From assembly GCA_964493695.1 (NCBI GenBank), contig CAZBPG010000005.1, positions 20,602-84,601 of the forward strand: 64,000 nt of DNA, in the 5' to 3' direction. Both the position numbers and the translations under genes were made by a program. The notes beneath the pieces were generated by a model. That model was given only the letters and a program-made list of their open reading frames with translations, was not told the origin of the DNA and did not search any database. This stretch comes from an uncultured Chitinophaga sp. (GTDB taxonomy: Bacteria; Bacteroidota; Bacteroidia; Chitinophagales; LD1). This document shows positions 1 through 64,000 of the stretch, piece after piece; position 1 is the first letter of the stretch; each line of letters begins with the position of its first letter.

Positions 1-374
1 TGCATGGCAATTTTCTCCATCTCCTCTTTCTCTAATTTCAGCTTAGGGCGGCTGAAATCAATATCGCTTACCGAGTGAATGGGAATTAAGTGGATGTGTG
101 CATGAGGGACTTCCAGACCAACCACCGCAACTCCCACGCGCTTACAATTAATGGCAGCATCAATGGCTTTGGCAATTTTCTTTGCAAATACCATCATGCC
201 ACTGATGGTGTTATCATCCAAATCGAAAATGTAGTCGGTTTCAATTTTTGGTATCACCAGTGTATGACCCTTTTCCAAAGGCGAAATATCTAAAAACGCA
301 AAATAGTTTTCGTCCTCTGCAATCTTGTAGCAGGGAATTTCTCCGTTAACAATTCTGGTAAAAATGGTAGGCAT
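1..374 (-). CDS. HIT (histidine triad) family protein, C-terminally truncated by the window edge
   Basis: Absent from the ORF track because it runs off the window. My reverse-complement translation from the ATG (complement of 372-374) reads MPTIFTRIVNGEIPCYKIAEDENYFAFLDISPLEKGHTLVIPK...VGLEVPHAHIHLIP, which contains the HxHxHxx histidine triad. There is no stop before position 1. Confidence 0.85.
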   Translation of the reverse strand, partial: MPTIFTRIVNGEIPCYKIAEDENYFAFLDISPLEKGHTLVIPKIETDYIFDLDDNTISGMMVFAKKIAKAIDAAINCKRVGVAVVGLEVPHAHIHLIPIHSVSDIDFSRPKLKLEKEEMEKIAM

Positions 375-375
375 G

Positions 376-852
376 CTACTCCATTGTAATCTTCAAAATT
401 TCGAACTCAATAACACCTGCCGGTGTTTGCGCCTTGGTAACATCACCAATAGCTTTACCCAGCAATGCTTTCCCGATAGGTGAGGTAACCGACAGCTTGC
501 CTTCTTTCAGGTTTGCTTCAGCTTCGCTTACCAAAGTGAACTTCATTTTTTTGTTCGCCTTTTTATTCAGCACTTCCACCGTTGAAAGAATATTGGCATG
601 CGATAAATCCACATCGCTTCCATCCATTACCCGTGCATTCGCCAATTTGGTTTCCATTTCAGCCAGCTTAGCTTCCAAATGTCCTTGCTCCTCTTTGGCG
701 GCATGATATTCCGCATTTTCCGAAAGGTCGCCCTTCTCACGCGCTTCTGCAATTGCCTTTGCAATTTCAGGGCGCTTAACGGTGCGCAGGTATTTAACCT
801 CCTCTTGTAATTTTTCCAAACCTTCTTTGGTCATGTAAAATATGTCTGACAT
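376..852 (-). CDS. greA: transcription elongation factor GreA
   Basis: 158 aa. It has an N-terminal coiled coil (MTKEGLEKLQEEVKYL...GDLSENAEYHAAKEEQ) and a C-terminal domain of typical GreA length and pattern. Confidence 0.95.
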   Translation of the reverse strand: MSDIFYMTKEGLEKLQEEVKYLRTVKRPEIAKAIAEAREKGDLSENAEYHAAKEEQGHLEAKLAEMETKLANARVMDGSDVDLSHANILSTVEVLNKKANKKMKFTLVSEAEANLKEGKLSVTSPIGKALLGKAIGDVTKAQTPAGVIEFEILKITME

Positions 853-941
853 GTTCGTGATTTTAGATTTCGGATTTTAGATTTTAGATTGAATACGAAA
901 GTGTCTCCAATCTTTCCATCATGTAATCATTCCATCATAGT

Positions 942-977
942 AAAAAAAGGAAAGACGCCCCTAAAGAGACGTCTCTG
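942..977 (-). terminator. possible intrinsic terminator downstream of the PorV/PorQ-like gene
   Basis: On the minus strand AGACG(953-957)/CGTCT(970-974) form a short stem, followed by CCTTTTTTT. The stem is only about 5 bp. Confidence 0.35.
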
Positions 978-1000
978 TTGTTTCAAAGCGAAATTAGAAA

Positions 1001-2083
1001 TTACAAATTAAAGTGCAAACCAATGCTGTGCGTGCCCGCATACGGTTGTGTCATACGGAATGAATAGTCAATTCCCAAGCGCGGTCCGGCACTATCGCCT
1101 TTCTTCAACGGTGCATCGAAAGTTAACCCTGCCGACAAACCGGTGTAAACATTCAGGCGTGAATCTTTTTTAAACTGTCCGCTTTCGAAACGGTAAGCTG
1201 CGCGCAGCATAAGTATTTCTTTCCAGCCAAACTCAAGGCCCACACCATAGTGGTCATAACCAAAGGCATTCGAAGTAAAGTTTGCCAGCACAGTCAAACG
1301 GTAATTCTGTTTAAAAACCTTAGGCTCTACTTCCTTTTTCTTTCCCATCCAAATGTCGTAAGCTGCACCAATGTTCAGTTGGGTAGGTAACTCGAATTTA
1401 TTAGGCTTGTTATCTACAGTCAACTGGTAAGTGGTAGAAGAAATTATCTGCTGAGAAGTTCCCAAGGCATCTCCCCTGAACTTCATAGGTGTGCCTACAT
1501 TGCGTAGAGAAACTCCAAAGTGAATATTGTCTTTAGGTCCTGTTACGTATTGCAATCCCGCATCAATGGCAAGCCCAAAAGCATTTAAGTTTCCCAAACC
1601 TTCGTTCACCATTCTAACTGTAATACCCCCCGAAATACTGTTCGAAAACATTTTGGCATAAGTAAGGCCGATGTTTATAAAAGTAGGCCGGTATGTTCCA
1701 AGTCCGCCTTCCGGATTTTGGGTAGTAGTTCTTTCAATAGTTCCCAGATTCAATGCCTGAATGCTTAAAGCAACCACATTTGTTTCCTTAAACTGTTGAG
1801 CAACTCCCACATGGGCAACTCCAACACCCGAACCCTGTAACCAAAGCGTATAAGCCAAAGCAATCTCTGTCTTCTTGGTAAAGGCAATTCCCGCAGGGTT
1901 TATTCTTTCAGATTCGATTCCTTTGATGCCGGCAGTATTCATGCTCCAGAAACCGGATGAACGCGCCCATCCGTTCATCACCAGTTCATACGCACCCGCT
2001 TCACCTCTCCGGTCAGGGTTTCCTGCAAAAACGTTGCTGCCCAGCAGAACAGTAATCATCAGTATGGTTAAAATTTTCTTCAT
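1001..2083 (-). CDS. PorV/PorQ-family outer-membrane beta-barrel protein
   Basis: 360 aa with a signal peptide (MKKILTILMITVLLGSNVFA). The N-terminal ...GAYELVMNGWARSSGFWSMNTAGIKGIESERINPAGIAF resembles the ARxxGMGGA...NPAG motif of PorV/PorQ/FadL-like barrels. Strands alternate and the C-terminus is aromatic-rich (GLHFNL). Confidence 0.6.
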   Translation of the reverse strand: MKKILTILMITVLLGSNVFAGNPDRRGEAGAYELVMNGWARSSGFWSMNTAGIKGIESERINPAGIAFTKKTEIALAYTLWLQGSGVGVAHVGVAQQFKETNVVALSIQALNLGTIERTTTQNPEGGLGTYRPTFINIGLTYAKMFSNSISGGITVRMVNEGLGNLNAFGLAIDAGLQYVTGPKDNIHFGVSLRNVGTPMKFRGDALGTSQQIISSTTYQLTVDNKPNKFELPTQLNIGAAYDIWMGKKKEVEPKVFKQNYRLTVLANFTSNAFGYDHYGVGLEFGWKEILMLRAAYRFESGQFKKDSRLNVYTGLSAGLTFDAPLKKGDSAGPRLGIDYSFRMTQPYAGTHSIGLHFNL

Positions 2084-2120
2084 AATCCTATGCTTTAATG
2101 GTTATCGCTTTTTTTTAAAT

Positions 2121-2143
2121 CCGTCCCGGCTAAGCCGGGACGG
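2121..2143. terminator. GC-rich hairpin between two minus-strand genes (putative terminator/attenuator)
   Basis: CCGTCCCGGC-TAA-GCCGGGACGG is a perfect 10-bp stem flanked by T8 on one side and T6 on the other. The U-tract for the minus-strand transcript is weak. Confidence 0.45.
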
Positions 2144-2153
2144 GTATAATTTT

Positions 2154-5100
2154 TTAGAAGTTTGAAGTATCTGCCGGCCTTACTGCTCCGAACCATTTCA
2201 GGGTCCGCTGCCCTATACCCGGTGCATCTACCTGGAACAAATAAATACCGCTCGATATGGCAATGCCTTTATCGTTTTTCAAATCCCAATCCATGGTATT
2301 ATCAAGGTTCACGTCCGATACCGGATTACCGTCACTAATATCAATTCTCTTATTCGTAGACGGGTCCACATCAATCGCACGGCTCAACCTGCGGATGAGT
2401 GTTCCGTCTAATGAGTAAATAGTGATAGTGCACTTGTTCGGCAGGTTAGTGATTTTTACCTTGTTGGTGTTTTGGTCTGTTTCGTAAGCCGAGTAGGCCA
2501 AATAAGGATTAGGAACTACGCGAATAATATCCAAAGCGCTCTTCGCTACTTCTTCATTCTTTTCTGTGGCACCCATACCCTTTGTGCTGAAGTGATAACG
2601 CGGCATTGAGTCGCCCGAAGCATTTGTAGCAAAAATATTGAACGGCTTTTCTACCCGCAATTTCACTTTAATTTCTGCCGGAGGAACAATTTTACTTCCA
2701 TGTCCGTCATCGGCAAAACTGTAGCCTGGTGTCAGGTAAGGCATAGAAGCCCACATTATATCCTGATACACCGGACGCACCGCTGCCGGAATATTAAACA
2801 ACGGAGTGCCTCCTATACCTGCATAGTTAGCTAACAACAATTGCTGCGTTGCCGAACCTTCATCGTATTTTGAACTCATTACATAAATAAAGTGCTTGCC
2901 ACCGAAGTACGGTATCTTATCAATAATCTGGTTAGGGAAGGTAACCGGACTGTAAACCTCTGTTGTCGGATTCCAAAGCATATCCTGTCCGTTCTGGTCG
3001 CTCAGGTCAGAGCTTTCTCCGAAGGCAATATTCAAACGCTCACCGGTTTCAATATTTACCGCATATCCCGGAAACCATGAACGGCCAATATCTGTTTGGT
3101 CTTCCACTAAAAAGTCACGTGTATTCGGGTCATTCCAGTGTCTCGAAAAGTGCATTCTTATCTGTCCTTTGCGTGCCGGTTTGGCATTTGTTGCAATATC
3201 AGCACCCTGGTTCAGCAACTCGTCTTCACCGGTTTCAAATACCACACATCTGCTCCATTTAGCCGGATCCGGTGTAATGACAATATCAACACTCGCCAGT
3301 TTGTCTAAGGTATTTTGTGGTGGGTTTTGCTGAGCATAGTTTCTCCATTTAAAGCCCGGCTGATGTATAAAAGGCGGCTTACCTACTCCTTTTTCGTCTA
3401 CCGTAAGATTCTTTTTAGAATAATTAGAAGTAAGACAATAAGGCGCCCAAGTTCCATTGGCAATATTTTCAAACACTTCCAATGAGTCCATCATCTTTGT
3501 ATCAGTATTCTGAAAAGCAGGCGAAGGTGGATTTAGTGTAGTGTAGTAGTAGTTATCGTCAAATGATTCTGACCCGGCTCTTCCTGGACCTCCACTCGAT
3601 GCGCCATTATTTAAAACAGTACCTGAACGAATCCAGTTGGTGACTGCGTTCACTCCTTCGTCTTGCACGAAACTAAGCCACTTTTCCACCGGATTTTCAT
3701 ACTCGATAACAGAAGGCAAATCGCCATACACATAACGGTTAGGCATACCTGAAGTAGACAAATAGCTGCCAAGCAGGGTATAAACATGTTCCGGTGTTCC
3801 GAGTTTAAGCGAAAAGCCATAATTGATTTTTTCACCACTCTTGTTCAGGAAAATTTGCTGCTCGTAAGAACGATCAATTGTTCTGTCGCTGTTGATAGTT
3901 TCCTGATTGGTTAAATCGCGCAATATCCATGTTGTGTTTTTGTTTACTCCGTTTCCGATGTTCGCACCGGTATCTACAAACTGCAATTCAAAATCTGCTT
4001 CTTTTAAACTAACCGGGTCAGTTACTTTAAAGCCAATAGGGTCACTTCCCTTAATATAGGTTAGTGTGTCGCCAAAGGCATACGAACCGGATCTTACAAT
4101 CTGTTCAATAACCTCTGTAGTTAAATTAATAAGGTTACCTCCGTTACCGCTTCCTTCAATACGTTTTACTTCTACTCCTTCGCCCCAAACAGCATTCAGT
4201 ATTGTTCCTTCATTGCGCGGATCCGGTATGTGCGGAATGGCGGAGTAGATTTTAAAATTTCCCCGTCCCTGTAAGTATGGAGAAATCTGTGTATTAGGCT
4301 GCGGGTTAGCCTGGTCATAAGGCAGGTAATTATTATAAGCATAAGCCACTGCCGTATAGTAATATGTTTTATGGTTTACCAAAGCATTGCTCGCACCGGT
4401 GGCAAACAAATCCTGAGTGATGTTAAACGAATTGGTGATACCTGCATCGCCTCCATCTACTTTCATTACCGGTACAATTAGGCCCAGTACCGCATCTTTT
4501 TCATAGTTTATTATTCGCGAAACTCCGTTCTTTACATCTACCTGTGCATACAAAAGTGCTTTTGTCGGATCCTCTAAATCGGTAGCTGACACTTTTGGAT
4601 TCGCTACCTGGTACAATTTGTATCCTTCAAAAGTGTAGGTAGTATCCACTCCGCCTCCAATCTGGTTGAAGTATTGCAGGGCTGCTGCGTACATATCGTT
4701 ATACTTCTCGCCAATGTTATTACCGGTTTGATTCTGGAAATTAACAATCAACTGCTTGTCCATTTCGCGAATTGCCAAAGTAGGGGCATCAGGACCATCC
4801 AACAATTTAAAGCAAGAGTTAAAGAGCAACTGGGCTTTATCATCAGCCGGACCGATAGTAGTGGCAAAACAAGGCGGTGAACCAACGCCCCCGGGAGGAC
4901 GAACAAACACGCAACCGATAGTTACATATTGAGGGTCACCGGTGTTCAAAGTAAACGGACCTGATGTCTGTACAAATCTTCTGTCACCGGACGGTTGCCC
5001 GCTGGTATAATCGCTCCATCCAACCGGATTACATGGCTCACCTGAAAAAATATAATTGGTTGGGTTTCCGGGACCATAGCCGTCAGGCGCATCGGTAAAT

Positions 5101-6311
5101 GGAGTACCGTCTGCCCAAAAGCCGGTCATGTAGTTACGGTACTGCGCAGCAGAACCTGGATCTGCCTTCGGAGTTATCGCCCCATTAGTAAAGTAAACAA
5201 AGGAAGTAAGACCCAATTGTGTGCGCGGAGAATCATCACCCAATGGTCCTTCAAAAAAGTCAATACCAATCAAAGGCAGTTGGCTTCCGTAGCCGCCTAC
5301 TCCGTTACAATCAGGGTCGTTTCCGTCATTGTAAACAATACCAAGGTCTCTGGAAGTATCGCAACCCACCCGGTCATTTGAGTAACATCCTAAATCAGGG
5401 TCAGCCCATTGCGAAATGTAAGTTTGATACAAAGGATTAGCCGATTTGTTGATGATTTCATATTTATAGAAAGTCATGTTGTTAATCTCATCGGTAGTCT
5501 GGAAAGCAAATGCCAAAGCATTTACCTGTATACCAATTGCCTGACCGCTTGATTCGGTATGCTGGTTGCCCATGTCGTTAATCACCCAAAACACCATCTG
5601 GTCGGCATAAGCTTCTGAAATTTTACCACGGCAGGGGATTACCGGATAATCGCCTTTCACCGGGTCGTAAACACCGTCATCATCGGCATCATTAAACGGT
5701 GCAAGATTATCCACCACATCAAAAGTTTCTCCAATTAAAGTAGGGTCGGTTTGCAGGTAAGGATTTCCTTTACCGGGCCAGGCCAATACAGCCTTAGGAA
5801 TATCGGCTACAGTGGTAGCTGTTCCTTTTTGCAAATATGCTTCCTGAGCAAGGGCAATATCTGAACCATAAACATTAAAGAAACGGTCGTATTTATTACA
5901 GGTTGCTTTGTCAATTACTCCATTAGTAAGTGGACCCGGCCAAAAATCATCACCACTTGCGCGATAGCGTTGAGCAGCGCATTTTAGATTACCCCCAATA
6001 TCTAATCCGGTAATCCAGATAGACCCCGCAAAAATGGCATTAAGTGAAGTTCCGCTTCCGTCACCTTTTGGCACTTCATAGCGGGCTTCGCTCAAATTCC
6101 ACCACATATCACCACCGGTAAGCAGGCGGGCACGCACGTTATTAATATCCAGATCGAATTGTGCCGATGGGGTGACACAATCTCCTGCTTCGGTTTTGAA
6201 AGATGCCTTGCCGTTTTTATGCGGCTTGTTCATTTCTTCTCTCGCGTTAGCCCATACCCCTGAAAGCAGCAGTGCTGCACAGAGCGTGTGGTTCAAAAGG
6301 TTCTTTTTCAT
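2154..6311 (-). CDS. large secreted protein of unknown function with a T9SS type-A C-terminal sorting domain
   Basis: 1385 aa with a signal peptide. The last ~90 aa (VVPNPYLAYS...ITIYSLDGTLIRRL...SGIYLFQVDAPG...) fit the Por secretion tail pattern. I recognise no catalytic motif. Confidence 0.8.
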   Translation of the reverse strand: MKKNLLNHTLCAALLLSGVWANAREEMNKPHKNGKASFKTEAGDCVTPSAQFDLDINNVRARLLTGGDMWWNLSEARYEVPKGDGSGTSLNAIFAGSIWITGLDIGGNLKCAAQRYRASGDDFWPGPLTNGVIDKATCNKYDRFFNVYGSDIALAQEAYLQKGTATTVADIPKAVLAWPGKGNPYLQTDPTLIGETFDVVDNLAPFNDADDDGVYDPVKGDYPVIPCRGKISEAYADQMVFWVINDMGNQHTESSGQAIGIQVNALAFAFQTTDEINNMTFYKYEIINKSANPLYQTYISQWADPDLGCYSNDRVGCDTSRDLGIVYNDGNDPDCNGVGGYGSQLPLIGIDFFEGPLGDDSPRTQLGLTSFVYFTNGAITPKADPGSAAQYRNYMTGFWADGTPFTDAPDGYGPGNPTNYIFSGEPCNPVGWSDYTSGQPSGDRRFVQTSGPFTLNTGDPQYVTIGCVFVRPPGGVGSPPCFATTIGPADDKAQLLFNSCFKLLDGPDAPTLAIREMDKQLIVNFQNQTGNNIGEKYNDMYAAALQYFNQIGGGVDTTYTFEGYKLYQVANPKVSATDLEDPTKALLYAQVDVKNGVSRIINYEKDAVLGLIVPVMKVDGGDAGITNSFNITQDLFATGASNALVNHKTYYYTAVAYAYNNYLPYDQANPQPNTQISPYLQGRGNFKIYSAIPHIPDPRNEGTILNAVWGEGVEVKRIEGSGNGGNLINLTTEVIEQIVRSGSYAFGDTLTYIKGSDPIGFKVTDPVSLKEADFELQFVDTGANIGNGVNKNTTWILRDLTNQETINSDRTIDRSYEQQIFLNKSGEKINYGFSLKLGTPEHVYTLLGSYLSTSGMPNRYVYGDLPSVIEYENPVEKWLSFVQDEGVNAVTNWIRSGTVLNNGASSGGPGRAGSESFDDNYYYTTLNPPSPAFQNTDTKMMDSLEVFENIANGTWAPYCLTSNYSKKNLTVDEKGVGKPPFIHQPGFKWRNYAQQNPPQNTLDKLASVDIVITPDPAKWSRCVVFETGEDELLNQGADIATNAKPARKGQIRMHFSRHWNDPNTRDFLVEDQTDIGRSWFPGYAVNIETGERLNIAFGESSDLSDQNGQDMLWNPTTEVYSPVTFPNQIIDKIPYFGGKHFIYVMSSKYDEGSATQQLLLANYAGIGGTPLFNIPAAVRPVYQDIMWASMPYLTPGYSFADDGHGSKIVPPAEIKVKLRVEKPFNIFATNASGDSMPRYHFSTKGMGATEKNEEVAKSALDIIRVVPNPYLAYSAYETDQNTNKVKITNLPNKCTITIYSLDGTLIRRLSRAIDVDPSTNKRIDISDGNPVSDVNLDNTMDWDLKNDKGIAISSGIYLFQVDAPGIGQRTLKWFGAVRPADTSNF

Positions 6312-6366
6312 ACTCTACAATTTTGGTTTTTAGTGTTTTCCAGGTTTAGGTTTTTATAGTGTTTTT

Positions 6367-9300
6367 CTAGAAACTAAATACAGCTCCGAGGTATATTCTT
6401 CTAGGTAAAGAATAGTTATCGGGACGGTTGATATAAGCAGCATATTGATCCTTATATGCCTGCGGATTTAAAGCTGATTGAATGGCCGATGAACTGGCAG
6501 GGTCGCTCAGATAACCATCATCGCTTGGGGTTCCGGTAAAGCGGTAAACAGATACCGCGTTTTTAGAGCCAATGAGGTTTTGAACCTGCAAGTATATCTG
6601 CAGCGAAATCTCGCGTTTGTCGTCTTTCTTTGCATCCTTTTTGCCAACTACAAAAGTAAAGTCTTTCCATATACGGGCATTCAAACGGAAATACCAGGGA
6701 ATGCGCGAACCGTTGATGGAACCTTGTGTAATCGGGCGGCCGGGCTGACCTTCCAAGCCTTCGGGGGTAGCATTTACCTGAGCGGTGTAAGGTGTTCCGG
6801 AACGTGCTGCCAATTGCAGGTTGATACCGAAGTTGGAAAGAATCTGCTTGTTCTTAACCGTTGGGCCGTTGTAATCTTTGCCTTCACCAAAACTATAACT
6901 TGCATTCAGATTGATAGTATGGCGGGCATCGTAATTTAAGGAATTAATGCTGCGGAAGTTCGGCTGGTTAGAGTTTACCAGATTTGCCTGCGAACGGTCG
7001 TCTGAACCTGTACCTTCGGCAAATGACATGGTGTAGTTTGCTTTTAAAGTAACGTTACCGGTCCTGCGTAAGTCAAAGTCGAGTGTAAAACCTTTGGTGG
7101 TTCCGAAGTCAATGTTTCCGTAAGTGATATAATCTTTAGGATAAGCATTGATAATTTTACGAACCTGCACCTGATCGCGGAACTCGCGGTAGAAAGCCGA
7201 AATAGTAACAGCGGATGTATTGCTAACTTTCTGTTTGAAACCTAACTCAAAATCAATGGTTCTTTCCGGTTTAAGGTTCGGGTTGTTCAGAGTTCCACCA
7301 ATGTTATCGCTGAAGTACAGATAATCGGTCGGGTCCATAATCACACGGTTAGAAGGACGCTGCGAAAGAATATCGTAGTGGGCGAAGAACAACGCCTTAT
7401 CGGTTAAGTTAAACGAGAACTGTAAACGGGGCATTACAATAACCTTTGGTTTGTAATCTTCAAAGGTTCCGTTCGGGTCAAACTTATCCGGGTCTTTGAT
7501 ATCCGAATTCGGGTCTTTTAAGTATGGCTGAATAGTTCCTGTGCTGGATGCAGAAGCTACGGCTTTACCGCTGGTTAACTCATTACCAAAACGGTCGTAC
7601 CAAATATTTCCGTTACGGTAACCTGCAATGGCTGTAGGTGCTTTTGAATTATCTACATATACGTAGTAGTCATCGCCAATATTGGATGGGTGAGTTACCG
7701 GACCACTACCAAGAGTGGTAGCTTCTGATTTAGTATTGATTGGGTAAATCGAGTATTCATCTTTCAACACTTTTTGATTTGCATCAAAACGGTCAATACG
7801 AACACCTACGTTAAATGTGAGGTCCTTAAAGTAGAAACGGTCAGAGATATAAGCCGCTGTATATATAGGACGGAACGCAGGAATTGCTCTTTCCAATTCT
7901 CCGTCTGCTCTTCTCTTGGTAAAGAAATCGTTGAAAGAAGGCTGTTTGGTTAATCTGTTTCCATACGGGTCGTACCCGCGGTAAGTAACCAAGAATGTAC
8001 CATCACCCAACAGGTTTTCCGGTGAGAACATATTCAAGTTCAACTGGTCGGGAGAAAGGGCATCTATATCTATAAAGTCGGTATTGGTTTCTGAAAGACC
8101 CAATGATTTGCGCAACTCCTTATCAAAGAATGTCTGCTTGTCAGCATTATAATAACGATTGAATAAAATAGTATCGGTTAAATTGAATGCCGGACGGTTT
8201 GGGTCATTATACGCATAGTCCTGTCCGTTGATGTGGAATATCGGGTTACTTCTGTCTAACTCGTCAAGATGAACGTTGGCAAGTGAACGGGCGCGCTGCC
8301 ACAAACCGAGTGGCGATACTGTATATGCACGTTGAATTCTCTGTTCAAATTCAACTCCAAATTCAAACGAGTGCTTGTTGCGGCTTGGTGCACCGGGCTT
8401 CAAAATATCAAATGCTCCTTCTAAACGAACGCGGTATTGATCGTTGTCATTACCCTTTCCATAACCGTTATACTGGCGACCTGTATTATACCAAATATTA
8501 TAGTTGAGGTTTGAGCGCTGTCCGTTAATCAAGGCCTGATTACTCTGAATCTGGTTTAGATTAGAGGTAAACTCAGCATTGTTATCACCAAAGGCTTCAT
8601 ATCTTCCGTTGCCATCGCGGGTAGCGTCCAGCAACTCGTAATATTGTTCTGTAAATCTGGTTCCGTAAGGGTTCACGTCTCCCGGTGTAAAGAGAACAGT
8701 AGTATCTGAATAGCCCAGTTGTTTCCAACCAGTATAAATGAGGTTACCTACACCAAAGGTGTCATAACCGAACACCGGTGATTTCATGGTTTCAAACTTA
8801 CCTATGTAACCATAATTGAAATAGTTAGCCCCGTGCGATTCATCTTCGTACTGGGTCTGATACTTCTCGTAGTCAACCTGCAAAGAGTAAAACGCATTTT
8901 GGAAAGCAGAAGATTTTTTCTTCTTGCCACCTTCTTCATCATCCTGCTGCTTTGCCGAGAAGTTGTGTGTAAAGCGACCGAATACACGCCAGTTCAGGGT
9001 GGTGTTAAGCGGATTATTCTCTGAATTAAACAAGGTGTATTTCTCTATCCAGTCGTGGTACTTTCTGTAAGTTGCTGAACCACCAAACGAAAGGGTAATG
9101 TTATCGGCCGGGCGGATATCAAAGCGTCCGGTACCGCGGAAGTTCTGGTCGCTTGTATTTGGCTTTACTTTCTGCTTAAACATATCTTTATAGGTAATGT
9201 TTTCAGCGGCCAGATTGAAACCCTTTGCCGATTCTTTCTCCAACAACGGATTTTGGCGTAAATTATCCAACACCTCCGGACGGATTTGCCATACACCAAT

Positions 9301-10161
9301 AGCGGAAGGGTTAGGGTCTTTCTGGCCTAAATATTCAAAAGCGGCAAAGAAACCCATGATGGCTTTGTTCGTTTTCTTTTGTTTCCAGATTGGGCCAGTG
9401 AGGTTTCCGTTTACGAGGTTAAACCCGTAAGCATCTAAGCCCTGAGTAGTCTGATATTCTATCCCTCCATTAAACTGAGATGAAGGTCCTTTAGAAGTGA
9501 TGTTTACGATACCTCCTGTTACGTCACCGTATTTTGCAGGGATACCACCAGTGATTACCTGCAGCTGTTCGATGGAAGAGGTAGGCATGGTAGGCACACC
9601 GGTTACTTTTACACCGTCTATATAATATTGAGTACCCGCATCGCGACCTCCCTTAACGTTAATACCCTTACCTTGGTCTGACTGGAAAGCACCTGCTGTG
9701 GTGGCTACTATATCCGTTACGTTTTTGGTGGGCATATTGGCAATTACATCTGCAGACACTACATTTTGTGAAGATGTGTTTCCAGGGTCAATCAAAGGAA
9801 CTTTATAAGAAATAATTTCAACCTCGGCTAACTCTTTGGATGATGGCTTCAGTTTAATGTCGATGAAGGTTGACTTATCGGCACTAACCACTACCCCCTG
9901 CTGCACCTGAGTGCCGTAACCGATATACGAAACCTGAAGGTTGTATTTGCCGGGATTAAGGGGTTTAATAGAATAGTTACCGTCAAAGTCAGTAGTAGTC
10001 CCTCTTCCGGTACTTGCTCCTTTATTATCTACCAACACCACATTGGCAACAGGAACGCCTTCGCCATTTTCATCAATCACCTTTCCGGAGATTTCACCGT
10101 TTTGTGCATAGGCTGCAAAAAATCCGGCAACCAAACTGAGGAGAGTAAAAAGTTTTTTCAT
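6367..10161 (-). CDS. TonB-dependent receptor-like outer-membrane protein with an N-terminal carboxypeptidase-regulatory-like domain
   Basis: 1264 aa with a signal peptide. GKVIDENGEGVPVANVVLVD...FDGNYSIKPLNPGKYNLQVSYIGY is a CarboxypepD_reg fold. A plug-like segment follows (INVKGGRDAGTQYYIDGVKV), then a long barrel ending in the terminal ...GAVFSF. Confidence 0.85.
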   Translation of the reverse strand: MKKLFTLLSLVAGFFAAYAQNGEISGKVIDENGEGVPVANVVLVDNKGASTGRGTTTDFDGNYSIKPLNPGKYNLQVSYIGYGTQVQQGVVVSADKSTFIDIKLKPSSKELAEVEIISYKVPLIDPGNTSSQNVVSADVIANMPTKNVTDIVATTAGAFQSDQGKGINVKGGRDAGTQYYIDGVKVTGVPTMPTSSIEQLQVITGGIPAKYGDVTGGIVNITSKGPSSQFNGGIEYQTTQGLDAYGFNLVNGNLTGPIWKQKKTNKAIMGFFAAFEYLGQKDPNPSAIGVWQIRPEVLDNLRQNPLLEKESAKGFNLAAENITYKDMFKQKVKPNTSDQNFRGTGRFDIRPADNITLSFGGSATYRKYHDWIEKYTLFNSENNPLNTTLNWRVFGRFTHNFSAKQQDDEEGGKKKKSSAFQNAFYSLQVDYEKYQTQYEDESHGANYFNYGYIGKFETMKSPVFGYDTFGVGNLIYTGWKQLGYSDTTVLFTPGDVNPYGTRFTEQYYELLDATRDGNGRYEAFGDNNAEFTSNLNQIQSNQALINGQRSNLNYNIWYNTGRQYNGYGKGNDNDQYRVRLEGAFDILKPGAPSRNKHSFEFGVEFEQRIQRAYTVSPLGLWQRARSLANVHLDELDRSNPIFHINGQDYAYNDPNRPAFNLTDTILFNRYYNADKQTFFDKELRKSLGLSETNTDFIDIDALSPDQLNLNMFSPENLLGDGTFLVTYRGYDPYGNRLTKQPSFNDFFTKRRADGELERAIPAFRPIYTAAYISDRFYFKDLTFNVGVRIDRFDANQKVLKDEYSIYPINTKSEATTLGSGPVTHPSNIGDDYYVYVDNSKAPTAIAGYRNGNIWYDRFGNELTSGKAVASASSTGTIQPYLKDPNSDIKDPDKFDPNGTFEDYKPKVIVMPRLQFSFNLTDKALFFAHYDILSQRPSNRVIMDPTDYLYFSDNIGGTLNNPNLKPERTIDFELGFKQKVSNTSAVTISAFYREFRDQVQVRKIINAYPKDYITYGNIDFGTTKGFTLDFDLRRTGNVTLKANYTMSFAEGTGSDDRSQANLVNSNQPNFRSINSLNYDARHTINLNASYSFGEGKDYNGPTVKNKQILSNFGINLQLAARSGTPYTAQVNATPEGLEGQPGRPITQGSINGSRIPWYFRLNARIWKDFTFVVGKKDAKKDDKREISLQIYLQVQNLIGSKNAVSVYRFTGTPSDDGYLSDPASSSAIQSALNPQAYKDQYAAYINRPDNYSLPRRIYLGAVFSF

Positions 10162-10339
10162 CGCAATTATTTTTCAGTGTGCGCTCTTTAAAAAGCGGTC
10201 AAATGTAATTTTTTTTGCAAAACAAAGTTAAGGCGGAGTTGAGGGTTTTAGTATGCTTTGAACGAAAAATGACAGAACTGTGACAATTCAAAAAAAACAA
10301 CCGATTTTACCAATGAAAAATGGAGTTGCGTTCAACAAA

Positions 10340-10367
10340 AAAACCATGAAAGTTTTGTCATGGTTTT
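10340..10367 (-). terminator. intrinsic terminator downstream of the esterase gene
   Basis: AAAACCATGA-N8-TCATGGTTTT is a 10-bp stem. T-runs follow on both strands (TTTTTGTTG on the minus strand). Confidence 0.65.
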
Positions 10368-10420
10368 GTCATTTTTTTAAGGAAACTGCTTTTTGCCCGA
10401 AACGGTGTTACAAAATCGGC

Positions 10421-12772
10421 TTACTCCACTATCAATTTACTGCGAAGAGTAGTACCGGTTTTTTCGAGGCTTATCAGATAAACTCCTTTAACTAATGAAG
10501 CCGTAGTTATTGACGATTGACCATTGACCATTGACCATTGCAGAACCAGTTTGCCGGTAGCATCAAAAACTTTCAGCTCTGCTCCTATCCAATTGCTGCC
10601 GGTTACTATTTGCAGGTTACCCCTTGGGTTGGGGTTCGGGTAAACACTGAATCTGTCTTCTCCTGCTTCCTGAATGCTGTTATAGATGAAGCCAACTTCT
10701 GAAGACAGGCTGCTGCAAAAATTGCCGTCTGTTACTAATACCGAGTAGTTACCGCTTTCGGCAGGAATGTAGGTGTAGTTGTTTGCGGTTGGAATCAATT
10801 GCCCGTTCAGATACCAAAAGAAAGTATAACCGGCACCGGTGGGACTTGCTGTTAGCGTATTTCCTGCTGTTGTAATCTGTGCGTTAGGCGTATCTGTCAT
10901 CACTACGTTCAGTGAAAGAGTGTTGCTGTTACCGCAACTGTTCGAAGTATTTATGGTAATGGTTCCGGATGAATTGACGTTGATAATAGGAGCCGCTGAG
11001 TTACCGGTGCCAACAAACGACCAGTCGTTTGGGATAACCCAGTTGTAATCATCATTGCCGGTTGGGAAAGGATTAAGGGTATAATACGTCCCTGTTCCGC
11101 CTCCCATACAGATAGTATCCGGTCCGGCAATTTCTCCGGCAAGGGTTGGCGCGGTGTTTACTGTTACATTAAAATACGAAGGCAAGCTTTGGCCACATTC
11201 GTTTACGGCTAACACGCCCACATTGCCCCCGGTGCTGTTAGTAGTTACGGCAATGTCGGTTGAATCGTAAGGTGCACCGGGTAGCCAGCCTGTCGGGAAA
11301 TTCCATTCATAGGAATTGGCACCGCTAACCGGTGCTATGGAAAACTGAAGAAGCTGCCCTGCACAGGCAGTATCGGTTCCGGTAATAGTTCCGGGTGTTC
11401 CAAGTGTGGAAGGAACCACGGTAATTATTTTGGTAACCGGTGAAGTTATTCCGCAGTTATTTTCGGCAGTTACAGAAATTGTTCCACCGGTGGTGCCGGA
11501 GGTTACCTGAATAGAACTGGTATCGTTTGCACCGGTAATACTCCAACCGCCCGGCAAAGTCCAGTTATAAGCAGTTGCCGCAGTGTCGTTTTGCACGGCA
11601 ATACTGATATTGGCAATTCCCGAACAAACCGTATCGGCAGCAGTAATGGCAGAAGGTGTTACCGGTGGCAGGTTTTCGGTAACGGTAACCGATACTGCAG
11701 CCAGCGAACAGGTGCCGTTGCCTACCACCACCGAGTATGTTCCTGCTGTATTCGGGTGAAGCATGAAACCGGTAGAGTTATCGTTCCATAAATATTGAAA
11801 GCCGCTTGGGTTAGCGGTAAGCATGGTGCTGTTGCCGCTGCAAAAACTCGGGGTGCCTCCAATAGATGCACTGGAAGGAACCGTGTTGGTGCAGTTGCGC
11901 TGTTTCACATCTACCGTATTGGCGGTATATCTCGATTCAAAAAGAGTCCATGCACTGCAATCGCCTTTTAAATAGTAATCGAGAAAAGGAATAAGATGAT
12001 ACAGCGTTTTATCAATCTGCTGTTGCCGCGTTAGTGCTGAACTGGCACAGCCGGAAAAGCCTTCGCCAAAACTGCAGGCAGAGTTAGCGTTGCCGTACTG
12101 GCAATGCAGCCCACCGGTAATGTTGATTAAGAATTTGCAACCGGAACCGGATGAATCATACATAGGTTGCTGGTGAGTGGCAATGGGCGCAATGCAATCC
12201 AGGCTACCGGCAAAGGAGAGATAGGGCTTGGTCATTAAAGGGGCGGCAGTAACCGAAGACGGATTGGTAACCGCTGCGGCAAACGTAAAACTGCAGGCCT
12301 GCGGGTTGCCGTATTGTGCCGAAAGCACGGTGCTTCCTCCGCCCATGGAGTGGCCACCGGTAGCCCCCTTAGCTACTACTTTATTATAAAAAGGCGAAGC
12401 GTTGTTACCGGTTCCTTCCGCAATTAATTTGTTGTATACAAAAAGAATATCCTGCGCAAAGTTGGCGTGGCTGGGCGAAAGACCGGTTTCGGTAGTCAGC
12501 AAACCCACAATGTAGCCGCGCTTGGCGAGCGAGTCGGCATAGGGGTAATAAGGGGTTTGGTTCATACTGAAACCGTGCGCAAAAATTACGAACGGAAATT
12601 GGCCGGTGGCTACCGCCTGATTGGTACCGGGGTACCGGAAATCAACCCCTACCGAACGATTGCTGCGGGCAGGGTCGGTATAGGTAATGGTTTGTGTGCC
12701 TATGGTATAAAATTGGGCATACATATACAGAGCAGAAAATACAGCTACTACAGTGAGGATGTTCTTTTTCAT
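10421..12772 (-). CDS. T9SS-secreted alpha/beta hydrolase (cutinase/dienelactone-hydrolase/PET-hydrolase-like esterase) with PKD-like repeats
   Basis: 783 aa with a signal peptide. The nucleophile elbow is GHSMGGG (Ser codon at complement of 12347-12349). Candidate Asp lies in SLDCIAP and candidate His in GGLHCQ. Three ~80-aa PKD-like repeats follow, then a C-terminal VYPNP...KGVYLISL...KLIVE type-A sorting domain. Confidence 0.85.
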   Translation of the reverse strand: MKKNILTVVAVFSALYMYAQFYTIGTQTITYTDPARSNRSVGVDFRYPGTNQAVATGQFPFVIFAHGFSMNQTPYYPYADSLAKRGYIVGLLTTETGLSPSHANFAQDILFVYNKLIAEGTGNNASPFYNKVVAKGATGGHSMGGGSTVLSAQYGNPQACSFTFAAAVTNPSSVTAAPLMTKPYLSFAGSLDCIAPIATHQQPMYDSSGSGCKFLINITGGLHCQYGNANSACSFGEGFSGCASSALTRQQQIDKTLYHLIPFLDYYLKGDCSAWTLFESRYTANTVDVKQRNCTNTVPSSASIGGTPSFCSGNSTMLTANPSGFQYLWNDNSTGFMLHPNTAGTYSVVVGNGTCSLAAVSVTVTENLPPVTPSAITAADTVCSGIANISIAVQNDTAATAYNWTLPGGWSITGANDTSSIQVTSGTTGGTISVTAENNCGITSPVTKIITVVPSTLGTPGTITGTDTACAGQLLQFSIAPVSGANSYEWNFPTGWLPGAPYDSTDIAVTTNSTGGNVGVLAVNECGQSLPSYFNVTVNTAPTLAGEIAGPDTICMGGGTGTYYTLNPFPTGNDDYNWVIPNDWSFVGTGNSAAPIINVNSSGTITINTSNSCGNSNTLSLNVVMTDTPNAQITTAGNTLTASPTGAGYTFFWYLNGQLIPTANNYTYIPAESGNYSVLVTDGNFCSSLSSEVGFIYNSIQEAGEDRFSVYPNPNPRGNLQIVTGSNWIGAELKVFDATGKLVLQWSMVNGQSSITTASLVKGVYLISLEKTGTTLRSKLIVE

Positions 12773-12883
12773 TCGGCTTGATTGTTGGTCAAATATATTT
12801 ATTCAAACAAGTGCGCTGTTTATTTGTTCGTTGGTTGGCGGAAGAAGATTTTTTTTATTTTTCGCAGTACAATTTTCAAAATT

Positions 12884-13273
12884 ATGATAGTTAATGCCAC
12901 ACACTTTATACCGGTAAAAGAAGCTGCGAAAATACAAGGCGTTACCGCGCGAACCGTTCACGAATGGATTAGGAACGGTAAAATAGGCTACATTAAAATG
13001 GGCGGAACCAATTACGTGCAGCGCGGTTCGGGTAAAGAGTTTCACGAAAAATACTCCGGATTGAACATTGATTTTGGCCGCTTAATATGGGTGCCCAAGT
13101 TTGCCAAACAACGCAAAATTGCCCCACGCACTATTTATGAAAAGATAATTCTGGGAGTTATAAATGCTGTAACACTTGGCGACAAGGTTTTTGTTGACCC
13201 TCAAGACCCCAGTATGGTTAAATTCCTCGAAACCAGAAAAAGAAAGCCCCGCAGGAAAAGACCCTTCTTCTAA
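12884..13273 (+). CDS. small DNA-binding protein with two excisionase/MerR-type helix-turn-helix modules and a basic tail
   Basis: Two HTH-like segments are present: VKEAAKIQGVTARTVHEWIRNGKIGYIKMGG and KFAKQRKIAPRTIYEKIILGVINAVTLGDKVFV. The C-terminus is RKRKPRRKRPFF. I chose the ATG at 12884 rather than the TTG-extended track ORF at 12782. Confidence 0.6.
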   Translation: MIVNATHFIPVKEAAKIQGVTARTVHEWIRNGKIGYIKMGGTNYVQRGSGKEFHEKYSGLNIDFGRLIWVPKFAKQRKIAPRTIYEKIILGVINAVTLGDKVFVDPQDPSMVKFLETRKRKPRRKRPFF

Positions 13274-13310
13274 TCGGCTTTCAATATGAGCCTCGCAAGA
13301 CCTGTAGACG

Positions 13311-13510
13311 AATATAATTGTATAAAAATATCTGTCGACATACCAGCGAACGGATAATTTTGTACAATTATAGATGCCCGCCAACAATTGGACGCATATT
13401 TTTGTACAATTATATCTGTTGACATACCATTGTGCATATATAATTGTACAAATCTACCTGTTGACTGACCAATAGGCGCTTATTTTTGTACAATTATATC
13501 CGCACAATGG
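13311..13510. repeat. array of five copies of a 15-nt AT-rich motif (TTTTGTACAATTATA) in alternating orientation, forming two long hairpins
   Basis: Copies lie at about 13311-13330 (reverse), 13355-13375, 13396-13415, 13435-13454 (reverse) and 13481-13500. Three are followed by a CTGTYGAC(A/T)(T/G)ACCA box. Arms 13428-13454 and 13481-13510 pair at about 24 of 26 positions. Confidence 0.8.
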
Positions 13511-13591
13511 TAACAAAAACACTATTTGGAGAACCAAGTTACCCCAATTATACCTATAAATGGCAGTTTTCTTTAAAAAACAAGGGTTTGC

Positions 13592-14332
13592 TTAGTTGAA
13601 GACCGAAGCCCCGGATTGCAGGAAGGGGTTGTTGCGTCTTTCAATGCCTATAAACGTTTCGGGGCCGTGGCCGGAGTATACTTTAACATCATCGGGCAGC
13701 TTCATCATTACCTCGGTAAGCGATTTAAACAGCACCTGCCCATCGGCACCCGGTATATCAAAGCGGCCTACACTGCCCTGAAACAGCACATCGCCACTGA
13801 AAATTATACCCCCCTGCCCCCTAAAGGGGGTGTTAACAGCCGAACCCGAATCTTCATTTGACTGCTTGTCTTTAAAGCCCCCTTCAGGGGGTTGGGGGTT
13901 GTAGTAAAACGCCAGATGGCCCGGTGAATGGCCGGGAACAAAAAGCACTTTCAAAACAGTTTTTCCGAATTTTACTTCATCGCCTTCTTTCAAAAAATTC
14001 TTCGGCTCCGGTGAGGCTTCGCAGTTAAAACCGAAATAACTTTGGTAGTCGAGCGCGGCATACATTACCTGCAGTTCTGTTTCATGAAACTCCGGCAGCA
14101 GGTTATAAGTGTCGCACACAAATTTATTGCCCGGAAAATGGTCAATGTGGCAATGCGTATTCAGCAACTTCACCGGTTTCAAGCCATGCGCCCGAATGGT
14201 TTGTGTTAATTGATTGCGCTCTTTGTCGCTGCTGCAACCGGGGTCTATGATGATGCACTCTTTTGTTTCGTCTTCTATTATATAGGTGTTTTCCTGAAAC
14301 GGATTAAAAGTATGTTTATGAACCTTAAGCAT
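13592..14332 (-). CDS. MBL-fold metallo-hydrolase (glyoxalase II-like)
   Basis: 246 aa. It carries the HCHIDH metal motif, PGHSPGH, SGDVLF..GRFD and SGHGP. A ~30-aa insert sits between FYY and IIFSGD. Confidence 0.9.
   Translation of the reverse strand: MLKVHKHTFNPFQENTYIIEDETKECIIIDPGCSSDKERNQLTQTIRAHGLKPVKLLNTHCHIDHFPGNKFVCDTYNLLPEFHETELQVMYAALDYQSYFGFNCEASPEPKNFLKEGDEVKFGKTVLKVLFVPGHSPGHLAFYYNPQPPEGGFKDKQSNEDSGSAVNTPFRGQGGIIFSGDVLFQGSVGRFDIPGADGQVLFKSLTEVMMKLPDDVKVYSGHGPETFIGIERRNNPFLQSGASVFN
13809..13898. repeat. 90-bp GC-rich palindromic element inserted in frame in the MBL hydrolase gene (MITE/RPE-like)
   Basis: The termini are inverted repeats: CCCCCCTGCCCCCTAAAGGGGG (13809-13830) and GCCCCCTTCAGGGGGTTGGGGG (13877-13898). 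Each contains a CCCCC-N4-GGGGG hairpin. The length is exactly 30 codons. Confidence 0.55.
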
Positions 14333-14379
14333 AATTTATTTTTTAAGTTTGAAAGGCGAAAATAGAATTCTGAAATTCG

Positions 14380-14673
14380 ATGGCAGGCAAAAAAAGCTTT
14401 TATTTTACCGAGCATGCGTTGGATGAAATAGACAATGATGATTTACTGATAGAAGATGTAATGGCTGCCGCAGCAACAGGAGAAATAATTGTGAGTTATG
14501 AAAATGACAAACCCTTTCCTTCGTTTTTAAAACTGGGTTGGTCATCGGCTAAAACAAAGTATCCGGTTCATGTGGTTTGTGCCACAGATGACACTGACAG
14601 AATACATATTATAACTGCCTACAAACCCGATTTTAACCGGTGGCACAAAAACTTTAAAACCAGAAAAAAATGA
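14380..14673 (+). CDS. DUF4258-family protein (putative toxin)
   Basis: 97 aa. The pattern FTEHALDEI...EDV...GEII..YENDKPFPSFL.LG...YPVHVV.A....IHIITAYKPD...W is as I recall for DUF4258. It overlaps the next gene by 4 bp (ATGA). Confidence 0.7.
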   Translation: MAGKKSFYFTEHALDEIDNDDLLIEDVMAAAATGEIIVSYENDKPFPSFLKLGWSSAKTKYPVHVVCATDDTDRIHIITAYKPDFNRWHKNFKTRKK

Positions 14674-14897
14674 ACTGCACTCTTTGTAAAAACGGAAAAC
14701 TGAAAAAAGGGACCACCTCAAAAATGTTTGAGAAGGACGGCTCAATTGTGGTTTTTAAAAATGTAAAAGCACTGATTTGCGATAACTGCGGAACAAAGTT
14801 TTTCGACAGTGATACATCCATCCGGCTGTTAAACAAAGCTCGCGAACTCCGCAAACAGGGCACTGAACTGGAAGTAATAAACCTGAAAGCCGCGTAG
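14670..14897 (+). CDS. YgiT-type zinc-finger protein (MqsA-family antitoxin N-terminal domain only)
   Basis: 75 aa with CTLC...CDNC (two CxxC pairs) in the YgiT arrangement. It is translationally coupled to the DUF4258 gene. Confidence 0.7.
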   Translation: MNCTLCKNGKLKKGTTSKMFEKDGSIVVFKNVKALICDNCGTKFFDSDTSIRLLNKARELRKQGTELEVINLKAA

Positions 14898-14909
14898 GGC
14901 TTCGTATCC

Positions 14910-17900
14910 ATGATGTTTTTCAAATTAAACATTCTTTACTCCTACTGGCACCGGCTGTTGTCTTGTGTCTTATGTCTTGCGTCTATGGTCTCTTTCTCAC
15001 AAAGCATAGAGCGGTTCGGCCAGAACCGGGTGCAGTACAAAGATTTCAGTTTCTCTTATTACGAAAGCGACAACTTCATTACTTACTATTATCCGGGCGG
15101 GCAGGATATTGCCAAATACGTTATCAAAGCCGCTGAAGATAACAGCGATGAAATTTCGAAAATACTCGACTACCGGTACAAGCGCAAGATCGACATTATT
15201 GTTTACAACAACATCAACGAACTGAACCAAACCAACGTTGGTGTTTACGACCCCGGTCAGGTACAGGGCGGCACTACCAAAATACCCGACAGCAAACTGT
15301 TTGTTTACTTCAATGGCGACCACCGGAACCTCGATAAACAGATACGCGAAGGCATTGCAAAAATTTATATCGACAAGTTAGTGCAGGGAACCACCTTTGG
15401 CGAAGTTATTCAGAATGCCGTGTTGCTCAACCTGCCCGACTGGTATAAAACAGGCCTGGGAAAATACATTGGCGAGCCCTGGACCAGCGATGATGAAGAC
15501 CGCCTGCGCGATGGAATTACAGACGGCCGTTTTCAAAAACTGAACAAGCTGCCACCGGAGGAAGCCATTTTTGTGGGTAAGAGCATTTGGCATTATATAG
15601 AGGAAGTGCACGGCAAAAGCACGGTAAGCAACGTGCTTTACCTCACCCGCATTAACCGCAGCGTTGACAATGGCTTTACGTTTGTGCTCGGCACCAATCT
15701 TTCCGAAACGTTAACCGACTGGTATGCTTATTACCTCAACCGGTTCAATAACGAATCAAAAATTTCTTCGCTGCCCGATGGACCGGTGAAAGCCGGAATC
15801 AGAAAAGGAATTGATTACTACCAGCCCAAGTTAAGTGCCGATGGAAAACATGTAGCGTATGCCAGCAACGATATGGGTCGTTACAAAATTCATTTGCTCA
15901 ATACCGAAACCGGTAAAACCAAAGTGCTGTTCAGGGGCGGATGGCGCACCAACACCATGATTACCGACCAGAGTATTCCGCTACTGGCTTTTGACCCCAC
16001 CGGTAAGCGGCTTGCTTTTATTACCGATAAGCGTTCCGAAATTTTTATCCGGTTCTACGATGTAGAAAAAAAGAAGATGGAGAAAAACCCTGTCCGCAAA
16101 TTTCAGAAGGTGGTCAGCTTTTCGTTTATGGACTCGAAACAGTTAGTGATGAGTGCCGTGCAGAACGGGCAAACAGATGTCTTTTTGTATAACATCGGCT
16201 CTACCACCACCCGGAAAATTACAGACGATTATTTTGACGACCTCTACCCTGCTTACATTTCAGCCGACAGCATCCGCGGAATTATGTTCGCCAGTAACCG
16301 CGAAGACGATACCCTGCGCCAGCAGCGTTACGAAAGCCAGGTGATGAACAAGCAACTGGATTTGTTCTTTTACGATTTAGATGCCAACCAGAATGTGCTG
16401 TACCGCATTACCTCCACTCCTTTTGCCAACGAAACCGCTCCGCAAAATTTAAACGACAGCACCTTTTGCTTTTTAAGCGATAACAACGGAGTGCGCAACC
16501 GGTATATCGGCCACTTTGAAAGTGTGTTTGACCATAACCAAAAAACCATCCGTTTTGTTTCGAAAGAAACCGGTGATACAGATTCGCTGCAGGTGCACGA
16601 AAGTGTTTCTGCCGAATCTATGATTGACAAAAGTCTGGAGGAGTTAAAAGACACATCGTTTCAGAAAGTTTACAAAGTGGGCGGGGTTACGGCTTCCTAT
16701 ACCAACTATACTTACAACATCCGCGAACAAACGGTAGTGCCGCAAAAAAATCTGGTGCTCGACATGTTCCGTATCAACAACAAAATCCAGTTCCGCAAGT
16801 ACAACACAGAAACCACCGCTTCACCGGGCAGGGCACCGGTGATGGATTACATGCTTAAACTGCAAAATAAAGCACAGGAGGCTGTAAGCACCGAACCGAA
16901 ACAACCGTTAACTGCCAGCGGAAAAACGTTGTTAGAAGTTTACGATTCTATTAAAGCCAGCAAAGGCAAACGCTCTTTCGATTTTCAAAGCGAGTTTGAC
17001 TACGGCATTAAACTCTTCGACTGGGATTCTGCTTCATCTTCCAAACTGGCCGAAGCACAAAACGGATATGTGTTCCGCTTTTCGCGCGTGCGGCCGTATT
17101 TCGTACGCTTTGCAGTAGATAAGGTAATTGCCAATTTTGATAACGGCCCCATCATCACTTTGTATCAGCCGTTCATCGGCCGGTATTTTAACGCACCGGT
17201 GCCGTTGGCAATTAAAGTCGGCATTACCGATTTGCTCGATAACTACAAAATATATGGCGGCATCCGCATTCCGTTTCAGGACCCGGCAAAAAATCTGGAG
17301 TACTTCATCACCTACGAGAATCTTAAAAAGCGTTTAGATAAAAAACTGACTTTCTACAGAGGAAGCCGCTCCGGTGCTATAGTTTTTACTGATGACTATC
17401 TGAATCAGGTGGTTGGACAATCAGAGTTCAGTCTTAAAACTAACTATCTGGAACTTGATTTAAGATATGCGCTCGATGTATTAAACGGCTTGCTCTTCCG
17501 CTTCGGTTTCCGCAACGACAATATTTTGGTAAAGGCCATTGATCAACCGAGTCTGGCTTTCCCTAAAATTTCTGACAACTGGCTTTCGTTCCGCACCGAA
17601 TACGTTTTTGATAACTGTATTGAAGTAGCCACTAATATCCGGTACGGTACGCGCTTTAAAGTTTTTGCCGAAGTGCAAAAAGAATTTCCAACTAAGAATA
17701 AAACCTACTCGGGCGATTTCGATTTACCGGTGCCGCAGTTTAACAACAAAGTGCTTTCCATTTTCGGTTTCGATTTGCGCCACTACCAGAAAGTATATAA
17801 GCAGATTATATGGGCCAACCGCATTGCTGCCGGTGCATCGTTCGGCACAGCAAAAATGATTTACTATGCCGGTGGCCTCGAAAACTGGATAACCGCTCCG

Positions 17901-18383
17901 CGGGTTTCCAAGTGGGACGAAACCACACCCATCAATTACAATAACAATTACGCGTTTCAAACTCTCGCCTCACCTATCCGCGGGTTTAAGCAAAACGCAC
18001 GCAATGGCGATAAATACATTGTGTTCAACAGCGAATTACGGGTACCCATATTTGCAGCACTCATCCGCGGCAATATTAAATCGGAGTTTATCCGCAACTT
18101 TCAGTTAGTGGCTTTCTTCGATGCCGGCACTGCCTGGGAAGGTGCAACTCCGTGGTCGGGTAACAATCCCTTATTCAGTCAGCAATTCTATAATCCTCCG
18201 CAGAACCCTTCGGTGATTGTAAAGTTGCAGCGTTACAAAAATCCTTTCATCATGGGTTTTGGTCCGGGAGTGCGCACTACCTTCCTCGGATACTTTATCC
18301 GCTTTGATACCGCCTGGGGCTACGACACCGGTCTTGTTTCTAAATATCCGGCTTACTATCTTTCGTTCGGCTTAGATTTTTAA
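14910..18383 (+). CDS. outer-membrane protein with TolB-like PD40 beta-propeller repeats and a C-terminal Omp85/bacterial-surface-antigen barrel
   Basis: 1157 aa with a signal peptide. PD40-like segments include DGKHVAYASNDMGRYKIHLLNTETGK and FDPTGKRLAFITDKRSEIF. The C-terminus FDAGTAW...GFGPGVRTTFLGYFIRFDTAWGY...YYLSFGLDF matches the Omp85 terminal motif. Confidence 0.65.
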   Translation: MMFFKLNILYSYWHRLLSCVLCLASMVSFSQSIERFGQNRVQYKDFSFSYYESDNFITYYYPGGQDIAKYVIKAAEDNSDEISKILDYRYKRKIDIIVYNNINELNQTNVGVYDPGQVQGGTTKIPDSKLFVYFNGDHRNLDKQIREGIAKIYIDKLVQGTTFGEVIQNAVLLNLPDWYKTGLGKYIGEPWTSDDEDRLRDGITDGRFQKLNKLPPEEAIFVGKSIWHYIEEVHGKSTVSNVLYLTRINRSVDNGFTFVLGTNLSETLTDWYAYYLNRFNNESKISSLPDGPVKAGIRKGIDYYQPKLSADGKHVAYASNDMGRYKIHLLNTETGKTKVLFRGGWRTNTMITDQSIPLLAFDPTGKRLAFITDKRSEIFIRFYDVEKKKMEKNPVRKFQKVVSFSFMDSKQLVMSAVQNGQTDVFLYNIGSTTTRKITDDYFDDLYPAYISADSIRGIMFASNREDDTLRQQRYESQVMNKQLDLFFYDLDANQNVLYRITSTPFANETAPQNLNDSTFCFLSDNNGVRNRYIGHFESVFDHNQKTIRFVSKETGDTDSLQVHESVSAESMIDKSLEELKDTSFQKVYKVGGVTASYTNYTYNIREQTVVPQKNLVLDMFRINNKIQFRKYNTETTASPGRAPVMDYMLKLQNKAQEAVSTEPKQPLTASGKTLLEVYDSIKASKGKRSFDFQSEFDYGIKLFDWDSASSSKLAEAQNGYVFRFSRVRPYFVRFAVDKVIANFDNGPIITLYQPFIGRYFNAPVPLAIKVGITDLLDNYKIYGGIRIPFQDPAKNLEYFITYENLKKRLDKKLTFYRGSRSGAIVFTDDYLNQVVGQSEFSLKTNYLELDLRYALDVLNGLLFRFGFRNDNILVKAIDQPSLAFPKISDNWLSFRTEYVFDNCIEVATNIRYGTRFKVFAEVQKEFPTKNKTYSGDFDLPVPQFNNKVLSIFGFDLRHYQKVYKQIIWANRIAAGASFGTAKMIYYAGGLENWITAPRVSKWDETTPINYNNNYAFQTLASPIRGFKQNARNGDKYIVFNSELRVPIFAALIRGNIKSEFIRNFQLVAFFDAGTAWEGATPWSGNNPLFSQQFYNPPQNPSVIVKLQRYKNPFIMGFGPGVRTTFLGYFIRFDTAWGYDTGLVSKYPAYYLSFGLDF

Positions 18384-18434
18384 TCAACCTTCAATTCGTA
18401 TCATTGCAGCCTGAAAAAAAAATATGCTGCTCCA

Positions 18435-19991
18435 ATGAAATTTGCACTCCTGTTCTTTTCCGGTTGTTTGGTTTCTCTCGTTTCTGCCCAGCCGCTTTTC
18501 GATACTTCTATCAACAACTTTCTTGACCCCACTTTAAAACCCTTCTATTTTAACGTAGCATCAGGCGACCCGCAACAGCACAGCGTTATCATCTGGACCA
18601 AAGTGTGGAGCGATAACAACCAACCGGTACCGGTAAGGTGGCAGATGGCAGCAGACACTGCCATGCAAACCGTTGTGGCATCAGGTGAAGTGAATGCTGT
18701 TTACGAATCTGCTTACACCGTAAAGATTTCAGCACAACGTTTACAACCAAACACCACTTATTTCTATCGGTTCGAAGCGGGAAACATTTTTTCTCCCATC
18801 GGTAGAACAAGAACCGCACCGGTGCAGGCCGGTGAGTTAAAATTTGCTGTAGTAAGCCGCAATAATTACGAGCAGGGTTTTTTCAACGCTTACCGGTTAA
18901 TTGCCAACCAACCCGAAATTAACGCAGTAATACATTTAGGCGATTACATTTACGAATACGGTGCCCGTAAAATAGACGGAAAGAGAACCGTGCGCGCCCA
19001 CATTCCTGACCATGAAATTCTAAACCTGCAGGATTACCGCAGCCGCTATGCGCAATACCGGCTCGATAAAGATTTGCAGGAAGCCCACCGCTTGCACCCT
19101 TTTGTTACCGAATGGGACGATCATGAATTTGCCAACGATACTTACAAAGAAGGAGCAAAAAATCACCAGCCGGAAGAGGGCGACTGGGAAACGCGAAAAG
19201 CCACCGCCAAACAGGCTTACTTCGAATGGCTGCCCATAACCGATAATCCGGAAAAGAGCGTAACACGGAAGATCAGTTTCGGCAACCTGGCCGACCTGTT
19301 TATGCTGGACGGTCGCGTGGAAGGAAGAAGCAAACCGGGCACCACTGCTTACGATACAATTATTGAATCAGCCGGCCGGACCATGCTTGGCAAAAAACAA
19401 AGCGACTGGCTCACATCCGGCATAGAAGCATCTCCCGCCCGCTGGAAAATCATCGGCAACCAAGTGGTATTTTCAGAACTGGATGCACATCAGCTTACTA
19501 AAGAACATCGAATAAACCAGGACGCATGGGACGGATATCCGGTGGAGCGAAAGGAAATTCTCGATTCGTTTTATGCGCACAGTGTAAAAAATATTTTGGT
19601 GCTCACCGGTGACATTCACCTTTCGTGGGCATTCGATTTAGTGCAAAGTCCGAAAGATAAGAACCGATACGACCGTAAAACCGGCAAAGGGGTTATCGGT
19701 GCCGAAATTGTTACCCCGAGTATTTCTACCAATGGTTTGGGTGAGCGCTTCCCTCGGGGATTATGCAATATGATTGGAAGTATTCTAAAACGTAAATCTA
19801 CCAACCCGCATCTGCGTTTTCAAAACTTAGTTGACCACGGCTATGTTTTACTCGACCTAAACAACGAGCGCGCTAAAGCCACCTGGAATTATTGTAAAAC
19901 CGTACGTAAAAAATCGGAAAAATTTTCGGCTAAAAATAGCTGGGTAAGCGATTACAACACCAACCGGTTGGTGAAAGTGAAAAAGCAGTAA
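18435..19991 (+). CDS. phoD: alkaline phosphatase D family protein
   Basis: 518 aa with a signal peptide. It shows the PhoD-like N-terminal domain (GDPQQHSVIIWT), a metallophosphatase core (HLGDYIYEYG, EWDDHEFANDT) and GDIHLSWA. Confidence 0.9.
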   Translation: MKFALLFFSGCLVSLVSAQPLFDTSINNFLDPTLKPFYFNVASGDPQQHSVIIWTKVWSDNNQPVPVRWQMAADTAMQTVVASGEVNAVYESAYTVKISAQRLQPNTTYFYRFEAGNIFSPIGRTRTAPVQAGELKFAVVSRNNYEQGFFNAYRLIANQPEINAVIHLGDYIYEYGARKIDGKRTVRAHIPDHEILNLQDYRSRYAQYRLDKDLQEAHRLHPFVTEWDDHEFANDTYKEGAKNHQPEEGDWETRKATAKQAYFEWLPITDNPEKSVTRKISFGNLADLFMLDGRVEGRSKPGTTAYDTIIESAGRTMLGKKQSDWLTSGIEASPARWKIIGNQVVFSELDAHQLTKEHRINQDAWDGYPVERKEILDSFYAHSVKNILVLTGDIHLSWAFDLVQSPKDKNRYDRKTGKGVIGAEIVTPSISTNGLGERFPRGLCNMIGSILKRKSTNPHLRFQNLVDHGYVLLDLNNERAKATWNYCKTVRKKSEKFSAKNSWVSDYNTNRLVKVKKQ

Positions 19992-21749
19992 TTACTTTAT
20001 CACACTTATTCCAACTTCCTTCAGTGCCTTTTCATCCACCGGTGTAGGAGCATCCATCATCAAATCTCTTCCACCCGAAGTTTTAGGATAAGCAATTACA
20101 TCGCGAATCGTTTCGCCACCGGTCATCAGCATTACGATTCTGTCTAAGCCGAAAGCACAGCCACCGTGAGGTGGTGCACCGTATTTAAAGGCATTCAGCA
20201 TAAAGCCGAACTTCTTATCGCGGTCTTCTTCTGTCAATCCAAGATTTTTGAAAACCCGCTCCTGAATATCTTTTTGGTGTATGCGGATAGACCCGGAAAG
20301 AATTTCGTTACCATTCATCACCATGTCATACGTTTGAGCACGAACACGCGTAGGGTCAGTATCAAAATACTGCATATCTTCCGGATGCGGGGAGCAGAAC
20401 GGATGATGCGCAAAAGTTATCTCCCCGCTCTCCTCATCTTTTTCGAAAAGAGGAAAATCAACAATCCACAAAACGCTCCAAGCTTTTTCATCAATCCAGT
20501 TATTCTTCTTAGCCAGTTCCAAACGTAAATCGCCCAGCGATTTACGAACCTTTGATGTTTTATCAGCAGCAATCAACAACAAATCACCTTTCTGAGCTTC
20601 AAAAGCTTTTCCAATCTCGCGCAGTTGTTCTTCGTTAAAAAATTTATCAATCGAAGACTTCACTGTTCCATCTTCGTTGAACTTAATGTTTATCAAACCA
20701 CTTAATCCCCGGTGGCTGGCTTTTACAAACTCCGTCAACTCATCGGTTTGCTTACGTGAATACGCAGCGCAGCCTTTAGCATTCAGTCCGGCAACAATTC
20801 CACCACCGGTAACAGCATTATTAAAAACAGCAAACTCAGATTTTGGCAGAACCTCGTTCAACTCTACAATCTTACAATCGAATCGCAAATCGGGTTTATC
20901 GCTGCCGTAAAGTTTCAGCGCGTCATCATAACGCAAGCGTGGAAGTTCGGACAACTCATAGTTCAGCACCTTTTTAAATACATGCTGAATCAACCCTCCA
21001 AAGGTTTCAAAAATATCTTCCTGATGAACAAAACTCATTTCGCAGTCCACCTGGGTGAACTCCGGTTGGCGGTCACCGCGAAAATCTTCATCGCGAAAAC
21101 ATCTCACAATCTGATAATACCGGTCCATACCGGCTACCATCAACAACTGCTTCAAGATTTGAGGTGATTGAGGAAGCGCATAAAAACTTCCGTGCTGTAA
21201 CCGTGACGGCACCAGGAAATCGCGTGCACCCTCCGGGGTACTTTTAATCAAATTTGGAGTTTCTATCTCTATAAATTCTTTTGCGTCTAAAAACTCCCGC
21301 ACCGCCTTGTTTATTTGCGCCCGCATAATAAGCGTATCGCGCATTTTTGGTCTGCGAATATCCAGGTAGCGATATTTCAAACGCAGTTCTTCATTGCCGT
21401 CTGTTTCATTTTCTATAATAAAAGGCGGGGTTTCGCTTTCGCTTAAAACAGTAAGTCCTGACACGATAATTTCAATTTCACCGGTGGGCATATTCGGGTT
21501 CTTACTGCTGCGTTCGGCTACCTTTCCTTTTACTTGAATTACAAACTCACGTCCGAGTTTTTTCGTCATGTCAAAAAGTAACGCATCAGTTTCGGGATTG
21601 AAAACAAGCTGTGTAATTCCATACCGGTCGCGCAAATCAACAAATGTCATAGCCCCCAACGCACGGGTTTTTTGCACCCAACCGCTTAGGATTACTTCAT
21701 TTCCAACATTCTTCAGGTTCAATTCACCACAGGTATTTGTTCTGTACAT
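19992..21749 (-). CDS. aspS: aspartate--tRNA ligase
   Basis: It has a class IIb OB-fold N-terminus (MYRTNTCGELNLKNVGNEVILSGWV) and FYALPQSPQILKQLLM. The C-terminus carries the motif 3 region GAPPHGGCAFGLDRIVML. The ATG at 21749 is preferred over the extended track start at 21791. Confidence 0.97.
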   Translation of the reverse strand: MYRTNTCGELNLKNVGNEVILSGWVQKTRALGAMTFVDLRDRYGITQLVFNPETDALLFDMTKKLGREFVIQVKGKVAERSSKNPNMPTGEIEIIVSGLTVLSESETPPFIIENETDGNEELRLKYRYLDIRRPKMRDTLIMRAQINKAVREFLDAKEFIEIETPNLIKSTPEGARDFLVPSRLQHGSFYALPQSPQILKQLLMVAGMDRYYQIVRCFRDEDFRGDRQPEFTQVDCEMSFVHQEDIFETFGGLIQHVFKKVLNYELSELPRLRYDDALKLYGSDKPDLRFDCKIVELNEVLPKSEFAVFNNAVTGGGIVAGLNAKGCAAYSRKQTDELTEFVKASHRGLSGLINIKFNEDGTVKSSIDKFFNEEQLREIGKAFEAQKGDLLLIAADKTSKVRKSLGDLRLELAKKNNWIDEKAWSVLWIVDFPLFEKDEESGEITFAHHPFCSPHPEDMQYFDTDPTRVRAQTYDMVMNGNEILSGSIRIHQKDIQERVFKNLGLTEEDRDKKFGFMLNAFKYGAPPHGGCAFGLDRIVMLMTGGETIRDVIAYPKTSGGRDLMMDAPTPVDEKALKEVGISVIK

Positions 21750-21876
21750 AACATCAAAATTTGAGGCGGTGAAAATAATTATTTGCCTCACACAAACTTT
21801 CTCCTGTCCATTTACAACGTATTCCCTATATTTCGCATCTTTTTTCGAACAATAAACCTTGATTAAGCCAATTTTG

Positions 21877-24800
21877 ATGCGTTTCTACCAGAACCTCTTT
21901 CTTTCAGTTTTTGCCGCTTTACTTTTTTGCCAACCGGTTCTTGCCACTCACAACATGGGTAAAGATATTCAATACGAGTGTCTGGGTTTAGTGGGTGGAA
22001 ACATGCGCTACAAAATTACCATCCGTTACTATCGCAATTGTTGGGATAACCAGTCACAAAGTCAGGCAGTAAATGCACCCACCAGTGTATCTCTACAGGT
22101 TTCTGCGTTAAATTGCACTTTATCACAAACCAACTACACCGTAAATCTTGACCCCGCGGCACAACCTGCCAACGGCACTGAAGTATCACAACTTTGTCCT
22201 TCACAGATTGCCTCCAGCGGTTGCAACTGGACAAGTTCAGGTAATCCCCCTTATCCGGGAGTAGAGATATATACCTATACCAGAACCGTTGACGTGCCAC
22301 CCGGATGTACACAGGTAACTTTCGGCACTACTGATTGTTGTCGCAACGGAGCCATCAACAATATTAACAACCCGGGCGGTGAGGATTTATCTATCAAAGC
22401 AACCGTTAACAACAGTATTGACCCCGCTACCGGTCAGCCATATTGCAACAACTCTGTAGCATTTACCAATCAACCGGTTCCGTTTTTCTGCCTGGGTTCT
22501 AACGTAACCTTCAATCACGGAGCTGTGGATGTGGACGGAGATTCTCTGGTTTATTCCCTGATAAATCCGATGAACGGAGGAACACTCCCATATACCAATA
22601 TTCTGTTTGCAGCAAACTATACGGTAAATTGTCCAATCCGTACAATACCTGCCAACTCTTTCCAGTTTAATACCCAAACAGGGCAAATGCAGTTTGTTCC
22701 GGGCTTTCAGGAACAGGATGTATTAGCGGTTCGCGTGGATGAGTATAGAGATGGTGTGCTGATTGGTTCCACAATGCGCGATATTCAGGTGGTTATTCTT
22801 AACTGCGCTATTGCTATCCCAAATCAGAACCCTATTACCAACGTGCAGAACGGAAATCAGGTAGACTCTTTAAGCGTTCAGGTTTGTCCCGGTACCCCAT
22901 TACGCTTCGATATTCTTTGCACCGACCCGGCCAACCACAACCTCGTTATAACCAGTAATATTAATACCACACCTTCTGCTATTCCGGGAGCAACGATGAC
23001 ACAGGTAGGAACCGGTGATACTGTAACCGCCCGAATTGACTGGACACCCCTGCCGGGCGATACCGGTTGCCATAATTTTGTTTTGACAGCCGAAAATAAC
23101 GATTGCCCCATCAACGGTCAGTATACCAGAGTGTATTCTATTTGTGTTTTTACAGAAGTACAACTGCTTACAGCCAGCACAACGTATTGCGGAACACCGG
23201 TTCAGCTTACAGCCACCGGAGGAACCAATTTTTCATGGATACCCTCCACCGGGCCTAATGGTGTATCAAATCCTAATATTTACAACCCAACAGTTACACC
23301 GGCAACTTCAACCATGTATTATTTCAGTTCCGATTGCGGAACAGATTCTGTGTTTGTAGGAGCCGCTCCTCCTTTCACCTATGATGCGGGACCGGGTGGA
23401 AGTATTTGTCAAAATGGCCAGTTACCGTTGAATGCTACGGTAGATAACCTATATACACCTTATCATTTTCAATGGGTGCCCGGCAATGGCTTATTGGACC
23501 CGATAGCTAACGTACCAAACGATACTGTACCTAATCCGGTAGCAAGTCCGTTGGTAACCACAAAGTATTATCTCTATATAACCGGAGCTAACGGTTGTAC
23601 GAATGTTGACTCAGTTACTGTGAATGTAGCCGGCTCCGGACCTAACATAGTTGCACAGGCACAGCCTACCAACGTCTGTCCGGGCGATCCTGTTAACCTG
23701 AATATTGTTACTAATCCGCAAAGTTGTGGCGTTGCCCAGACTCCATGTACCGGGCATGTTGTGGAAGCGCAGATAGGAACCGGTACAGGTGTAACACCAA
23801 CCGGTTCGGCTACTCAGTATCCAACTATCTACGGCCATTACAGCAGAAGTGCCCGCCATCAGTTTTTGTACTTGCAAAGCGAGTTGAATGCGTTAGCGGG
23901 TTCCGGAGGGACTATTGACAGCATTGCATTTTATATGGATGATGTAACCGGGGTACTGGATACCATGAAGAATTTCGAGATAAAGATGGCATGCACACAA
24001 GCAACTTCATTAACCACCTGGCAACCCAACCTGGTAACAGTTTTTGTTCCCAAGAGTGTCCCGCTAGGAATTGTTGATGGATGGGTAACTCACCGGCTTG
24101 ACTTCCCTTACGATTGGGATGGCTCATCGAACTTGGTAGTGGATGTTTGTTTTGACAATACCGGTAGCCCTACCGTGTTGAATAAGAAAATGCAGATGAC
24201 CCCCACATCATTTTCTTCTGTTTATTATTCAAAGGGAAATACCAGCCAGTGCGGAGTTACAGGTGTACCTACCAGCAGTGTCAACAGACCTAATGCCAAG
24301 TTTAATATTTGTGTTACAGATGTTGCAGGTTTACCCATTTTATGGACACCAAGTGTGGGACCAAATGCGCCAACTCCAGTTGATATCGTAAATCCGGTCG
24401 CGCATCCGGAATCTCCGGTGATTTACGGGGTAGATGTAACTGCTGCAAACGGCTGCCACAGTCAGGATTTTGTTTATATAAATGTAGATACATCAGTTCG
24501 CTTTTATGCATTTCCTATAGACACATTTTTCTGCAATCCGGTGCCGGTTCAGTTGACTACTGTTACTTTTGGAAATCCTTTACCAGGCAATAGTTTTAGT
24601 TATCAATGGACAAATCTTACTACTAACACATCCGCAGGAACCGGTTCGTCTATTACCGTAAATCCAACTACTAACACTGATTATTTAGTCACGCTTACAG
24701 GTGGTACTTGTACTTTGCACGACACTGTTCACGTTAGAACCGGAAACAGCATCCCTGTGAATTTGCTAATCGACTCCATTAGTTGTTTTGGAACAAATGA

Positions 24801-26892
24801 TGCTGTAATCCAAGCCCAACCTACCGGTGGCACTTTGCCTCTTAATTATTCATGGAGCAACAGCGTAACCGGTGTTGATTCTATCAATAATCTTGCTCCG
24901 GGAAATTATTCAGTTACTATTTCAGACGCATCAGGTTGCACCGGAACTGGAAGTACTTCCATTACACAACCAACTCAGTTAAGTTATACGGCTAACTTTG
25001 TAAACATTCTTTGCAATGGAGCTAACGATGGAAGCATAACTATCACGCCAAGCGGAGGTAATCCAGGTTATTCTTACCAGTGGAACCCTGCTCTAGGTAA
25101 TACCGCAAGCGCAACGGGACTTGCAGCTGGAAATTATTCTGTTACCGTTTTCGATTCGCATAATTGCACCGTTACCGTTTCTTCTGCAATTACTGAACCG
25201 GCAGCGCTAACCATAAGCATTGCTAAAACAGATGCAAGTTGCGATGCAAGTTTAGATGGAACTGCCACAGCCACAGTCAATGGCGGAACCACAAATTATG
25301 TTTACGAGTGGAATGGTACAGCAGGCAATTCTCTCATCAGCAATTTAGATAATGGTAATCATACTTTGTTAGTTACAGACGCTAATAATTGCACCGTTAC
25401 TTCCAACTTTGTGATTGACACCCTTTATGTATTACACATTGCAACTACATCAACCAATGCTTCTTGCTTTGGTGTTTATGACGGAACTACAACTTCTTTG
25501 GTGCTGAATGGAACTGCCCCCTACGTTTACTTATGGACCCCATCGAACCAAAGTATTGCAACTGCTACCGGTTTATCTGCCGGAAATTATTCAGTGGATG
25601 TAACAGATAACAGGAATTGCACAGCTACTGCTACAGCGATTGTAACCGAACCCACACAAATTGTTTTATCGTTCAACCATACCGATCCGCTTTGCACCGG
25701 CATCTCTAATGGAACTGCTGAAGTAACCGCCAGCGGTGGCAGCGGAACTTATTCTTACGATTGGGCATTTCTGCCGGGCACACCAGATAACAGTTCCCTT
25801 AATAATATTCCGGCTGGTGTTTATAATGTCACAGTTACCGATGTAAGCAACTGCAGCGTTCAGGGTAGTGTTACGCTGGCCAATCCACCTTCTTTGAATG
25901 CACAACTCATTAATAAAACTGAAATTACTTGTGCCAATGCCATGGACGGTTCTGTAGAGGTTTCGGTTTCTGGAGGAACACCACCTATTTCCTTTTTGTG
26001 GGACAATAGTTCCTCTTCAGCTATTCAAAACAACCTTGCTCCTGGAAATTACACAGTGACTGTAGCCGACAATAACGGATGCGATACATCGCTCAACATT
26101 GCATTTGTCGCACCACCATTAATTTCTGTATCTGTTCTAAATGTTGATTCAGTTTCCTGCCCTGATTATACGAATGGACGAATTCAAATTTCGGGAAGTG
26201 GCGGAACACCGGGCAATCCTGTTCCTTATGAATACTCTATAGATGGAACAACTTTCCACTCAAATGATTTATTTGAAAATTTAAGTGCCGGTGTTTATTC
26301 CCTAAAAATACGCGACAGTGAGGGATGCACAAAAGATACCACCGTGTTTATATATGAACCGGTGAAACCTGATTTGAGTATTTCCCCGCAGGATAGCACA
26401 ATTAAACTTGGTCAATCAATTACCCTTGTTTCTAATGTTAACCATTACACAGCGGCCGATGTAAACTTCTATTCATGGTCACCGGTTACAGGCTTGAATT
26501 GTTCAGATTGCTCTTCTCCGTTAGCTGCCCCTTATACTTATACGATTTACACTTTAACAGTAAATTATCTTTCCGATTGCAGCGTTTCTCAAAGCATCAC
26601 CGTCTATGTAGGCGATGGTGAAGATTTTTATGCGCCTAATGCTTTTTCACCCAACGGTGACGGCAATAATGACGTCTTTACAATGTATGGTTTTGGTTTA
26701 TCAAAATTGAACCTTAAAATTTTTAACCGTTGGGGAGAAAAGATTTTTGATTCACAGAATCAGTGGCAGGGATGGGACGGAACTTACAAAGGGGATTTGC
26801 AAAATCCGGGAGTTTATACCTATTATGCGCAGGGAATTTATTTGAACGGAAGAACAAAAGAAAAGACCGGAACGGTTACCCTTATTAGATAG
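21877..26892 (+). CDS. SprB-repeat cell-surface adhesin with a T9SS type-B (gliding-motility-associated) C-terminal domain
   Basis: About 1671 aa from the ATG at 21877; the track starts at a TTG at 21859. The signal peptide is LFLSVFAALLFCQPVLA. The C-terminal YAPNAFSPNGDGNNDVF...NRWGEKIF...GVYTYY...VTLIR is the type-B CTD. Confidence 0.85.
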   Translation: MRFYQNLFLSVFAALLFCQPVLATHNMGKDIQYECLGLVGGNMRYKITIRYYRNCWDNQSQSQAVNAPTSVSLQVSALNCTLSQTNYTVNLDPAAQPANGTEVSQLCPSQIASSGCNWTSSGNPPYPGVEIYTYTRTVDVPPGCTQVTFGTTDCCRNGAINNINNPGGEDLSIKATVNNSIDPATGQPYCNNSVAFTNQPVPFFCLGSNVTFNHGAVDVDGDSLVYSLINPMNGGTLPYTNILFAANYTVNCPIRTIPANSFQFNTQTGQMQFVPGFQEQDVLAVRVDEYRDGVLIGSTMRDIQVVILNCAIAIPNQNPITNVQNGNQVDSLSVQVCPGTPLRFDILCTDPANHNLVITSNINTTPSAIPGATMTQVGTGDTVTARIDWTPLPGDTGCHNFVLTAENNDCPINGQYTRVYSICVFTEVQLLTASTTYCGTPVQLTATGGTNFSWIPSTGPNGVSNPNIYNPTVTPATSTMYYFSSDCGTDSVFVGAAPPFTYDAGPGGSICQNGQLPLNATVDNLYTPYHFQWVPGNGLLDPIANVPNDTVPNPVASPLVTTKYYLYITGANGCTNVDSVTVNVAGSGPNIVAQAQPTNVCPGDPVNLNIVTNPQSCGVAQTPCTGHVVEAQIGTGTGVTPTGSATQYPTIYGHYSRSARHQFLYLQSELNALAGSGGTIDSIAFYMDDVTGVLDTMKNFEIKMACTQATSLTTWQPNLVTVFVPKSVPLGIVDGWVTHRLDFPYDWDGSSNLVVDVCFDNTGSPTVLNKKMQMTPTSFSSVYYSKGNTSQCGVTGVPTSSVNRPNAKFNICVTDVAGLPILWTPSVGPNAPTPVDIVNPVAHPESPVIYGVDVTAANGCHSQDFVYINVDTSVRFYAFPIDTFFCNPVPVQLTTVTFGNPLPGNSFSYQWTNLTTNTSAGTGSSITVNPTTNTDYLVTLTGGTCTLHDTVHVRTGNSIPVNLLIDSISCFGTNDAVIQAQPTGGTLPLNYSWSNSVTGVDSINNLAPGNYSVTISDASGCTGTGSTSITQPTQLSYTANFVNILCNGANDGSITITPSGGNPGYSYQWNPALGNTASATGLAAGNYSVTVFDSHNCTVTVSSAITEPAALTISIAKTDASCDASLDGTATATVNGGTTNYVYEWNGTAGNSLISNLDNGNHTLLVTDANNCTVTSNFVIDTLYVLHIATTSTNASCFGVYDGTTTSLVLNGTAPYVYLWTPSNQSIATATGLSAGNYSVDVTDNRNCTATATAIVTEPTQIVLSFNHTDPLCTGISNGTAEVTASGGSGTYSYDWAFLPGTPDNSSLNNIPAGVYNVTVTDVSNCSVQGSVTLANPPSLNAQLINKTEITCANAMDGSVEVSVSGGTPPISFLWDNSSSSAIQNNLAPGNYTVTVADNNGCDTSLNIAFVAPPLISVSVLNVDSVSCPDYTNGRIQISGSGGTPGNPVPYEYSIDGTTFHSNDLFENLSAGVYSLKIRDSEGCTKDTTVFIYEPVKPDLSISPQDSTIKLGQSITLVSNVNHYTAADVNFYSWSPVTGLNCSDCSSPLAAPYTYTIYTLTVNYLSDCSVSQSITVYVGDGEDFYAPNAFSPNGDGNNDVFTMYGFGLSKLNLKIFNRWGEKIFDSQNQWQGWDGTYKGDLQNPGVYTYYAQGIYLNGRTKEKTGTVTLIR
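24769..26370 (+). repeat. seven tandem Cys-framed SprB-type repeats (~70-76 aa each) inside the adhesin gene
   Basis: The recurring pattern is xxxC.G..DG.....A.GG...Y.Y.W.........L..G.Y.V.V.D...C. I counted seven units in the translation. Confidence 0.7.
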
Positions 26893-27045
26893 TTGCCAGA
26901 AAAGCGAGAGAAAACAAGTAATGAATTGTAACTTTTCAACCTTTAAATCGGTAAAACAAGTTGGAATGGTGCCGAATAATATTTTTGATAAAAGTTTTGT
27001 CGAATTGAAATTTTTCTATTTTTAGTCATCTTTAAACCGAGATAA

Positions 27046-28116
27046 ATGAAAAAAGTTTTACCAATCATCCTGATTTTTGCAGCCATGTTAAAGGCATCTG
27101 CACAAGATCCGCACTTCTCTCAATTTTATATGTCGCCACTTTATCTGAATCCCGCTATGACTGGTGCATTCGATGGCAATTATCGCTTAACGGGATTGTT
27201 TCGTGGCCAGTGGGGGTCTATTTTGCAAAATGAGCAAACACCCATGTATCGCACTTATACTTTCAGTGCTGATTTCAGAACCAATAAAGGTTTTGCAAAA
27301 GGTGATGCTTTTGGTTTCGGTGCATCGTTTGTGGGTGATCAAGCTGGTGAATCAAGGTTCGGCTACAATGTTGGCGGACTTGCATTAGCATATCACAAAT
27401 CGTTGAATCAGAAAAATACAAATTATCTCGCGGTAGGATTTTCTTCTCAGATATTCCAACAAACCATTGATTTCTCTCACCTGCAGTTCGGTAGCCAGTG
27501 GGATGGCAGCGCTTATAATTCATTACTTCCTACTAACGAATTTTTAGTAGACAACAAATTTATGTATTGGGATATCAACGCAGGGTTGATGTGGTACATG
27601 AAGATTTCGAAAAGGACAAGTGTTTATTTGGGCGCGTCTGCTTTCCACTTGAATCGTCCGGCTATTTCTTTCCTCGGAGATAAGAATGTAAAGTTGAACA
27701 TGAAGTTTGTGGGTCATGGAGGAATTCGTTTTCCGTTAAAAGGCAGATTCGATATGCAACCAAAGTTCATTTTTATGAACCAGGGCAAATCGATGGAATT
27801 GATTTTGGGTACCGATTTCAGAATTTTGTTTGAAGAAAGATATCCAGATGGCAACCACTTTAAGGCCGGAGCGATGTTCCGCATGGTTGGTGGAGACCCA
27901 AATGCTCCCTGGAGAGATAAAAGAATGGTGGCTGAATCTGTCATCTTGAATGCCGGTGTGGTTTGGAACGGCATTGAGTTAGGAGTAGCGTACGACATTA
28001 ACGTATCACAGCTTATCAGCGGATCTAAATCCAGAGGTGGATTTGAAGTTGGTCTTGCTTACGTTGGTAAATGGAAAAAGAGAGGACCTCAAACTATTTA
28101 CTGCCCAAGATTCTAA
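27046..28116 (+). CDS. type IX secretion system membrane protein, PorP/SprF family
   Basis: 356 aa. After the signal peptide comes AQDPHFSQFYMSPLYLNPAMTGAFDG, the family signature N-terminus. The gene lies directly downstream of a type-B CTD cargo gene. Confidence 0.9.
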   Translation: MKKVLPIILIFAAMLKASAQDPHFSQFYMSPLYLNPAMTGAFDGNYRLTGLFRGQWGSILQNEQTPMYRTYTFSADFRTNKGFAKGDAFGFGASFVGDQAGESRFGYNVGGLALAYHKSLNQKNTNYLAVGFSSQIFQQTIDFSHLQFGSQWDGSAYNSLLPTNEFLVDNKFMYWDINAGLMWYMKISKRTSVYLGASAFHLNRPAISFLGDKNVKLNMKFVGHGGIRFPLKGRFDMQPKFIFMNQGKSMELILGTDFRILFEERYPDGNHFKAGAMFRMVGGDPNAPWRDKRMVAESVILNAGVVWNGIELGVAYDINVSQLISGSKSRGGFEVGLAYVGKWKKRGPQTIYCPRF

Positions 28117-28130
28117 CTCTATGTTGTAAA

Positions 28131-28171
28131 AAACAGAACTGCCCCGAAAACTTTCGGGGCAGTTCTGTTTT
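28131..28171 (+). terminator. rho-independent terminator after the PorP/SprF gene
   Basis: AACAGAACTGCCCCGAAA / TTTCGGGGCAGTTCTGTT form a near-perfect ~17-bp stem, followed by a T-run. Confidence 0.85.
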
Positions 28172-28208
28172 ACGCCTATAAATCAGCAAATTCAATTACG
28201 TTCGCGAC

Positions 28209-29540
28209 ATGGATTCGTTAGATCTGCTTTTGCTCCCACTTTACATAGCAATTGTTTATTTCGTTGCTACACAGATTAAAAGCCGACATTCTGGAGATCC
28301 TATTTACCAGCGATACTTCGTAAAGGGTTTACAATACAAAATTGTAGGCACTTTGGGCTTTGCCTTAATCTACCTTCTTTACTATAAGGGTGGTGACAGT
28401 ATAAGTTATTTTCTTGCCACCAAACCTTTGTTTAACTTAGCGCTCAATTCGCCCGAAAGGTACCTTGCTTTTGTAGGTAATTCTACGAGTGCTTACCCAC
28501 AAGAATGTTGGTATGATTGCTGGATGGTGGGAGTTGATTATTTGTTGCGAAGCAATACGACTCTCACCGTAATTCGAATTACATCTATTATCAATTTGTT
28601 TTGCTTTAACTCTTATATTGTTTGCTGTATAGTTATAAGTTTTATATCCTACATTTTCATTTTCAAAACATTTCGCCTTTTCGTAGCTATTTACCCTGCC
28701 TTAGAAAAAGAGTTTTCCATTGCCTTTCTTATGATCCCATCTGTTATTTTTTGGGGATCAGCAGTTGGCAAGGACGTTATAATGTTTAGCGGTATCATGT
28801 ATTCTTTTTATTGCTTTTATCAACTTATCATATTGAAAAAGGATATAGTCTCGAATATATTTAAACTCTTAGTTACTGCTTACTTGATCTCACTAGTCCG
28901 TGGATTTATCATCATTACATTAACACCTTGCTTGATACTCATGGCTGCCATTTATTATCGTAATGCGTTTAGAAATCCTGTTATACGATTTATTGCGCTT
29001 CCTCTTTTTTTAGCCGGAGGACTGATAGCCTCTTATTTATTCATCCAAAACATTGGAAATACTATGCAATCATATAGTTTAGATTCTATGCAAAAAACTG
29101 CGGAAGGTTTTAAAAGTTGGCATAATACTTTGGGGCAAAGAAGTGAAACCTCCGCTTATTCATTAGGTGATGGCGTAAATTACAGTACTGCCGGAATTCT
29201 GCGGAAAGCTCCTTTAGCTATCGCTATTACTTTGTTTGGACCTTTCGTTTGGCAAATACGAAATATAGTTATGTTAATGTCAGGTGCCGAAAGTTTGATC
29301 TTTCTCTATTATTTCTTTCGGGTATTTATAAATGTTCGGGCGTACCGTGCAATCGGAATCTTGTTTCGTGACCACATCATTATGTTTTGTATTCCTTTCA
29401 TTATTATCATTGCCCTTGCTATTGGTTTAACCAGCTTTAATTATGGTGCCTTGGTGAGGTATAAAATTCCCATATTACCTTTCTTTGTCGTACTGCTTGC
29501 GGTTACACGCTATAGAATTAATGTAGCGCGAAACGATTAA
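28209..29540 (+). CDS. polytopic inner-membrane protein (possible O-antigen polymerase/ligase-like); first gene of the glycan locus
   Basis: 443 aa with at least 10 hydrophobic segments and no recognisable catalytic motif. The functional assignment rests on context only. Confidence 0.5.
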   Translation: MDSLDLLLLPLYIAIVYFVATQIKSRHSGDPIYQRYFVKGLQYKIVGTLGFALIYLLYYKGGDSISYFLATKPLFNLALNSPERYLAFVGNSTSAYPQECWYDCWMVGVDYLLRSNTTLTVIRITSIINLFCFNSYIVCCIVISFISYIFIFKTFRLFVAIYPALEKEFSIAFLMIPSVIFWGSAVGKDVIMFSGIMYSFYCFYQLIILKKDIVSNIFKLLVTAYLISLVRGFIIITLTPCLILMAAIYYRNAFRNPVIRFIALPLFLAGGLIASYLFIQNIGNTMQSYSLDSMQKTAEGFKSWHNTLGQRSETSAYSLGDGVNYSTAGILRKAPLAIAITLFGPFVWQIRNIVMLMSGAESLIFLYYFFRVFINVRAYRAIGILFRDHIIMFCIPFIIIIALAIGLTSFNYGALVRYKIPILPFFVVLLAVTRYRINVARND

Positions 29541-29556
29541 AGATAAATACCCTCTT

Positions 29557-30648
29557 ATGATTCCTGTTACCAAATCATTTCTCCCTCCAATTGAAAAATA
29601 CTTTGAATACATTAAAAGTATCTGGCGTAGCGGGTATCTAACCAACAATGGTCCGTTGCTAATGGAACTTGAAGAGAGTTTGAAAAAATTCTGCGGAGCC
29701 AAATATTTCGTTTTTCTAAACAACGGAACCGCAGCATTACAAATTGCCATCAAAGGAATGGAATTGAAGGGTGAAATCGTTACTACGCCTTTTTCGTACA
29801 TTGCTACTACTTCTTCTATTGTGTGGGAAAACTGTCGACCTGTCTTTGCTGATATTGATTTAGCAACCCTTAATATAAATCCTTCAAAAATTGAAAAACT
29901 GATTACCCCAAAAACCTCCGCCATTCTTGCTACACATGTATATGGAATCCCTTGTAATGTTGAAGCAATTGAAAATATAGCGAAGAAGTACAAACTTAAA
30001 GTAATTTACGATGCCGCTCATGCGTTTGGAGTAAAGTATAAAGATATCCCTCTGGTAAATTATGGCGATACCTCAACCTTAAGTTTCCATGCTACTAAAC
30101 TTTTTCATACTGTAGAAGGTGGCGCTTTGATTACGAATGATGAAAACATCGCACACCGATTTTCATACCTACGAAACTTTGGACATAAAGGTCAGGAAGA
30201 TTTTTGGGGGCTGGGCATCAATGCCAAAAACTCGGAATTCCATTCAGCGATGGGTTTATGTGTACTACCTTATGTTGAGGATATTATTAAAAAAAGGAAG
30301 TATCTCTCAGCATTGTACGATGAATTCCTATTGAATAATAAAACGACCATCAGGCGTCCGGTCTTACCTGCTAACACCGAATACAATTATTCGTACTACC
30401 CGGTTATTTTTGAAAGCGAAAAAACATTATTGAGTGTACGTGACTCATTAAATGCAGATTTTATTTACCCCCGCAGATACTTTTATCCAAGTTTGTCGAA
30501 AGTGAATTATGTACAAAAACAGTCGGTTCCAACGAGTGAGGACATTTCTAAACGTGTTTTATGTTTGCCTTTGTATTATGAATTAGAAGCAGAGCAAGTA
30601 AACCGAATTTGCGAGATTGTTCTTCACGTACTCCACTTTAAATCATAG
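29557..30648 (+). CDS. DegT/DnrJ/EryC1/StrS-family sugar aminotransferase
   Basis: 363 aa. Motifs include NNGTAALQIAIKG, VTTPFSYIATTS, IYDAAHAFG and SFHATKLFHTVEGGALI, the last carrying the PLP lysine. Confidence 0.9.
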   Translation: MIPVTKSFLPPIEKYFEYIKSIWRSGYLTNNGPLLMELEESLKKFCGAKYFVFLNNGTAALQIAIKGMELKGEIVTTPFSYIATTSSIVWENCRPVFADIDLATLNINPSKIEKLITPKTSAILATHVYGIPCNVEAIENIAKKYKLKVIYDAAHAFGVKYKDIPLVNYGDTSTLSFHATKLFHTVEGGALITNDENIAHRFSYLRNFGHKGQEDFWGLGINAKNSEFHSAMGLCVLPYVEDIIKKRKYLSALYDEFLLNNKTTIRRPVLPANTEYNYSYYPVIFESEKTLLSVRDSLNADFIYPRRYFYPSLSKVNYVQKQSVPTSEDISKRVLCLPLYYELEAEQVNRICEIVLHVLHFKS

Positions 30649-30683
30649 TTTAAAAAGATAGATTCGCCTCCCTATAAGAAGCC

Positions 30684-31529
30684 ATGACAAATAAGGACGC
30701 AAATGACGAATGGTCACAGGTTTTAGAACCGACTTCTAATCCTTTAAAACTTAACTTTCGCGAGTTGTGGCATTACCGCGATTTGATTTTTCTTTTCGTA
30801 AAAAGAGATTTTGTTGCAGTATACAAGCAAACCGTCTTAGGACCGCTTTGGCATTTTATTCAGCCCCTTTTTGCAAGTGCGGTGTATGTTATCTTTGGCT
30901 CTTTTGCAAATATTCCAACCGATGAACTGCCCCGTGTTTTATTCTGTCTTTCGGGGGTAATACTTTGGAATTATTTCTCATCCTGCCTTACTAAAACATC
31001 CAACACCTTTATTGGTAATGCGCATATTTTCGGCAAAGTGTATTTCCCGCGCTTAGCTATTCCCATTTCAGTTGTCATTTCAAACCTGATGAGTTTTTTC
31101 ATTCAGTTACTGCTGTTAATTCCGTTTCTGTTTTATTACCGCAACAACATTCAACCAAATATTTTTCTGTTTACGCTACCCATATGGGTCGCTGTTATTG
31201 CTATGATGGGACTCGGGTTTGGCGTCATTGTTTCCTCATTAACAATTAAATACCGCGACCTAATTTATCTTATCTCATTCAGTGTACAGTTAGCCATGTA
31301 TGCCACACCGGTCATCTATCCGCTATCATTAATTCCTAAACGATTTCAATTTATTGCTTCGCTTAATCCCGTTTCACCGGTAATGGAAGTCTTCAGATAT
31401 GCTCTTTTGGGTAAAGGAACGTTCACCCATGCAAGCGTTTGGTATAGTATTGGGTTTGCCGTAGCAATTATGGTGATTGGCATTGTACTCTTTAACCAAG
31501 CCGAGAAAGATTTTATGGATACAGTTTAG
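30684..31529 (+). CDS. wzm: ABC-2 type polysaccharide export permease (Wzm-like)
   Basis: 281 aa with about six TM segments. The N-terminal ...WHYRDLIFLFVKRDFVAVYKQTVLGPLW pattern is typical of Wzm/TagG. It is paired with a Wzt-like ATPase. Confidence 0.85.
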   Translation: MTNKDANDEWSQVLEPTSNPLKLNFRELWHYRDLIFLFVKRDFVAVYKQTVLGPLWHFIQPLFASAVYVIFGSFANIPTDELPRVLFCLSGVILWNYFSSCLTKTSNTFIGNAHIFGKVYFPRLAIPISVVISNLMSFFIQLLLLIPFLFYYRNNIQPNIFLFTLPIWVAVIAMMGLGFGVIVSSLTIKYRDLIYLISFSVQLAMYATPVIYPLSLIPKRFQFIASLNPVSPVMEVFRYALLGKGTFTHASVWYSIGFAVAIMVIGIVLFNQAEKDFMDTV

Positions 31530-31537
31530 AAGAAACC

Positions 31538-32779
31538 ATGAGTATTGTAATTAAAGCGGAAACAGTTTCGAAGGTGTACAACTTGGGCACAATTAGTTCC
31601 GGCACATTGGCGCAGGATATCAGTCGGATGTTGGCGCGTATGTCAGGCGAGCAAGATCCTCTGAAAAAAGTGCATGAAAACTACAATGATGATACTATTC
31701 ATGTTGCTCTTCGTGATGTTAATTTTGAAGTAAGGGATGGGGAGGTGCTTGGTATTGTAGGTAAAAATGGAGCCGGCAAAAGCACACTACTTAAAATCCT
31801 TTCACGTATTACTGCGCCTACGCATGGCACTGTTAAGATGAAAGGTAGGGTAGCGAGTTTACTGGAAGTTGGAACTGGATTTCATCCGGAACTTACCGGC
31901 CGTGAGAATATTTATCTGAATGGTGCGATATTGGGTATGTCGCAGGGAGAAGTGACTAGGAAGTTTGATGAGATTGTTGATTTCAGCGGTGTTGAAAAGT
32001 TTATTAACACTCCTGTAAAGCGGTACAGTAGTGGTATGTATGTACGTCTTGCGTTTGCAGTAGCCGCACATTTAGAACCTGAGATTTTGATTGTAGATGA
32101 AGTACTAGCTGTGGGTGATGCTGATTTTCAGAAAAAATGCCTAGGCAAAATGAAAGATGTTTCTGCCAACCAAGGAAGAACAGTGCTATTCGTAAGCCAT
32201 AATATGACTGCTGTAAAAAATCTATGTACCAGGGCTATTTTTCTAAAGCAAGGGCAATTAGTCAAGTCAGGAACTGCCGATGATGTAATAAACCACTACC
32301 AAAGCAATGAGTTTAGGGATAGTTTTGAACAAAGTTGGGAATATGCGCACGCCCCTGGCAATGAGTGGATAAAAGCAAAAAGCATCAGAGCTGTGCCAAA
32401 ATTTTTAGAAGGACAATCAATGATTACACCTGCAACCCCTATCAATATTGAATACGAATTTTGGAGCGAGAAAGAAGAAGAGGACATAAATTTAAGTATG
32501 ACGCTCTACAACGTTTCGGGCGATCCGGTTTTTAATGTAGTGTCACCAATAGTACGAATGAAAAAAGGGTTGCATAAAGGTGTTTGCCGAATTCCGGAAA
32601 ATTTATTGAACGATGATTATTACACTATTTCCATGCTTGCTGTTAGAGAACAGGAACTTCCTCTCTTTTGCCTTGAAAACAGTCTGTCTTTCGAAGTAAT
32701 AGAAGACAGAGCGACCAATAACTGGCATTACAAGTGGGTAGGCTATGTAAGACCCAAACTTGAATTTACTTTGGAATAA
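31538..32779 (+). CDS. wzt: polysaccharide ABC transporter ATP-binding protein with a C-terminal carbohydrate-binding extension (Wzt-like)
   Basis: Walker A is GKNGAGKST, the signature is YSSGMYVRLAF and Walker B is ILIVDEVLAVGD. An extra ~165-aa beta-rich C-terminal domain follows. Confidence 0.9.
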   Translation: MSIVIKAETVSKVYNLGTISSGTLAQDISRMLARMSGEQDPLKKVHENYNDDTIHVALRDVNFEVRDGEVLGIVGKNGAGKSTLLKILSRITAPTHGTVKMKGRVASLLEVGTGFHPELTGRENIYLNGAILGMSQGEVTRKFDEIVDFSGVEKFINTPVKRYSSGMYVRLAFAVAAHLEPEILIVDEVLAVGDADFQKKCLGKMKDVSANQGRTVLFVSHNMTAVKNLCTRAIFLKQGQLVKSGTADDVINHYQSNEFRDSFEQSWEYAHAPGNEWIKAKSIRAVPKFLEGQSMITPATPINIEYEFWSEKEEEDINLSMTLYNVSGDPVFNVVSPIVRMKKGLHKGVCRIPENLLNDDYYTISMLAVREQELPLFCLENSLSFEVIEDRATNNWHYKWVGYVRPKLEFTLE

Positions 32780-32791
32780 AAAAACCACCCA

Positions 32792-33682
32792 CTACTTTTT
32801 CCTTAACACAGCTACTGATTGGTATCCGTAAGCTCCGTCAATAATCTGAAGCACTTCAAAAAAAGGTTGCACCCATTGTGTAAAATAAGCTTTTGAGAAA
32901 AAGACCTGCGACAAGTTATCGCGGTCAATCACCATCATGCCAAAGTTTTCCTTATTTTTCAGATATGTGGCGTTTTGGTGGAGATGGTTAGACAAATTAC
33001 TTTGACGGTAATCCGTGCCTAACATCTTAACGGTATTCTCATCGTGAATGGTTACATAAAAGACTCCTCCTATCTTAAGCACCCTGCGCACTTCCAGTAA
33101 CCAAGCCTCGGCAAGGTCATCAATATGTGTAAACACCGAGCCACAATATATGAGGTTAAAGTAATTACTTTCAAACGGCAAGTGAGGAATTAGAGTAGTG
33201 GTTGCATAGTTAGCCGTGTCACCAATGTTTTGTTTGCACCAGTAAATCAGTTTGGCATCAATATCCAAACCCCATAACTCCGAATCATTAAAATGCTGAT
33301 TCATATTTCGCAACATTCGTGCGCAGCCACACCCTAAATCGAGCACCTTCTGATTATTTCTTTCTGAATAACCGGAGGCTATAAGATTATCATTCATTTT
33401 CTTCACGTCATCTATGCCAGACTGAATGTATTCTGCTTCGGTTTTTCCGTAGCCTAACCAGTATTCTACAGGTGGTATGTTTTTACTGCTATCTTTTCCT
33501 GTAATATTCGGAAGGGTATAATCAAGGTCTCTTTTGTAGGGCATGTATTTTATGAGCGAAGTCTGATTATCATACAATCCGCCAAACCGGAGTTTAAGAG
33601 TGGGCTCAACCACTTTTGCCTGAAGCATTTTGCTTAGTCTGGTTTTAAAAGAGGCGGGAATTATTACTGATAAAAGACCCAT
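32792..33682 (-). CDS. class I SAM-dependent methyltransferase
   Basis: Motif I is VLDLGCGCARML, followed by FNLIYCGSVFTHI. The start is uncertain: ATG at 33682, track TTG at 33748, or another ATG at 33628. Confidence 0.75.
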   Translation of the reverse strand: MGLLSVIIPASFKTRLSKMLQAKVVEPTLKLRFGGLYDNQTSLIKYMPYKRDLDYTLPNITGKDSSKNIPPVEYWLGYGKTEAEYIQSGIDDVKKMNDNLIASGYSERNNQKVLDLGCGCARMLRNMNQHFNDSELWGLDIDAKLIYWCKQNIGDTANYATTTLIPHLPFESNYFNLIYCGSVFTHIDDLAEAWLLEVRRVLKIGGVFYVTIHDENTVKMLGTDYRQSNLSNHLHQNATYLKNKENFGMMVIDRDNLSQVFFSKAYFTQWVQPFFEVLQIIDGAYGYQSVAVLRKK

Positions 33683-33822
33683 AGCACTTACATGTTTTAC
33701 TGCTGCAATAATATCATTATTCAAAAGAATATCAACCGAAAAAGCCAATTGCCTCTTAGCCTACGGTGAGTATTGCCTTGAATTGAATCAAAAAAATTAT
33801 TTTCGAAAACAACTTTCCTTGC

Positions 33823-34557
33823 ATGGTACTTTTTCGAAAAGTTTTGGTGGTATCAGATAACCTTTTTCTTATTAGTCATTTCCATTCTCTGGTAAGTCCG
33901 TTTACCGAAACAGAAGTGACTTACTGTTGCTCTCCGGGTAAAACTTCGTTATTGGACAACCCTTTGCTGCCGGTAAAAGTATTTGCCATTGATATGAAAA
34001 AGGACCAGACCGGATTACCCAGCAAATACGACCTTATTTTTTCATTGCACTGCAAGCAACTTTTTCCTGCTGAATTGATAAAAAAAATAAAGTGCATCAA
34101 TGTTCATCCTGGCTTCAATCCTTACAACCGTGGCTGGTTTCCTCAGGTATTTTCCATTGTAAACGGAATGAAAGCCGGTGCCACCATTCACGAAATTGAT
34201 GAGCAACTAGACCACGGTGCCATCATTGCCCAAAGGGAAGTGCCGATAGAAAGTTACGATACTTCTATGAGCGTATACGAAAAAATTCAAACCGCAGAGG
34301 TAGAATTGCTTAAAGAGAATCTTGAAAATATTCTATCCAACAATTATTCCACCTTTTTACCCAAAGAAGAAGGTAAAGTGAACCTGAAAAAAGATTTTAA
34401 TGCACTTTGCAAGATTGATCTAAACAAAAGAGTAACCATGAAGTGGGCACTTGATTATTTACGAGCATTAACACACGGAGATTACAAAAACGCTTACTTT
34501 ATAGATGAACATACCGGATCAAAAGTTTTTGTAACTCTTCGTTTAGAAAAGGAATAA
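33823..34557 (+). CDS. sugar N-formyltransferase (formyl_transf_N family; WbtJ/VioF/WlaRD-like)
   Basis: 244 aa. CINVHPGFNPYNRGWFP and GATIHEIDEQLDHGAII match the HxxLxP..RG and catalytic Asp regions of formyltransferases. There is no tRNA-binding C-terminal domain. Confidence 0.7.
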   Translation: MVLFRKVLVVSDNLFLISHFHSLVSPFTETEVTYCCSPGKTSLLDNPLLPVKVFAIDMKKDQTGLPSKYDLIFSLHCKQLFPAELIKKIKCINVHPGFNPYNRGWFPQVFSIVNGMKAGATIHEIDEQLDHGAIIAQREVPIESYDTSMSVYEKIQTAEVELLKENLENILSNNYSTFLPKEEGKVNLKKDFNALCKIDLNKRVTMKWALDYLRALTHGDYKNAYFIDEHTGSKVFVTLRLEKE

Positions 34558-34564
34558 ACGTACA

Positions 34565-35413
34565 ATGCAAATGGCGGAAGTAAGCATCTGCATCATTTCC
34601 TATAATCAGGAAAAATATATTGAACAGGCTATTCAAAGTGCGCTGATGCAGCAATGCAACTTCGAGGTTGAGATTATTGTTTGTGACGATAACTCTACTG
34701 ACAACACCGCAACTGTTATTCAGACATATGCCCAAAAGCATCCTCAAAAAATAAAATCGTTTCCCGCTGAGCAAAACATGGGCATGTTGCGCAACTGGGA
34801 GCGTGCGTTAAACCTATGCACAGGAAAGTACATTGCACTTTTGGAAGGCGATGATTTCTGGAACGATGAAAACAAACTGCAAAAACAATATCAGATTCTT
34901 GAAACACACCCCGACTATTCAATTTGCTTTACTAATGCCTACTACAAAAATGAAGACGGACAAGAAGGATTTCCTTATTATGTAACCCTTTCCGGCACTA
35001 CTTATACTACGCTTGACCTGCTGACTTACAATTTTATTCCCACCTGCTCGGTGCTTATGCGAAACAACATCTCCGGTACATTTTTCCATCCTGCTTATTT
35101 CAACAGTCCCTTTGCCGACTGGGTTATCCATATACTTAATTCACAATTCGGGAAAACTTATTTTCTAAATGAGTTTACCTGCACCTACCGTGTGCATCAA
35201 TCGGGAGTATGGGGAGGTATAACAGAGGAGAAGCAATTACTAGATAAACTGCAGGCCATTGAGTGCATTGAAAAAATTATTCAGAATGAAAATTTAAAGC
35301 CCGCTGTAAAAGCTAGCCACCGGCAAGCGCTGCAAAAACTTTGCGCATACTACATAAGCAAGACGAAAAGGCTCAGCTATTTGAAATACAGAATTAAATT
35401 GTTGCTGAATTGA
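34565..35413 (+). CDS. glycosyltransferase family 2
   Basis: VSICIISYNQEKYIEQAIQSAL.Q......EIIVCDDNSTDNT is followed by LEGDDFW (DxD). Confidence 0.85.
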   Translation: MQMAEVSICIISYNQEKYIEQAIQSALMQQCNFEVEIIVCDDNSTDNTATVIQTYAQKHPQKIKSFPAEQNMGMLRNWERALNLCTGKYIALLEGDDFWNDENKLQKQYQILETHPDYSICFTNAYYKNEDGQEGFPYYVTLSGTTYTTLDLLTYNFIPTCSVLMRNNISGTFFHPAYFNSPFADWVIHILNSQFGKTYFLNEFTCTYRVHQSGVWGGITEEKQLLDKLQAIECIEKIIQNENLKPAVKASHRQALQKLCAYYISKTKRLSYLKYRIKLLLN

Positions 35414-36438
35414 GAACAAAAAAAGGAATTTCAGTTGTTATTTGCTGTTATAACAGCGCTAACCGGCTGCCCGAAACACTGGCACATTTGCTTAAACAAC
35501 AAGCAAGCAGTTTTGATTGGGAAGTGATAGTGGTTGACAATGCATCTACCGACTCAACAACAGCTCTCGCGCAACAAATACTTTCCACAAAACTACCCAC
35601 CGAAAAGTATAAAGTAGTGCAGGAGCCGGAACCAGGTTTAAGCAGCGCACGCAGAAAAGGATACCTGACCTCCCGTTACAAGTATCTGCTTTTTTGTGAT
35701 GATGATAATTGGATGAAAGAAGATTACCTGCAACTTGCCTTCGATACAATGGAACAAAACATTACCATAGGAATACTGGGAGGTGCCGGTGAGGCAGTGT
35801 TTGAAAAAGAAAAACCTTTTTGGTTCGACACTTATAAGTTAAATTTTGCTGTTGGCAAACAATCAAACGAAGTCGATACAATTTCAAAAACCGAAACCGT
35901 GTACGGGGCAGGGTTTATTGTACGCAGACAGATATTCGAAATGCTTGATGCTATTCAGTTCAAAAGTTTACTCTCCGACCGAAAGGGTAACGAACTGATG
36001 AGCGGAGGTGACACAGAACTTTGTCTTGTTACAAAATACTTAGGGTATGAAGTAGGCTGTTCGAGCAAACTTCATTTCAAACATTTAATGCCTGAAGATA
36101 GAATGAAATGGGATTATCTGAAAAAACTTTATTATGGTTTTGGAAGAAGCCGGTTGTATACACAGGCTTATAAACAGATTGAAAACTGCAACATGGTTCC
36201 AGGATCAAATCTTCGATATGCCTTGTGGCTCGATAAATATGTTCACCGCTTAAAAGAAATGAAATATTTTCTGCCGCAGGTGTTGTTCAAATTGAATCAA
36301 GAAGGTGATGATACCGTGTTGAGATATCTTGCTTTAATAGGGGAACTACATGAACTTGGCAGATTAAAAAATGAATATACAGACATTTTTAAAAAAATTT
36401 TGTCTTTAAAAGAAAGCATATCTGCCTTGAAGAAATAA
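35410..36438 (+). CDS. glycosyltransferase family 2
   Basis: ISVVICCYNSANRLPETLAHL.....WEVIVVDNASTDST is followed by FCDDDN. A TTG start is forced because an in-frame TAA lies at 35395-35397 and there is no ATG before the GT2 core. Confidence 0.85.
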   Translation: MRTKKGISVVICCYNSANRLPETLAHLLKQQASSFDWEVIVVDNASTDSTTALAQQILSTKLPTEKYKVVQEPEPGLSSARRKGYLTSRYKYLLFCDDDNWMKEDYLQLAFDTMEQNITIGILGGAGEAVFEKEKPFWFDTYKLNFAVGKQSNEVDTISKTETVYGAGFIVRRQIFEMLDAIQFKSLLSDRKGNELMSGGDTELCLVTKYLGYEVGCSSKLHFKHLMPEDRMKWDYLKKLYYGFGRSRLYTQAYKQIENCNMVPGSNLRYALWLDKYVHRLKEMKYFLPQVLFKLNQEGDDTVLRYLALIGELHELGRLKNEYTDIFKKILSLKESISALKK

Positions 36439-36440
36439 GC

Positions 36441-37364
36441 ATGAAAAAACCTTACTTTTCAATAGTCTTACCTACTTATAATCGAGCGCACTTGCTTTCC
36501 AGAGCTATAGAATCAGTGTTGACTCAAACTTTTACCGAATGGGAACTGCTGATAGTTGACGATGGCAGTACGGATAACACAAAACAAGAAGTTGAAAAGT
36601 TTACTGATAACCGGATTCAATACATTTGGCAGCAAAATTGTGAGAGAAGTGCTGCAAGAAACAACGGCATTTCGCTTTCTAAGGGTGAATTTGTCTGCTT
36701 TTTGGATAGTGATGATTTATGGAGAGAAAATCATTTGCAAACTCACTTTAACAAGATAAAATCGTGTAACGAAAGCAAAGCATTTTACTTCACTGGTATG
36801 ACCTGGAATTTTCCCGATCGTAAACAGGATGTAATCTTCGAATCTCCTGAAGCGAAAAATCCGGTTGAATATGTCATTTCTAACCAGATTGGAACTCCCA
36901 CCGTTTGCATACATCATTCTATTCTTAAACTAATGAGATTTAATACTGCTTTGCGTATAAACGAAGATGTCGAGTTGTTTGCCCGCATTGTAGCCGAGTA
37001 TCCTTTTGTTCAGATCCCATTTTCTACAGTTGATGTACTCATTCATGAAGAAAATACCAAAGCAAAAGAAAAAGATTATATCTCTCCTCAGATTAAAGCA
37101 ATGGAAACTATTTTTGGGAATAGTGGATTAAAAAACAAAATCTCATACAGTTTCAAGAAAAAGTGTGTTCAAAATCTCCGCCATCAACTTATCAATCATT
37201 ATTTTTCCACCAAAGAGTATGCAAAAATGCGTAAAGAGATAGTGCGATTTTTGATTTTGTACCCAACACATTTTCAAAACAAATCGAAGATTGTATTATT
37301 GCTTTATTACTTACCTTGTGGTTTTTTTTTACAAAAGACAATCGCCAAACTAAAGCATAGATAA
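36441..37364 (+). CDS. glycosyltransferase family 2
   Basis: FSIVLPTYNRAHLLSRAIESVLTQTFTEWELLIVDDGSTDNT is followed by FLDSDD. Confidence 0.85.
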   Translation: MKKPYFSIVLPTYNRAHLLSRAIESVLTQTFTEWELLIVDDGSTDNTKQEVEKFTDNRIQYIWQQNCERSAARNNGISLSKGEFVCFLDSDDLWRENHLQTHFNKIKSCNESKAFYFTGMTWNFPDRKQDVIFESPEAKNPVEYVISNQIGTPTVCIHHSILKLMRFNTALRINEDVELFARIVAEYPFVQIPFSTVDVLIHEENTKAKEKDYISPQIKAMETIFGNSGLKNKISYSFKKKCVQNLRHQLINHYFSTKEYAKMRKEIVRFLILYPTHFQNKSKIVLLLYYLPCGFFLQKTIAKLKHR

Positions 37365-38377
37365 TGTCCTCTCCCTCCATTACAGTATTAATGCCCGTAT
37401 ATAATGCTGAGAAATATTTGCGCGAGGCCATTGAAAGCATTTTAGAACAAACATTTACCGATTTTGAATTTCTGATTATCAATGATGGGTCCACAGATAA
37501 ATCAGAAGACATAATACTCAGCTATACTGATACGAGAATACGTTATGTGAAAAACGAATCAAACCTTAAACTAGTTGCTACCCTTAATAAGGGATTCAAC
37601 CTTGCTACGGGAAAATATGTAGTACGAACTGATGCAGATGACTTGAATTATCCCGACCGCATTGAATTACAATACAGCTTCATGGAACAAAATCCTTCTA
37701 TCGGATTATCGGGAACAGGGTTTGAAATATTCGGTGAAAATACTTCAGTTAGTAAAGTACAATATTCCCCAGACCATAATACCATTTGTCTAAAACATCT
37801 TTATCAAATTCATCTATCGCACGGCACTTCTATTTTTAGGATGGATGTAGTTAAACAGCACAACTTGTACTTTGACCCTTCGTATGTTCATGCCGAAGAT
37901 TACGAGTTGTGGACTCGGTTTTCGCAAGTGAGTCGATTAGCAAACATACAGAAAGTACTATACAAAGTTCGGCATCATGAAGAAGAGGTATCAAAATTAA
38001 ATCAAGCTACACAACAACAAAATAGTATGCGGGTAAAACAAAATCAATTTTTGAAAATGGGAATAAAATTATCAGAAACAGAGATTCATTTGTTTGCCAG
38101 AGTATGCCAGCATGAATACATCAATAACAAGCATTTTATCGAAACAGTACAAAAACTGTTGGAGTGCTTAATGAAAGCTAATGACAAGAGTAGTCTAATT
38201 GAAAGAAACTTCTTCAATAAAAACCTAGCGCAACTTTGGCTGAATGTTACATACAATTGCACTGGGCTTGGGTTGTTTTCATTAAAACAATTTTTTTCTT
38301 CACCGCTTTGCAAATACATTTCACTAAGTACTTCTCAAAAAATCAGCTTTTATGTAAAAGCGCTTGCAAGAATTTAA
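37364..38377 (+). CDS. glycosyltransferase family 2
   Basis: ITVLMPVYNAEKYLREAIESILEQTFTDFEFLIINDGSTDKS is followed by RTDADD. The start overlaps the upstream stop (TAATG). Confidence 0.85.
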   Translation: MSSPSITVLMPVYNAEKYLREAIESILEQTFTDFEFLIINDGSTDKSEDIILSYTDTRIRYVKNESNLKLVATLNKGFNLATGKYVVRTDADDLNYPDRIELQYSFMEQNPSIGLSGTGFEIFGENTSVSKVQYSPDHNTICLKHLYQIHLSHGTSIFRMDVVKQHNLYFDPSYVHAEDYELWTRFSQVSRLANIQKVLYKVRHHEEEVSKLNQATQQQNSMRVKQNQFLKMGIKLSETEIHLFARVCQHEYINNKHFIETVQKLLECLMKANDKSSLIERNFFNKNLAQLWLNVTYNCTGLGLFSLKQFFSSPLCKYISLSTSQKISFYVKALARI

Positions 38378-38381
38378 AGTT

Positions 38382-39302
38382 ATGAAGCCCTTTTTCAGTA
38401 TAATCATTCCTACCTACAACCGTGCGCAATTGATTGGCAAGGCTATTGACAGCGTGGTTAAACAAACCTTTTCTGATTGGGAACTGGTGATTGTTGATGA
38501 TGGCTCAACCGATGACACAAAGGATGTGATTGAAAAATACAAGCTGCAGAACAACCGCATAAAGTATATCTACCAGCCAAATGCTGAACGGAGTGCTGCC
38601 CGCAATAATGGAATTAAAAATGCTCAGGGCGAATACATTTGCTTTTTAGACAGCGATGATTACTTCTTACCCAACCGACTTGAAATATTATTTAAAGAAT
38701 TAAAAAAACGAAGTTTCCAGGTAGCAGCATTCTTTACAGGTGTAAAAATTGAAAAGAATGGATCTCTTTTCCCTAAAGAGGATCTAATACATACCGATAA
38801 TATTTTCGAATATCTGGTTTTGACCGCTATTCATAGTCAGCAAGTATGCATTCACAGCAATATCTTAAAAGAAGTCAACTACGATACTCAGTTAAACATT
38901 GGTGAGGATTTAGAGTTATGGATGCGTATAGCGAATAAATTTCCGTTTATCCGAATGGAAAACCAGCACACGATTGTTGTAGTAGACCATGAAGACCGAA
39001 CAGTAAACGTAAAAAGAAATAATGTCTATTTTGATACTTTACGGCTGTGTAAACATATATTCAACGATGAAAAATACGGAAACAGAGTTTCACACAAAAC
39101 ACAATTAAAAATTATTGGCAACTGTTACTATGGCGTAGTAAAGTATAACATCTACCAACGCAGGAGATTTCTGGCGATGTATTATTTAACTAAATCAATT
39201 CTTATTGATACAGATACTCCTTTGTTAAAATTCCGAGTAAATATTTTCCTTAAGCTTCTTTTAGGTGTTTCTATTAAAAAAATTGAAAAATTTATTGAAT
39301 GA
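38382..39302 (+). CDS. glycosyltransferase family 2 (paralog of 36441-37364)
   Basis: FSIIIPTYNRAQLIGKAIDSVVKQTFSDWELVIVDDGSTDDT is followed by ERSAARNNGI and FLDSDD. The ATG at 38382 is preferred to the TTG at 38364. Confidence 0.85.
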   Translation: MKPFFSIIIPTYNRAQLIGKAIDSVVKQTFSDWELVIVDDGSTDDTKDVIEKYKLQNNRIKYIYQPNAERSAARNNGIKNAQGEYICFLDSDDYFLPNRLEILFKELKKRSFQVAAFFTGVKIEKNGSLFPKEDLIHTDNIFEYLVLTAIHSQQVCIHSNILKEVNYDTQLNIGEDLELWMRIANKFPFIRMENQHTIVVVDHEDRTVNVKRNNVYFDTLRLCKHIFNDEKYGNRVSHKTQLKIIGNCYYGVVKYNIYQRRRFLAMYYLTKSILIDTDTPLLKFRVNIFLKLLLGVSIKKIEKFIE

Positions 39303-39368
39303 ATAAACTAAGACACACTAACAATAAGTTTCCTTGTCCATTACTATTCTGTTAATAAACAACGATTT

Positions 39369-40325
39369 ATGGCTTCAGATTTTGGAATTATTCTTACTAC
39401 TTATATCGGTGATTATTATCTAACCAAAGCTCTATTAGCAAGTATTAAAAAATACATGCCTGAGATGCCCATTTGCATTATCCAGGATGGAGATTTTTCG
39501 TTGGAAGAAATTAAAAAGGCTTACAACATCACACACATTATCAAAAAAGAAACGGTAAAAAATGAATTCATTAAAGAAAATTGTTTCCGTTCACGTTGCT
39601 CAAATCTTGCTGCTTTCAGCGAATCACCTTTTGAAAAATTTCTCTTCCTTGATTCGGATATAGTATTATGGGGAAATATTCTGAAGCATGTTGGCGTAGA
39701 TAATTTTGACTTTGTTCATAACGAACCCCATGAACCATATACAGATAAAATTTATAGAGAACAATATTTTGTGCCGGAAAGACTCTTTAAGCATACCGAA
39801 GGTTTTGAATGGAAGGACTGTCATTTCTTTAATTCAGGTACCTTTATTGCCAAGAAGAACATGTTTGACCAAAAAGAAATTGAAGAGACCATTGACTTAC
39901 GAAAAGCAGATTGGACATTATTGCCATCAGCACCACAAAGCTTTATTAATCTATTGGTGTTTCGCAATAAGATGAAAGGGAAGATAAAAGTTGGAGAAGC
40001 TCATCTTCAAACAAACGTTCCGGTATTGACTACAGCTTACCTTGAGAAGAAATTTGTTTTTGCAAATGGTGAGCCTGTGGTAAATCAGGACACCGTAATT
40101 CATTGGGCCGGGCTAAAACCATTAATGATGAATAGTGGCAAAGTTTTTTTAACTCCTGAAGTATATTTCAGGAAACTTCATCTGAAAAATATTGGTTCCA
40201 TTTGGCGGTTTGTACCGGTAGTTTATTTTTATTATGAAGAAGTTATAGCAGTGCTGAACGTTTATCACAACGGCTCTATCTTGACCTATTTGAAACGAAA
40301 AATTTTATCCTGGTTTAAAAAATAA
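39369..40325 (+). CDS. putative nucleotide-diphospho-sugar transferase (GT8-like fold)
   Basis: 318 aa. LFLDSDIVLWGN (DxD) and FFNSGTFIAKKNMF resemble GT8-type motifs. The call is weak. Confidence 0.4.
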   Translation: MASDFGIILTTYIGDYYLTKALLASIKKYMPEMPICIIQDGDFSLEEIKKAYNITHIIKKETVKNEFIKENCFRSRCSNLAAFSESPFEKFLFLDSDIVLWGNILKHVGVDNFDFVHNEPHEPYTDKIYREQYFVPERLFKHTEGFEWKDCHFFNSGTFIAKKNMFDQKEIEETIDLRKADWTLLPSAPQSFINLLVFRNKMKGKIKVGEAHLQTNVPVLTTAYLEKKFVFANGEPVVNQDTVIHWAGLKPLMMNSGKVFLTPEVYFRKLHLKNIGSIWRFVPVVYFYYEEVIAVLNVYHNGSILTYLKRKILSWFKK

Positions 40326-40333
40326 CTTGTTCA

Positions 40334-41329
40334 ATGAGTATTGTACCAAGGATAAAATCTAAAGTTTTTCGTGCATATAGAGAGTTGGTTTTTGAAACAC
40401 CTCTAATTTCTCACAACATAAAATATCCTAGGCGTAACATCATAATCATGTATCACGGTATTGATACAGCAGGTAGAAATTTGTTTAATGGTAGACATAC
40501 TCCTATTCATTTTTTCGAAAAGCAAATTCGTTTTCTCAAAACCCGGCTTAAAGTAGTTCCACTAAAAGATTACTTTGAAAACAGTAATTCGCAAAGTGAT
40601 TTGTGTGCTATTACTTTTGATGACGGGTATCTGAACAATTTGACAAATGCACTTCCTATTCTTGAAAAATACAATTGTCCTGCTACTTTTTTTATTACCG
40701 GCATGAATGAGATAGGTTCTGATATACTATGGGCTGATTATGTAAACATCGTTAATAAACTGTGTTATAAAGAAGTAAAAATAGACGATGAGGTGTTTGT
40801 GAATTCAAATGAAAATTACGTTTCAAAAAGTCGAGGCTTAGCATTGTTAGATATTGTAAAGACCGAGAAGTGCGATTATACTTATAAGGAAAAAATTTAT
40901 GCTGCATTTAACAACCATGTGAATTTTAAAAAAGAAGAAAAATATTTCGAGTACTGGAAATTAATGACTGACGAACAGATAAAACTATTGTCAAAATCAA
41001 GATATGCAGAAATAGGAAGTCACGGATACTACCACAACAATCTTGGCAATATTTCAAAAGATTCAGCATATGATGAATTGACTCGCTCAAAAAAGTACTT
41101 AGAAAATTTAATACAAAAAGAAGTTACCTCTATCGGCTATCCAGACGGCTCTTATAGCGATTCGGTAAGTAATTATGCTGCAGATATCGGCATTGTACAT
41201 CAAACATGCAGCGAATACTTTAATAAAACAGAAGACCGATGGAACACTGTTCTCAAAAACAGGGCAGGAGTCTACAATTTCGATTCTGCGGGGAATCAGT
41301 TGCTGAGTGCACTTAACCACGAATTATGA
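40334..41329 (+). CDS. polysaccharide deacetylase (NodB homology / CE4)
   Basis: AITFDDGYLNN, ATFFITG and EIGSHGYYHNNL correspond to NodB motifs 1-3. Confidence 0.8.
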   Translation: MSIVPRIKSKVFRAYRELVFETPLISHNIKYPRRNIIIMYHGIDTAGRNLFNGRHTPIHFFEKQIRFLKTRLKVVPLKDYFENSNSQSDLCAITFDDGYLNNLTNALPILEKYNCPATFFITGMNEIGSDILWADYVNIVNKLCYKEVKIDDEVFVNSNENYVSKSRGLALLDIVKTEKCDYTYKEKIYAAFNNHVNFKKEEKYFEYWKLMTDEQIKLLSKSRYAEIGSHGYYHNNLGNISKDSAYDELTRSKKYLENLIQKEVTSIGYPDGSYSDSVSNYAADIGIVHQTCSEYFNKTEDRWNTVLKNRAGVYNFDSAGNQLLSALNHEL

Positions 41330-42270
41330 ATAACGAGTATCGTTTCGAGAGGTTGAATGAGAAAAACATCATCGACCTTCTTCCGCTCTATTTGGATGCA
41401 TTTCATGAAGTACGCTCGATTGATATTGTCCGGGCAAAATTTGATACTGCTTCATTTGGAGCGAAAAACTGGGCATTTATTGCCTACGCAAATGACAATA
41501 CTGCAGCAGCACTATATGCTTTGTTTCCGGTAATTATTACAAAAAATGAACGAGAAATTCTTGCTGGGCAGGTCGGTGATTTAATGACACATAGCAATCA
41601 TCGAAGAAAAGGTCTTTATATTACCCTAGCTGATATGACACATCAACTTGCACGCCTTGAGGGCGTTGAACTTATTTTTACTGTTCCTTATGGAGAAAAT
41701 GCCTCTTATCAAGGTTTTATGAATCGATTAAATTTTATACACACACACAACTTGAATGGCTACTATTTTAAAGTAAATGCTTTCCCTACGTTTTTGTTTA
41801 CTTCAAAAAGTCACTTCATAAATCAAATTTATCTTGCATTTGCAAAACAAATTCTTTCGCGCTTGTTTAGTATTGTATATTCATTTAAGAACGATCTTGT
41901 TTCAGATTACGCTGAAGTAATTAGGAGCAATTCCTTTTTCGATTACAAAAAAAAATACAGTCAAACTTACGTAATGCAGATTGACAACGTAGCTGTTTGG
42001 TTTAAAATTGATAAAGGATCGCTAAAAGTTGGGGATATAGAGAAGAAATCGAATAAAAATTTCGAAAACATTTTGATAGGTTTAAAATGGGTAGCTTTTG
42101 CGCTTGGAATACGAATAATTCAATTTGAAGCAAGCCCCGATACTTATTTGGATAAACTACTACAAAAAATTGCAACTCCCATTTGCAATTATCGCGTTTG
42201 CCTCCTAAACTTCTCGAACCTTTCCGATACCGATTTCAAATTTACTTTTGCCGATCTTGATAACTTTTAA
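41326..42270 (+). CDS. GNAT-family acyltransferase
   Basis: GQVGDLMTHSNHRRKGLYITLADMTHQLARLEG resembles GNAT motif A. It is coupled to the upstream gene by an ATGA overlap. Confidence 0.55.
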   Translation: MNNEYRFERLNEKNIIDLLPLYLDAFHEVRSIDIVRAKFDTASFGAKNWAFIAYANDNTAAALYALFPVIITKNEREILAGQVGDLMTHSNHRRKGLYITLADMTHQLARLEGVELIFTVPYGENASYQGFMNRLNFIHTHNLNGYYFKVNAFPTFLFTSKSHFINQIYLAFAKQILSRLFSIVYSFKNDLVSDYAEVIRSNSFFDYKKKYSQTYVMQIDNVAVWFKIDKGSLKVGDIEKKSNKNFENILIGLKWVAFALGIRIIQFEASPDTYLDKLLQKIATPICNYRVCLLNFSNLSDTDFKFTFADLDNF

Positions 42271-43448
42271 TGTGTTTCCATATAATGAAGGGTAAAAGGA
42301 TTTTTATTGTTTCCACAGAATTTCCGCCTGGACCGGGAGGCATAGGGTCGCATGCATATCAAGTTTCGAAAGAGTTGTATGCCCTTGGATGGGAAGTAAG
42401 TGTTTTTAGTGAACAAGCTAATTGTCCAGAAGAAGAAATTAGGGCATTCAACGAAAAATCTCCTTTTAAAATTTTTCGCTTATCCCCTACACCATCGTTC
42501 GTTTCCCTTTTAGTTAAATTATTCAAACTACTTGCAGCATTTCTGAAGCATCGACCCGATGTTGTTTTAGGAACGGGTAAACATGGCGCATGGTTTGCTG
42601 TATTGATAGGTAAACTAACTTTTACAAAAACAACAGTTGTTGGTCATGGAACAGAATTTATTACCACCATGTCTGCACATTCAAGAAACATAAACAATTG
42701 GATCTATTCAAATGCCAGTGCTATTGTTTATGTTTCAAATTACACCAAACGAATTGCAGAAAAAGTAGGTATCGCGTGCAAAAGGTCTTACGTAATTCAT
42801 AATGGCGCAGATGACAGTTTATTCTATCCCTTACAAGAAAAAGAAATAGCGGAATTCAAAAATTTTAAAAACATTAATAAGCAAAAGATTATTACTACCG
42901 TTGGCAATGTTCAGCCGCGCAAAGGTCATGAATGGGTGATAAGAGCTATGCCCAAAATTCTGAAATCAATTCCTGATGCCCATTACTATTGCATAGGCCC
43001 ACCTTCTATTAAAAACCATCTTCAAAACCTTGCCAAAGAATTACAGATAGAGAAACATGTTCATTTTACGGGAAGAATATTAAACTCAGACTTGTTGTTA
43101 TGGCTAAATGCCACTGATGTTTTTGTTATGACCAGCATAGCCACTGATTATGGAGATGTAGAAGGCTTTGGGATAGCGGTGATTGAAGCAGCACTATGTA
43201 GAAAACCTGCAGTAGTAACTAGTGAGTCAGGACCTGGTGAAGCAATTATTGAAAATGTAACAGGATTTGGAGCAAAAGAAAGAGACATTGATACTATTGC
43301 ACAAAAGCTAAAGGAACTTCTGCAAGATGAAGGCCTAAGAAATACCATGGGAGAAAATGCGCTCAATAATGCAAAGCAAAATTTAACATGGTCAATTGTT
43401 GTCAAAAAATATGATGCAGTGCTATCAAAGCTTATTGAAAAATTATAA
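42270..43448 (+). CDS. glycosyltransferase family 4
   Basis: RIFIVSTEFPPGPGGIGSHAY is at the N-terminus and EGFGIAVIEAALCRKPAVVT in the C-terminal domain. An alternative ATG lies at 42285. Confidence 0.85.
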   Translation: MCFHIMKGKRIFIVSTEFPPGPGGIGSHAYQVSKELYALGWEVSVFSEQANCPEEEIRAFNEKSPFKIFRLSPTPSFVSLLVKLFKLLAAFLKHRPDVVLGTGKHGAWFAVLIGKLTFTKTTVVGHGTEFITTMSAHSRNINNWIYSNASAIVYVSNYTKRIAEKVGIACKRSYVIHNGADDSLFYPLQEKEIAEFKNFKNINKQKIITTVGNVQPRKGHEWVIRAMPKILKSIPDAHYYCIGPPSIKNHLQNLAKELQIEKHVHFTGRILNSDLLLWLNATDVFVMTSIATDYGDVEGFGIAVIEAALCRKPAVVTSESGPGEAIIENVTGFGAKERDIDTIAQKLKELLQDEGLRNTMGENALNNAKQNLTWSIVVKKYDAVLSKLIEKL

Positions 43449-44726
43449 AAAGGAACTTGCCTCTTCTATGAATTGTTTGTAATTCTTCTCGGCATTGTAC
43501 TTCTTGTTCCAAGTATTAAATGCCTCTTTTCGCATATTGCTTCGCGCTTCAGGTTCTAGTAAGTAATAGCGCAATATTTCCTGTTTTACTTTTTCAGCAT
43601 TAGGATACGGAGGCAACAAAAAGCCGTTCCGTCCATCCTCAATAATTTCAGCAACTCCACCTACATTAGTTCCAATAACGGGTACGCTATAACTCATTGC
43701 CTCCATCATCGAAACAGGAATTCCCTCTGTTTGGCTTACGTTTAAAAAGAAGTCGAATTTTTTTTGGTCGTATAACTTAAACAATTCACATTTTTCTGTT
43801 TGACCCTTAAATGAAAATCTGATGTTCTCATTTAATGTAAGTTTTTGATCGGCATACTCTTTTATTTTATTGAATCCTTCCTCAGAATTATGGACGTGTC
43901 CGACATGAATCCATTCAATCTTGATATCTGTAATCAATGATAGCGTATCTATTATCAAATCAATTCTCTTGATCATCTGTATGTAAGCTACACTTATTAT
44001 CCGTATGGTGTCAGAGTTGATTTTGTCAATAAAACTCCGGTTTGCCGCAATGCCTATTCTGTTCACTGAAACTTTTTTCTTATCAAAGGTAGAAAGCTGG
44101 TGTTTCTCACAAAAATATTCCATTGCATTTCCAGAGATAAAATAAAGATGGTTTAGATGATTGAAAATATATTTTCTGAAAAACTGATATTTAACCGGGC
44201 TTCTTTCAAAATAGACATCCTGCGAATGTGCACGGCAGATAACTTTTATTGCTGGAACTGCTTTTTTAACCAAGATAGCCGCCATCGAACTTTCAATCAT
44301 CCAATAAGAATAAATGAGTAAATGTGAAACATTTATTTTCTCACTTTTTATCACCTTGTCTAAAAATTGCTTAGTAGCAATAGCTCTTGTGTAAAAAGCA
44401 AACAACTCCTTAAGCAAACCAAAACTTATCACACGCCTTTGCTTAAAAACAATTTCATGTAGTTCAAAATAAAGCATAGGCTTAAAAAACAACTGGAACG
44501 CTTTTATCCTTATCAGAACATTAGTTACTGGAGCGTACCGGTAGACTATCGCATTGGTAGGTGTACATCGCCTTTCCGTGTGACGAGTATCTGCCGAAAT
44601 GACAATCATTTTATCAACTCTTTGAGATAGTCCATTTATTTCTTCATCCAAATAGCTATCAGAGAAATGAAACGGGTAGTAAAGGGAAAAAAAAATGATA
44701 GTTTTGTCGCGCGGATTGGTTGTCAT
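43443..44726 (-). CDS. glycosyltransferase family 4 with an N-terminal extension
   Basis: TEGIPVSMMEAMSYSVPVIGTNVGGVAEIIEDGRNGFLL is present. The ATG at 44726 is preferred to the track TTG at 44738. It is a paralog of 46513-47796. Confidence 0.8.
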   Translation of the reverse strand: MTTNPRDKTIIFFSLYYPFHFSDSYLDEEINGLSQRVDKMIVISADTRHTERRCTPTNAIVYRYAPVTNVLIRIKAFQLFFKPMLYFELHEIVFKQRRVISFGLLKELFAFYTRAIATKQFLDKVIKSEKINVSHLLIYSYWMIESSMAAILVKKAVPAIKVICRAHSQDVYFERSPVKYQFFRKYIFNHLNHLYFISGNAMEYFCEKHQLSTFDKKKVSVNRIGIAANRSFIDKINSDTIRIISVAYIQMIKRIDLIIDTLSLITDIKIEWIHVGHVHNSEEGFNKIKEYADQKLTLNENIRFSFKGQTEKCELFKLYDQKKFDFFLNVSQTEGIPVSMMEAMSYSVPVIGTNVGGVAEIIEDGRNGFLLPPYPNAEKVKQEILRYYLLEPEARSNMRKEAFNTWNKKYNAEKNYKQFIEEASSFL

Positions 44727-44744
44727 AAAATAAGGCAAAAAAAG

Positions 44745-45335
44745 ATGGTTACTTGGAGTAAAATTAAGGAAAGAATTTACTATGAATTTCTTTCTTTGGT
44801 TAAACCTGAAATGATAGGTGTAAAAAATGGCGCAGGCAAAAATGTGTTAAAAGATACACGTGTCAGTAATTTTAGTCATATTTCAAACCCTAGTAATGTT
44901 TTTTTGGGTGACAATGTTTTTATTGCTCACTTTACCTATATCGATGGGTTTCACCGCTCCATTAAAATTGGCAATGGTTGTCAGATTTCCAATTTCACTA
45001 GCATACTGACCCATTCTACTCATCACGCTATTCGTCTTTACGGAGAAGCTCTTCCATTATATTGGCAAACGAGTATGAAAGGGCTGATTACTGGTCCTGT
45101 AGAAATTGGGGAATATACTTTCGTTGGGTCGCATGTGGTAATTATGCCCGGTACTATCATTGGAAAAGGGTGTATTGTTGCCGCTTATTCTTTTTTAGAT
45201 GGCAAGTATGAGGATTATTCTATCGTAAAGGGTAATCCGGCAAAAGTGATTGGTGACACGAGAGAGATTGATGACTGGCTGCTAAGGGAATTCCCTGAAT
45301 TAAATGAATTTTATTACCTCAACATTAAAGAGTGA
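44745..45335 (+). CDS. hexapeptide-repeat (LbH) sugar O-/N-acyltransferase
   Basis: A left-handed beta-helix repeat region is visible (IGNGCQISNFTSI...VEIGEYTFVGSHVVIMPGTIIGKGCIVAAYSFL). The ATG at 44745 is preferred to the extended track ORF. Confidence 0.8.
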   Translation: MVTWSKIKERIYYEFLSLVKPEMIGVKNGAGKNVLKDTRVSNFSHISNPSNVFLGDNVFIAHFTYIDGFHRSIKIGNGCQISNFTSILTHSTHHAIRLYGEALPLYWQTSMKGLITGPVEIGEYTFVGSHVVIMPGTIIGKGCIVAAYSFLDGKYEDYSIVKGNPAKVIGDTREIDDWLLREFPELNEFYYLNIKE

Positions 45336-45414
45336 TGGAACTACATCCAAATGTTTCCGTAGCTCTCATTTGAAGTCTCGTATTGTTCACCGCAGCTAAA
45401 ATTAGAAATAAGTC

Positions 45415-46491
45415 TTGAAAAATGGTTCTTCGGAAACATCTATTGTTTTCCTTCCGGGATACTCTGACCATCCCATTTTAAATAATATCGATAACGATTA
45501 TCCTTTCACTTTTTTAAAGCAGTATCATGCTTTTGAAAAATTTCTTGGCAACGAAACAGGAGTTTTGTTTGAACCAACATCAGGCATTTTGGTCCCAATA
45601 AAAATTTACAAGAAATTTTTTTTTGTATTTGCTCAGTTTTTATACTCTCCTTTTAGAAAGGAAAAGCCAATTTTAGCTGAGGAAGAAGAAACATTTTGGA
45701 TGAATGCTGAGAGTTATCTTCGGGCAAATCTAAATGTTCAAAGAATTCTCCCATCACTGCAATTCTTCAACTGCTCTTCTCCCCCTAAAAATTCATTAAA
45801 CTGTCCTTTGGGAGTTTATTCAATCAACCTGATGCTTTCGGAAGAAGAAATTTTTGGAAAGATACAGGCACGTACACGTAAATATATTAGAGGGAGTTCA
45901 ACAAAAGAAATTGTTATAAAATATGGCGAGGAATGCTTGCCTGATTTCTATTTACTTCTTTCGCAAACTCTACTTCGTGAAGGTGCTTGGTGCGATTCTT
46001 TTGAAAACATTCAATCGTTTTATCGACTTTTAGCTCCCAAAAATATACTGTGCGCAGTTGCATATAGGGGGTCTTTACCCGAAGCTACTCTGCTAGTCCC
46101 CTACACTAATTACCTAGCATTTCTGTATTATGGAGCTGCTTACGAAAACAATGGTGCATCTACTACAAACAAATTTCTTCATTGGGAAATAATGAGAAAA
46201 TTAAAAGCTGAAGGAGTTACTAAATTGATTTTAGGAGGAGTTAGAATGGGAAATGTTTCAGGCACTAAGTACGAACGAATTCAATTTTTCAAAGAACGTT
46301 TGGGGCCTGAGATTGTTCCAGGGTATATTTGGAAAAAAGATTTGAATGTTACGCTTGCAAAAGCATATGATATCATCTTTGGTTTAAGAAATTCCTTTAA
46401 AGGAACAAAGGCAACTCCCGATGTAATTGATTTTTATAATCAAAGAAAGCGGGATACAAATACCACACAAGAGAATACTTCACTGGAATAA
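45415..46491 (+). CDS. FemAB / Acetyltransf_6 (BioF2-like) family transferase
   Basis: 358 aa. It follows the pattern ...RTRKYIRGS...DFYLLLSQTLLREG...LCAVAYRGSLPEATLLVPY...YYGAAYEN......NKFLHWEIMRKLKAEGVTKLILGGV typical of Fem-like double-GNAT proteins. The start is either TTG 45415 or ATG 45422. Confidence 0.55.
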   Translation: MKNGSSETSIVFLPGYSDHPILNNIDNDYPFTFLKQYHAFEKFLGNETGVLFEPTSGILVPIKIYKKFFFVFAQFLYSPFRKEKPILAEEEETFWMNAESYLRANLNVQRILPSLQFFNCSSPPKNSLNCPLGVYSINLMLSEEEIFGKIQARTRKYIRGSSTKEIVIKYGEECLPDFYLLLSQTLLREGAWCDSFENIQSFYRLLAPKNILCAVAYRGSLPEATLLVPYTNYLAFLYYGAAYENNGASTTNKFLHWEIMRKLKAEGVTKLILGGVRMGNVSGTKYERIQFFKERLGPEIVPGYIWKKDLNVTLAKAYDIIFGLRNSFKGTKATPDVIDFYNQRKRDTNTTQENTSLE

Positions 46492-46512
46492 GAAATTGAA
46501 TAACTCGAAGTT

Positions 46513-47796
46513 TTAATGCCCTGTTATTTTTTGAATCAAAGTCATGCTGTTTTTTTCTGAATTAAACTTTTCTTCCCAAACCCGTCTGGCGTTTTTCTTT
46601 AGGTTCTCTTTTTCTTCCGGCATTAAACTAAAATAGTACTTAATTTTTGAGGCTAGTTCTTTAGGTTCAATATCAACAGGTAGCAAAAAACCATTGAATC
46701 CGTCCTCTATCATCTCAGGTACCCCACCTACTTTTGTTGCAATTACCGGCACCCCAAAACTAAGTGCTTCCATAATAGAAACGGGAGTTCCTTCCGTAGT
46801 GCTTACATTGATGAAAAGATTTATTTTTTTTGCTTTATAGATTTCATACAGTTGTTCAAGAGATTTTCTTCCTGCCAATTCATATGTAATGTTGGTTTTA
46901 TATGCCAGTGCCCGTTTAGTGAATTTCTCGAAAGCGGAGAACTGGTTACTGCCGCAGTCATCGCCTACATGCAGCCACTCAATATCTATATCTGTTATCA
47001 ACTCCAGTGAACGAACTATCAGTTCAATTCTTTTTAAGGGTTGAATCCAAGCGTTACTAAGAATTGTAAGTTTATTACTTGACGATTCATATAACGAGTT
47101 TGTGTTTTCGCAACCTATTCGGTTTACAAATGCTTTAGACTTTTGCTTTGATATAGTCAAATGAGTTTTAAAGAAATAGTCCATCCCCTGTTCGGAAATG
47201 AAAATCGGAAAATCTGTGTGCTTGTAAACGAATTTTCGAAATGGCTGGTAGTTTTCAGCCATTCGGTCAAAGTATAAATCCAAGCTATGACTGCGGGTAA
47301 CAGTTTTAATTGGATATTTTTTTTTAAGCAGACTAGCCGCCAAAGCATATTCGAAGTTCCAGTAGCAATAAACAACTGTTTTGTATGCTCTAAAATCTAT
47401 TTCTTTCAAAAAAGGCTCAAGAAATTCCAAATATTTTTCTGCTTTAACCCAATAAGAGACAATGGCCTTCAAAACAGAAACACTAATTCCTTTGTTATAA
47501 ACTCGCTTTAGATTCAAGAGTTCATCTACAAAGATTCTATTCCCGATCAATTTAAATGACGAAATTTTATCGAAAAAATTTAAGACAACTTGAAGATTAT
47601 GTACTCTTACATTGGGTGGGACAGATAGGCATCCATCGTGTTCTGTGCTTAGTGAAATAACATCAACCGTTTCGAAATTTTCCGAAAGTTGCTGAACCTC
47701 ATTACTAATATAGGCATCATAAGAGACACCTTGATGCGTATAAGGGAAAAACCAGGTGAAAAGAAATGCCTTAGCTTTTTTATTATGTTTGTCCAT
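46513..47796 (-). CDS. glycosyltransferase family 4 with an N-terminal extension
   Basis: TEGTPVSIMEALSFGVPVIATKVGGVPEMIEDGFNGFLLP is present. The ATG at 47796 is preferred to the GTG at 47802. Confidence 0.8.
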   Translation of the reverse strand: MDKHNKKAKAFLFTWFFPYTHQGVSYDAYISNEVQQLSENFETVDVISLSTEHDGCLSVPPNVRVHNLQVVLNFFDKISSFKLIGNRIFVDELLNLKRVYNKGISVSVLKAIVSYWVKAEKYLEFLEPFLKEIDFRAYKTVVYCYWNFEYALAASLLKKKYPIKTVTRSHSLDLYFDRMAENYQPFRKFVYKHTDFPIFISEQGMDYFFKTHLTISKQKSKAFVNRIGCENTNSLYESSSNKLTILSNAWIQPLKRIELIVRSLELITDIDIEWLHVGDDCGSNQFSAFEKFTKRALAYKTNITYELAGRKSLEQLYEIYKAKKINLFINVSTTEGTPVSIMEALSFGVPVIATKVGGVPEMIEDGFNGFLLPVDIEPKELASKIKYYFSLMPEEKENLKKNARRVWEEKFNSEKNSMTLIQKITGH

Positions 47797-47900
47797 ATAC
47801 ACCGAAATGTATAAAAATGCCGCTTCGCAGCAGAAATGTTTACTTCAAAATTCTGTATATTATCTTTAATAACCCGTTTACAAATTGGGTGCTTGTTTTA

Positions 47901-48620
47901 ATGAATATTGATGATTTACCCAAGGAGCTGCTGAATCACAACGATTGGAAAAAACGTACCTATAACGAAGAGATGAGCCTACTGGAAAATGCGGGCTATT
48001 CGGAAATTCCTGAAATTCAAAAACTAGTTGATACCTCAAAAGCTAAACTGATAGAGTTTGTCAAAAAAAATATTGATGAACAAAAAGCCATTTTAGATAT
48101 AGGTTTTGGAACCGGTTTGTTTCTTAAGGAGATTGAGCAGTATAGATTTTATCTCTATGGTATAGATATGAATCGTCAATTTGTTACAAGATCTGAAGGT
48201 TACTTGCCCAAAGCACACCTATTTTTAGGTAATTATCTTCAGTTTAAAGCCCCAAAAAAATTCAAACTCATTTTTTCTATTAGTATGTTGATGTACTTAG
48301 AACCTTCCCGCATCAAAAAATTCTTCAACAAATTGTATGATGACCTGGATCCTAATGGATATGTTTTTATTCAGTACCCTCACGCCCTTAGTTTTAAGGA
48401 TTTGCTTTATCCTGACATTACCTACGTAAGGTATTCGCCTAAACAGCTTGAACGTTTAGTGCGAGGAAAATTTAACGTTATTAAAAGCGAACATTTTTAT
48501 GATGGGAGAAAAATAGGGTGGTTCGATAACAATCATTATTACTTTCCGAATAGTAAAATACGTACTGATACTGTTGAAAATACATCAATCTTAGTGCTTC
48601 AAAAAAAGCCTACTGACTAA
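47901..48620 (+). CDS. class I SAM-dependent methyltransferase
   Basis: Motif I is ILDIGFGTGLFLKEI, followed by FKLIFSISMLMYLEP. The ATG at 47901 is preferred to the extended ORF at 47817. Confidence 0.75.
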   Translation: MNIDDLPKELLNHNDWKKRTYNEEMSLLENAGYSEIPEIQKLVDTSKAKLIEFVKKNIDEQKAILDIGFGTGLFLKEIEQYRFYLYGIDMNRQFVTRSEGYLPKAHLFLGNYLQFKAPKKFKLIFSISMLMYLEPSRIKKFFNKLYDDLDPNGYVFIQYPHALSFKDLLYPDITYVRYSPKQLERLVRGKFNVIKSEHFYDGRKIGWFDNNHYYFPNSKIRTDTVENTSILVLQKKPTD

Positions 48621-48642
48621 GTCTTCTCCTCAAAAAAAGGTA

Positions 48643-49674
48643 ATGCAGAAAAAAATATTAGTCACATTTGATTGTGAACTTTTTTTAGGTAAGAGAAGTG
48701 GTTCAGTTGCCAATTGCATGTTGCAGCCTACGGAAAAAATTTTGGCCTTGTTAAAAAAGCATAAGGTAAGAGCCCTTTTTTTTGTCGACATGCTTTACCT
48801 GTGCCGATTAAAAGAAGCAGCAGAAAATTACGGCAATGCAAAAAAGGACTTTGATTTTATTGAAAAGCAATTGATTGAAATGGCAGAGCAAGGTCATTAT
48901 GTTTTCAACCACCTACACCCGCACTGGTTAGATGCCGCGTATGGTGAGGCGATTAATGAATGGGAACTTGCAAATTCTTCCAAGTATATCTTTGAATCAC
49001 TGAAAGAGTATGAAAAAGATGAAGTCTTTGACAGAACTATGAGTTTGCTTAATGAGATTTTGAGGAAAGCGAAAGTAAATTTTCCTGCGGACGGCTATCG
49101 TGCTGGTGGCCTGTACATTCAACCATTCTCTTCATTTAAAAAGTATTTTGAAAAATATCGGCTTCAAAACGATTTCAGCGTCTTGATAAATGCACTTGGC
49201 GAATCTGAGAACAATGCAGGACGATTCAATTTTTCTGGAGTAAAAAAGAACATTTACTCCTTCAAAGATGATGTTGTTACTGAAGATGAAACCGGTCCTT
49301 ATACTGAATATGCAATGAAGTTCGTGGAAATCCCTTTCGTCTATCGTCTGTTAAACAGTGCTTTTTATCGTTTGTTTTCGCGTAGCAAAAAACACCAACG
49401 ATATGGAAACGGAATTTCAATTACCAACAAGATATATTCTGCCAATAATAAGCGATTCACATCCACAGAAACATTTGCTGTAGAAATGTTAAACGATATA
49501 AAACTTCCACTTTACCTGAAAGAGGCAAGTCTAAATGGTTATCTTCATTTACTCTCTCATCCCAAACTTGTTTCAGATTACAACCTACAAGTTTTTGACA
49601 AGTTGCTCGCAAAATTGAACCTACTGGAAAACGTGGAATTCGATTTCAAAAAGTTTGTGTGGAGAGAACAATGA
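48643..49674 (+). CDS. hypothetical protein, polysaccharide-deacetylase-like (CE4-like)
   Basis: ILVTFDCELF, ALFFVD and NHLHPHW loosely parallel NodB motifs. The assignment is weak. Confidence 0.4.
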   Translation: MQKKILVTFDCELFLGKRSGSVANCMLQPTEKILALLKKHKVRALFFVDMLYLCRLKEAAENYGNAKKDFDFIEKQLIEMAEQGHYVFNHLHPHWLDAAYGEAINEWELANSSKYIFESLKEYEKDEVFDRTMSLLNEILRKAKVNFPADGYRAGGLYIQPFSSFKKYFEKYRLQNDFSVLINALGESENNAGRFNFSGVKKNIYSFKDDVVTEDETGPYTEYAMKFVEIPFVYRLLNSAFYRLFSRSKKHQRYGNGISITNKIYSANNKRFTSTETFAVEMLNDIKLPLYLKEASLNGYLHLLSHPKLVSDYNLQVFDKLLAKLNLLENVEFDFKKFVWREQ

Positions 49675-50960
49675 AAAAAGTACTGATCCTCTCTTATTTT
49701 TTCCCGCCATGTAATCTCACAGCAGCACAGCGTTCACAGTCTTGGGCAAACTATCTTTCAACTTATGGATATAGACCCATAGTGATAACAAGAAGATGGG
49801 ATGAAAAAATTTCACATTTAAGTGATGTTTCCAAATCAACCCCAAACGAAGTAAAACATGAAGTGCACAAAAACTATGAAGTGTTTTATCTTCCTTACCA
49901 TTCAAATCTGCGCGATAAAATTTACGTAAAGCATAAGGAAAGTAAGTTCAACTCTATTCGGAAAACACTTACGCTTTTCGAGCTATTACTTCAGCCATTT
50001 TTCGATTTCATCATTCCTTATAACAACATCGGGAAGTTTGCTCTGAGCTATTTGAAGCAGAACCAAGATGTAAAAAAAATGGTCGTTACTGGCAACCCTT
50101 TCAATCTCTTCAAGTTTGCTTTTACATTAAATAAAGCAACCGGCATTAAATGGATTGCCGATTACCGGGATGCCTGGACCACTAGCGAAATCAACCTCAT
50201 CAATAAAGGACTGCTTCATAAATTCATCAACTATTTGGAAACTTATTTTGAAAAAAAATGGGTAAGAACATCTTCATTAGTTACTGCAAGTTCACAACCA
50301 ATAGCGAATCACGTTAGTGTATTAGTGAAGAAAGAAGGCCATGCACTTTACAATGGCTTTGTAGCAGAAGACTTTAATGGTATCACAGTAAACGGTAAGT
50401 TTGAAGAATTTACAATAACTTATGTAGGAACCCTGTATGATGGGCAGAAAATAGAAATTTTTTGCGAGGCATTTAAAAAGCTGATAGATGAAGTACCCTC
50501 TGCGTCAGTTAAGTTTATCTTGCCTGGATTAAATTTTTACAAAGCGCAACAGCAACGTGTTGAGCGTGTGATGAAAGGTTACGAAAAGCACTACTCGTGT
50601 ACGGAACGTATGGAACGAGATAAAATTCTGGCAATCGAAAAGCAATCTCATTTATTGCTACATGTTGCATGGGGTGCACATAGCGGCATTATTGCCAGCA
50701 AGATTTATGAATACATTGCCAGCGGAACTTTTATCTTAGTTACACCGACCGATAATGGAGCAATTGAAGAAATTGTTCAAAAAAGTAAATGTGGCGTTTG
50801 CACAAGAACAGTAGATGAAACTTTTATCTTTTTAAAGCAGGAATACGAAAGTTATTTACAAGGGAAGTTCAGAACAAACGATGTAACAGGGCAAAATACA
50901 TTGCAATTCTCAAGACAAAAACAAGTCGGCAGATTGGCGGAATTGTTAGATAAAATATAA
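49671..50960 (+). CDS. glycosyltransferase (GT4-like)
   Basis: MKKVLILSYFFPPCNLTAAQRSQSWANYL is at the N-terminus and IIASKIYEYIASGTFILV at the C-terminus. It has an ATGA overlap with the upstream stop. Confidence 0.65.
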   Translation: MKKVLILSYFFPPCNLTAAQRSQSWANYLSTYGYRPIVITRRWDEKISHLSDVSKSTPNEVKHEVHKNYEVFYLPYHSNLRDKIYVKHKESKFNSIRKTLTLFELLLQPFFDFIIPYNNIGKFALSYLKQNQDVKKMVVTGNPFNLFKFAFTLNKATGIKWIADYRDAWTTSEINLINKGLLHKFINYLETYFEKKWVRTSSLVTASSQPIANHVSVLVKKEGHALYNGFVAEDFNGITVNGKFEEFTITYVGTLYDGQKIEIFCEAFKKLIDEVPSASVKFILPGLNFYKAQQQRVERVMKGYEKHYSCTERMERDKILAIEKQSHLLLHVAWGAHSGIIASKIYEYIASGTFILVTPTDNGAIEEIVQKSKCGVCTRTVDETFIFLKQEYESYLQGKFRTNDVTGQNTLQFSRQKQVGRLAELLDKI

Positions 50961-50969
50961 TTACGCGGC

Positions 50970-52073
50970 ATGAAGAAAGTATTGGTGTGCGTAGGTACTC
51001 GTCCAAACCTCATTAAGATAACTCAGCTAGAAAAGTGTTTTGCACATTATACCTCTATTGAATACAAGTTACTTCATACCGGTCAGCATTACGACTACAA
51101 CATGAATGACATTTTCTTTCAACAATTGGGCGTAAAGCCCCCTGATGTTTTTTTAAACATCAACCAGGGAGGACAAATAGAAGTGATTTCGCAAATCATG
51201 AAAAAGTTTGAGGAGTTTGTTCTTGACTATAAACCTGACTTAGTTATGGTGCCTGGTGATGTAAATTCTTCTTTTGCATGTGCGTTTGTCGCTTCACGTC
51301 ATAATATTCCTGTAGCACACATCGAAAGCGGATTGCGCAGTTTTGATATGACTATGCCCGAAGAGGTAAATCGAATTTTGATTGATGATGTGGCCGAGTT
51401 GTTTTTTGTAACTGAGTCAAGCGGTGAAGAAAACTTATTGAAAGAAAATAAAAGCGAAAAAAAAATTCGCTATGTAGGAAACAGCATGATTGATTCGTTG
51501 GTAGCGTTCATGCCGTTGATTGACAAATCAGAAATCAGAAAAAACATAAAGGCAGATGATTACTACTTGGTAACGTTTCATCGTCCCGCAAATGTTGATG
51601 ATTCGAAAAATTTGAAAATTGTTGCAGAAATTCTTACCGAAATTTCACAAAAGAGAAAAGTGGTTTTCCCAATTCATCCAAGAACAAGAAAACGCTTTCA
51701 TGAATTCGGATTTGAAAAAGTAATCGAGAACGAAAACATACTTATTACAGAACCACTTGGCTATCTTGATTTTATTTCACTTGCTAAGAATGCACATGCT
51801 GTAATTACTGATTCGGGCGGAGTACAGGAAGAAACAACATTTCTCGGAGTCCCTTGCATTACACTTCGACAAAGCACCGAAAGACCCGTTACAGTTACAG
51901 AAGGGACGAATACGATGTGTGAGTTAGATGTAAAAACAATTAGTGGCATCCTGAATTCTATTGATAAAGGAACCTATAAAAAGGGCACTATTCCGAAGTT
52001 TTGGGATGGAAAAACCTCTGAAAGAATTGCCAAAGAAGTAGATGATTTTTTGAGGAACTATAAAAAAAAATGA
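50970..52073 (+). CDS. UDP-N-acetyl-sugar 2-epimerase, non-hydrolysing (WecB/WbpI family)
   Basis: Motifs include VGTRPNLIKI, GDVNSSFACAFVASRHNIPVAHIESGLRSFD..MPEEVNR and DSGGVQEETTFLGVPCITLRQSTERP. Confidence 0.9.
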   Translation: MKKVLVCVGTRPNLIKITQLEKCFAHYTSIEYKLLHTGQHYDYNMNDIFFQQLGVKPPDVFLNINQGGQIEVISQIMKKFEEFVLDYKPDLVMVPGDVNSSFACAFVASRHNIPVAHIESGLRSFDMTMPEEVNRILIDDVAELFFVTESSGEENLLKENKSEKKIRYVGNSMIDSLVAFMPLIDKSEIRKNIKADDYYLVTFHRPANVDDSKNLKIVAEILTEISQKRKVVFPIHPRTRKRFHEFGFEKVIENENILITEPLGYLDFISLAKNAHAVITDSGGVQEETTFLGVPCITLRQSTERPVTVTEGTNTMCELDVKTISGILNSIDKGTYKKGTIPKFWDGKTSERIAKEVDDFLRNYKKK

Positions 52074-52074
52074 A

Positions 52075-53040
52075 ATGAAAAATTTTGTTCTTATCGGTGC
52101 TTCAGGTTACATAGCCCCGCGACACTTAAAGGCAATTAAAGACACCGGCAATAACTTACTGGCAGCATACGATCCTTTCGACAGTGTTGGAATAATGGAC
52201 AGTTACTTCCCTAATGCCGACTTCTTTGTTGAATTCGAGCGCTTTGACCGGCATGTTGACAAGCAAAAACGAAAAAGTACCACTGTTGATTTTGTATCGA
52301 TTTGCTCCCCCAATTATCTTCACGACTCGCATATCCGTTTTGGATTACGCAACGGGGCAAATGTAATTTGCGAAAAACCCTTGGTACTTAATCCCTGGAA
52401 CGCTCAAAGTTTAATTGACCTTGAAAAAGAAACCGGGAAGCACATCAATAACATTTTGCAATTGCGCTTACATCCTAACATTATTGCTTTAAAAAAGAAA
52501 GTTGAAGAAAGTCCGAAAGATAAAGTTTTCGAATTCGACCTGACATACATTACATCTCGCGGTAACTGGTACTATACCAGTTGGAAGGGCGATGTTTCAA
52601 AATCCGGTGGAATTGCAACTAACATTGGCATCCATTTTTTTGATATGCTTACCTGGATTTTTGGAGACACGAAAAAGAATGTTGTACATATATATACCCA
52701 TGATCGTGCAGCTGGTTATCTCGAGTTTTCAAAAGCAAAAGTGCGGTGGTTTTTAAGCATCAATGCCGATACTTTGCCGGAAAGTGCGAAGCAAAAAAAT
52801 ATGCGCACATTTCGGTCCATGAGTATAGAAGGACAAGAAATTGAATTCAGCGATGGATTTACCGATTTGCACACTAATAGTTATATCGAGATTGTTAAAG
52901 GCAAGGGTTTTACAGTGAAAGATGCGATGCCGAGTATTGAAATTGCCTATACTATTCGTAAAGAAACGCCCATTGGATTAAAAGGCGATTATCATCCATT
53001 TGCAAAGGAAAAAGGAAGCAATCATCCTTTTCACTTATAG
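52075..53040 (+). CDS. Gfo/Idh/MocA oxidoreductase, WbpB/WlbA-like (UDP-GlcNAcA 3-dehydrogenase type)
   Basis: MKNFVLIGASGYIAPRHLKAIKDTGNNLLAAYDPFDSVGIMDSYFP closely parallels the WbpB N-terminus as I remember it. ICEKPL is also conserved. Confidence 0.8.
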   Translation: MKNFVLIGASGYIAPRHLKAIKDTGNNLLAAYDPFDSVGIMDSYFPNADFFVEFERFDRHVDKQKRKSTTVDFVSICSPNYLHDSHIRFGLRNGANVICEKPLVLNPWNAQSLIDLEKETGKHINNILQLRLHPNIIALKKKVEESPKDKVFEFDLTYITSRGNWYYTSWKGDVSKSGGIATNIGIHFFDMLTWIFGDTKKNVVHIYTHDRAAGYLEFSKAKVRWFLSINADTLPESAKQKNMRTFRSMSIEGQEIEFSDGFTDLHTNSYIEIVKGKGFTVKDAMPSIEIAYTIRKETPIGLKGDYHPFAKEKGSNHPFHL

Positions 53041-53070
53041 TTTCTGATTTTAAATCTCTGACTTCCTGTT

Positions 53071-54921
53071 ATGTGTGGCATTGCCGGGTTTTATTCTTCT
53101 TCAAAAAAAATAAGCGAGATTGATTTGCGCATGATGACGGATACATTACGTCATCGGGGACCTGATGCCTGTGGCTATTATTTCAACGAAGAGAATACCG
53201 TAGGTTTAGGTCATCGAAGATTGAGCATTATTGATTTAAGCGAAGCCGCCAATCAACCTATGTTTTCTAACAGTAAGAGATACGTGGTCGTGTTTAACGG
53301 AGAGGTATACAATTTTCGTGAGATAGCAAAACAACTTAACATTTCACCACAAACAGCCAGTGATACTGAAATTATCATTGAGGCGTTTGAAAAGAAAGGA
53401 GCAGGATTTGTTCATTTGCTCAACGGCATGTTCGCCATTGCTATTTATGATACGCTGGAAAGAAAAACATTTCTCTTCCGTGACCGCCTTGGAGTGAAAC
53501 CCCTCTACTACTTCTCCAATGAAAAAACTTTTGCCTTTAGCTCTGAAATAAAAGCACTACTGAAAAGTGATTTTGTTTCACAAAACGTTCAGCTGAACAA
53601 AAGAACCATTTCTACTTTTTTATATGCTGGCTACATTCCTGAACCATTCACTATTTACAACAACATTCATCGCCTTCCTTCAGGTAGTTACGTAATAGTA
53701 AGTGAAACTGGTGCAGAAGTAAATAGCTATTGGAAAGCTGAAGAGAAGGTTTCAACTAAGGTAAATTCAGATTTCAAATCAGCTAAAGAAGAGCTAAAGA
53801 ATCTTCTTGTTTCTTCCGTTCGCTACCGTATGATAAGCGATGTACCTTTCGGGACTTTCTTAAGTGGCGGCATTGATTCAAGTACTGTTACAGCTATTGC
53901 ACAGAGCATATCAGACAAACCGGTTAAAACCTTTTCGATAGGTTTTAAAGAGGCTAAATTTAACGAAAGTGAATATGCCAGAAAAGTTTCAAGGCATCTT
54001 GGTACACAACATCATGAATTTATTGTGAGTGAAGGCGATGCGATGGAATTGATAGACAAAATGATGACAGTATATGATGAACCGTTTGCCGATTCATCAG
54101 CATTGCCTACCATGCTGGTTTCAAAACTTGCCCGACAACATGTAACCATGACGTTAAGTGGTGATGGTGGTGATGAATTGTTTATGGGCTATGGCGCGTA
54201 TGATTGGGCAAGGCGACTTGATAATCCGTTAGTGAAACTGTTGCGGGAACCACTCGCTACTTCTCTCTCGCTATTAGGCAACCGGTATAAACGTGGTGCG
54301 CAAGTATTTAATTACAAAAGCGAAGCGCATAAAAAAAGTCACATTTTTTCGCAAGAACAGTATTTTTTCAGCGAAGATGAATTGACTGATTTGCTAGCCG
54401 AAGATTTCAAAATTGACCCTTTGTTTAAAGAGAACTTTAGTACAGAAAGAATACTATCAGCAGCGGAAAAGCAGGCGTTGTTTGATGTTAAGTATTACCT
54501 GAAAGACGATTTACTTGTGAAAGTAGATATTGCCAGTATGCAATTTTCGCTTGAAACACGCACACCATTCTTAGATTACCGTGTAGTTGAGTTTGCGCTG
54601 AATCTTTCGGAAGATTTAAAAAAGAAAGACGGCACTTCTAAATATTTACTCAGGGAAGTGCTTTATGATTATGTCCCGAAAGAATTTTTTAACCGTCCTA
54701 AATGGGGTTTCTCAATCCCATTGGCAAAATGGCTAAAAACGGACTTGCATTATTTGATTGAAAAATATTTGAACGAAGAGACAGTTGCTGCGTGCAGCGC
54801 TATGAATTTTGAGAAAGTAAAATCGCTTGTTACCCGATTTGAAACAGGAGAGGATTATTTATTCAATCGCATTTGGGTTTTAACTCTACTACACCGGTGG
54901 CTTAAAGAAAATTCTAAATGA
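53071..54921 (+). CDS. asparagine synthase (glutamine-hydrolysing) family amidotransferase, WbpS-like
   Basis: MCGIAGFY provides the N-terminal Cys nucleophile. LSGGIDSS is the PP-loop. The length is 616 aa. Confidence 0.9.
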   Translation: MCGIAGFYSSSKKISEIDLRMMTDTLRHRGPDACGYYFNEENTVGLGHRRLSIIDLSEAANQPMFSNSKRYVVVFNGEVYNFREIAKQLNISPQTASDTEIIIEAFEKKGAGFVHLLNGMFAIAIYDTLERKTFLFRDRLGVKPLYYFSNEKTFAFSSEIKALLKSDFVSQNVQLNKRTISTFLYAGYIPEPFTIYNNIHRLPSGSYVIVSETGAEVNSYWKAEEKVSTKVNSDFKSAKEELKNLLVSSVRYRMISDVPFGTFLSGGIDSSTVTAIAQSISDKPVKTFSIGFKEAKFNESEYARKVSRHLGTQHHEFIVSEGDAMELIDKMMTVYDEPFADSSALPTMLVSKLARQHVTMTLSGDGGDELFMGYGAYDWARRLDNPLVKLLREPLATSLSLLGNRYKRGAQVFNYKSEAHKKSHIFSQEQYFFSEDELTDLLAEDFKIDPLFKENFSTERILSAAEKQALFDVKYYLKDDLLVKVDIASMQFSLETRTPFLDYRVVEFALNLSEDLKKKDGTSKYLLREVLYDYVPKEFFNRPKWGFSIPLAKWLKTDLHYLIEKYLNEETVAACSAMNFEKVKSLVTRFETGEDYLFNRIWVLTLLHRWLKENSK

Positions 54922-56147
54922 CGGAGGTGCTTTATATGAGTTATGATGGGATGACTGATCCACTTGGGCAAAGTCAGGTTATTCCCTATTTACAGGGGCT
55001 TTCAAAACTTGGATTTCATTTTACGCTCATCAGTTTCGAAAAAAAAGAACGTTTTAATAAATCCGGAAATCAGATTTCTGAACTTCTCAAACAAAGCAAC
55101 ATTGATTGGGTACCGCTTTACTACACCAAAAATCCACCTATACTTTCTACTATCTACGATGTAGTAAGACTAAGGAGCAAAGCATTTAAATTGTATAAGC
55201 AAAAGAAATTTCAAATAGTTCACTGCCGGAGCTACATTTCATCGCTGGTTGGTTTGGTGATGAAGAAAAAATTTGGCGTGAAATTCATTTTTGATATGCG
55301 TGGCTTTTATGCCGATGAACGTGTAGATGGCGGCCTATGGAAGTTGAACAATCCGCTTTATAAAATGGTTTACGATTTTTTTAAACGAAAAGAAAAACAG
55401 TTTTTGTCTAATGCCGATTACACCATCTGTTTGACCGAAAACGGGAAACGCGAAATACAATCTTGGAAGGAAATTCCGAACCAGCCTATTTCTATTCAAG
55501 TAATACCTTGTTGTGCTGATTTAGAAAAATTTTCTCCTGCTCAAGTTGACAAAACAAAACTGCAAGAATTACGAACTCAATTTTCGATTCATGAAAATGA
55601 TTTTGTGCTAAGTTATCTCGGAAGCGTTGGCACTTGGTACATGTTAGATGAGATGCTTGATTTCTTCAGATGCCTTTTGGAAAAAAAGCCAAATGCAAAA
55701 TTTCTTTTTATTACTAACGAACCTGCCTCGTTAATTCTTGATAGATCGCAAGAAAAAAATATTCCAACAGACAAATTTGTTATCACTCCATCTCCTCATC
55801 CTTTAGTTCCGACATACCTGACGCTATCATCAGTTTCCATTTTTTTTATCAAACCTGTTTTCTCAAAACGCGCTTCATCCCCTACTAAGCAGGGCGAAAT
55901 TATGGGTATGGGCATTCCTTATGTTTGTAATACTGGTGTTGGTGATGTAGATGAAATAACAGTAGATACAAATTCGGGTTTTGCAATAAAAGAATTTTCG
56001 AAAAAGGAATATGAATACGCAATCCAAAAAATTCTAACAGAAAGGATGATTTCTGAAAAAATTCGGCAGGGAGGGATTAAGTACTTCTCATTGGAGCAGG
56101 GAGTGGTGAAATATTTTTATGTTTATCAGAATATTTTATTCCCATGA
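54918..56147 (+). CDS. glycosyltransferase (GT4-like)
   Basis: YMSYDGMTDPLGQSQVIPYL is at the N-terminus and SPTKQGEIMGMGIPYVCNTGVGD at the C-terminus. It has an ATGA overlap with the upstream gene. Confidence 0.65.
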   Translation: MTEVLYMSYDGMTDPLGQSQVIPYLQGLSKLGFHFTLISFEKKERFNKSGNQISELLKQSNIDWVPLYYTKNPPILSTIYDVVRLRSKAFKLYKQKKFQIVHCRSYISSLVGLVMKKKFGVKFIFDMRGFYADERVDGGLWKLNNPLYKMVYDFFKRKEKQFLSNADYTICLTENGKREIQSWKEIPNQPISIQVIPCCADLEKFSPAQVDKTKLQELRTQFSIHENDFVLSYLGSVGTWYMLDEMLDFFRCLLEKKPNAKFLFITNEPASLILDRSQEKNIPTDKFVITPSPHPLVPTYLTLSSVSIFFIKPVFSKRASSPTKQGEIMGMGIPYVCNTGVGDVDEITVDTNSGFAIKEFSKKEYEYAIQKILTERMISEKIRQGGIKYFSLEQGVVKYFYVYQNILFP

Positions 56148-57472
56148 AATTGAAAGATATTTTTGAAAAACATCCACTTAGCATTTCTCTGTCTTTATTC
56201 ACCTTTGCCTTTATTGTTTCCAGAATTCTCTTCCTGATATGCCCTTTTGTTGAAATTTCATATGACAGCATTGAGTATTCTAACTTTTTTGATCTTTATC
56301 TTTCTCAGGGCAAACTACCACCTAACGATTATACGCCACTAGGATACCCATTTCTTGTTAAATGTATCTCTTTAGTAAGTAATTCTGTATACGTCATTAT
56401 CGGCTTACAAATGCTTATAGATTATCTAGTATGTGCGTTAGTGCTTTTTTCCATTAGTAAGTTTTATAGACCCACTTATTCCATACTTACCTCAATTGCG
56501 CTATCTTTTTTCATTCTGTCTCCTAACAATGTTTATTATGATGTTTCCGTACTTTCTGAATCTCTTTATAATTCCAGTTTAGTTTTCATAGTTGCATCTG
56601 CCATCTGGGCAGTAAACAGCAAAGAAAAATGGGCATGGCAGTTGCTATCTCTTTCCTTAGCACTACCTGTATTATTTAGACCTAATGGTTTGTTCACTGT
56701 TATCCTCATTTTTTTCGCAATTTCATATTTGTTTTTTAACGCCCGTAAAACAATTTATGTTTTCGCAACTCCATTTTTATCTATTTGGCTTCTACTAAGC
56801 GCATATTCTTATTTTGCGAATGGAGAGTTTTCGGTTATAAGTTCAAAACGTGTAAAGGGATCTACTGCTACAACAGCAGGTAAAAAAAGAATCGAACAAG
56901 CCTCTGAAGAAATTGTATTCCGTTTCATAAAAAGAATAGCTCCGCACTACAACCATTTCAATAACCAGCGTTCTTTTTACCATAAACTTGAGGATTTGAA
57001 GAGAAAATATATCGACCAACAGTATGTAAAAAAGGTGAGCGAAACAGAAGAATTTTTCTTCCCCCTCACTGAAGTTGAAAAAAAAAGAGCGTTTAAAGAG
57101 TTTTACGACACTACCCATCTTAAGCAACTCGCCCAAAAACAGCAAACTATTACTCAAGGATTTTTCTTTAAAATTTTTGATTTCTATCAGTTAAAATTTG
57201 AAAGCAAGTTTGTTACTAATTACATTTGGCAATGGATAATGGTGCTCGCATTTATGTATTCCTTTTTCATTCTTATCCAGACCCGATTTACGAATGCAAC
57301 AGCTTTTTTGTTATTCTTTGTGATTGCCATAAACATTGGAACTAACCTCATCTCCATTCTTTCCACACAACGACAACTACCTCGGTATGAATATCCTGCC
57401 GAATTTTTGTTTCATTTGTCCATAGTATTTTTGATTGTACTTGTACAGGAAAGAAGAGGGCATGTTCAATAA
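56144..57472 (+). CDS. polytopic membrane protein, possible GT-C-fold glycosyltransferase
   Basis: 442 aa with multiple TM segments. The first-loop region DSIEYSNF...PPNDYTPLGYPFLV is reminiscent of ArnT/PMT-type GT-C enzymes. An internal soluble segment is present. The functional call is weak. Confidence 0.45.
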   Translation: MKLKDIFEKHPLSISLSLFTFAFIVSRILFLICPFVEISYDSIEYSNFFDLYLSQGKLPPNDYTPLGYPFLVKCISLVSNSVYVIIGLQMLIDYLVCALVLFSISKFYRPTYSILTSIALSFFILSPNNVYYDVSVLSESLYNSSLVFIVASAIWAVNSKEKWAWQLLSLSLALPVLFRPNGLFTVILIFFAISYLFFNARKTIYVFATPFLSIWLLLSAYSYFANGEFSVISSKRVKGSTATTAGKKRIEQASEEIVFRFIKRIAPHYNHFNNQRSFYHKLEDLKRKYIDQQYVKKVSETEEFFFPLTEVEKKRAFKEFYDTTHLKQLAQKQQTITQGFFFKIFDFYQLKFESKFVTNYIWQWIMVLAFMYSFFILIQTRFTNATAFLLFFVIAINIGTNLISILSTQRQLPRYEYPAEFLFHLSIVFLIVLVQERRGHVQ

Positions 57473-58559
57473 TAAAACAATAGCAGTAGTAGTACCTGCA
57501 TATAACGAGGAAAAACAAATTGCTTTGGTTATTGAATCAATGCCGGCATTTGTTGACCGGATTATTGTTGTTAACGATTGTTCAAAAGACAAAACATCAG
57601 AAATAGTAAAAGGATTTTTTTCTTCTGGCTTCAATAAAAGCTCACTCACCATTTCTCCCATTCAACCGATTAAACAAACATCGTTCAACTATGCTGATAG
57701 AATTGTGGAGCAGGAAATGAAAAGAGAGTTAAGCGAACTTTTACCTTCAGAAATTGTTAATACAAATCAAATTTCTGATAGAATTATTTTAATAGAGCAA
57801 AAAAAAAATGGTGGGGTGGGCGCAGCTGTAGCCAGAGGCTACAAATGGTGCAAAGACCACAATATTGATTGTATTGCCAAAGTAGATGGTGACGGGCAAA
57901 TGGATCCTACAGAACTGGAAGGTATTTGCAAGCCCGTGGTGGAAGAAGATATTGACTACGTAAAAGGCAACCGGTTAATTCATCGTAGTGCATGGCTGGT
58001 AATTCCGAAAATACGTTACTTGGGAAATTCTGTTTTGTCAATCATGACAAAAATTTCTTCGGGCTACTGGCATGTATCCGATACACAAACAGCTTTTACT
58101 GCCATCTCTTTAAAAGCATTAAACGGAATAAACCTACGAGATATATATAGTACCTATGGTTATCCGAACGATATGCTTGTGAAACTGAATATATCTATGT
58201 GTACTCTTAGAGAAGTGGAGATTAAACCTGTTTACAATATAGGCGAAAACTCTAAAATGAAAATTGCAAAAGTTATTCCATTGGTATCGTGGCTGTTGTT
58301 TAAGTCGTTTTTCAAACGGCTTTGGATAAAATACTTGTTCCGCGATTTTCACCCGCTGTTTTTACTTTATAATTTTTCATTCATTCTTGGCGGCATTTGG
58401 CTGCATTATCTATACAAAGTTACGCTAGCTTTTATTCACGGACAAAATGTTTCGTTCGAAACACTTTTTGCTTTTTCATTTTTAGGCATCAGTGCGTTTC
58501 AGTCGTTGCTTTTTGCCATGTGGATGGATATACAGGATAATGAGCGCCTATATAAATAA
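57462..58559 (+). CDS. GT2 polyprenyl-phosphate glycosyltransferase-like enzyme (GtrB/ArnC/DPM1 type) with C-terminal TM helices
   Basis: IAVVVPAYNEEKQI...IIVVNDCSKDKT is followed by DGDGQMDP..L and VKGNR. Hydrophobic segments follow (VIPLVSWLLFKSFF, LFLLYNFSFILGGIWLHYLY, FSFLGISAFQSLLFAMWM). Confidence 0.75.
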   Translation: MFNNKTIAVVVPAYNEEKQIALVIESMPAFVDRIIVVNDCSKDKTSEIVKGFFSSGFNKSSLTISPIQPIKQTSFNYADRIVEQEMKRELSELLPSEIVNTNQISDRIILIEQKKNGGVGAAVARGYKWCKDHNIDCIAKVDGDGQMDPTELEGICKPVVEEDIDYVKGNRLIHRSAWLVIPKIRYLGNSVLSIMTKISSGYWHVSDTQTAFTAISLKALNGINLRDIYSTYGYPNDMLVKLNISMCTLREVEIKPVYNIGENSKMKIAKVIPLVSWLLFKSFFKRLWIKYLFRDFHPLFLLYNFSFILGGIWLHYLYKVTLAFIHGQNVSFETLFAFSFLGISAFQSLLFAMWMDIQDNERLYK

Positions 58560-58568
58560 CAGATTATC

Positions 58569-60566
58569 ATGTGTGGAATTTTTGGAATTATTAGGTCAAA
58601 GGAATCTACCCTTAGCGAGACCCTTGTAAAAAAAATTGCTACCGATTTGTTTCTGTTGTCTGCCTCGCGCGGCAAGGAAGCTTCGGGCTTTGCGCTATAT
58701 ACCAATGAGCAAATAACCATTTACAAAACACCCTACCACCCGAAAGATTTAATTGCTTCTGCCGGATATAAAAAAATAATCAGCGAAAAAAATCTGGTAA
58801 ACGTTCGTGCTGTTATCGGGCACTCGCGCATGGTTACTAACGGTACCGAATACTCTAACGTAAATAACCAGCCGTTTGTAAAAAATAATATAACCGGCAT
58901 ACACAACGGTATTATTGTAAACGAAGCCGACATCTGGAAAAAATATTCTACTGAAGAAAGAATTTCGGATTTAGACAGCGAGGTTATTCCAACTATTATC
59001 CGGCACGGGTTGAATAATGGAAGCAATCTTTCACAAGCCCTTGAGTTGCTTTATAAAGAAATTCACGGCATGGCATCTATTGCTTTGATGTTTGCCGATT
59101 TAGAAAACATTGTGTTAGCCACCAATAATGGCTCTCTTTATTTCAACGTTTCAAAGTCCGGGAATGAAATTGTATTCGCCTCCGAAAATTTTATTCATCG
59201 CGAGCTTATACATAAAAGCAATATCCAAAACTTGTTTGCCGAAGAAACCATTCGTAAAATTCAGCCTAATGAATTTTGCTGTATCAGCCTGAGCAATTTA
59301 TCGCGCGAACTAAAAACTGCTGACGAAATTTCGAAGGGGCAGATTTTTTCGAACACACAAAAACGTGAAGCGTTAAAAATAATTGATAAATCCTCCACAG
59401 GTCGCGATTATAAAAATTCAATTACTCCTTATCATTTACCGGCATCGTTTGAACAGCATTATCAACGTTGCAAAGACCGTATTTCAGCACTGAAACGCTG
59501 TACTAAATGTTTGTTGCCCGAAACCTTCCCAAACATTGTTTATGATTCAGGAGGTGTTTGCTCTTATTGCAACAATTACCAACCGTACTTACCAAAACCC
59601 GAAAGTGAGTTGATTAAAATTGCGAACCGAGTAAAGAAAAAAAATGGCCGACCTGACTGCCTGGTGGCATTTAGCGGTGGGAGAGACAGCAGTTATAGTT
59701 TGCATTATCTGAAAAATTTAGGTTTAAACCCGTTGGCGTTTTCTTACGACTGGGGAATGATAACCGACCTAGCAAGAAGAAACCAGTCGCGCATTTGTGC
59801 CAAGTTGGGTATTGAGCATATTCTTGTTTCGGCTGACATTAGAAAGAAAAGGCAGAACGTAAGATTGAATGTATCGGCATGGTTGAATAAGCCGAGTTTG
59901 GGAACTATTCCGCTTTTTATGGCGGGCGACAAGCAGTATTTTTATTATGCCGATGTAATAAAAAAGCAAAACGGGCTTGACACCACATTCATGGGCGAGA
60001 ACCATTTAGAAAAGACAGGATTTAAAACAGCGTTCAGTGGGGCAAAGCAGGAAGATGCCGGTTTTATGGCGTACCATATTTCTACGGCCAATAAATTGCG
60101 AATGGTTTCTTTTTACATGAAAGAATATTTAACCAACCCTGCGTATATCAATCAATCGTTGCTGGATACTGCCGGTGCATTTTTTTCTTACTACGGCTTA
60201 AAACACGACTACATCAATATCTTCGATTATCTGAAATGGGACGAAACAACTGTTTCAAAAACTATCATTGACGAGTATGACTGGGAGCTATCGCCCGATA
60301 CAGCTTCTACCTGGCGCATTGGCGATGGCACTGCTCCTTTTTATAATTACATCTATTATGTGGTAACCGGTTTTACCGAAAACGATACTTTCAGAAGCAA
60401 CCAGATACGTGAAGGCTCTTTAACGCGCGAAGAAGCGTTGGCATTATCGCTCCGCGATAATTATCCGCGTTGGGAATCCATTAAATGGTACTGCGATACC
60501 ATTGGTATTGATTTTGAAAAAACAATTGGCATCATTAATAATATCCCCGTGCTGTGGACGAGTTAA
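58569..60566 (+). CDS. fusion protein: N-terminal class II (Ntn) glutamine amidotransferase domain plus C-terminal N-acetyl-sugar amidotransferase (WbuX/WbpG/PseA family PP-loop enzyme)
   Basis: The N-terminal domain shows MCGIFGII, GHSRMVTNG, NNQPF, IHNGIIVN and LDSEVI, which are GlmS/PurF-type glutaminase motifs. The C-terminal domain shows CTKCLLPETFPNIVYDSGGVCSYCNNY and the PP-loop LVAFSGGRDSS. Confidence 0.8.
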   Translation: MCGIFGIIRSKESTLSETLVKKIATDLFLLSASRGKEASGFALYTNEQITIYKTPYHPKDLIASAGYKKIISEKNLVNVRAVIGHSRMVTNGTEYSNVNNQPFVKNNITGIHNGIIVNEADIWKKYSTEERISDLDSEVIPTIIRHGLNNGSNLSQALELLYKEIHGMASIALMFADLENIVLATNNGSLYFNVSKSGNEIVFASENFIHRELIHKSNIQNLFAEETIRKIQPNEFCCISLSNLSRELKTADEISKGQIFSNTQKREALKIIDKSSTGRDYKNSITPYHLPASFEQHYQRCKDRISALKRCTKCLLPETFPNIVYDSGGVCSYCNNYQPYLPKPESELIKIANRVKKKNGRPDCLVAFSGGRDSSYSLHYLKNLGLNPLAFSYDWGMITDLARRNQSRICAKLGIEHILVSADIRKKRQNVRLNVSAWLNKPSLGTIPLFMAGDKQYFYYADVIKKQNGLDTTFMGENHLEKTGFKTAFSGAKQEDAGFMAYHISTANKLRMVSFYMKEYLTNPAYINQSLLDTAGAFFSYYGLKHDYINIFDYLKWDETTVSKTIIDEYDWELSPDTASTWRIGDGTAPFYNYIYYVVTGFTENDTFRSNQIREGSLTREEALALSLRDNYPRWESIKWYCDTIGIDFEKTIGIINNIPVLWTS

Positions 60567-60598
60567 TCAACGTACGAGCCGGTGTATCAAACCAGAAA

Positions 60599-61720
60599 AT
60601 GAATATTTGCGTAATAACCAGTAGTTTTCCTATAAATGATGCGGATCCGATGGGAGGTTTTGCATATGACTTTTGTTTAGAATTGGCAAAAACAAATAAG
60701 GTTACTGTTATTACACAAAAAAGAACCGGCAATTACCAAATAAATAAAAACCTGAATTTGATTGTTTTTGACTGGGCAGGCAAAGATGCTGCTTTAGCAG
60801 AGCTGAATTTTTTTAACATCCGGCACCTGTTTTATGTTTTCAGTTTCTTTATTAATGGAGAGAAAGCTATTAGAAATTATGCCCGTCAAAACAAAGTTGA
60901 TTACTGCTTTGCTCTGTGGGCACTTCCTTCAGGAATAGGGGCATACTACCTGAGGAGTAGGTTTAAAGTGCCATATGATGTTTGGTGTTTGGGCTCCGAT
61001 ATATGGGATCATAAAAATAACCAAGTAACTAACCCTTTCTTAAAGGCAATTCTTAAAACCGCTAAGAATGTTTATGCCGATGGTTTCAACTTTGCGGAAG
61101 AAGTAAAGGAATTCAGCAATCGCGAATGTAAGTTCTTGCCCACCTCCCAAAAATTACCGGTCCACTCAACTTTAAACAAACCTTTAGAAGTAGCGAGTAA
61201 GACCTTCATTTTCATAGGGAGATATCATCCTAACAAAGGACCGGATGTATTGATAGAGGCTATTTCCATTTTACCGGAAGAAATCAATAAAAATTCCCGG
61301 TTTGTTTTCTACGGTGAAGGTGTTTTGAAAAAGTCAATGGAAGACCGGGTAGCTGAACTTAATCTAAAGAATGTCATCATTAACGACCTCGTTGACAAAA
61401 ATGAGATATTTAAAGTTTTCTCCGAATCACACTTCATTATTATTCCTTCCAGATTTGACAGTATCCCTGTAATCCTTTCCGATGCTTTGCAAGGAAATAC
61501 ACCAATGATTGGTGCCATTACCGGTGATTTGGGAGATGTAATCAAGGATTATCAATTAGGATATACTTTTGAAAGAGAAAATACTTTAGAATTAAGCCGG
61601 GTAATTGAGAAAGCCTTTTATGACAAAAAAGAGAATTATCTTGAAAGCATTAACAAGGCAAAGGCAATTTTTTCGGTAGAAGGTGCGGTAAAGGAATTCG
61701 TAAATAACATAAAGATATGA
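60599..61720 (+). CDS. glycosyltransferase (GT4-like)
   Basis: MNICVITSSFPINDADPMGGFAYDF is at the N-terminus and IIIPSRFDSIPVILSDALQGNTPMIG at the C-terminus. The ATG at 60599 is preferred to the extended track ORF. Confidence 0.7.
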   Translation: MNICVITSSFPINDADPMGGFAYDFCLELAKTNKVTVITQKRTGNYQINKNLNLIVFDWAGKDAALAELNFFNIRHLFYVFSFFINGEKAIRNYARQNKVDYCFALWALPSGIGAYYLRSRFKVPYDVWCLGSDIWDHKNNQVTNPFLKAILKTAKNVYADGFNFAEEVKEFSNRECKFLPTSQKLPVHSTLNKPLEVASKTFIFIGRYHPNKGPDVLIEAISILPEEINKNSRFVFYGEGVLKKSMEDRVAELNLKNVIINDLVDKNEIFKVFSESHFIIIPSRFDSIPVILSDALQGNTPMIGAITGDLGDVIKDYQLGYTFERENTLELSRVIEKAFYDKKENYLESINKAKAIFSVEGAVKEFVNNIKI

Positions 61721-62880
61721 GAGATAATTTTTTGGTTTTTGGACAACCTCTGATAGAGCAGGACGAAATTAATGAGTTGTTAGATTCAATCCATAAGGCC
61801 TGGCTTGGCACTGGTAAAAAAGTAGCTGTTTTTGAAAAGAATTTTGCTGAATACAAACAGGTGAAATATGCTGCTGCGCTTAATTCATGTACTGCTGCCC
61901 TGCATCTTTCATGCCTTGCTTTAGGAATAAAACAAGGCGATGAAGTAGTTACCACTGCTATGACTTTTTGTGCCAGCGTAAATGCAATTATCCATTCAGG
62001 AGCTACACCGGTTATTGCTGATATAAATAAGGACACTTTAAATATCGACCCTTCGGAAATAGAACGAAAGATTACTCCAAAAACAAAAGCGATAATAGTT
62101 GTTCATTTTGCAGGAAGACCTTGCGAGATGGACAGGATTATGAGTTTGGCTAAAGCACATAATTTGTATGTTATTGAGGACTGTGCACACGCTATCGAAT
62201 CTACTTACAATGGTGTGTCGGCAGGAACTATCGGGGATATCGGGTGCTTCAGCTTCTACTCTACAAAAAACATTACTACTGCCGGTGAAGGAGGCATGGT
62301 TATCAGTAATAACGAGAAATTAATTTCCAAGATAAAGACATTAGCACTTCACGGCATGTCAAATGATGCCTGGAGTAGATTTTCAGACAGCGGCTTTAAG
62401 CACTATTTTGTTACCGAAGCCGGATTCAAGTATAATATGACGGATTTACAAGCTGCATTTGGAATTCATCAGCTTAAGAGAATTGACCGCTATTGGGAAA
62501 CACGAAAAAAAATCTGGAACAAGTATAACGATGCTTTTAAAAGTTTACCTGTTGTTTTACCATTCCCTGACGAAAGTAACATTAGAAACGCCTATCATTT
62601 ATATACGCTGCGTATTGATAAAGCTAAATGTGGCGTTAGCCGGGACGAATTTTTAAACCAAATGCAAAAACTGAACATTGGTTGTGGAGTACATTATCTG
62701 GCTATTCCTCAGCACCCTTACTATAAAAATACCTTCGGTTATATGGAAACCGATTACCCCAACGCAGTGTTGTATGGAACAGAAACAGTTAGTATCCCTA
62801 TATCTGCCAAACTAAATGACCAGGATGTAGATGATGTTATAAATGCAGTTAAACAGATTATAAGAAGCGAATCAAAATAA
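61717..62880 (+). CDS. DegT/DnrJ/EryC1/StrS aminotransferase (ArnB/PglE-like 4-aminotransferase type)
   Basis: Motifs include FGQPLIEQDEI, NSCTAALHLSCLALGIKQGDEVVTT and VIEDCAHA. FSFYSTKNITTAGEGGMV carries the PLP Lys. LHGMSNDAWSRF and KYNMTDLQAA are also present. Confidence 0.9.
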   Translation: MRDNFLVFGQPLIEQDEINELLDSIHKAWLGTGKKVAVFEKNFAEYKQVKYAAALNSCTAALHLSCLALGIKQGDEVVTTAMTFCASVNAIIHSGATPVIADINKDTLNIDPSEIERKITPKTKAIIVVHFAGRPCEMDRIMSLAKAHNLYVIEDCAHAIESTYNGVSAGTIGDIGCFSFYSTKNITTAGEGGMVISNNEKLISKIKTLALHGMSNDAWSRFSDSGFKHYFVTEAGFKYNMTDLQAAFGIHQLKRIDRYWETRKKIWNKYNDAFKSLPVVLPFPDESNIRNAYHLYTLRIDKAKCGVSRDEFLNQMQKLNIGCGVHYLAIPQHPYYKNTFGYMETDYPNAVLYGTETVSIPISAKLNDQDVDDVINAVKQIIRSESK

Positions 62881-62962
62881 AGGTTTTCTGTATTTTGTAG
62901 CATCACACCTAAACCTTGTTTCAGACCTCTTGTATTGAATGTTGTAGTTAAGAAGAAGACTC

Positions 62963-63613
62963 ATGTTATCCGGAATATTCGAAATCGTGGACGCCTTTTT
63001 AAAAAAAATTAATCTATTTCGGGTTAAATGGATAAGGAAGTATTTTTGGGAACTTCGAGCCCACGATATTGATAAAAAATGGGGTAATGCCAATCTGGAT
63101 TTCGATACAGTTAAACAGGTTGTACTTCAAACAAACGCAAAGAAAATTTTGGACTTTGGTTGTGGGAGCGGAAGGTTGTTTCCGTTGTATGAGCAACTAA
63201 AAATAGAGGAAGTGGTTGGACAGGATATTTCTTCAAATGCCATAAATCTTATCCGGGAAAAATTTCCAAACGGAAAGCAGATATTACTTAGTGGCGATGT
63301 AACTAAACTCGATTTTACAGAGAAATACTTTGACTTAGTTATCTCTAACCGGGCGCTATCAGCGGTACATAAAATGGACGTATCCAGAGTTATCGATAAA
63401 TTGTGCTTTATCGGAAAACATGTTTATATCAATGAGTTTTCGGACAATGAAAAAGACAGTTCAGAGTCTTCCTATTGGTTTAAACATGATTATCCGCAGT
63501 TGTTCATGGCTAACGATTATCGTTTGGTTAAAGAGGGATTTATCAAAGAAACCGGACAGTTTTGGCAACTTTACAGCGATTACAAAACCTCAACAAACAG
63601 TAATTCAGATTAA
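62963..63613 (+). CDS. class I SAM-dependent methyltransferase
   Basis: Motif I is ILDFGCGSGRLFPLY, followed by FDLVISNRALSAV. Confidence 0.8.
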   Translation: MLSGIFEIVDAFLKKINLFRVKWIRKYFWELRAHDIDKKWGNANLDFDTVKQVVLQTNAKKILDFGCGSGRLFPLYEQLKIEEVVGQDISSNAINLIREKFPNGKQILLSGDVTKLDFTEKYFDLVISNRALSAVHKMDVSRVIDKLCFIGKHVYINEFSDNEKDSSESSYWFKHDYPQLFMANDYRLVKEGFIKETGQFWQLYSDYKTSTNSNSD

Positions 63614-63666
63614 ACGGGTTTCAATTATCTATTCAATGCTTCCGGATTTATTTATATAAACTCTTC

Positions 63667-64000
63667 ATGCCAACTTCAAATATTGCCATTCTTATACCTC
63701 ACTATAATAACCTCACTGGTCTTAACCGTTCCTTATCCGGCATTTCGAATATTGAACCGGTTGATGTGGTTATAGTTGATGATGGAAGTAAAGACAAACC
63801 TGCTTTAAACGACTTAAAACTTTCATTCCCATCAATAAATAATTTCCACCTTGTTCTTTTAGAAAAAAACCAAGGCATTGAACACGCCCTTAATGCAGGG
63901 CTGAAATTTATTGTTGATGAAGGTACCTACACTTTAATTGCCAGACTTGATTGTGGTGATATTTGCAAAGAAGAGCGATTTAAAGTTCAAAGTGATTTTT
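63667..64000 (+). CDS. glycosyltransferase family 2, truncated by the window end
   Basis: Absent from the ORF track. My translation from the ATG at 63667 reads MPTSNIAILIPHYNNLTGLNRSLSGI...VDVVIVDDGSKDKP...ARLDCGD (DxD-like), with no stop before the window end. Confidence 0.8.
   Translation, partial: MPTSNIAILIPHYNNLTGLNRSLSGISNIEPVDVVIVDDGSKDKPALNDLKLSFPSINNFHLVLLEKNQGIEHALNAGLKFIVDEGTYTLIARLDCGDICKEERFKVQSDF

Follow-up and report, generated by a model that had tools for sequence, protein, structure and literature searches.

A recurring Fem-fold and CE4-like gene cassette in a mosaic Wzm/Wzt surface-glycan locus, with a predicted Vim-analogous route to an aminoacylated sugar

The O-antigen clusters of P. 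aeruginosa O5 (Wbp) and O6 (WbpS) contain WbpB, WbpI, WbpG and the AsnB-type WbpS. The linking-sugar pathway of P. gingivalis and Tannerella forsythia comprises WbpA, WbpB, WbpE and WbpD, together with WbpI, WbpS, VimE, VimA and VimF (PMC7468200, PMC13086638). P. intermedia is without WbpB, WbpD, VimA and VimE, and its linking sugar is an N-alanyl, partly O-methylated deoxyhexose from an uncharacterised pathway; the authors of that study expect linking-sugar pathways to be diverse (PMC11969387). There is also precedent in other phyla for the clustering of vimA/vimE-like genes, a TIGR03108-type AsnB gene and Wbp genes in O-antigen or EPS loci (PMC7468200), and families of the TIGR03019, TIGR03006 and TIGR03108 types were earlier tied to VimA and WbpS by Veith et al.

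The glycan locus described here lies in the window, by which we mean the whole stretch of 64,000 nucleotides that was analysed, from a Bacteroidota host that has a T9SS and whose nearest named relatives are Bacteroidales/Bacteroidota MAGs. The locus spans at least 35 kb, starting at ~28.2 kb and ending past 64 kb, beyond the window, and the GC content falls from ~0.44 to ~0.35 at 28 kb. We consider it probable, as a joint claim, that the region forms the middle of a mosaic Wzm/Wzt (ABC-transporter-dependent) surface-glycan locus of O-antigen type, and that the residue made by this locus is an aminoacylated, amidated (di)amino-uronic acid, reached via a Vim-analogous route. The predicted exporter of the glycan consists of Wzm, an ABC-2 permease (30684-31529, +; Pfam ABC2_membrane, E 6.5e-15), and Wzt, an ATPase whose C-terminal extension is long (31538-32779, +; Pfam ABC_tran, E 9e-23); none of the window proteins scanned gave a Wzx-type Pfam match. 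The original prediction had placed seven named open reading frames in a Wzm/Wzt glycan locus with several GT4s: both transporter genes were found, all seven frames are present where it had put them, and the GT4s gave Pfam matches (e.g., E 1e-36, 4e-22 and 1.6e-23). Taken as a whole, its observation is real in part.

The mosaic content of the locus includes a Qui4NFo branch, five GT2s, an ArnB/ArnC-like block and a WbuX-like amidotransferase. The last of these (58569-60566, +) is a class-II glutamine amidotransferase, with a GATase_7 match, a GlmS-like N-terminus and an MCGI start, fused to a WbuX/WbpG-type N-acetyl-sugar amidotransferase (TIGR03573 WbuX, E 4e-38, residues 309-648), and is predicted to function in acetamidino formation. 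The second DegT aminotransferase (61717-62880, +) is ArnB/perosamine-synthase-like, and its orthologues (71-77% identity) occur in blocks of the GT4-DegT-MT-GT2 or GT2-DegT type that lack WbpB; it is not a clear WbpE, the match to ArnB in the PDB being stronger than that to WbpE (2e-79 vs 2e-37). Because no WbpA, WbpD-type N-acetyltransferase or clear WbpE was found within the window, the diamino-sugar pathway is incomplete as seen, though the locus runs past the window's end. Neither a WaaL nor an initiating transferase turned up in the window, which leaves attachment of the glycan to lipid A-core hypothetical.

At the core of the locus is a recurring, uncharacterised cassette of a GT4, a SAM-dependent methyltransferase, a Fem-fold transferase and a divergent CE4-like protein, which probably replaces an acetyl group of an amino sugar by an amino acid. 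Seven independent related metagenomic groups were examined (loci numbered with an L below), and in every one of them the gene for the CE4-like protein (37-47% identity) lies directly downstream of the Fem-like gene, a pairing beyond chance. The other partners were present in fewer of these groups: the methyltransferase in five, the cassette GT4 in four, a VimF-like GT in three, AsnB in two, and the epimerase and Wzm in one each. The Wzm homologues of L017/L018 share 49-56% identity with that of the window. Contexts vary, with L021 being a stand-alone island.

In the window, the cassette GT4 is duplicated, and a VimF-like GT and AsnB are present as in some relatives. The two GT4 copies (copy 1, 43443-44738, -, 431 aa, Glycos_transf_1 E 4e-22; copy 2, 46513-47802, -, 429 aa, Glycos_transf_1 E 1.6e-23) are 36% identical to each other; copy 1 shares 39-41% identity with the cassette GT4 of L007 and L021, and copy 2 31-38% with those of L007, L009, L017 and L021. 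Homologues (35-42% identity) of the methyltransferase (47817-48620, +; Methyltransf_23/25/11) adjoin the Fem-like gene in L007, L009-L011, L017/18 and L021-23. The VimF-like GT4 (49659-50960, +), whose likely start is the ATG at 49671, in an ATGA overlap with the stop of the CE4-like gene, is the sole significant match of P. gulae VimF among the window proteins (E 6e-15; next GT4, 4e-4). Alignment of its family to VimF with hhalign covered the full length (387 columns; prob 99.3, E 3e-20), and homologues follow the Fem-like/CE4-like pair in L007, L011 and L017/18. The original prediction had not singled out this GT. It had also described an LbH acyltransferase as WbpD-like (44667-45335, +; possible starts 44667 or 44745). 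The frame and the LbH class stand, but its best NCBIfam match is WbbJ (5.7e-18) with no WbpD/WlbB-type match, and its PDB matches are Vat and galactoside/maltose O-acetyltransferases, so that it is of the O-acetyltransferase type (WbbJ/WcaF/Vat/GAT-like).

For the FemAB-like protein (45415-46491, +), membership of the Fem superfamily was borne out by profiles, an AF2 model (pLDDT 94) and Foldseek. The profile of its family, for which 520 representative homologues were collected, matches FemX, FmhB, FemA and aminoacyl-tRNA-dependent peptide synthases (3e-19 to 2e-11). TIGR03019 is matched by 58 of 60 family members and is the sole NCBIfam match of the window protein, at 29.8 against a curated cutoff of 260. 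The best Foldseek matches of the model, which has tandem GNAT domains, are Sbb17/Sba18 (streptothricin-type peptide synthases solved in complex with streptothrisamine), FemX and MprF, all of them aminoacyl-tRNA-dependent transferases, and K293 of the FK motif is invariant across the family. We therefore predict an N-aminoacyl transferase that depends on aminoacyl-tRNA and acts on an amino sugar; judged solely from the fold neighbours, aminoacyl-tRNA rather than acyl-CoA would be the donor. The protein had been proposed as the counterpart of VimA, yet its place is outside the VimA clade: a BLASTP comparison with VimA of P. gulae gave E 2.3, a VimA HMM search did not detect it, the profile alignment to VimA is confined to the C-terminal GNAT domain, and the family's own HMM scores the window protein at 337 bits and VimA at 30 bits. 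By profile and model, it is a true Fem-fold enzyme of a family paralogous to and separate from VimA. In L009 and L010, near-identical over their common genes, the Fem-like gene has a true VimA homologue as its neighbour, so one protein is not a simple substitute for the other. The original prediction had tied its strict form, a locus for the organism's T9SS cargo-anchoring glycan, to a place of this protein within the VimA clade; as it lies outside, the strict form fails.

The two proteins originally called CE4 deacetylases differ in the strength of their matches, and neither bears out the suggested likeness to VimE, with no match to VimE itself or to the NCBIfam VimE model NF053580. The first (40334-41329, +; Polysacc_deac_1, E 3.6e-24) is a bona fide CE4 deacetylase. 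It forms a translationally coupled trio (40334-43448) with a GNAT acyltransferase (41326-42270, +; Acetyltransf_9, E 1.3e-8; ATGA overlap at 41326-41329) and a GT4 (42270-43448, +; E 1e-36), and its CE4 and GNAT make up a second deacetylate/re-acylate pair of the locus. The trio has no VimE or VimA match and no homologues in the related cassette loci. The second protein, that of the cassette (48643-49674, +), has a weak Polysacc_deac_1 match (E 4.6e-5; 23.8 bits, cutoff 23.1), shared by four of seven family members, and no PDB sequence match; the family's invariant CE4-type motifs (TFD.E, H..H.HPHW, RAGG and HPK) keep Asp and His conserved, and DUF7033 is absent. Its assignment as CE4 is marginal, and we regard it as a divergent, probable N-deacetylase.

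The sugar-nucleotide enzymes were identified much as originally predicted. The WbpB/WlbA-like oxidoreductase (52075-53040, +) is a WbpB orthologue, a UDP-GlcNAcA 3-dehydrogenase, matching P. aeruginosa WbpB (PDB 3oa2) over its full length (residues 1-310, E 1.1e-111); further PDB matches are 3o9z (1e-92) and then 5e-9 or weaker. Directly upstream lies the WecB/WbpI-type non-hydrolysing 2-epimerase (50970-52073, +; Epimerase_2, E 4e-102; TIGR00236 at 311 bits, over its cutoff), with matches to UDP-2,3-diacetamido-2,3-dideoxy-glucuronic acid 2-epimerase 8sxv (3e-76) and archaeal UDP-GlcNAc 2-epimerase 4neq (3e-82). An epimerase homologue (47% identity) follows the Fem/CE4-like pair in L019, but the WbpI-WbpB pair is inside the cassette only in this window among the loci examined. 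None of the related cassette loci examined has WbpB, so the native substrate of the cassette may be something other than a 2,3-diamino sugar. The AsnB/WbpS-like protein (53071-54921, +; Asn_synthase, E 4e-99; GATase_7, E 7e-40) is a complete glutamine-dependent amidotransferase with an MCGI start and catalytic Cys2, predicted to form a uronamide in the manner of WbpS; its best NCBIfam match is TIGR03108 (XrtA/PEP-CTERM amidotransferase; 520 bits vs a cutoff of 817). A homologue with 58% identity is found in L007, and another AsnB at the end of L012.

Since WbpB, an adjacent WbpI-type epimerase, AsnB, deacetylases and a Fem-fold transferase all occur here in one Wzm/Wzt locus, the original prediction's weaker claim, that of a glycan with an aminoacylated and amidated diamino-uronic acid, can reasonably be inferred, and its interpretation overall is partly supported. 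What is established is the identity of the genes, the fold, how the families relate and the conservation of the cassette; we infer substrates, step order, the choice of amino acid and the glycan that results. WbpB and an aminotransferase (with no clear WbpE in the window) would convert UDP-GlcNAcA to a 2,3-diamino uronic acid, which the WbpI-type epimerase would turn into the manno form. The CE4-like enzyme could then take off an N-acetyl group, and the Fem-like enzyme would re-acylate the amine thus freed, taking the amino acid from aminoacyl-tRNA. AsnB would amidate the carboxylate and the methyltransferase may methylate the sugar or the amino acid, before the VimF-like GT and the cassette GT4s add the residue to an undecaprenyl-linked glycan, to be exported when finished via Wzm/Wzt. 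As signal peptides and TM segments are missing from all of the enzymes, every enzymatic step would be cytoplasmic. Such a route would be analogous to Wbp/Vim, except that its Fem-family enzyme is a paralogue and its deacetylase looks unrelated.

It is unlikely, in our estimate, that this aminoacylated sugar is the host's T9SS linking sugar, with its free alpha-amine as the PorU acceptor for type-A CTD cargo. The residue might in that case cap the non-reducing end of the Wzm/Wzt-exported O-polysaccharide, and ABC-transporter O-antigens are classically capped at that distal end. The enzyme logic is that of vimA-vimE-vimF plus wbpS, down to a specific VimF-like GT, and the P. gingivalis linking sugar is proposed to sit at the distal O-PS end, with VimF proposed to transfer it (PMC13086638). 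A methyltransferase, a Fem-like enzyme and a deacetylase also fit the type of chemistry that a P. intermedia-type sugar would need. Against this reading, the conserved methyltransferase could block the amine, orthology to VimA or VimE is lacking, and VimA and the Fem-like gene occur together in L009/L010. A Por_Secre_tail gene lies within 10 kb in the cassette contigs with a visible Pfam marker (the window, L017/18 and L021-23), so these hosts have a T9SS. The role of the glycan as cargo anchor is nevertheless speculative, its basis being cargo-gene proximity only, which carries little weight given 10 to over 100 such genes per T9SS species (PMC7468200). Two type-A CTD cargo genes had been predicted in the window; one is type-A (10421-12772), and the other, nearest the locus and beside its PorP/SprF partner gene, is a type-B SprB-like gene (21859-26892). 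Type-B SprB-like cargo is anchored via this partner and not via LPS.

We also see little chance that this is a serotype-variable O-antigen or capsule locus of the ordinary kind, in which the cassette is an exchangeable decoration module with no link to protein anchoring, its Fem-like protein acting as a CoA-dependent N-acyltransferase, or adding an amino acid that is later capped, to give a decorated, functionally unremarkable sugar. The GC fall is typical of horizontally exchanged glycan loci, the content is mosaic, the cassette occurs in contexts as varied as the L021 island, and N-acyl and N-aminoacyl amino sugars occur in O-antigens without a T9SS (PMC11969387). Against this, the nearest structural neighbours are all aminoacyl-tRNA-dependent, none being a CoA-dependent single-domain GNAT, and the four-gene core is kept across more than 50% sequence divergence, which suggests one defined product and not ad hoc decoration.

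Among known systems, the PEP-CTERM/XrtA EPS genes (TIGR03019 FemAB-like, TIGR03006 deacetylase and TIGR03108 amidotransferase) likewise unite the three enzyme classes in one glycan locus, but the window proteins score far under the curated cutoffs (TIGR03019, 29.8/260; TIGR03108, 520/817), and this T9SS Bacteroidota locus has no exosortase or PEP-CTERM proteins. With P. aeruginosa O5/O6, the locus shares WbpB, a WbpI-type epimerase and WbpG/WbuX-type and AsnB-type amidotransferases; it differs in being Wzm/Wzt-dependent rather than Wzx/Wzy-dependent, in having its WbuX-like domain fused to a class-II GATase in place of HisH/HisF-like partner genes, in the absence of WbpA, WbpD and WbpE from the window, and in the added Fem/CE4-like cassette. 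The Fem-like protein has the tandem GNAT fold (TM 0.6-0.75) and conserved FK-motif lysine of FemX/FmhB/FemA, Sbb17/Sba18 and the MprF C-domain, at only 10-16% sequence identity and in a context of polysaccharide synthesis instead of peptidoglycan, antibiotic or lipid modification. Relative to Wbp/Vim, the Fem-like enzyme belongs to a separate family (337 vs 30 bits), the CE4-like protein is without DUF7033 or an NF053580 VimE match, WbpA, WbpD and WbpE were not identified within the window, the cassette core also takes in a methyltransferase and an additional GT4, and the genes sit inside a Wzm/Wzt locus whereas those of Wbp/Vim are scattered and belong to a Wzy-dependent system. Shared with Wbp/Vim are the WbpB orthologue, WbpI-type epimerase and AsnB-type amidotransferase, the set of deacetylase, Fem-superfamily transferase and VimF-like GT4, the T9SS of the host, and the ATGA overlap of the CE4-like and VimF-like GT genes, as in P. 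gulae vimE/vimF.

The window ORFs were mapped by Pfam, NCBIfam and PDB sequence searches, and every ORF named in the original prediction was recovered where it had been placed. The gene for GreA (376-852) is followed on the minus strand (1001-10161) by a PorV/PorQ-family gene (1001-2083), an adjoining gene for a 1385-aa protein without a family match, and one for a 1264-aa TonB-dependent-receptor-like protein with CarboxypepD_reg/Plug domains (6367-10161), a possible T9SS-linked outer-membrane gene set. Two cargo genes had been described as type-A CTD cargo. One of them (10421-12772, minus strand), encoding a PETase-like alpha/beta hydrolase with three PKD-like domains, does carry a type-A CTD; the second (21859-26892, plus strand), encoding a 1677-aa SprB-repeat protein, has a type-B (CHU_C) CTD instead. 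The latter gene and its PorP/SprF-like partner (27046-28116, plus strand) form a pair (21859-28116) directly upstream of a low-GC glycan locus. At roughly 28 kb the GC content steps down from about 0.44 to about 0.35, a shift typical of exchangeable glycan loci, and a run of mostly plus-strand ORFs extends from about 28.2 kb to the window end. The run opens with a multi-TM protein of no assigned family (28209-29540) and a DegT aminotransferase, continues with Wzm (30684-31529, an ABC2_membrane match) and Wzt (31538-32779, an ABC_tran match; both plus strand), a methyltransferase (32792-33748, minus strand) and a formyltransferase, and then holds five GT2s (34565-39302) and a Mannosyl_trans3/GT8-like protein (39369-40325). 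No Pfam match to Polysacc_synt/Wzx was found in the window, which does contain two multi-TM proteins without a family (28209-29540 and 56144-57472). The region therefore has the make-up of an ABC-transporter-dependent O-polysaccharide locus (Wzm and Wzt, without Wzx/Wzy), and it is a mosaic Wzm/Wzt glycan locus.

Within this locus, an LbH acetyltransferase (44667-45335) and a Fem-like protein (45415-46491) are followed on the plus strand by a methyltransferase (47817-48620), a CE4-like protein (48643-49674), a GT4-like, VimF-like protein (49659-50960), a 2-epimerase (50970-52073), WbpB (52075-53040) and AsnB (53071-54921). For the purpose of finding relatives of the Fem-like protein, a word-indexed homology search with the protein or its profile returned almost no matches, and HMMER run over the full set of 1.84 billion representative sequences identified 520. 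We then compared the surroundings of seven Fem-like representatives, no two of them from the same 50%-identity cluster of the representative library. In all seven groups a homologue of the CE4-like protein (37-47% identity) is encoded directly downstream of the Fem-like gene. A methyltransferase of the 47817 type is adjacent in five of the seven (L007, L009/10, L011, L017/18 and L021-23), a GT4 of the 43443/46513 type in four (L007, L009/10, L017/18 and L021-23), and a VimF-like glycosyltransferase comes next in order in three (L007, L011 and L017/18). AsnB is found nearby in 2/7 groups (L007, with 58% identity, and L012), while an Epimerase_2 gene next in order (L019) and a Wzm gene (L017/18) occur in one group each. 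In L021-23 the four core genes, for the GT4, methyltransferase, Fem-like and CE4-like proteins, form an island of their own, and among the cassette loci examined (the window and the seven groups) WbpB is confined to the window. Por_Secre_tail genes lie within 10 kb of the cassette in L017/18, L021-23 and the window, and these hosts therefore have a T9SS. In the window, the cassette GT4 is duplicated (43443-44738 and 46513-47802, 36% identity, both on the minus strand), with the two copies flanking the LbH and Fem-like genes, which suggests a local rearrangement relative to the methyltransferase-Fem-CE4-like order of the relatives. In L017 (12099-14714) and L018 (10043-12658), the VimF-like glycosyltransferase is part of an 871-aa protein of about twice the usual length, suggesting a fusion with a second domain.

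Single-sequence searches with the Fem-like protein gave marginal matches (Acetyltransf_6, E 0.009; TIGR03019, E 3e-7). A profile built from 60 sequences of its family (A1) matched the Sbb17/Sba18 aminoacyl-tRNA-dependent peptide synthases, FmhB, FemX and FemA at 3e-19 to 2e-11, and 58 of the 60 members match TIGR03019. The AlphaFold (AF2) model is confident (pLDDT 94, pTM 0.90), and a Foldseek search with it returned Sbb17, FemX, FmhB, FemA and MprF (E 2e-13 to 1e-10); its top structural neighbours are all aminoacyl-tRNA-dependent tandem-GNAT enzymes. The protein also has the lysine of the C-terminal FK..FG motif common to these neighbours: K293 is invariant in 60/60 family members and lines up with the Sba18 FK motif, and in FemX this lysine is catalytic. 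Because of the profile matches, the confident model with its neighbours, and the invariant FK-motif lysine, 45415-46491 is a genuine Fem-fold (tandem GNAT) transferase, in line with its proposed Fem-family membership. Publicly, members of this clade are annotated as peptidoglycan FemA/FemB or lipid II glycyltransferases, peptidoglycan-bridge labels that are almost certainly wrong in this context. The CE4-like family keeps the invariant motifs TFD.E, H..H.HPHW, RAGG and HPK; its Pfam support is marginal, its profile gave no PDB sequence match, and a single-sequence structural model reached a pLDDT of 40.

The Vim reference proteins were taken from the recA-vimA-vimE-vimF genes of Porphyromonas gulae, which were retrieved with a wobble-degenerate pattern of the published primer for the vimF start. 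Five other matches to this pattern, three of them in Saprospiraceae, were chance GT4 N-termini without similarity to VimF, and an exact search of genome contigs with the published primer, aimed at Tannerella forsythia vimA, found nothing. The Fem-like protein had been likened to VimA, but it falls outside the VimA family: there is no pairwise similarity (BLASTP E 2.3), the VimA HMM misses the window protein, and on the Fem-like HMM the window protein scores 337 bits and VimA 30. In a profile comparison, the C-terminal GNAT domain alone aligns (probability 96-98%). In L009/L010, a true VimA homologue of 316 aa (E 2e-41; 31% identity with the P. gulae protein) is encoded close to the Fem-like gene, and since it is present beside a Fem-like gene, VimA and the Fem-like protein represent distinct, coexisting families. 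These two loci, a metagenomic contig and the MAG GCA_002059065.1, are near-identical over their common genes; the vimA homologue (L009 367-1317, L010 876-1826) sits upstream of the Fem-like/CE4-like pair, three genes away, and neither of these short contigs shows a VimE homologue. The GNAT at 41326-42270, next to the true CE4, was also considered as VimA-like and discarded, as it resembles neither VimA nor the L009 homologue. Two window proteins had been put forward for comparison with VimE, the CE4 at 40334-41329 and the CE4-like protein at 48643-49674. On NF053580 (deacetylase VimE), P. gulae VimE, which has DUF7033, reaches 691 bits; neither window protein matches this model, and BLASTP, tblastn and hhalign comparisons with VimE were non-significant. 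The VimF-like protein (49659-50960) is similar to VimF over 448 aa (BLASTP E 6e-15), remotely so at 22-24% identity, and its family profile aligns with VimF over 387 columns (hhalign probability 99.3, E 3e-20). With the other five GT4s of the window at E 4e-4 or weaker, it is the window's one specific VimF relative. Through an ATGA overlap, the probable start codon of its gene is coupled to the stop codon of the CE4-like gene, as happens in vimE/vimF.

Support for the Wbp pathway was uneven. The WbpB label of 52075-53040 was confirmed by a full-length match to Pseudomonas aeruginosa WbpB (PDB 3oa2, E 1.1e-111), with the next non-WbpB oxidoreductase only at 5e-9 in the PDB search, and this assignment is secure. 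The epimerase (50970-52073) passes the TIGR00236 wecB model and matches a solved UDP-2,3-diacetamido-2,3-dideoxy-glucuronic acid 2-epimerase (8sxv, 3e-76) about as well as an archaeal UDP-GlcNAc 2-epimerase (4neq, 3e-82). Its gene ends 1 nt before wbpB, and this placement favours a WbpI identity. AsnB (53071-54921), a candidate for the uronamide-forming amidotransferase WbpS, is full-length with an MCGI start, and its best NCBIfam match is TIGR03108 (XrtA/PEP-CTERM amidotransferase), under the cutoff. The sole LbH protein of the window (44667-45335) had been called WbpD-like, a label that was not retained: its matches are WbbJ, WcaF, Vat and GAT O-acetyltransferases, with none to WbpD/WlbB at E <1e-5. 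No WbpA was found either, as no window ORF of at least 100 aa has a UDP-sugar dehydrogenase Pfam match. Neither DegT of the window is clearly WbpE. The one at 29557-30648 is DesI/VioA-like and paired with the Qui4N formyltransferase. The one at 61717-62880 matches ArnB at 2e-79 and WbpE at 2e-37 in the PDB search, and its orthologues (71-77% identity) lie in GT4-DegT-MT-GT2 or GT2-DegT blocks without WbpB; we did not accept it as WbpE, since this context suggests an ArnB/ArnC-like block.

Other modules share the locus with the cassette. The DesI/VioA-like aminotransferase (29557-30648) and a dTDP-4-amino-4,6-dideoxyglucose formyltransferase (33823-34557; NF005755, 318 bits against a cutoff of 238), both on the plus strand, flank Wzm/Wzt and predict an N-formyl-Qui4N (viosamine) residue, possibly the chain cap that the extended C-terminus of Wzt recognises. 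A translationally coupled plus-strand trio (40334-43448) of CE4 deacetylase (40334-41329), GNAT (41326-42270) and GT4 (42270-43448) makes up a second deacetylate/re-acylate module, independent of the first, and none of the related loci examined has homologues of it; its GNAT is a 314-aa protein of the Acetyltransf_9 type with a C-terminal half lacking a family assignment. Downstream of AsnB, a GT4 (54918-56147) precedes a multi-TM protein without a Pfam match (56144-57472) and a GT2 (57435-58559), which together with the ArnB-like DegT (61717-62880, plus strand) look like an ArnB/ArnC/ArnT-type block for lipid-carrier amino-sugar transfer. In the Bacteroidales MAG loci L013-L016 a GT2 adjoins an ArnB-like DegT; the window GT2 is 62% identical to its L015/16 counterpart, and the DegT is 71-77% identical to its L013-L016 orthologues and 64-66% across several phyla. 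Going by how its closest homologues are named, the DegT places the host in Bacteroidota, probably near Bacteroidales. Between the window GT2 and DegT lies 58569-60566 (plus strand), whose 665-aa product joins two amidotransferases, a class-II glutamine type (Ntn, MCGI start) and a PP-loop N-acetyl-sugar type of the WbuX/WbpG kind (TIGR03573, E 4e-38); this fusion is predicted to suffice alone for acetamidino sugars, without the usual HisH/HisF-like partners. The locus continues with a GT4 (60554-61720), a methyltransferase (62963-63613) and a further GT2 (from 63668) that runs past the window end.

The original prediction held that this locus encodes the T9SS cargo-anchoring glycan, or at least an aminoacylated and amidated 2,3-diamino-uronic acid glycan. 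Of its observations, WbpB, AsnB and the Fem fold stood, while the WbpD-like LbH, VimA/VimE membership and the two type-A CTDs did not. Because a WbpI-type epimerase and WbpB are inserted in the window cassette, a 2,3-diamino-uronic acid is a plausible residue for it to modify here; in other loci the substrate of the cassette is probably a different N-acetyl amino sugar. The cassette-pathway proteins all lack TM segments, consistent with a glycan completed in the cytoplasm before ABC export. We rather favour the conservative biochemical reading, in which the genes predict an aminoacylated, amidated (di)amino-uronic acid residue made by a Vim-analogous route. That the cassette glycan serves as the T9SS anchor seems unlikely to us. 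Bolder still is the idea of a second Vim-type route in T9SS Bacteroidota without VimA/VimE, making a linking sugar, aminoacylated and in many cases methylated, to which PorU would attach cargo, here placed on a Wzm/Wzt-exported O-polysaccharide; we give it little credence. A recent proposal puts the linking sugar at the distal O-PS end, transferred by VimF (2026; PMC13086638). In Prevotella intermedia, a different aminoacyl, partly methylated linking sugar of unknown pathway was reported in 2025, in an organism without WbpB, WbpD, VimA and VimE (PMC11969387). This differing sugar leaves room for the cassette as an alternative linking-sugar route, for which the case is circumstantial; if a second Vim-type route were real, the cassette would be a candidate pathway for the N-alanyl-(O-methyl)-deoxyhexose-type linking sugars of P. 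intermedia.

For linking-sugar synthesis in T9SS bacteria beyond Porphyromonas and Tannerella, the recurring four-to-six-gene cassette would offer the right chemistry: a deacetylase-like protein, a Fem-type transferase, a methyltransferase and glycosyltransferases including a VimF-like one. Even if unrelated to T9SS, it predicts a new family of sugar-modifying enzymes, presumably with aminoacyl-tRNA as donor, and the alignments of the Fem-like (A1) and CE4-like (A4) proteins are HMM-ready families for following it across genomes. The Wbp/Vim pathway itself was established by Veith et al. 2020, who noted a TIGR03019 match for VimA and, in other phyla, EPS/O-antigen loci where vimA/vimE-like, TIGR03108-type AsnB and Wbp genes lie together (PMC7468200). 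That such enzyme classes share a locus was therefore known before; the present analysis defines a cassette and an uncharacterised Fem-family clade. In its enzyme logic the cassette follows the Vim operon: a sugar would be deacetylated, aminoacylated and transferred, then amidated by AsnB. It would do so with a Fem-family paralogue and another deacetylase-like protein, and a methyltransferase is added.

What the first reader, a model, noticed from the sequence alone, without database searches (positions are those of the whole stretch)
58569..60566. Self-contained acetamidino synthase? Ntn-type glutaminase fused to a WbuX/WbpG-family N-acetyl-sugar amidotransferase
The C-terminal ~390 aa carry the Cys-rich N-terminal motif (CTKCLLPE...GGVCSYC) and the SGGRDS PP-loop of the WbuX/WbpG/PseA/LfnA family, which converts sugar N-acetyl groups to acetamidino groups. 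In the loci I know (P. aeruginosa O5 wbpG, E. coli O145 wbuX) ammonia is supplied by separate HisH/HisF-like (class I GATase) partners. No hisH/hisF-like gene is present in this window. Instead the enzyme has an N-terminal ~270-aa class II (N-terminal Cys, GlmS/PurF/AsnB-type) glutaminase domain. That would swap the ammonia-delivery module by gene fusion. I am not aware that this domain architecture has been characterised.
Basis: partly seen in the sequence, partly recalled or inferred. Interest (0 to 1): 0.6.

Follow-up and report, generated by a model that had tools for sequence, protein, structure and literature searches.

The report
Sugar amidotransferase with built-in glutaminase
This gene encodes one protein that joins a glutamine-splitting domain to a divergent relative of the enzymes that make positively charged acetamidino sugars; it belongs to a large, unstudied family that travels with a lipid-carrier sugar transferase, not with the usual HisH/HisF helper proteins.

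Summary
ORF 58569-60566 (+) encodes 665 aa: an intact class II (Ntn, Cys2) glutaminase, then a Cys4 zinc ribbon and an SGGRDS PP-loop domain related to WbuX/NASAT. It is not a frameshift artefact. Thousands of full-length relatives exist, in at least 592 species genomes across many phyla, and this scan flagged the family before on other DNA. The AlphaFold model is one rigid body (pLDDT 96.4, pTM 0.95). The genome has no hisH or true hisF, so ammonia supply is self-contained.

The idea of a simple swap of the ammonia module is only partly supported:
- The C-domain scores below the TIGR03573 cut-off (131.6 vs 203.2 bits).
- It forms its own clade.
- It shares 14 of 81 family-invariant positions with canonical NASATs.
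- In four loci, including the 94%-identical ortholog, it sits beside a complete canonical WbuX+HisH+HisF2 set.

Its conserved partner is an ArnC/GtrB-like polyprenyl-phosphate GT2: 61 of 81 fusion loci against 0 of 20 canonical loci.

Best reading: a glutamine- and ATP-dependent amidotransferase, probably amidine-forming, serving a lipid-carrier sugar decoration module. Substrate and product are unproven, and I found no paper describing the family.

The parts
58569..60566 (+). Whole gene: 665-aa fusion protein (P0001), stop codon included
   Evidence: Full-length homologs. AF2 pLDDT 96.4, pTM 0.95.
58572..59333 (+). Residues 2-255: class II (Ntn) glutaminase domain with the Cys2 nucleophile, R87, T90, N113-G114 and D136
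   Evidence: Pfam GATase_6/7 over their cut-offs. Alignment to GlmS 1xff. VIA-align Z 27, rmsd 2.2 A, 223 residues aligned to the GlmS glutaminase domain. Residues invariant in 112 sequences.
59334..59486 (+). Residues 256-306: poorly conserved but ordered linker (strand 270-273, helix 292-305)
   Evidence: Consensus lines of A1 and A3. pLDDT 80-98 and secondary structure.
59499..59570 (+). Residues 311-334: Cys4 zinc-ribbon motif CxxC...GxCxxC
   Evidence: C311 is invariant and C314, C331 and C334 are at least 90% conserved. The motif is defined for NASATs and binds zinc in 8WEX (PMC10607449).
59673..59690 (+). Residues 369-374: PP-loop SGGRDS (ATP pyrophosphatase signature)
   Evidence: Invariant in 112 sequences. 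Weak QueC, TilS and ArgG PP-loop hits at 363-435.
59487..60563 (+). Residues 307-665: NASAT-like PP-loop amidotransferase domain (divergent sister clade of TIGR03573)
   Evidence: TIGR03573 at 131.6 bits, below the cut-off of 203.2. 8wex E 2.2e-10. VIA-align Z 23.7, rmsd 3.5 A, 290 residues aligned. Separate clade.
57435..58559 (+). Upstream partner: ArnC/GtrB/DPMS-like polyprenyl-phosphate glycosyltransferase (GT2) with C-terminal TM helices; the likely true start is ATG 57462; it ends 9 nt before the fusion gene
   Evidence: The profile of 24 orthologs matches ArnC (1e-39), DPMS and GtrB over the full length. Present in 61 of 81 fusion loci against 0 of 20 canonical loci.
56144..57472 (+). 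Polytopic membrane protein (442 aa, about 7-9 TM) overlapping the GT2 start; candidate GT-C-type transferase, unproven
   Evidence: No Pfam or NCBIfam family. One database homolog. AF2 pLDDT 49.5, too poor for fold comparison.
60554..61720 (+). Downstream GT4 glycosyltransferase overlapping the fusion gene's 3' end by 13 nt (same operon)

Best explanation
The gene encodes a self-contained, glutamine- and ATP-dependent sugar amidotransferase.

Supported by sequence and model:
- An N-terminal Ntn glutaminase (Cys2) with a complete GlmS-type glutamine site.
- A C-terminal NASAT-fold domain with a Cys4 zinc ribbon and an SGGRDS PP-loop.
- The two halves modelled as one rigid body.
- No HisH/HisF in the genome.

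Inferred from established PP-loop amidotransferase chemistry (GMP synthetase, NAD synthetase, AsnB, NASAT): glutamine is hydrolysed at Cys2, and the ammonia passes inside the protein to the PP-loop site. There ATP adenylates a carbonyl oxygen of the substrate and ammonia displaces AMP. The most likely carbonyl is that of a sugar N-acyl (acetamido) group, which would give a cationic amidine.

Inferred from context: the enzyme is not a stand-in for WbuX+HisH+HisF2. It is a paralogous family working with a co-transcribed ArnC/GtrB-like polyprenyl-phosphate GT2. Its substrate would then be either the nucleotide sugar that this GT2 loads onto the lipid carrier or the polyprenyl-phosphate sugar itself, destined for transfer to a surface glycan.
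For: Intact and conserved catalytic sets in both halves. Domain folds: GlmS glutaminase Z 27 and LpNASAT 8wex Z 23.7 (Foldseek). Single rigid model, pLDDT 96.4, pTM 0.95. No hisH or hisF in a genome that is 100% complete by markers. The fusion is conserved in thousands of proteins, at least 592 species genomes and many phyla.

Context: an ArnC-like GT2 lies within 8 kb in 61 of 81 fusion loci. In 53 loci it is upstream on the same strand, and in 23 the gap is 30 nt or less. The same GT2 is found in 0 of 20 canonical WbuX loci, which instead carry HisH (16 of 20) and HisF2 (16 of 20). The GT2 profile matches ArnC, DPMS and GtrB over the full length. A Wzx/MOP flippase occurs in 33 of 78 loci, and PMT_2 GT-C and MprF-like TM proteins occur in CPR loci. 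There is a documented precedent for GT2 + Wzx + GT-C decoration of an ABC-exported polymer: GacI/J/K/L (bioRxiv 10.1101/180810). The window has Wzm/Wzt and a MOP flippase just past its end.
Against: No biochemical data exist for any family member, so substrate and product are inferred. The C-domain is below the TIGR03573 cut-off and shares only 14 of 81 invariant positions with canonical NASATs, so the reaction could differ from acetamidino formation. About a quarter of fusion loci lack the ArnC-like GT2 within 8 kb. The upstream polytopic protein could not be shown to be GT-C. The flippase near the window is only weakly similar to the one that accompanies the fusion elsewhere. The control set of canonical loci comes from one phylum, and related genomes are not independent.
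Confidence: 0.6

Rival explanations
1. One reading: a direct functional equivalent of WbuX/WbpG+HisH+HisF. It would convert an N-acetyl group of a nucleotide sugar made by this cluster (for example a 2,3-diacetamido sugar) into an acetamidino group, and the GT2 linkage would be incidental.
For: NASAT fold and motifs. The cluster encodes a WecB-like 2-epimerase, a GFO/IDH/MocA dehydrogenase, two DegT aminotransferases and a hexapeptide acyltransferase, which is WbpB/E/D/I-like logic. No hisH or hisF in the genome. Similar pathway genes lie near the fusion in 12-14 of 78 loci. Bordetella avium carries a family member named 'LPS biosynthesis protein', and from memory (Larocque et al. 2003, not verifiable here) its O-chain contains 2-acetamidino residues.
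Against: The fusion coexists with a complete canonical WbuX+HisH+HisF2 set in the same cluster in L004 (the 94% ortholog), L054, L079 and G640. The clade is separate and the pocket residues differ. The GT2 linkage is specific: 61 of 81 against 0 of 20. No nucleotide-sugar 6-dehydrogenase lies in the window.
Confidence: 0.25
2. The same two-domain machinery performs a different amidation: a carboxylate to a carboxamide (uronic acid to uronamide), a formamido to a formamidino group, or a non-sugar carbonyl.
For: Only scaffold motifs are shared with canonical NASATs and the score is below the family cut-off. PP-loop enzymes adenylate many kinds of carbonyl (established knowledge). The window encodes a sugar N-formyltransferase (33823-34557), and the partner GT2 is nearest to ArnC, which handles a formamido sugar.
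Against: An AsnB-type amidotransferase, the usual uronamide former, is already encoded five genes upstream (53071-54921; TIGR01536 475.5 bits). The closest fold by far for the C-half is a NASAT (Z 23.7 against about 13.7 or less for LarE, the next non-NASAT PP-loop fold listed). SAM methyltransferases lie within 3 genes in 26 of 55 well-flanked loci, which fits N-methylation of an amidine as in Legionella (from memory), though that is weak evidence.
Confidence: 0.13
3. Artefact: two adjacent genes joined by a sequencing frameshift, or a decayed glutaminase domain.
For: None found. A few shorter forms (362-416 aa, e.g. P0304) exist in the database.
Against: Thousands of collinear full-length homologs. 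Invariant Cys2 and glutamine-site residues. A confident single-body model. All relatives found in genome searches have open frames of 648-711 aa without stops.
Confidence: 0.01

Closest known systems
Canonical N-acetyl sugar amidotransferases (NASAT, TIGR03573: WbuX of E. coli O145, WbpG of P. aeruginosa O5, LpNASAT / PDB 8WEX) working with HisH and HisF2/WbuZ/AglZ
   Same: Cys4 zinc ribbon, SGGxDS PP-loop and overall fold (Z 23.7, rmsd 3.5 A, 290 residues aligned, 23% identity). Located in surface-polysaccharide clusters.
   Different: Below the family cut-off (131.6 vs 203.2 bits). Separate clade on a long branch. Only 14 of 81 invariant positions shared. Carries its own class II glutaminase in place of class I HisH plus the HisF2 barrel. 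Partner is an ArnC-like GT2, not HisH/HisF2. Coexists with the canonical trio in four loci.
Asparagine synthetase B family (AsnB, WbpS-like, beta-lactam synthetase, TsnB9): Ntn glutaminase fused to a PP-loop synthetase
   Same: The same design principle: an N-terminal Cys glutaminase followed by an ATP pyrophosphatase domain in one chain. N-domain Z about 21.
   Different: TIGR01536 scores 21.8 bits against a cut-off of 267.1. The rigid-body alignment covers only the N-domain (194 residues). The C-domain has a NASAT fold with a zinc ribbon, not the AsnB synthetase domain. A true AsnB paralog is encoded separately in the same cluster (53071-54921).
GlmS / PurF class II amidotransferases
   Same: Best structural match for residues 2-255 (Z 26-27.5, rmsd 2.2-2.5 A) with a conserved glutamine site.
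   Different: The acceptor domains (sugar isomerase, PRTase) are unrelated to the PP-loop domain here. Database names such as 'GlmS', 'PurF' or 'AsnB' given to family members are mislabels.
Multi-component polyprenyl-phosphate glycosylation systems (ArnC/ArnD/ArnT; GtrA/B/C; GacI/J/K/L)
   Same: The co-transcribed GT2 matches ArnC, GtrB and DPMS over the full length. Flippase-type and GT-C-type membrane proteins recur nearby. ArnD gives a precedent for N-acyl editing on the lipid-linked sugar (established knowledge), and GacK for a Wzx flippase in such a system.
   Different: No known system of this kind contains an amidotransferase. The GT-C component in this window is unproven.

Membership tests
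NASAT / TIGR03573 (WbuX family) | Tetracysteine motif CXXCXn[GN]XCXXC (binds zinc in 8WEX) | tested here: met
   C311-x2-C314 ... G329-V-C331-x2-C334, conserved in 112 sequences. Motif definition from PMC10607449.
NASAT / TIGR03573 (WbuX family) | PP-loop SGGXDS | tested here: met
   SGGRDS 369-374, invariant.
NASAT / TIGR03573 (WbuX family) | Score at or above the curated family cut-off (203.2 bits) | tested here: not met
   131.6 bits. Scores in the phylum sample fall in separate bands: canonical 187-387 bits, fusion type 133-143 bits.
NASAT / TIGR03573 (WbuX family) | Fold like LpNASAT (8WEX) | tested here: met
   VIA-align Z 23.7, rmsd 3.5 A, 290 of 388 residues aligned, model 307-665. Foldseek E 1.3e-12.
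NASAT / TIGR03573 (WbuX family) | Genomic association with HisH and HisF2/WbuZ ammonia-supply partners | tested here: not met
   No hisH or hisF in the genome. HisH in 3 of 81 fusion loci against 16 of 20 canonical loci.
NASAT / TIGR03573 (WbuX family) | Converts a sugar N-acetyl group to an acetamidino group | not testable with these tools
   Needs an enzyme assay or glycan NMR/MS.
Class II (Ntn) glutamine amidotransferases | N-terminal nucleophile Cys directly after the initiator Met | tested here: met
   MCGIFG. C2 invariant in 112 sequences.
Class II (Ntn) glutamine amidotransferases | Glutamine-site and oxyanion residues (GlmS Arg73, Thr76, Asn98, Gly99, Asp123) | tested here: met
   R87, T90, N113, G114 and D136 align to them. 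All invariant.
Class II (Ntn) glutamine amidotransferases | Pfam GATase_6/GATase_7 over the gathering score, and Ntn fold | tested here: met
   40.9 and 38.5 bits against cut-offs of 25 and 27. Z 27 to 1xff.
Asparagine synthetase B family (TIGR01536) | Score over the family cut-off, with an AsnB-type synthetase domain | tested here: not met
   21.8 bits against 267.1. The C-half is NASAT-like, not AsnB-like.
Three-component polyprenyl-phosphate glycosylation module | GtrB/ArnC/DPMS-type polyprenyl-phosphate GT2 adjacent | tested here: met
   Gene 57435-58559. The ortholog profile matches ArnC at 1e-39 and GtrB at 4e-35, covering profile positions 5-289 of 296.
Three-component polyprenyl-phosphate glycosylation module | Dedicated flippase | tested here: inconclusive
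   No flippase lies in the operon. A MOP/Wzx gene lies about 6.6 kb downstream, beyond the window, and is only weakly similar to the flippase cluster seen in 33 of 78 loci.
Three-component polyprenyl-phosphate glycosylation module | GT-C fold transferase | tested here: inconclusive
   The polytopic protein 56144-57472 has no family hit and the model is too poor (pLDDT 49.5). Bona fide PMT_2 GT-C genes accompany the fusion in some CPR loci.

The most novel reading that the evidence does not exclude
The fusion family is the signature enzyme of an undescribed, widespread lipid-carrier decoration system. An ArnC/GtrB-like GT2 puts an N-acyl amino sugar on polyprenyl phosphate. The glutaminase-NASAT fusion converts its N-acyl group to a cationic amidine, before or after loading, by analogy with ArnD editing of Und-P-Ara4FN. 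A flippase and a GT-C enzyme then attach the positively charged sugar to surface glycans. This would be a second, Arn-like route for adding positive charge to the cell envelope, in phyla ranging from Bacteroidota to CPR bacteria.
Probability: 0.33. Interest if true: 0.75.

Novelty: new variant of a known kind. Interest (0 to 1): 0.55.

Why it matters
Acetamidino sugars put positive charge on O-antigens, capsules and flagellar glycans. How the amidine is made is still poorly understood even for the canonical WbuX/HisH/HisF2 system, where one crystal structure exists and the structure paper calls the family's functional properties little known (PMC10607449).

A single-chain, glutamine-driven relative is a much simpler object for working out the chemistry: one protein, no partner subunits, and a very confident model. 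Its consistent pairing with a polyprenyl-phosphate glycosyltransferase suggests an unrecognised class of lipid-carrier sugar modification. The family is large and is currently mislabelled as GlmS, PurF or AsnB in public databases, so a correct name would fix many annotations.

Tried and rejected
- Complex prediction of the fusion protein with the adjacent GT2 (residues 10-344) gave no verdict: score 0.00, mark 0.32. It is neither evidence for nor against binding.
I could not view the loci of the Bordetella avium, Leptospira ryugenii or Aliarcobacter butzleri members, nor of the apparently unfused 392-aa form P0304.
- Sampling 401 Burkholderiales genomes did not include B. avium. Sampling 151 genomes of the Ignavibacteria-type class found only fused forms. 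Whether unfused forms have a separate glutaminase gene remains open.
- The B. avium genome paper (PMC1540077) is not held, and no held paper links B. avium with acetamidino. That link rests on memory only.
- The upstream polytopic protein had only one database homolog, and its AF2 model was too poor (pLDDT 49.5) to search, so the GT-C claim was not tested.
- Whole-chain fold matches: none in the PDB (TMq 0.38 or less). This says only that no solved chain has this two-domain arrangement among Foldseek's candidates.
- The frameshift/artefact reading is rejected (see rival explanations).
- An ammonia tunnel could not be examined because model coordinates are not exposed.
Full report
**1. Observation**

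Window 58569-60566 (+) is one open frame of 665 aa beginning MCGIFG.
- Pfam GATase_7 and GATase_6 match residues 77-206 above their gathering scores. NCBIfam glmS and purF models align from residue 1-2 to about 246.
- TIGR03573 (WbuX, N-acetyl sugar amidotransferase) aligns over residues 309-648, nearly the whole profile, at 131.6 bits. That is below the curated cut-off of 203.2.

**2. Not an artefact, and not rare**
The best 120 hits are all 649-677 aa, 49-93% identical, with about 100% coverage.
- Against representatives at 50% identity there are 505 clusters at E<=1e-30, and the best 150 are nearly all full-length fusions.
They span Bacteroidota, Ignavibacteriota, Chloroflexota, Planctomycetota, Acidobacteriota, Patescibacteria, Omnitrophota, Pseudomonadota, Verrucomicrobiota and Myxococcota.
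- Cultured carriers include Bosea sp. WAO and Oceanibacterium hippocampi, and Bordetella avium, Leptospira ryugenii and Aliarcobacter butzleri.
- Within single groups the family is patchy: 4 of 301 genomes sampled in the window's phylum, 2 of 401 Burkholderiales and 5 of 151 in an Ignavibacteria-type class.
- Public sources name these proteins GlmS, PurF, AsnB or 'hypothetical'.
- Earlier notes of this scan flagged the same family on other DNA at least ten times.

**3. Anatomy**

In 112 aligned family members the invariant or near-invariant residues include C2, R87, T90, N113, G114, D136, C311, C314, C331, C334 and S369-G-G-R-D-S374.

Alignment to the E. coli GlmS glutaminase domain pairs the glutamine-site residues as follows:

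| This protein | GlmS |
|---|---|
| C2 | Cys1 |
| R87 | Arg73 |
| T90 | Thr76 |
| N113-G114 | Asn98-Gly99 |
| D136 | Asp123 |

The AlphaFold2 model built on that alignment has mean pLDDT 96.4 and pTM 0.95, so the two halves are modelled as one fixed body. Structure comparison gives:

| Match | Z | rmsd | Residues aligned | Model region |
|---|---|---|---|---|
| GlmS glutaminase domain (1xff) | 27 | 2.2 A | 223 | N-half |
| Legionella NASAT (8WEX) | 23.7 | 3.5 A | 290 | 307-665 |
| AsnB | about 21 | - | 194 | N-domain only |

AsnB has the same design principle but aligns only through its N-domain, and no solved chain matches the whole architecture. The 8WEX paper defines the family by the Cys4 zinc site and the PP-loop. 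It does not discuss the ammonia source.

**4. Ammonia supply**

The window's genome is 100% complete by marker genes, in 198 contigs. It has no match to the HisH family, and its best HisF match is 32 bits against a cut-off of 294.55. A separate HisH/HisF partner is therefore excluded here, as far as an assembly in contigs allows. The built-in glutaminase is the only visible ammonia source.

**5. Not a simple module swap**

Four results argue that this family is a paralog with its own job, not WbuX with a new glutaminase.
- (a) Score gap. In 301 genomes of the phylum, canonical WbuX genes score 187-387 bits. Fusion-type genes score 133-143 bits in open frames of 668-698 aa.
- (b) Separate clade. 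In a tree of 44 fusion C-domains and 11 canonical NASATs, the fusion domains form one clade (SH-aLRT 96) on a long branch. This was a quick tree rooted at the midpoint, so it shows separation, not direction.
- (c) Different conserved residues. Of 81 positions at least 93% conserved in the fusion C-domains, only 14 are shared with the canonical enzymes: the four Cys, the PP-loop and a few Gly/Asn/Arg.
- (d) Coexistence. L004 is the 94%-identical ortholog with the same upstream gene order. There the fusion gene is followed within 3 kb by HisH (240 bits), AglZ/HisF2 (367 bits, over its cut-off) and a canonical WbuX (261.6 bits, over its cut-off). The same trio lies near the fusion in L054, L079 and G640.

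**6. Conserved context**

I clustered all ORFs of 80 related loci plus the window.
- The most conserved neighbour by far is a GT2 of about 320 aa with about two C-terminal TM helices. With a profile threshold it lies within 8 kb in 61 of 81 fusion loci. It is upstream on the same strand in 53, and the gap is 30 nt or less in 23.
- In the window this GT2 is gene 57435-58559, which ends 9 nt before the fusion gene.
- A profile of 24 of these GT2s matches ArnC (1e-39), archaeal DPMS (2e-35) and GtrB (4e-35), covering profile positions 5-289 of 296 for ArnC and GtrB. It is therefore a polyprenyl-phosphate sugar synthase.
- Control: 20 canonical WbuX loci from the same phylum sample have HisH in 16, HisF2 in 16 and this GT2 type in none. 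Fisher p is about 2e-10. Related genomes are not independent, and the control is from one phylum.
- Other recurrent neighbours:
  - a Wzx/MOP flippase in 33 of 78 loci;
  - SAM methyltransferases within three genes in 26 of 55 well-flanked loci, and a protein with at least 7 TM helices in 46 of 55;
  - in CPR loci, an MprF-flippase-like TM protein plus a PMT_2 GT-C enzyme;
  - a DUF354/MurG-like GT-B.
- This arrangement mirrors known multi-component polyprenyl-phosphate glycosylation systems. The GacI/J/K/L system is a documented example that combines a GtrB-like GT2, a Wzx-type flippase, a GT-C enzyme and an ABC-exported backbone.
- The window also encodes Wzm/Wzt (30684-32779). A MOP flippase lies just beyond its end, though it is only weakly like the flippase cluster seen elsewhere.
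- The polytopic protein upstream of the GT2 (56144-57472) may be the transferase. It has no family hit, only one database homolog and a poor model, so this is unproven.

**7. Mechanism**
- Supported by sequence and model: intact glutaminase and PP-loop/zinc sites in one rigid protein, no external glutaminase partner, and operon linkage to a polyprenyl-phosphate GT2.
- Inferred from PP-loop amidotransferase chemistry: glutamine hydrolysis at Cys2, internal ammonia transfer, adenylation of a substrate carbonyl and displacement of AMP by ammonia.
- Inferred from the NASAT relationship: the carbonyl belongs to a sugar N-acyl group and the product is an amidine.
- Inferred from context: the sugar is the one carried by the GT2, and it is modified either as a nucleotide sugar or on the lipid carrier. 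ArnD editing of Und-P-Ara4FN is the precedent for the latter (established knowledge).
- Alternatives are given as rival explanations: a direct WbuX equivalent acting on a cluster-made nucleotide sugar, or a different amidation such as uronamide or formamidine.
- An AsnB-type amidotransferase in the same cluster (53071-54921) makes the uronamide role less likely for this gene.

**8. Literature and novelty**

Ten full-text searches found no paper describing this architecture. A B. avium study places a GT2 (BAV0086) in the putative O-antigen cluster and shows rough LPS when it is mutated. The B. avium family member CAJ47689.1 is named 'LPS biosynthesis protein', but I could not view that locus.

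The family is best classed as a new variant of a known kind: a NASAT-like PP-loop amidotransferase with a built-in class II glutaminase and a distinct genomic partner.

**9. Verdict**

The family is widespread, unnamed and unstudied. Interest is moderate: the fusion itself has been seen repeatedly in this scan. The separation from the canonical system and the tight link to a lipid-carrier glycosyltransferase give a concrete, testable hypothesis.

Noticed in passing
L004:11998-15722; also L054:15183-17996, L079:18095-20265, L133 (G640:C10): A complete canonical acetamidino module (HisH, AglZ/HisF2, and WbuX above its cut-off) sits a few kb from the fusion gene in four genomes, including the 94%-identical ortholog. 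The window's own genome lacks it.
   Followed up: yes
whole genome G000 (window = C5:20602-84601): No hisH and no true hisF anywhere in a genome scored 100% complete. The organism may be a histidine auxotroph, or those genes may lie in unassembled gaps.
   Followed up: partly
L004:11998-13053, L011:11937-13055, L018:11944-13002, L037:11976-13043, L063:12006-13046, L077:11920-13044: A DUF354 / MurG-like GT-B protein of about 350 aa lies directly downstream of the fusion gene in six loci, several of which lack the ArnC-like GT2. It may be an alternative partner. It is not present in this window.
   Followed up: partly
window 57435-58559: The window's ArnC-like GT2 carries an insertion of about 60 aa (roughly residues 63-123) that splits the Pfam GT2 match in two. 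It is 60-66% identical to other Bacteroidota orthologs of similar length (364-366 aa).
   Followed up: no
L034, L038, L062, L068 (e.g. L034:11905-13317): Several copies of B12-binding radical SAM enzymes flank the fusion gene in some uncultured or CPR loci, which hints at further tailoring (for example C-methylation) of the same sugar.
   Followed up: no
window 33823-34557: A sugar N-formyltransferase with the C-terminal dimerisation domain lies next to Wzm/Wzt (30684-32779), so the cluster probably also makes a formamido sugar.
   Followed up: no
window 21859-26892 and 27046-28116: A 1677-aa SprB-repeat protein with a CHU_C type IX secretion signal, followed by PorP/SprF. This marks the organism as a gliding or T9SS-bearing Bacteroidota.
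   Followed up: no
L141:2971-4200 (G000:C5:87170-88399, minus strand): A MOP/Wzx-type flippase lies just beyond the window in a cluster that already has an ABC exporter. That would fit flipping of a polyprenyl-phosphate sugar, but it is only weakly similar to the flippase that accompanies the fusion elsewhere.
   Followed up: partly
database proteins P0304, P0318, P0344, P0375: Apparently unfused C-domain-only forms (382-415 aa, 54-59% identical to the window's C-domain) exist. One was seen on 15 contigs. Whether a separate glutaminase gene lies next to them could not be checked.
   Followed up: partly
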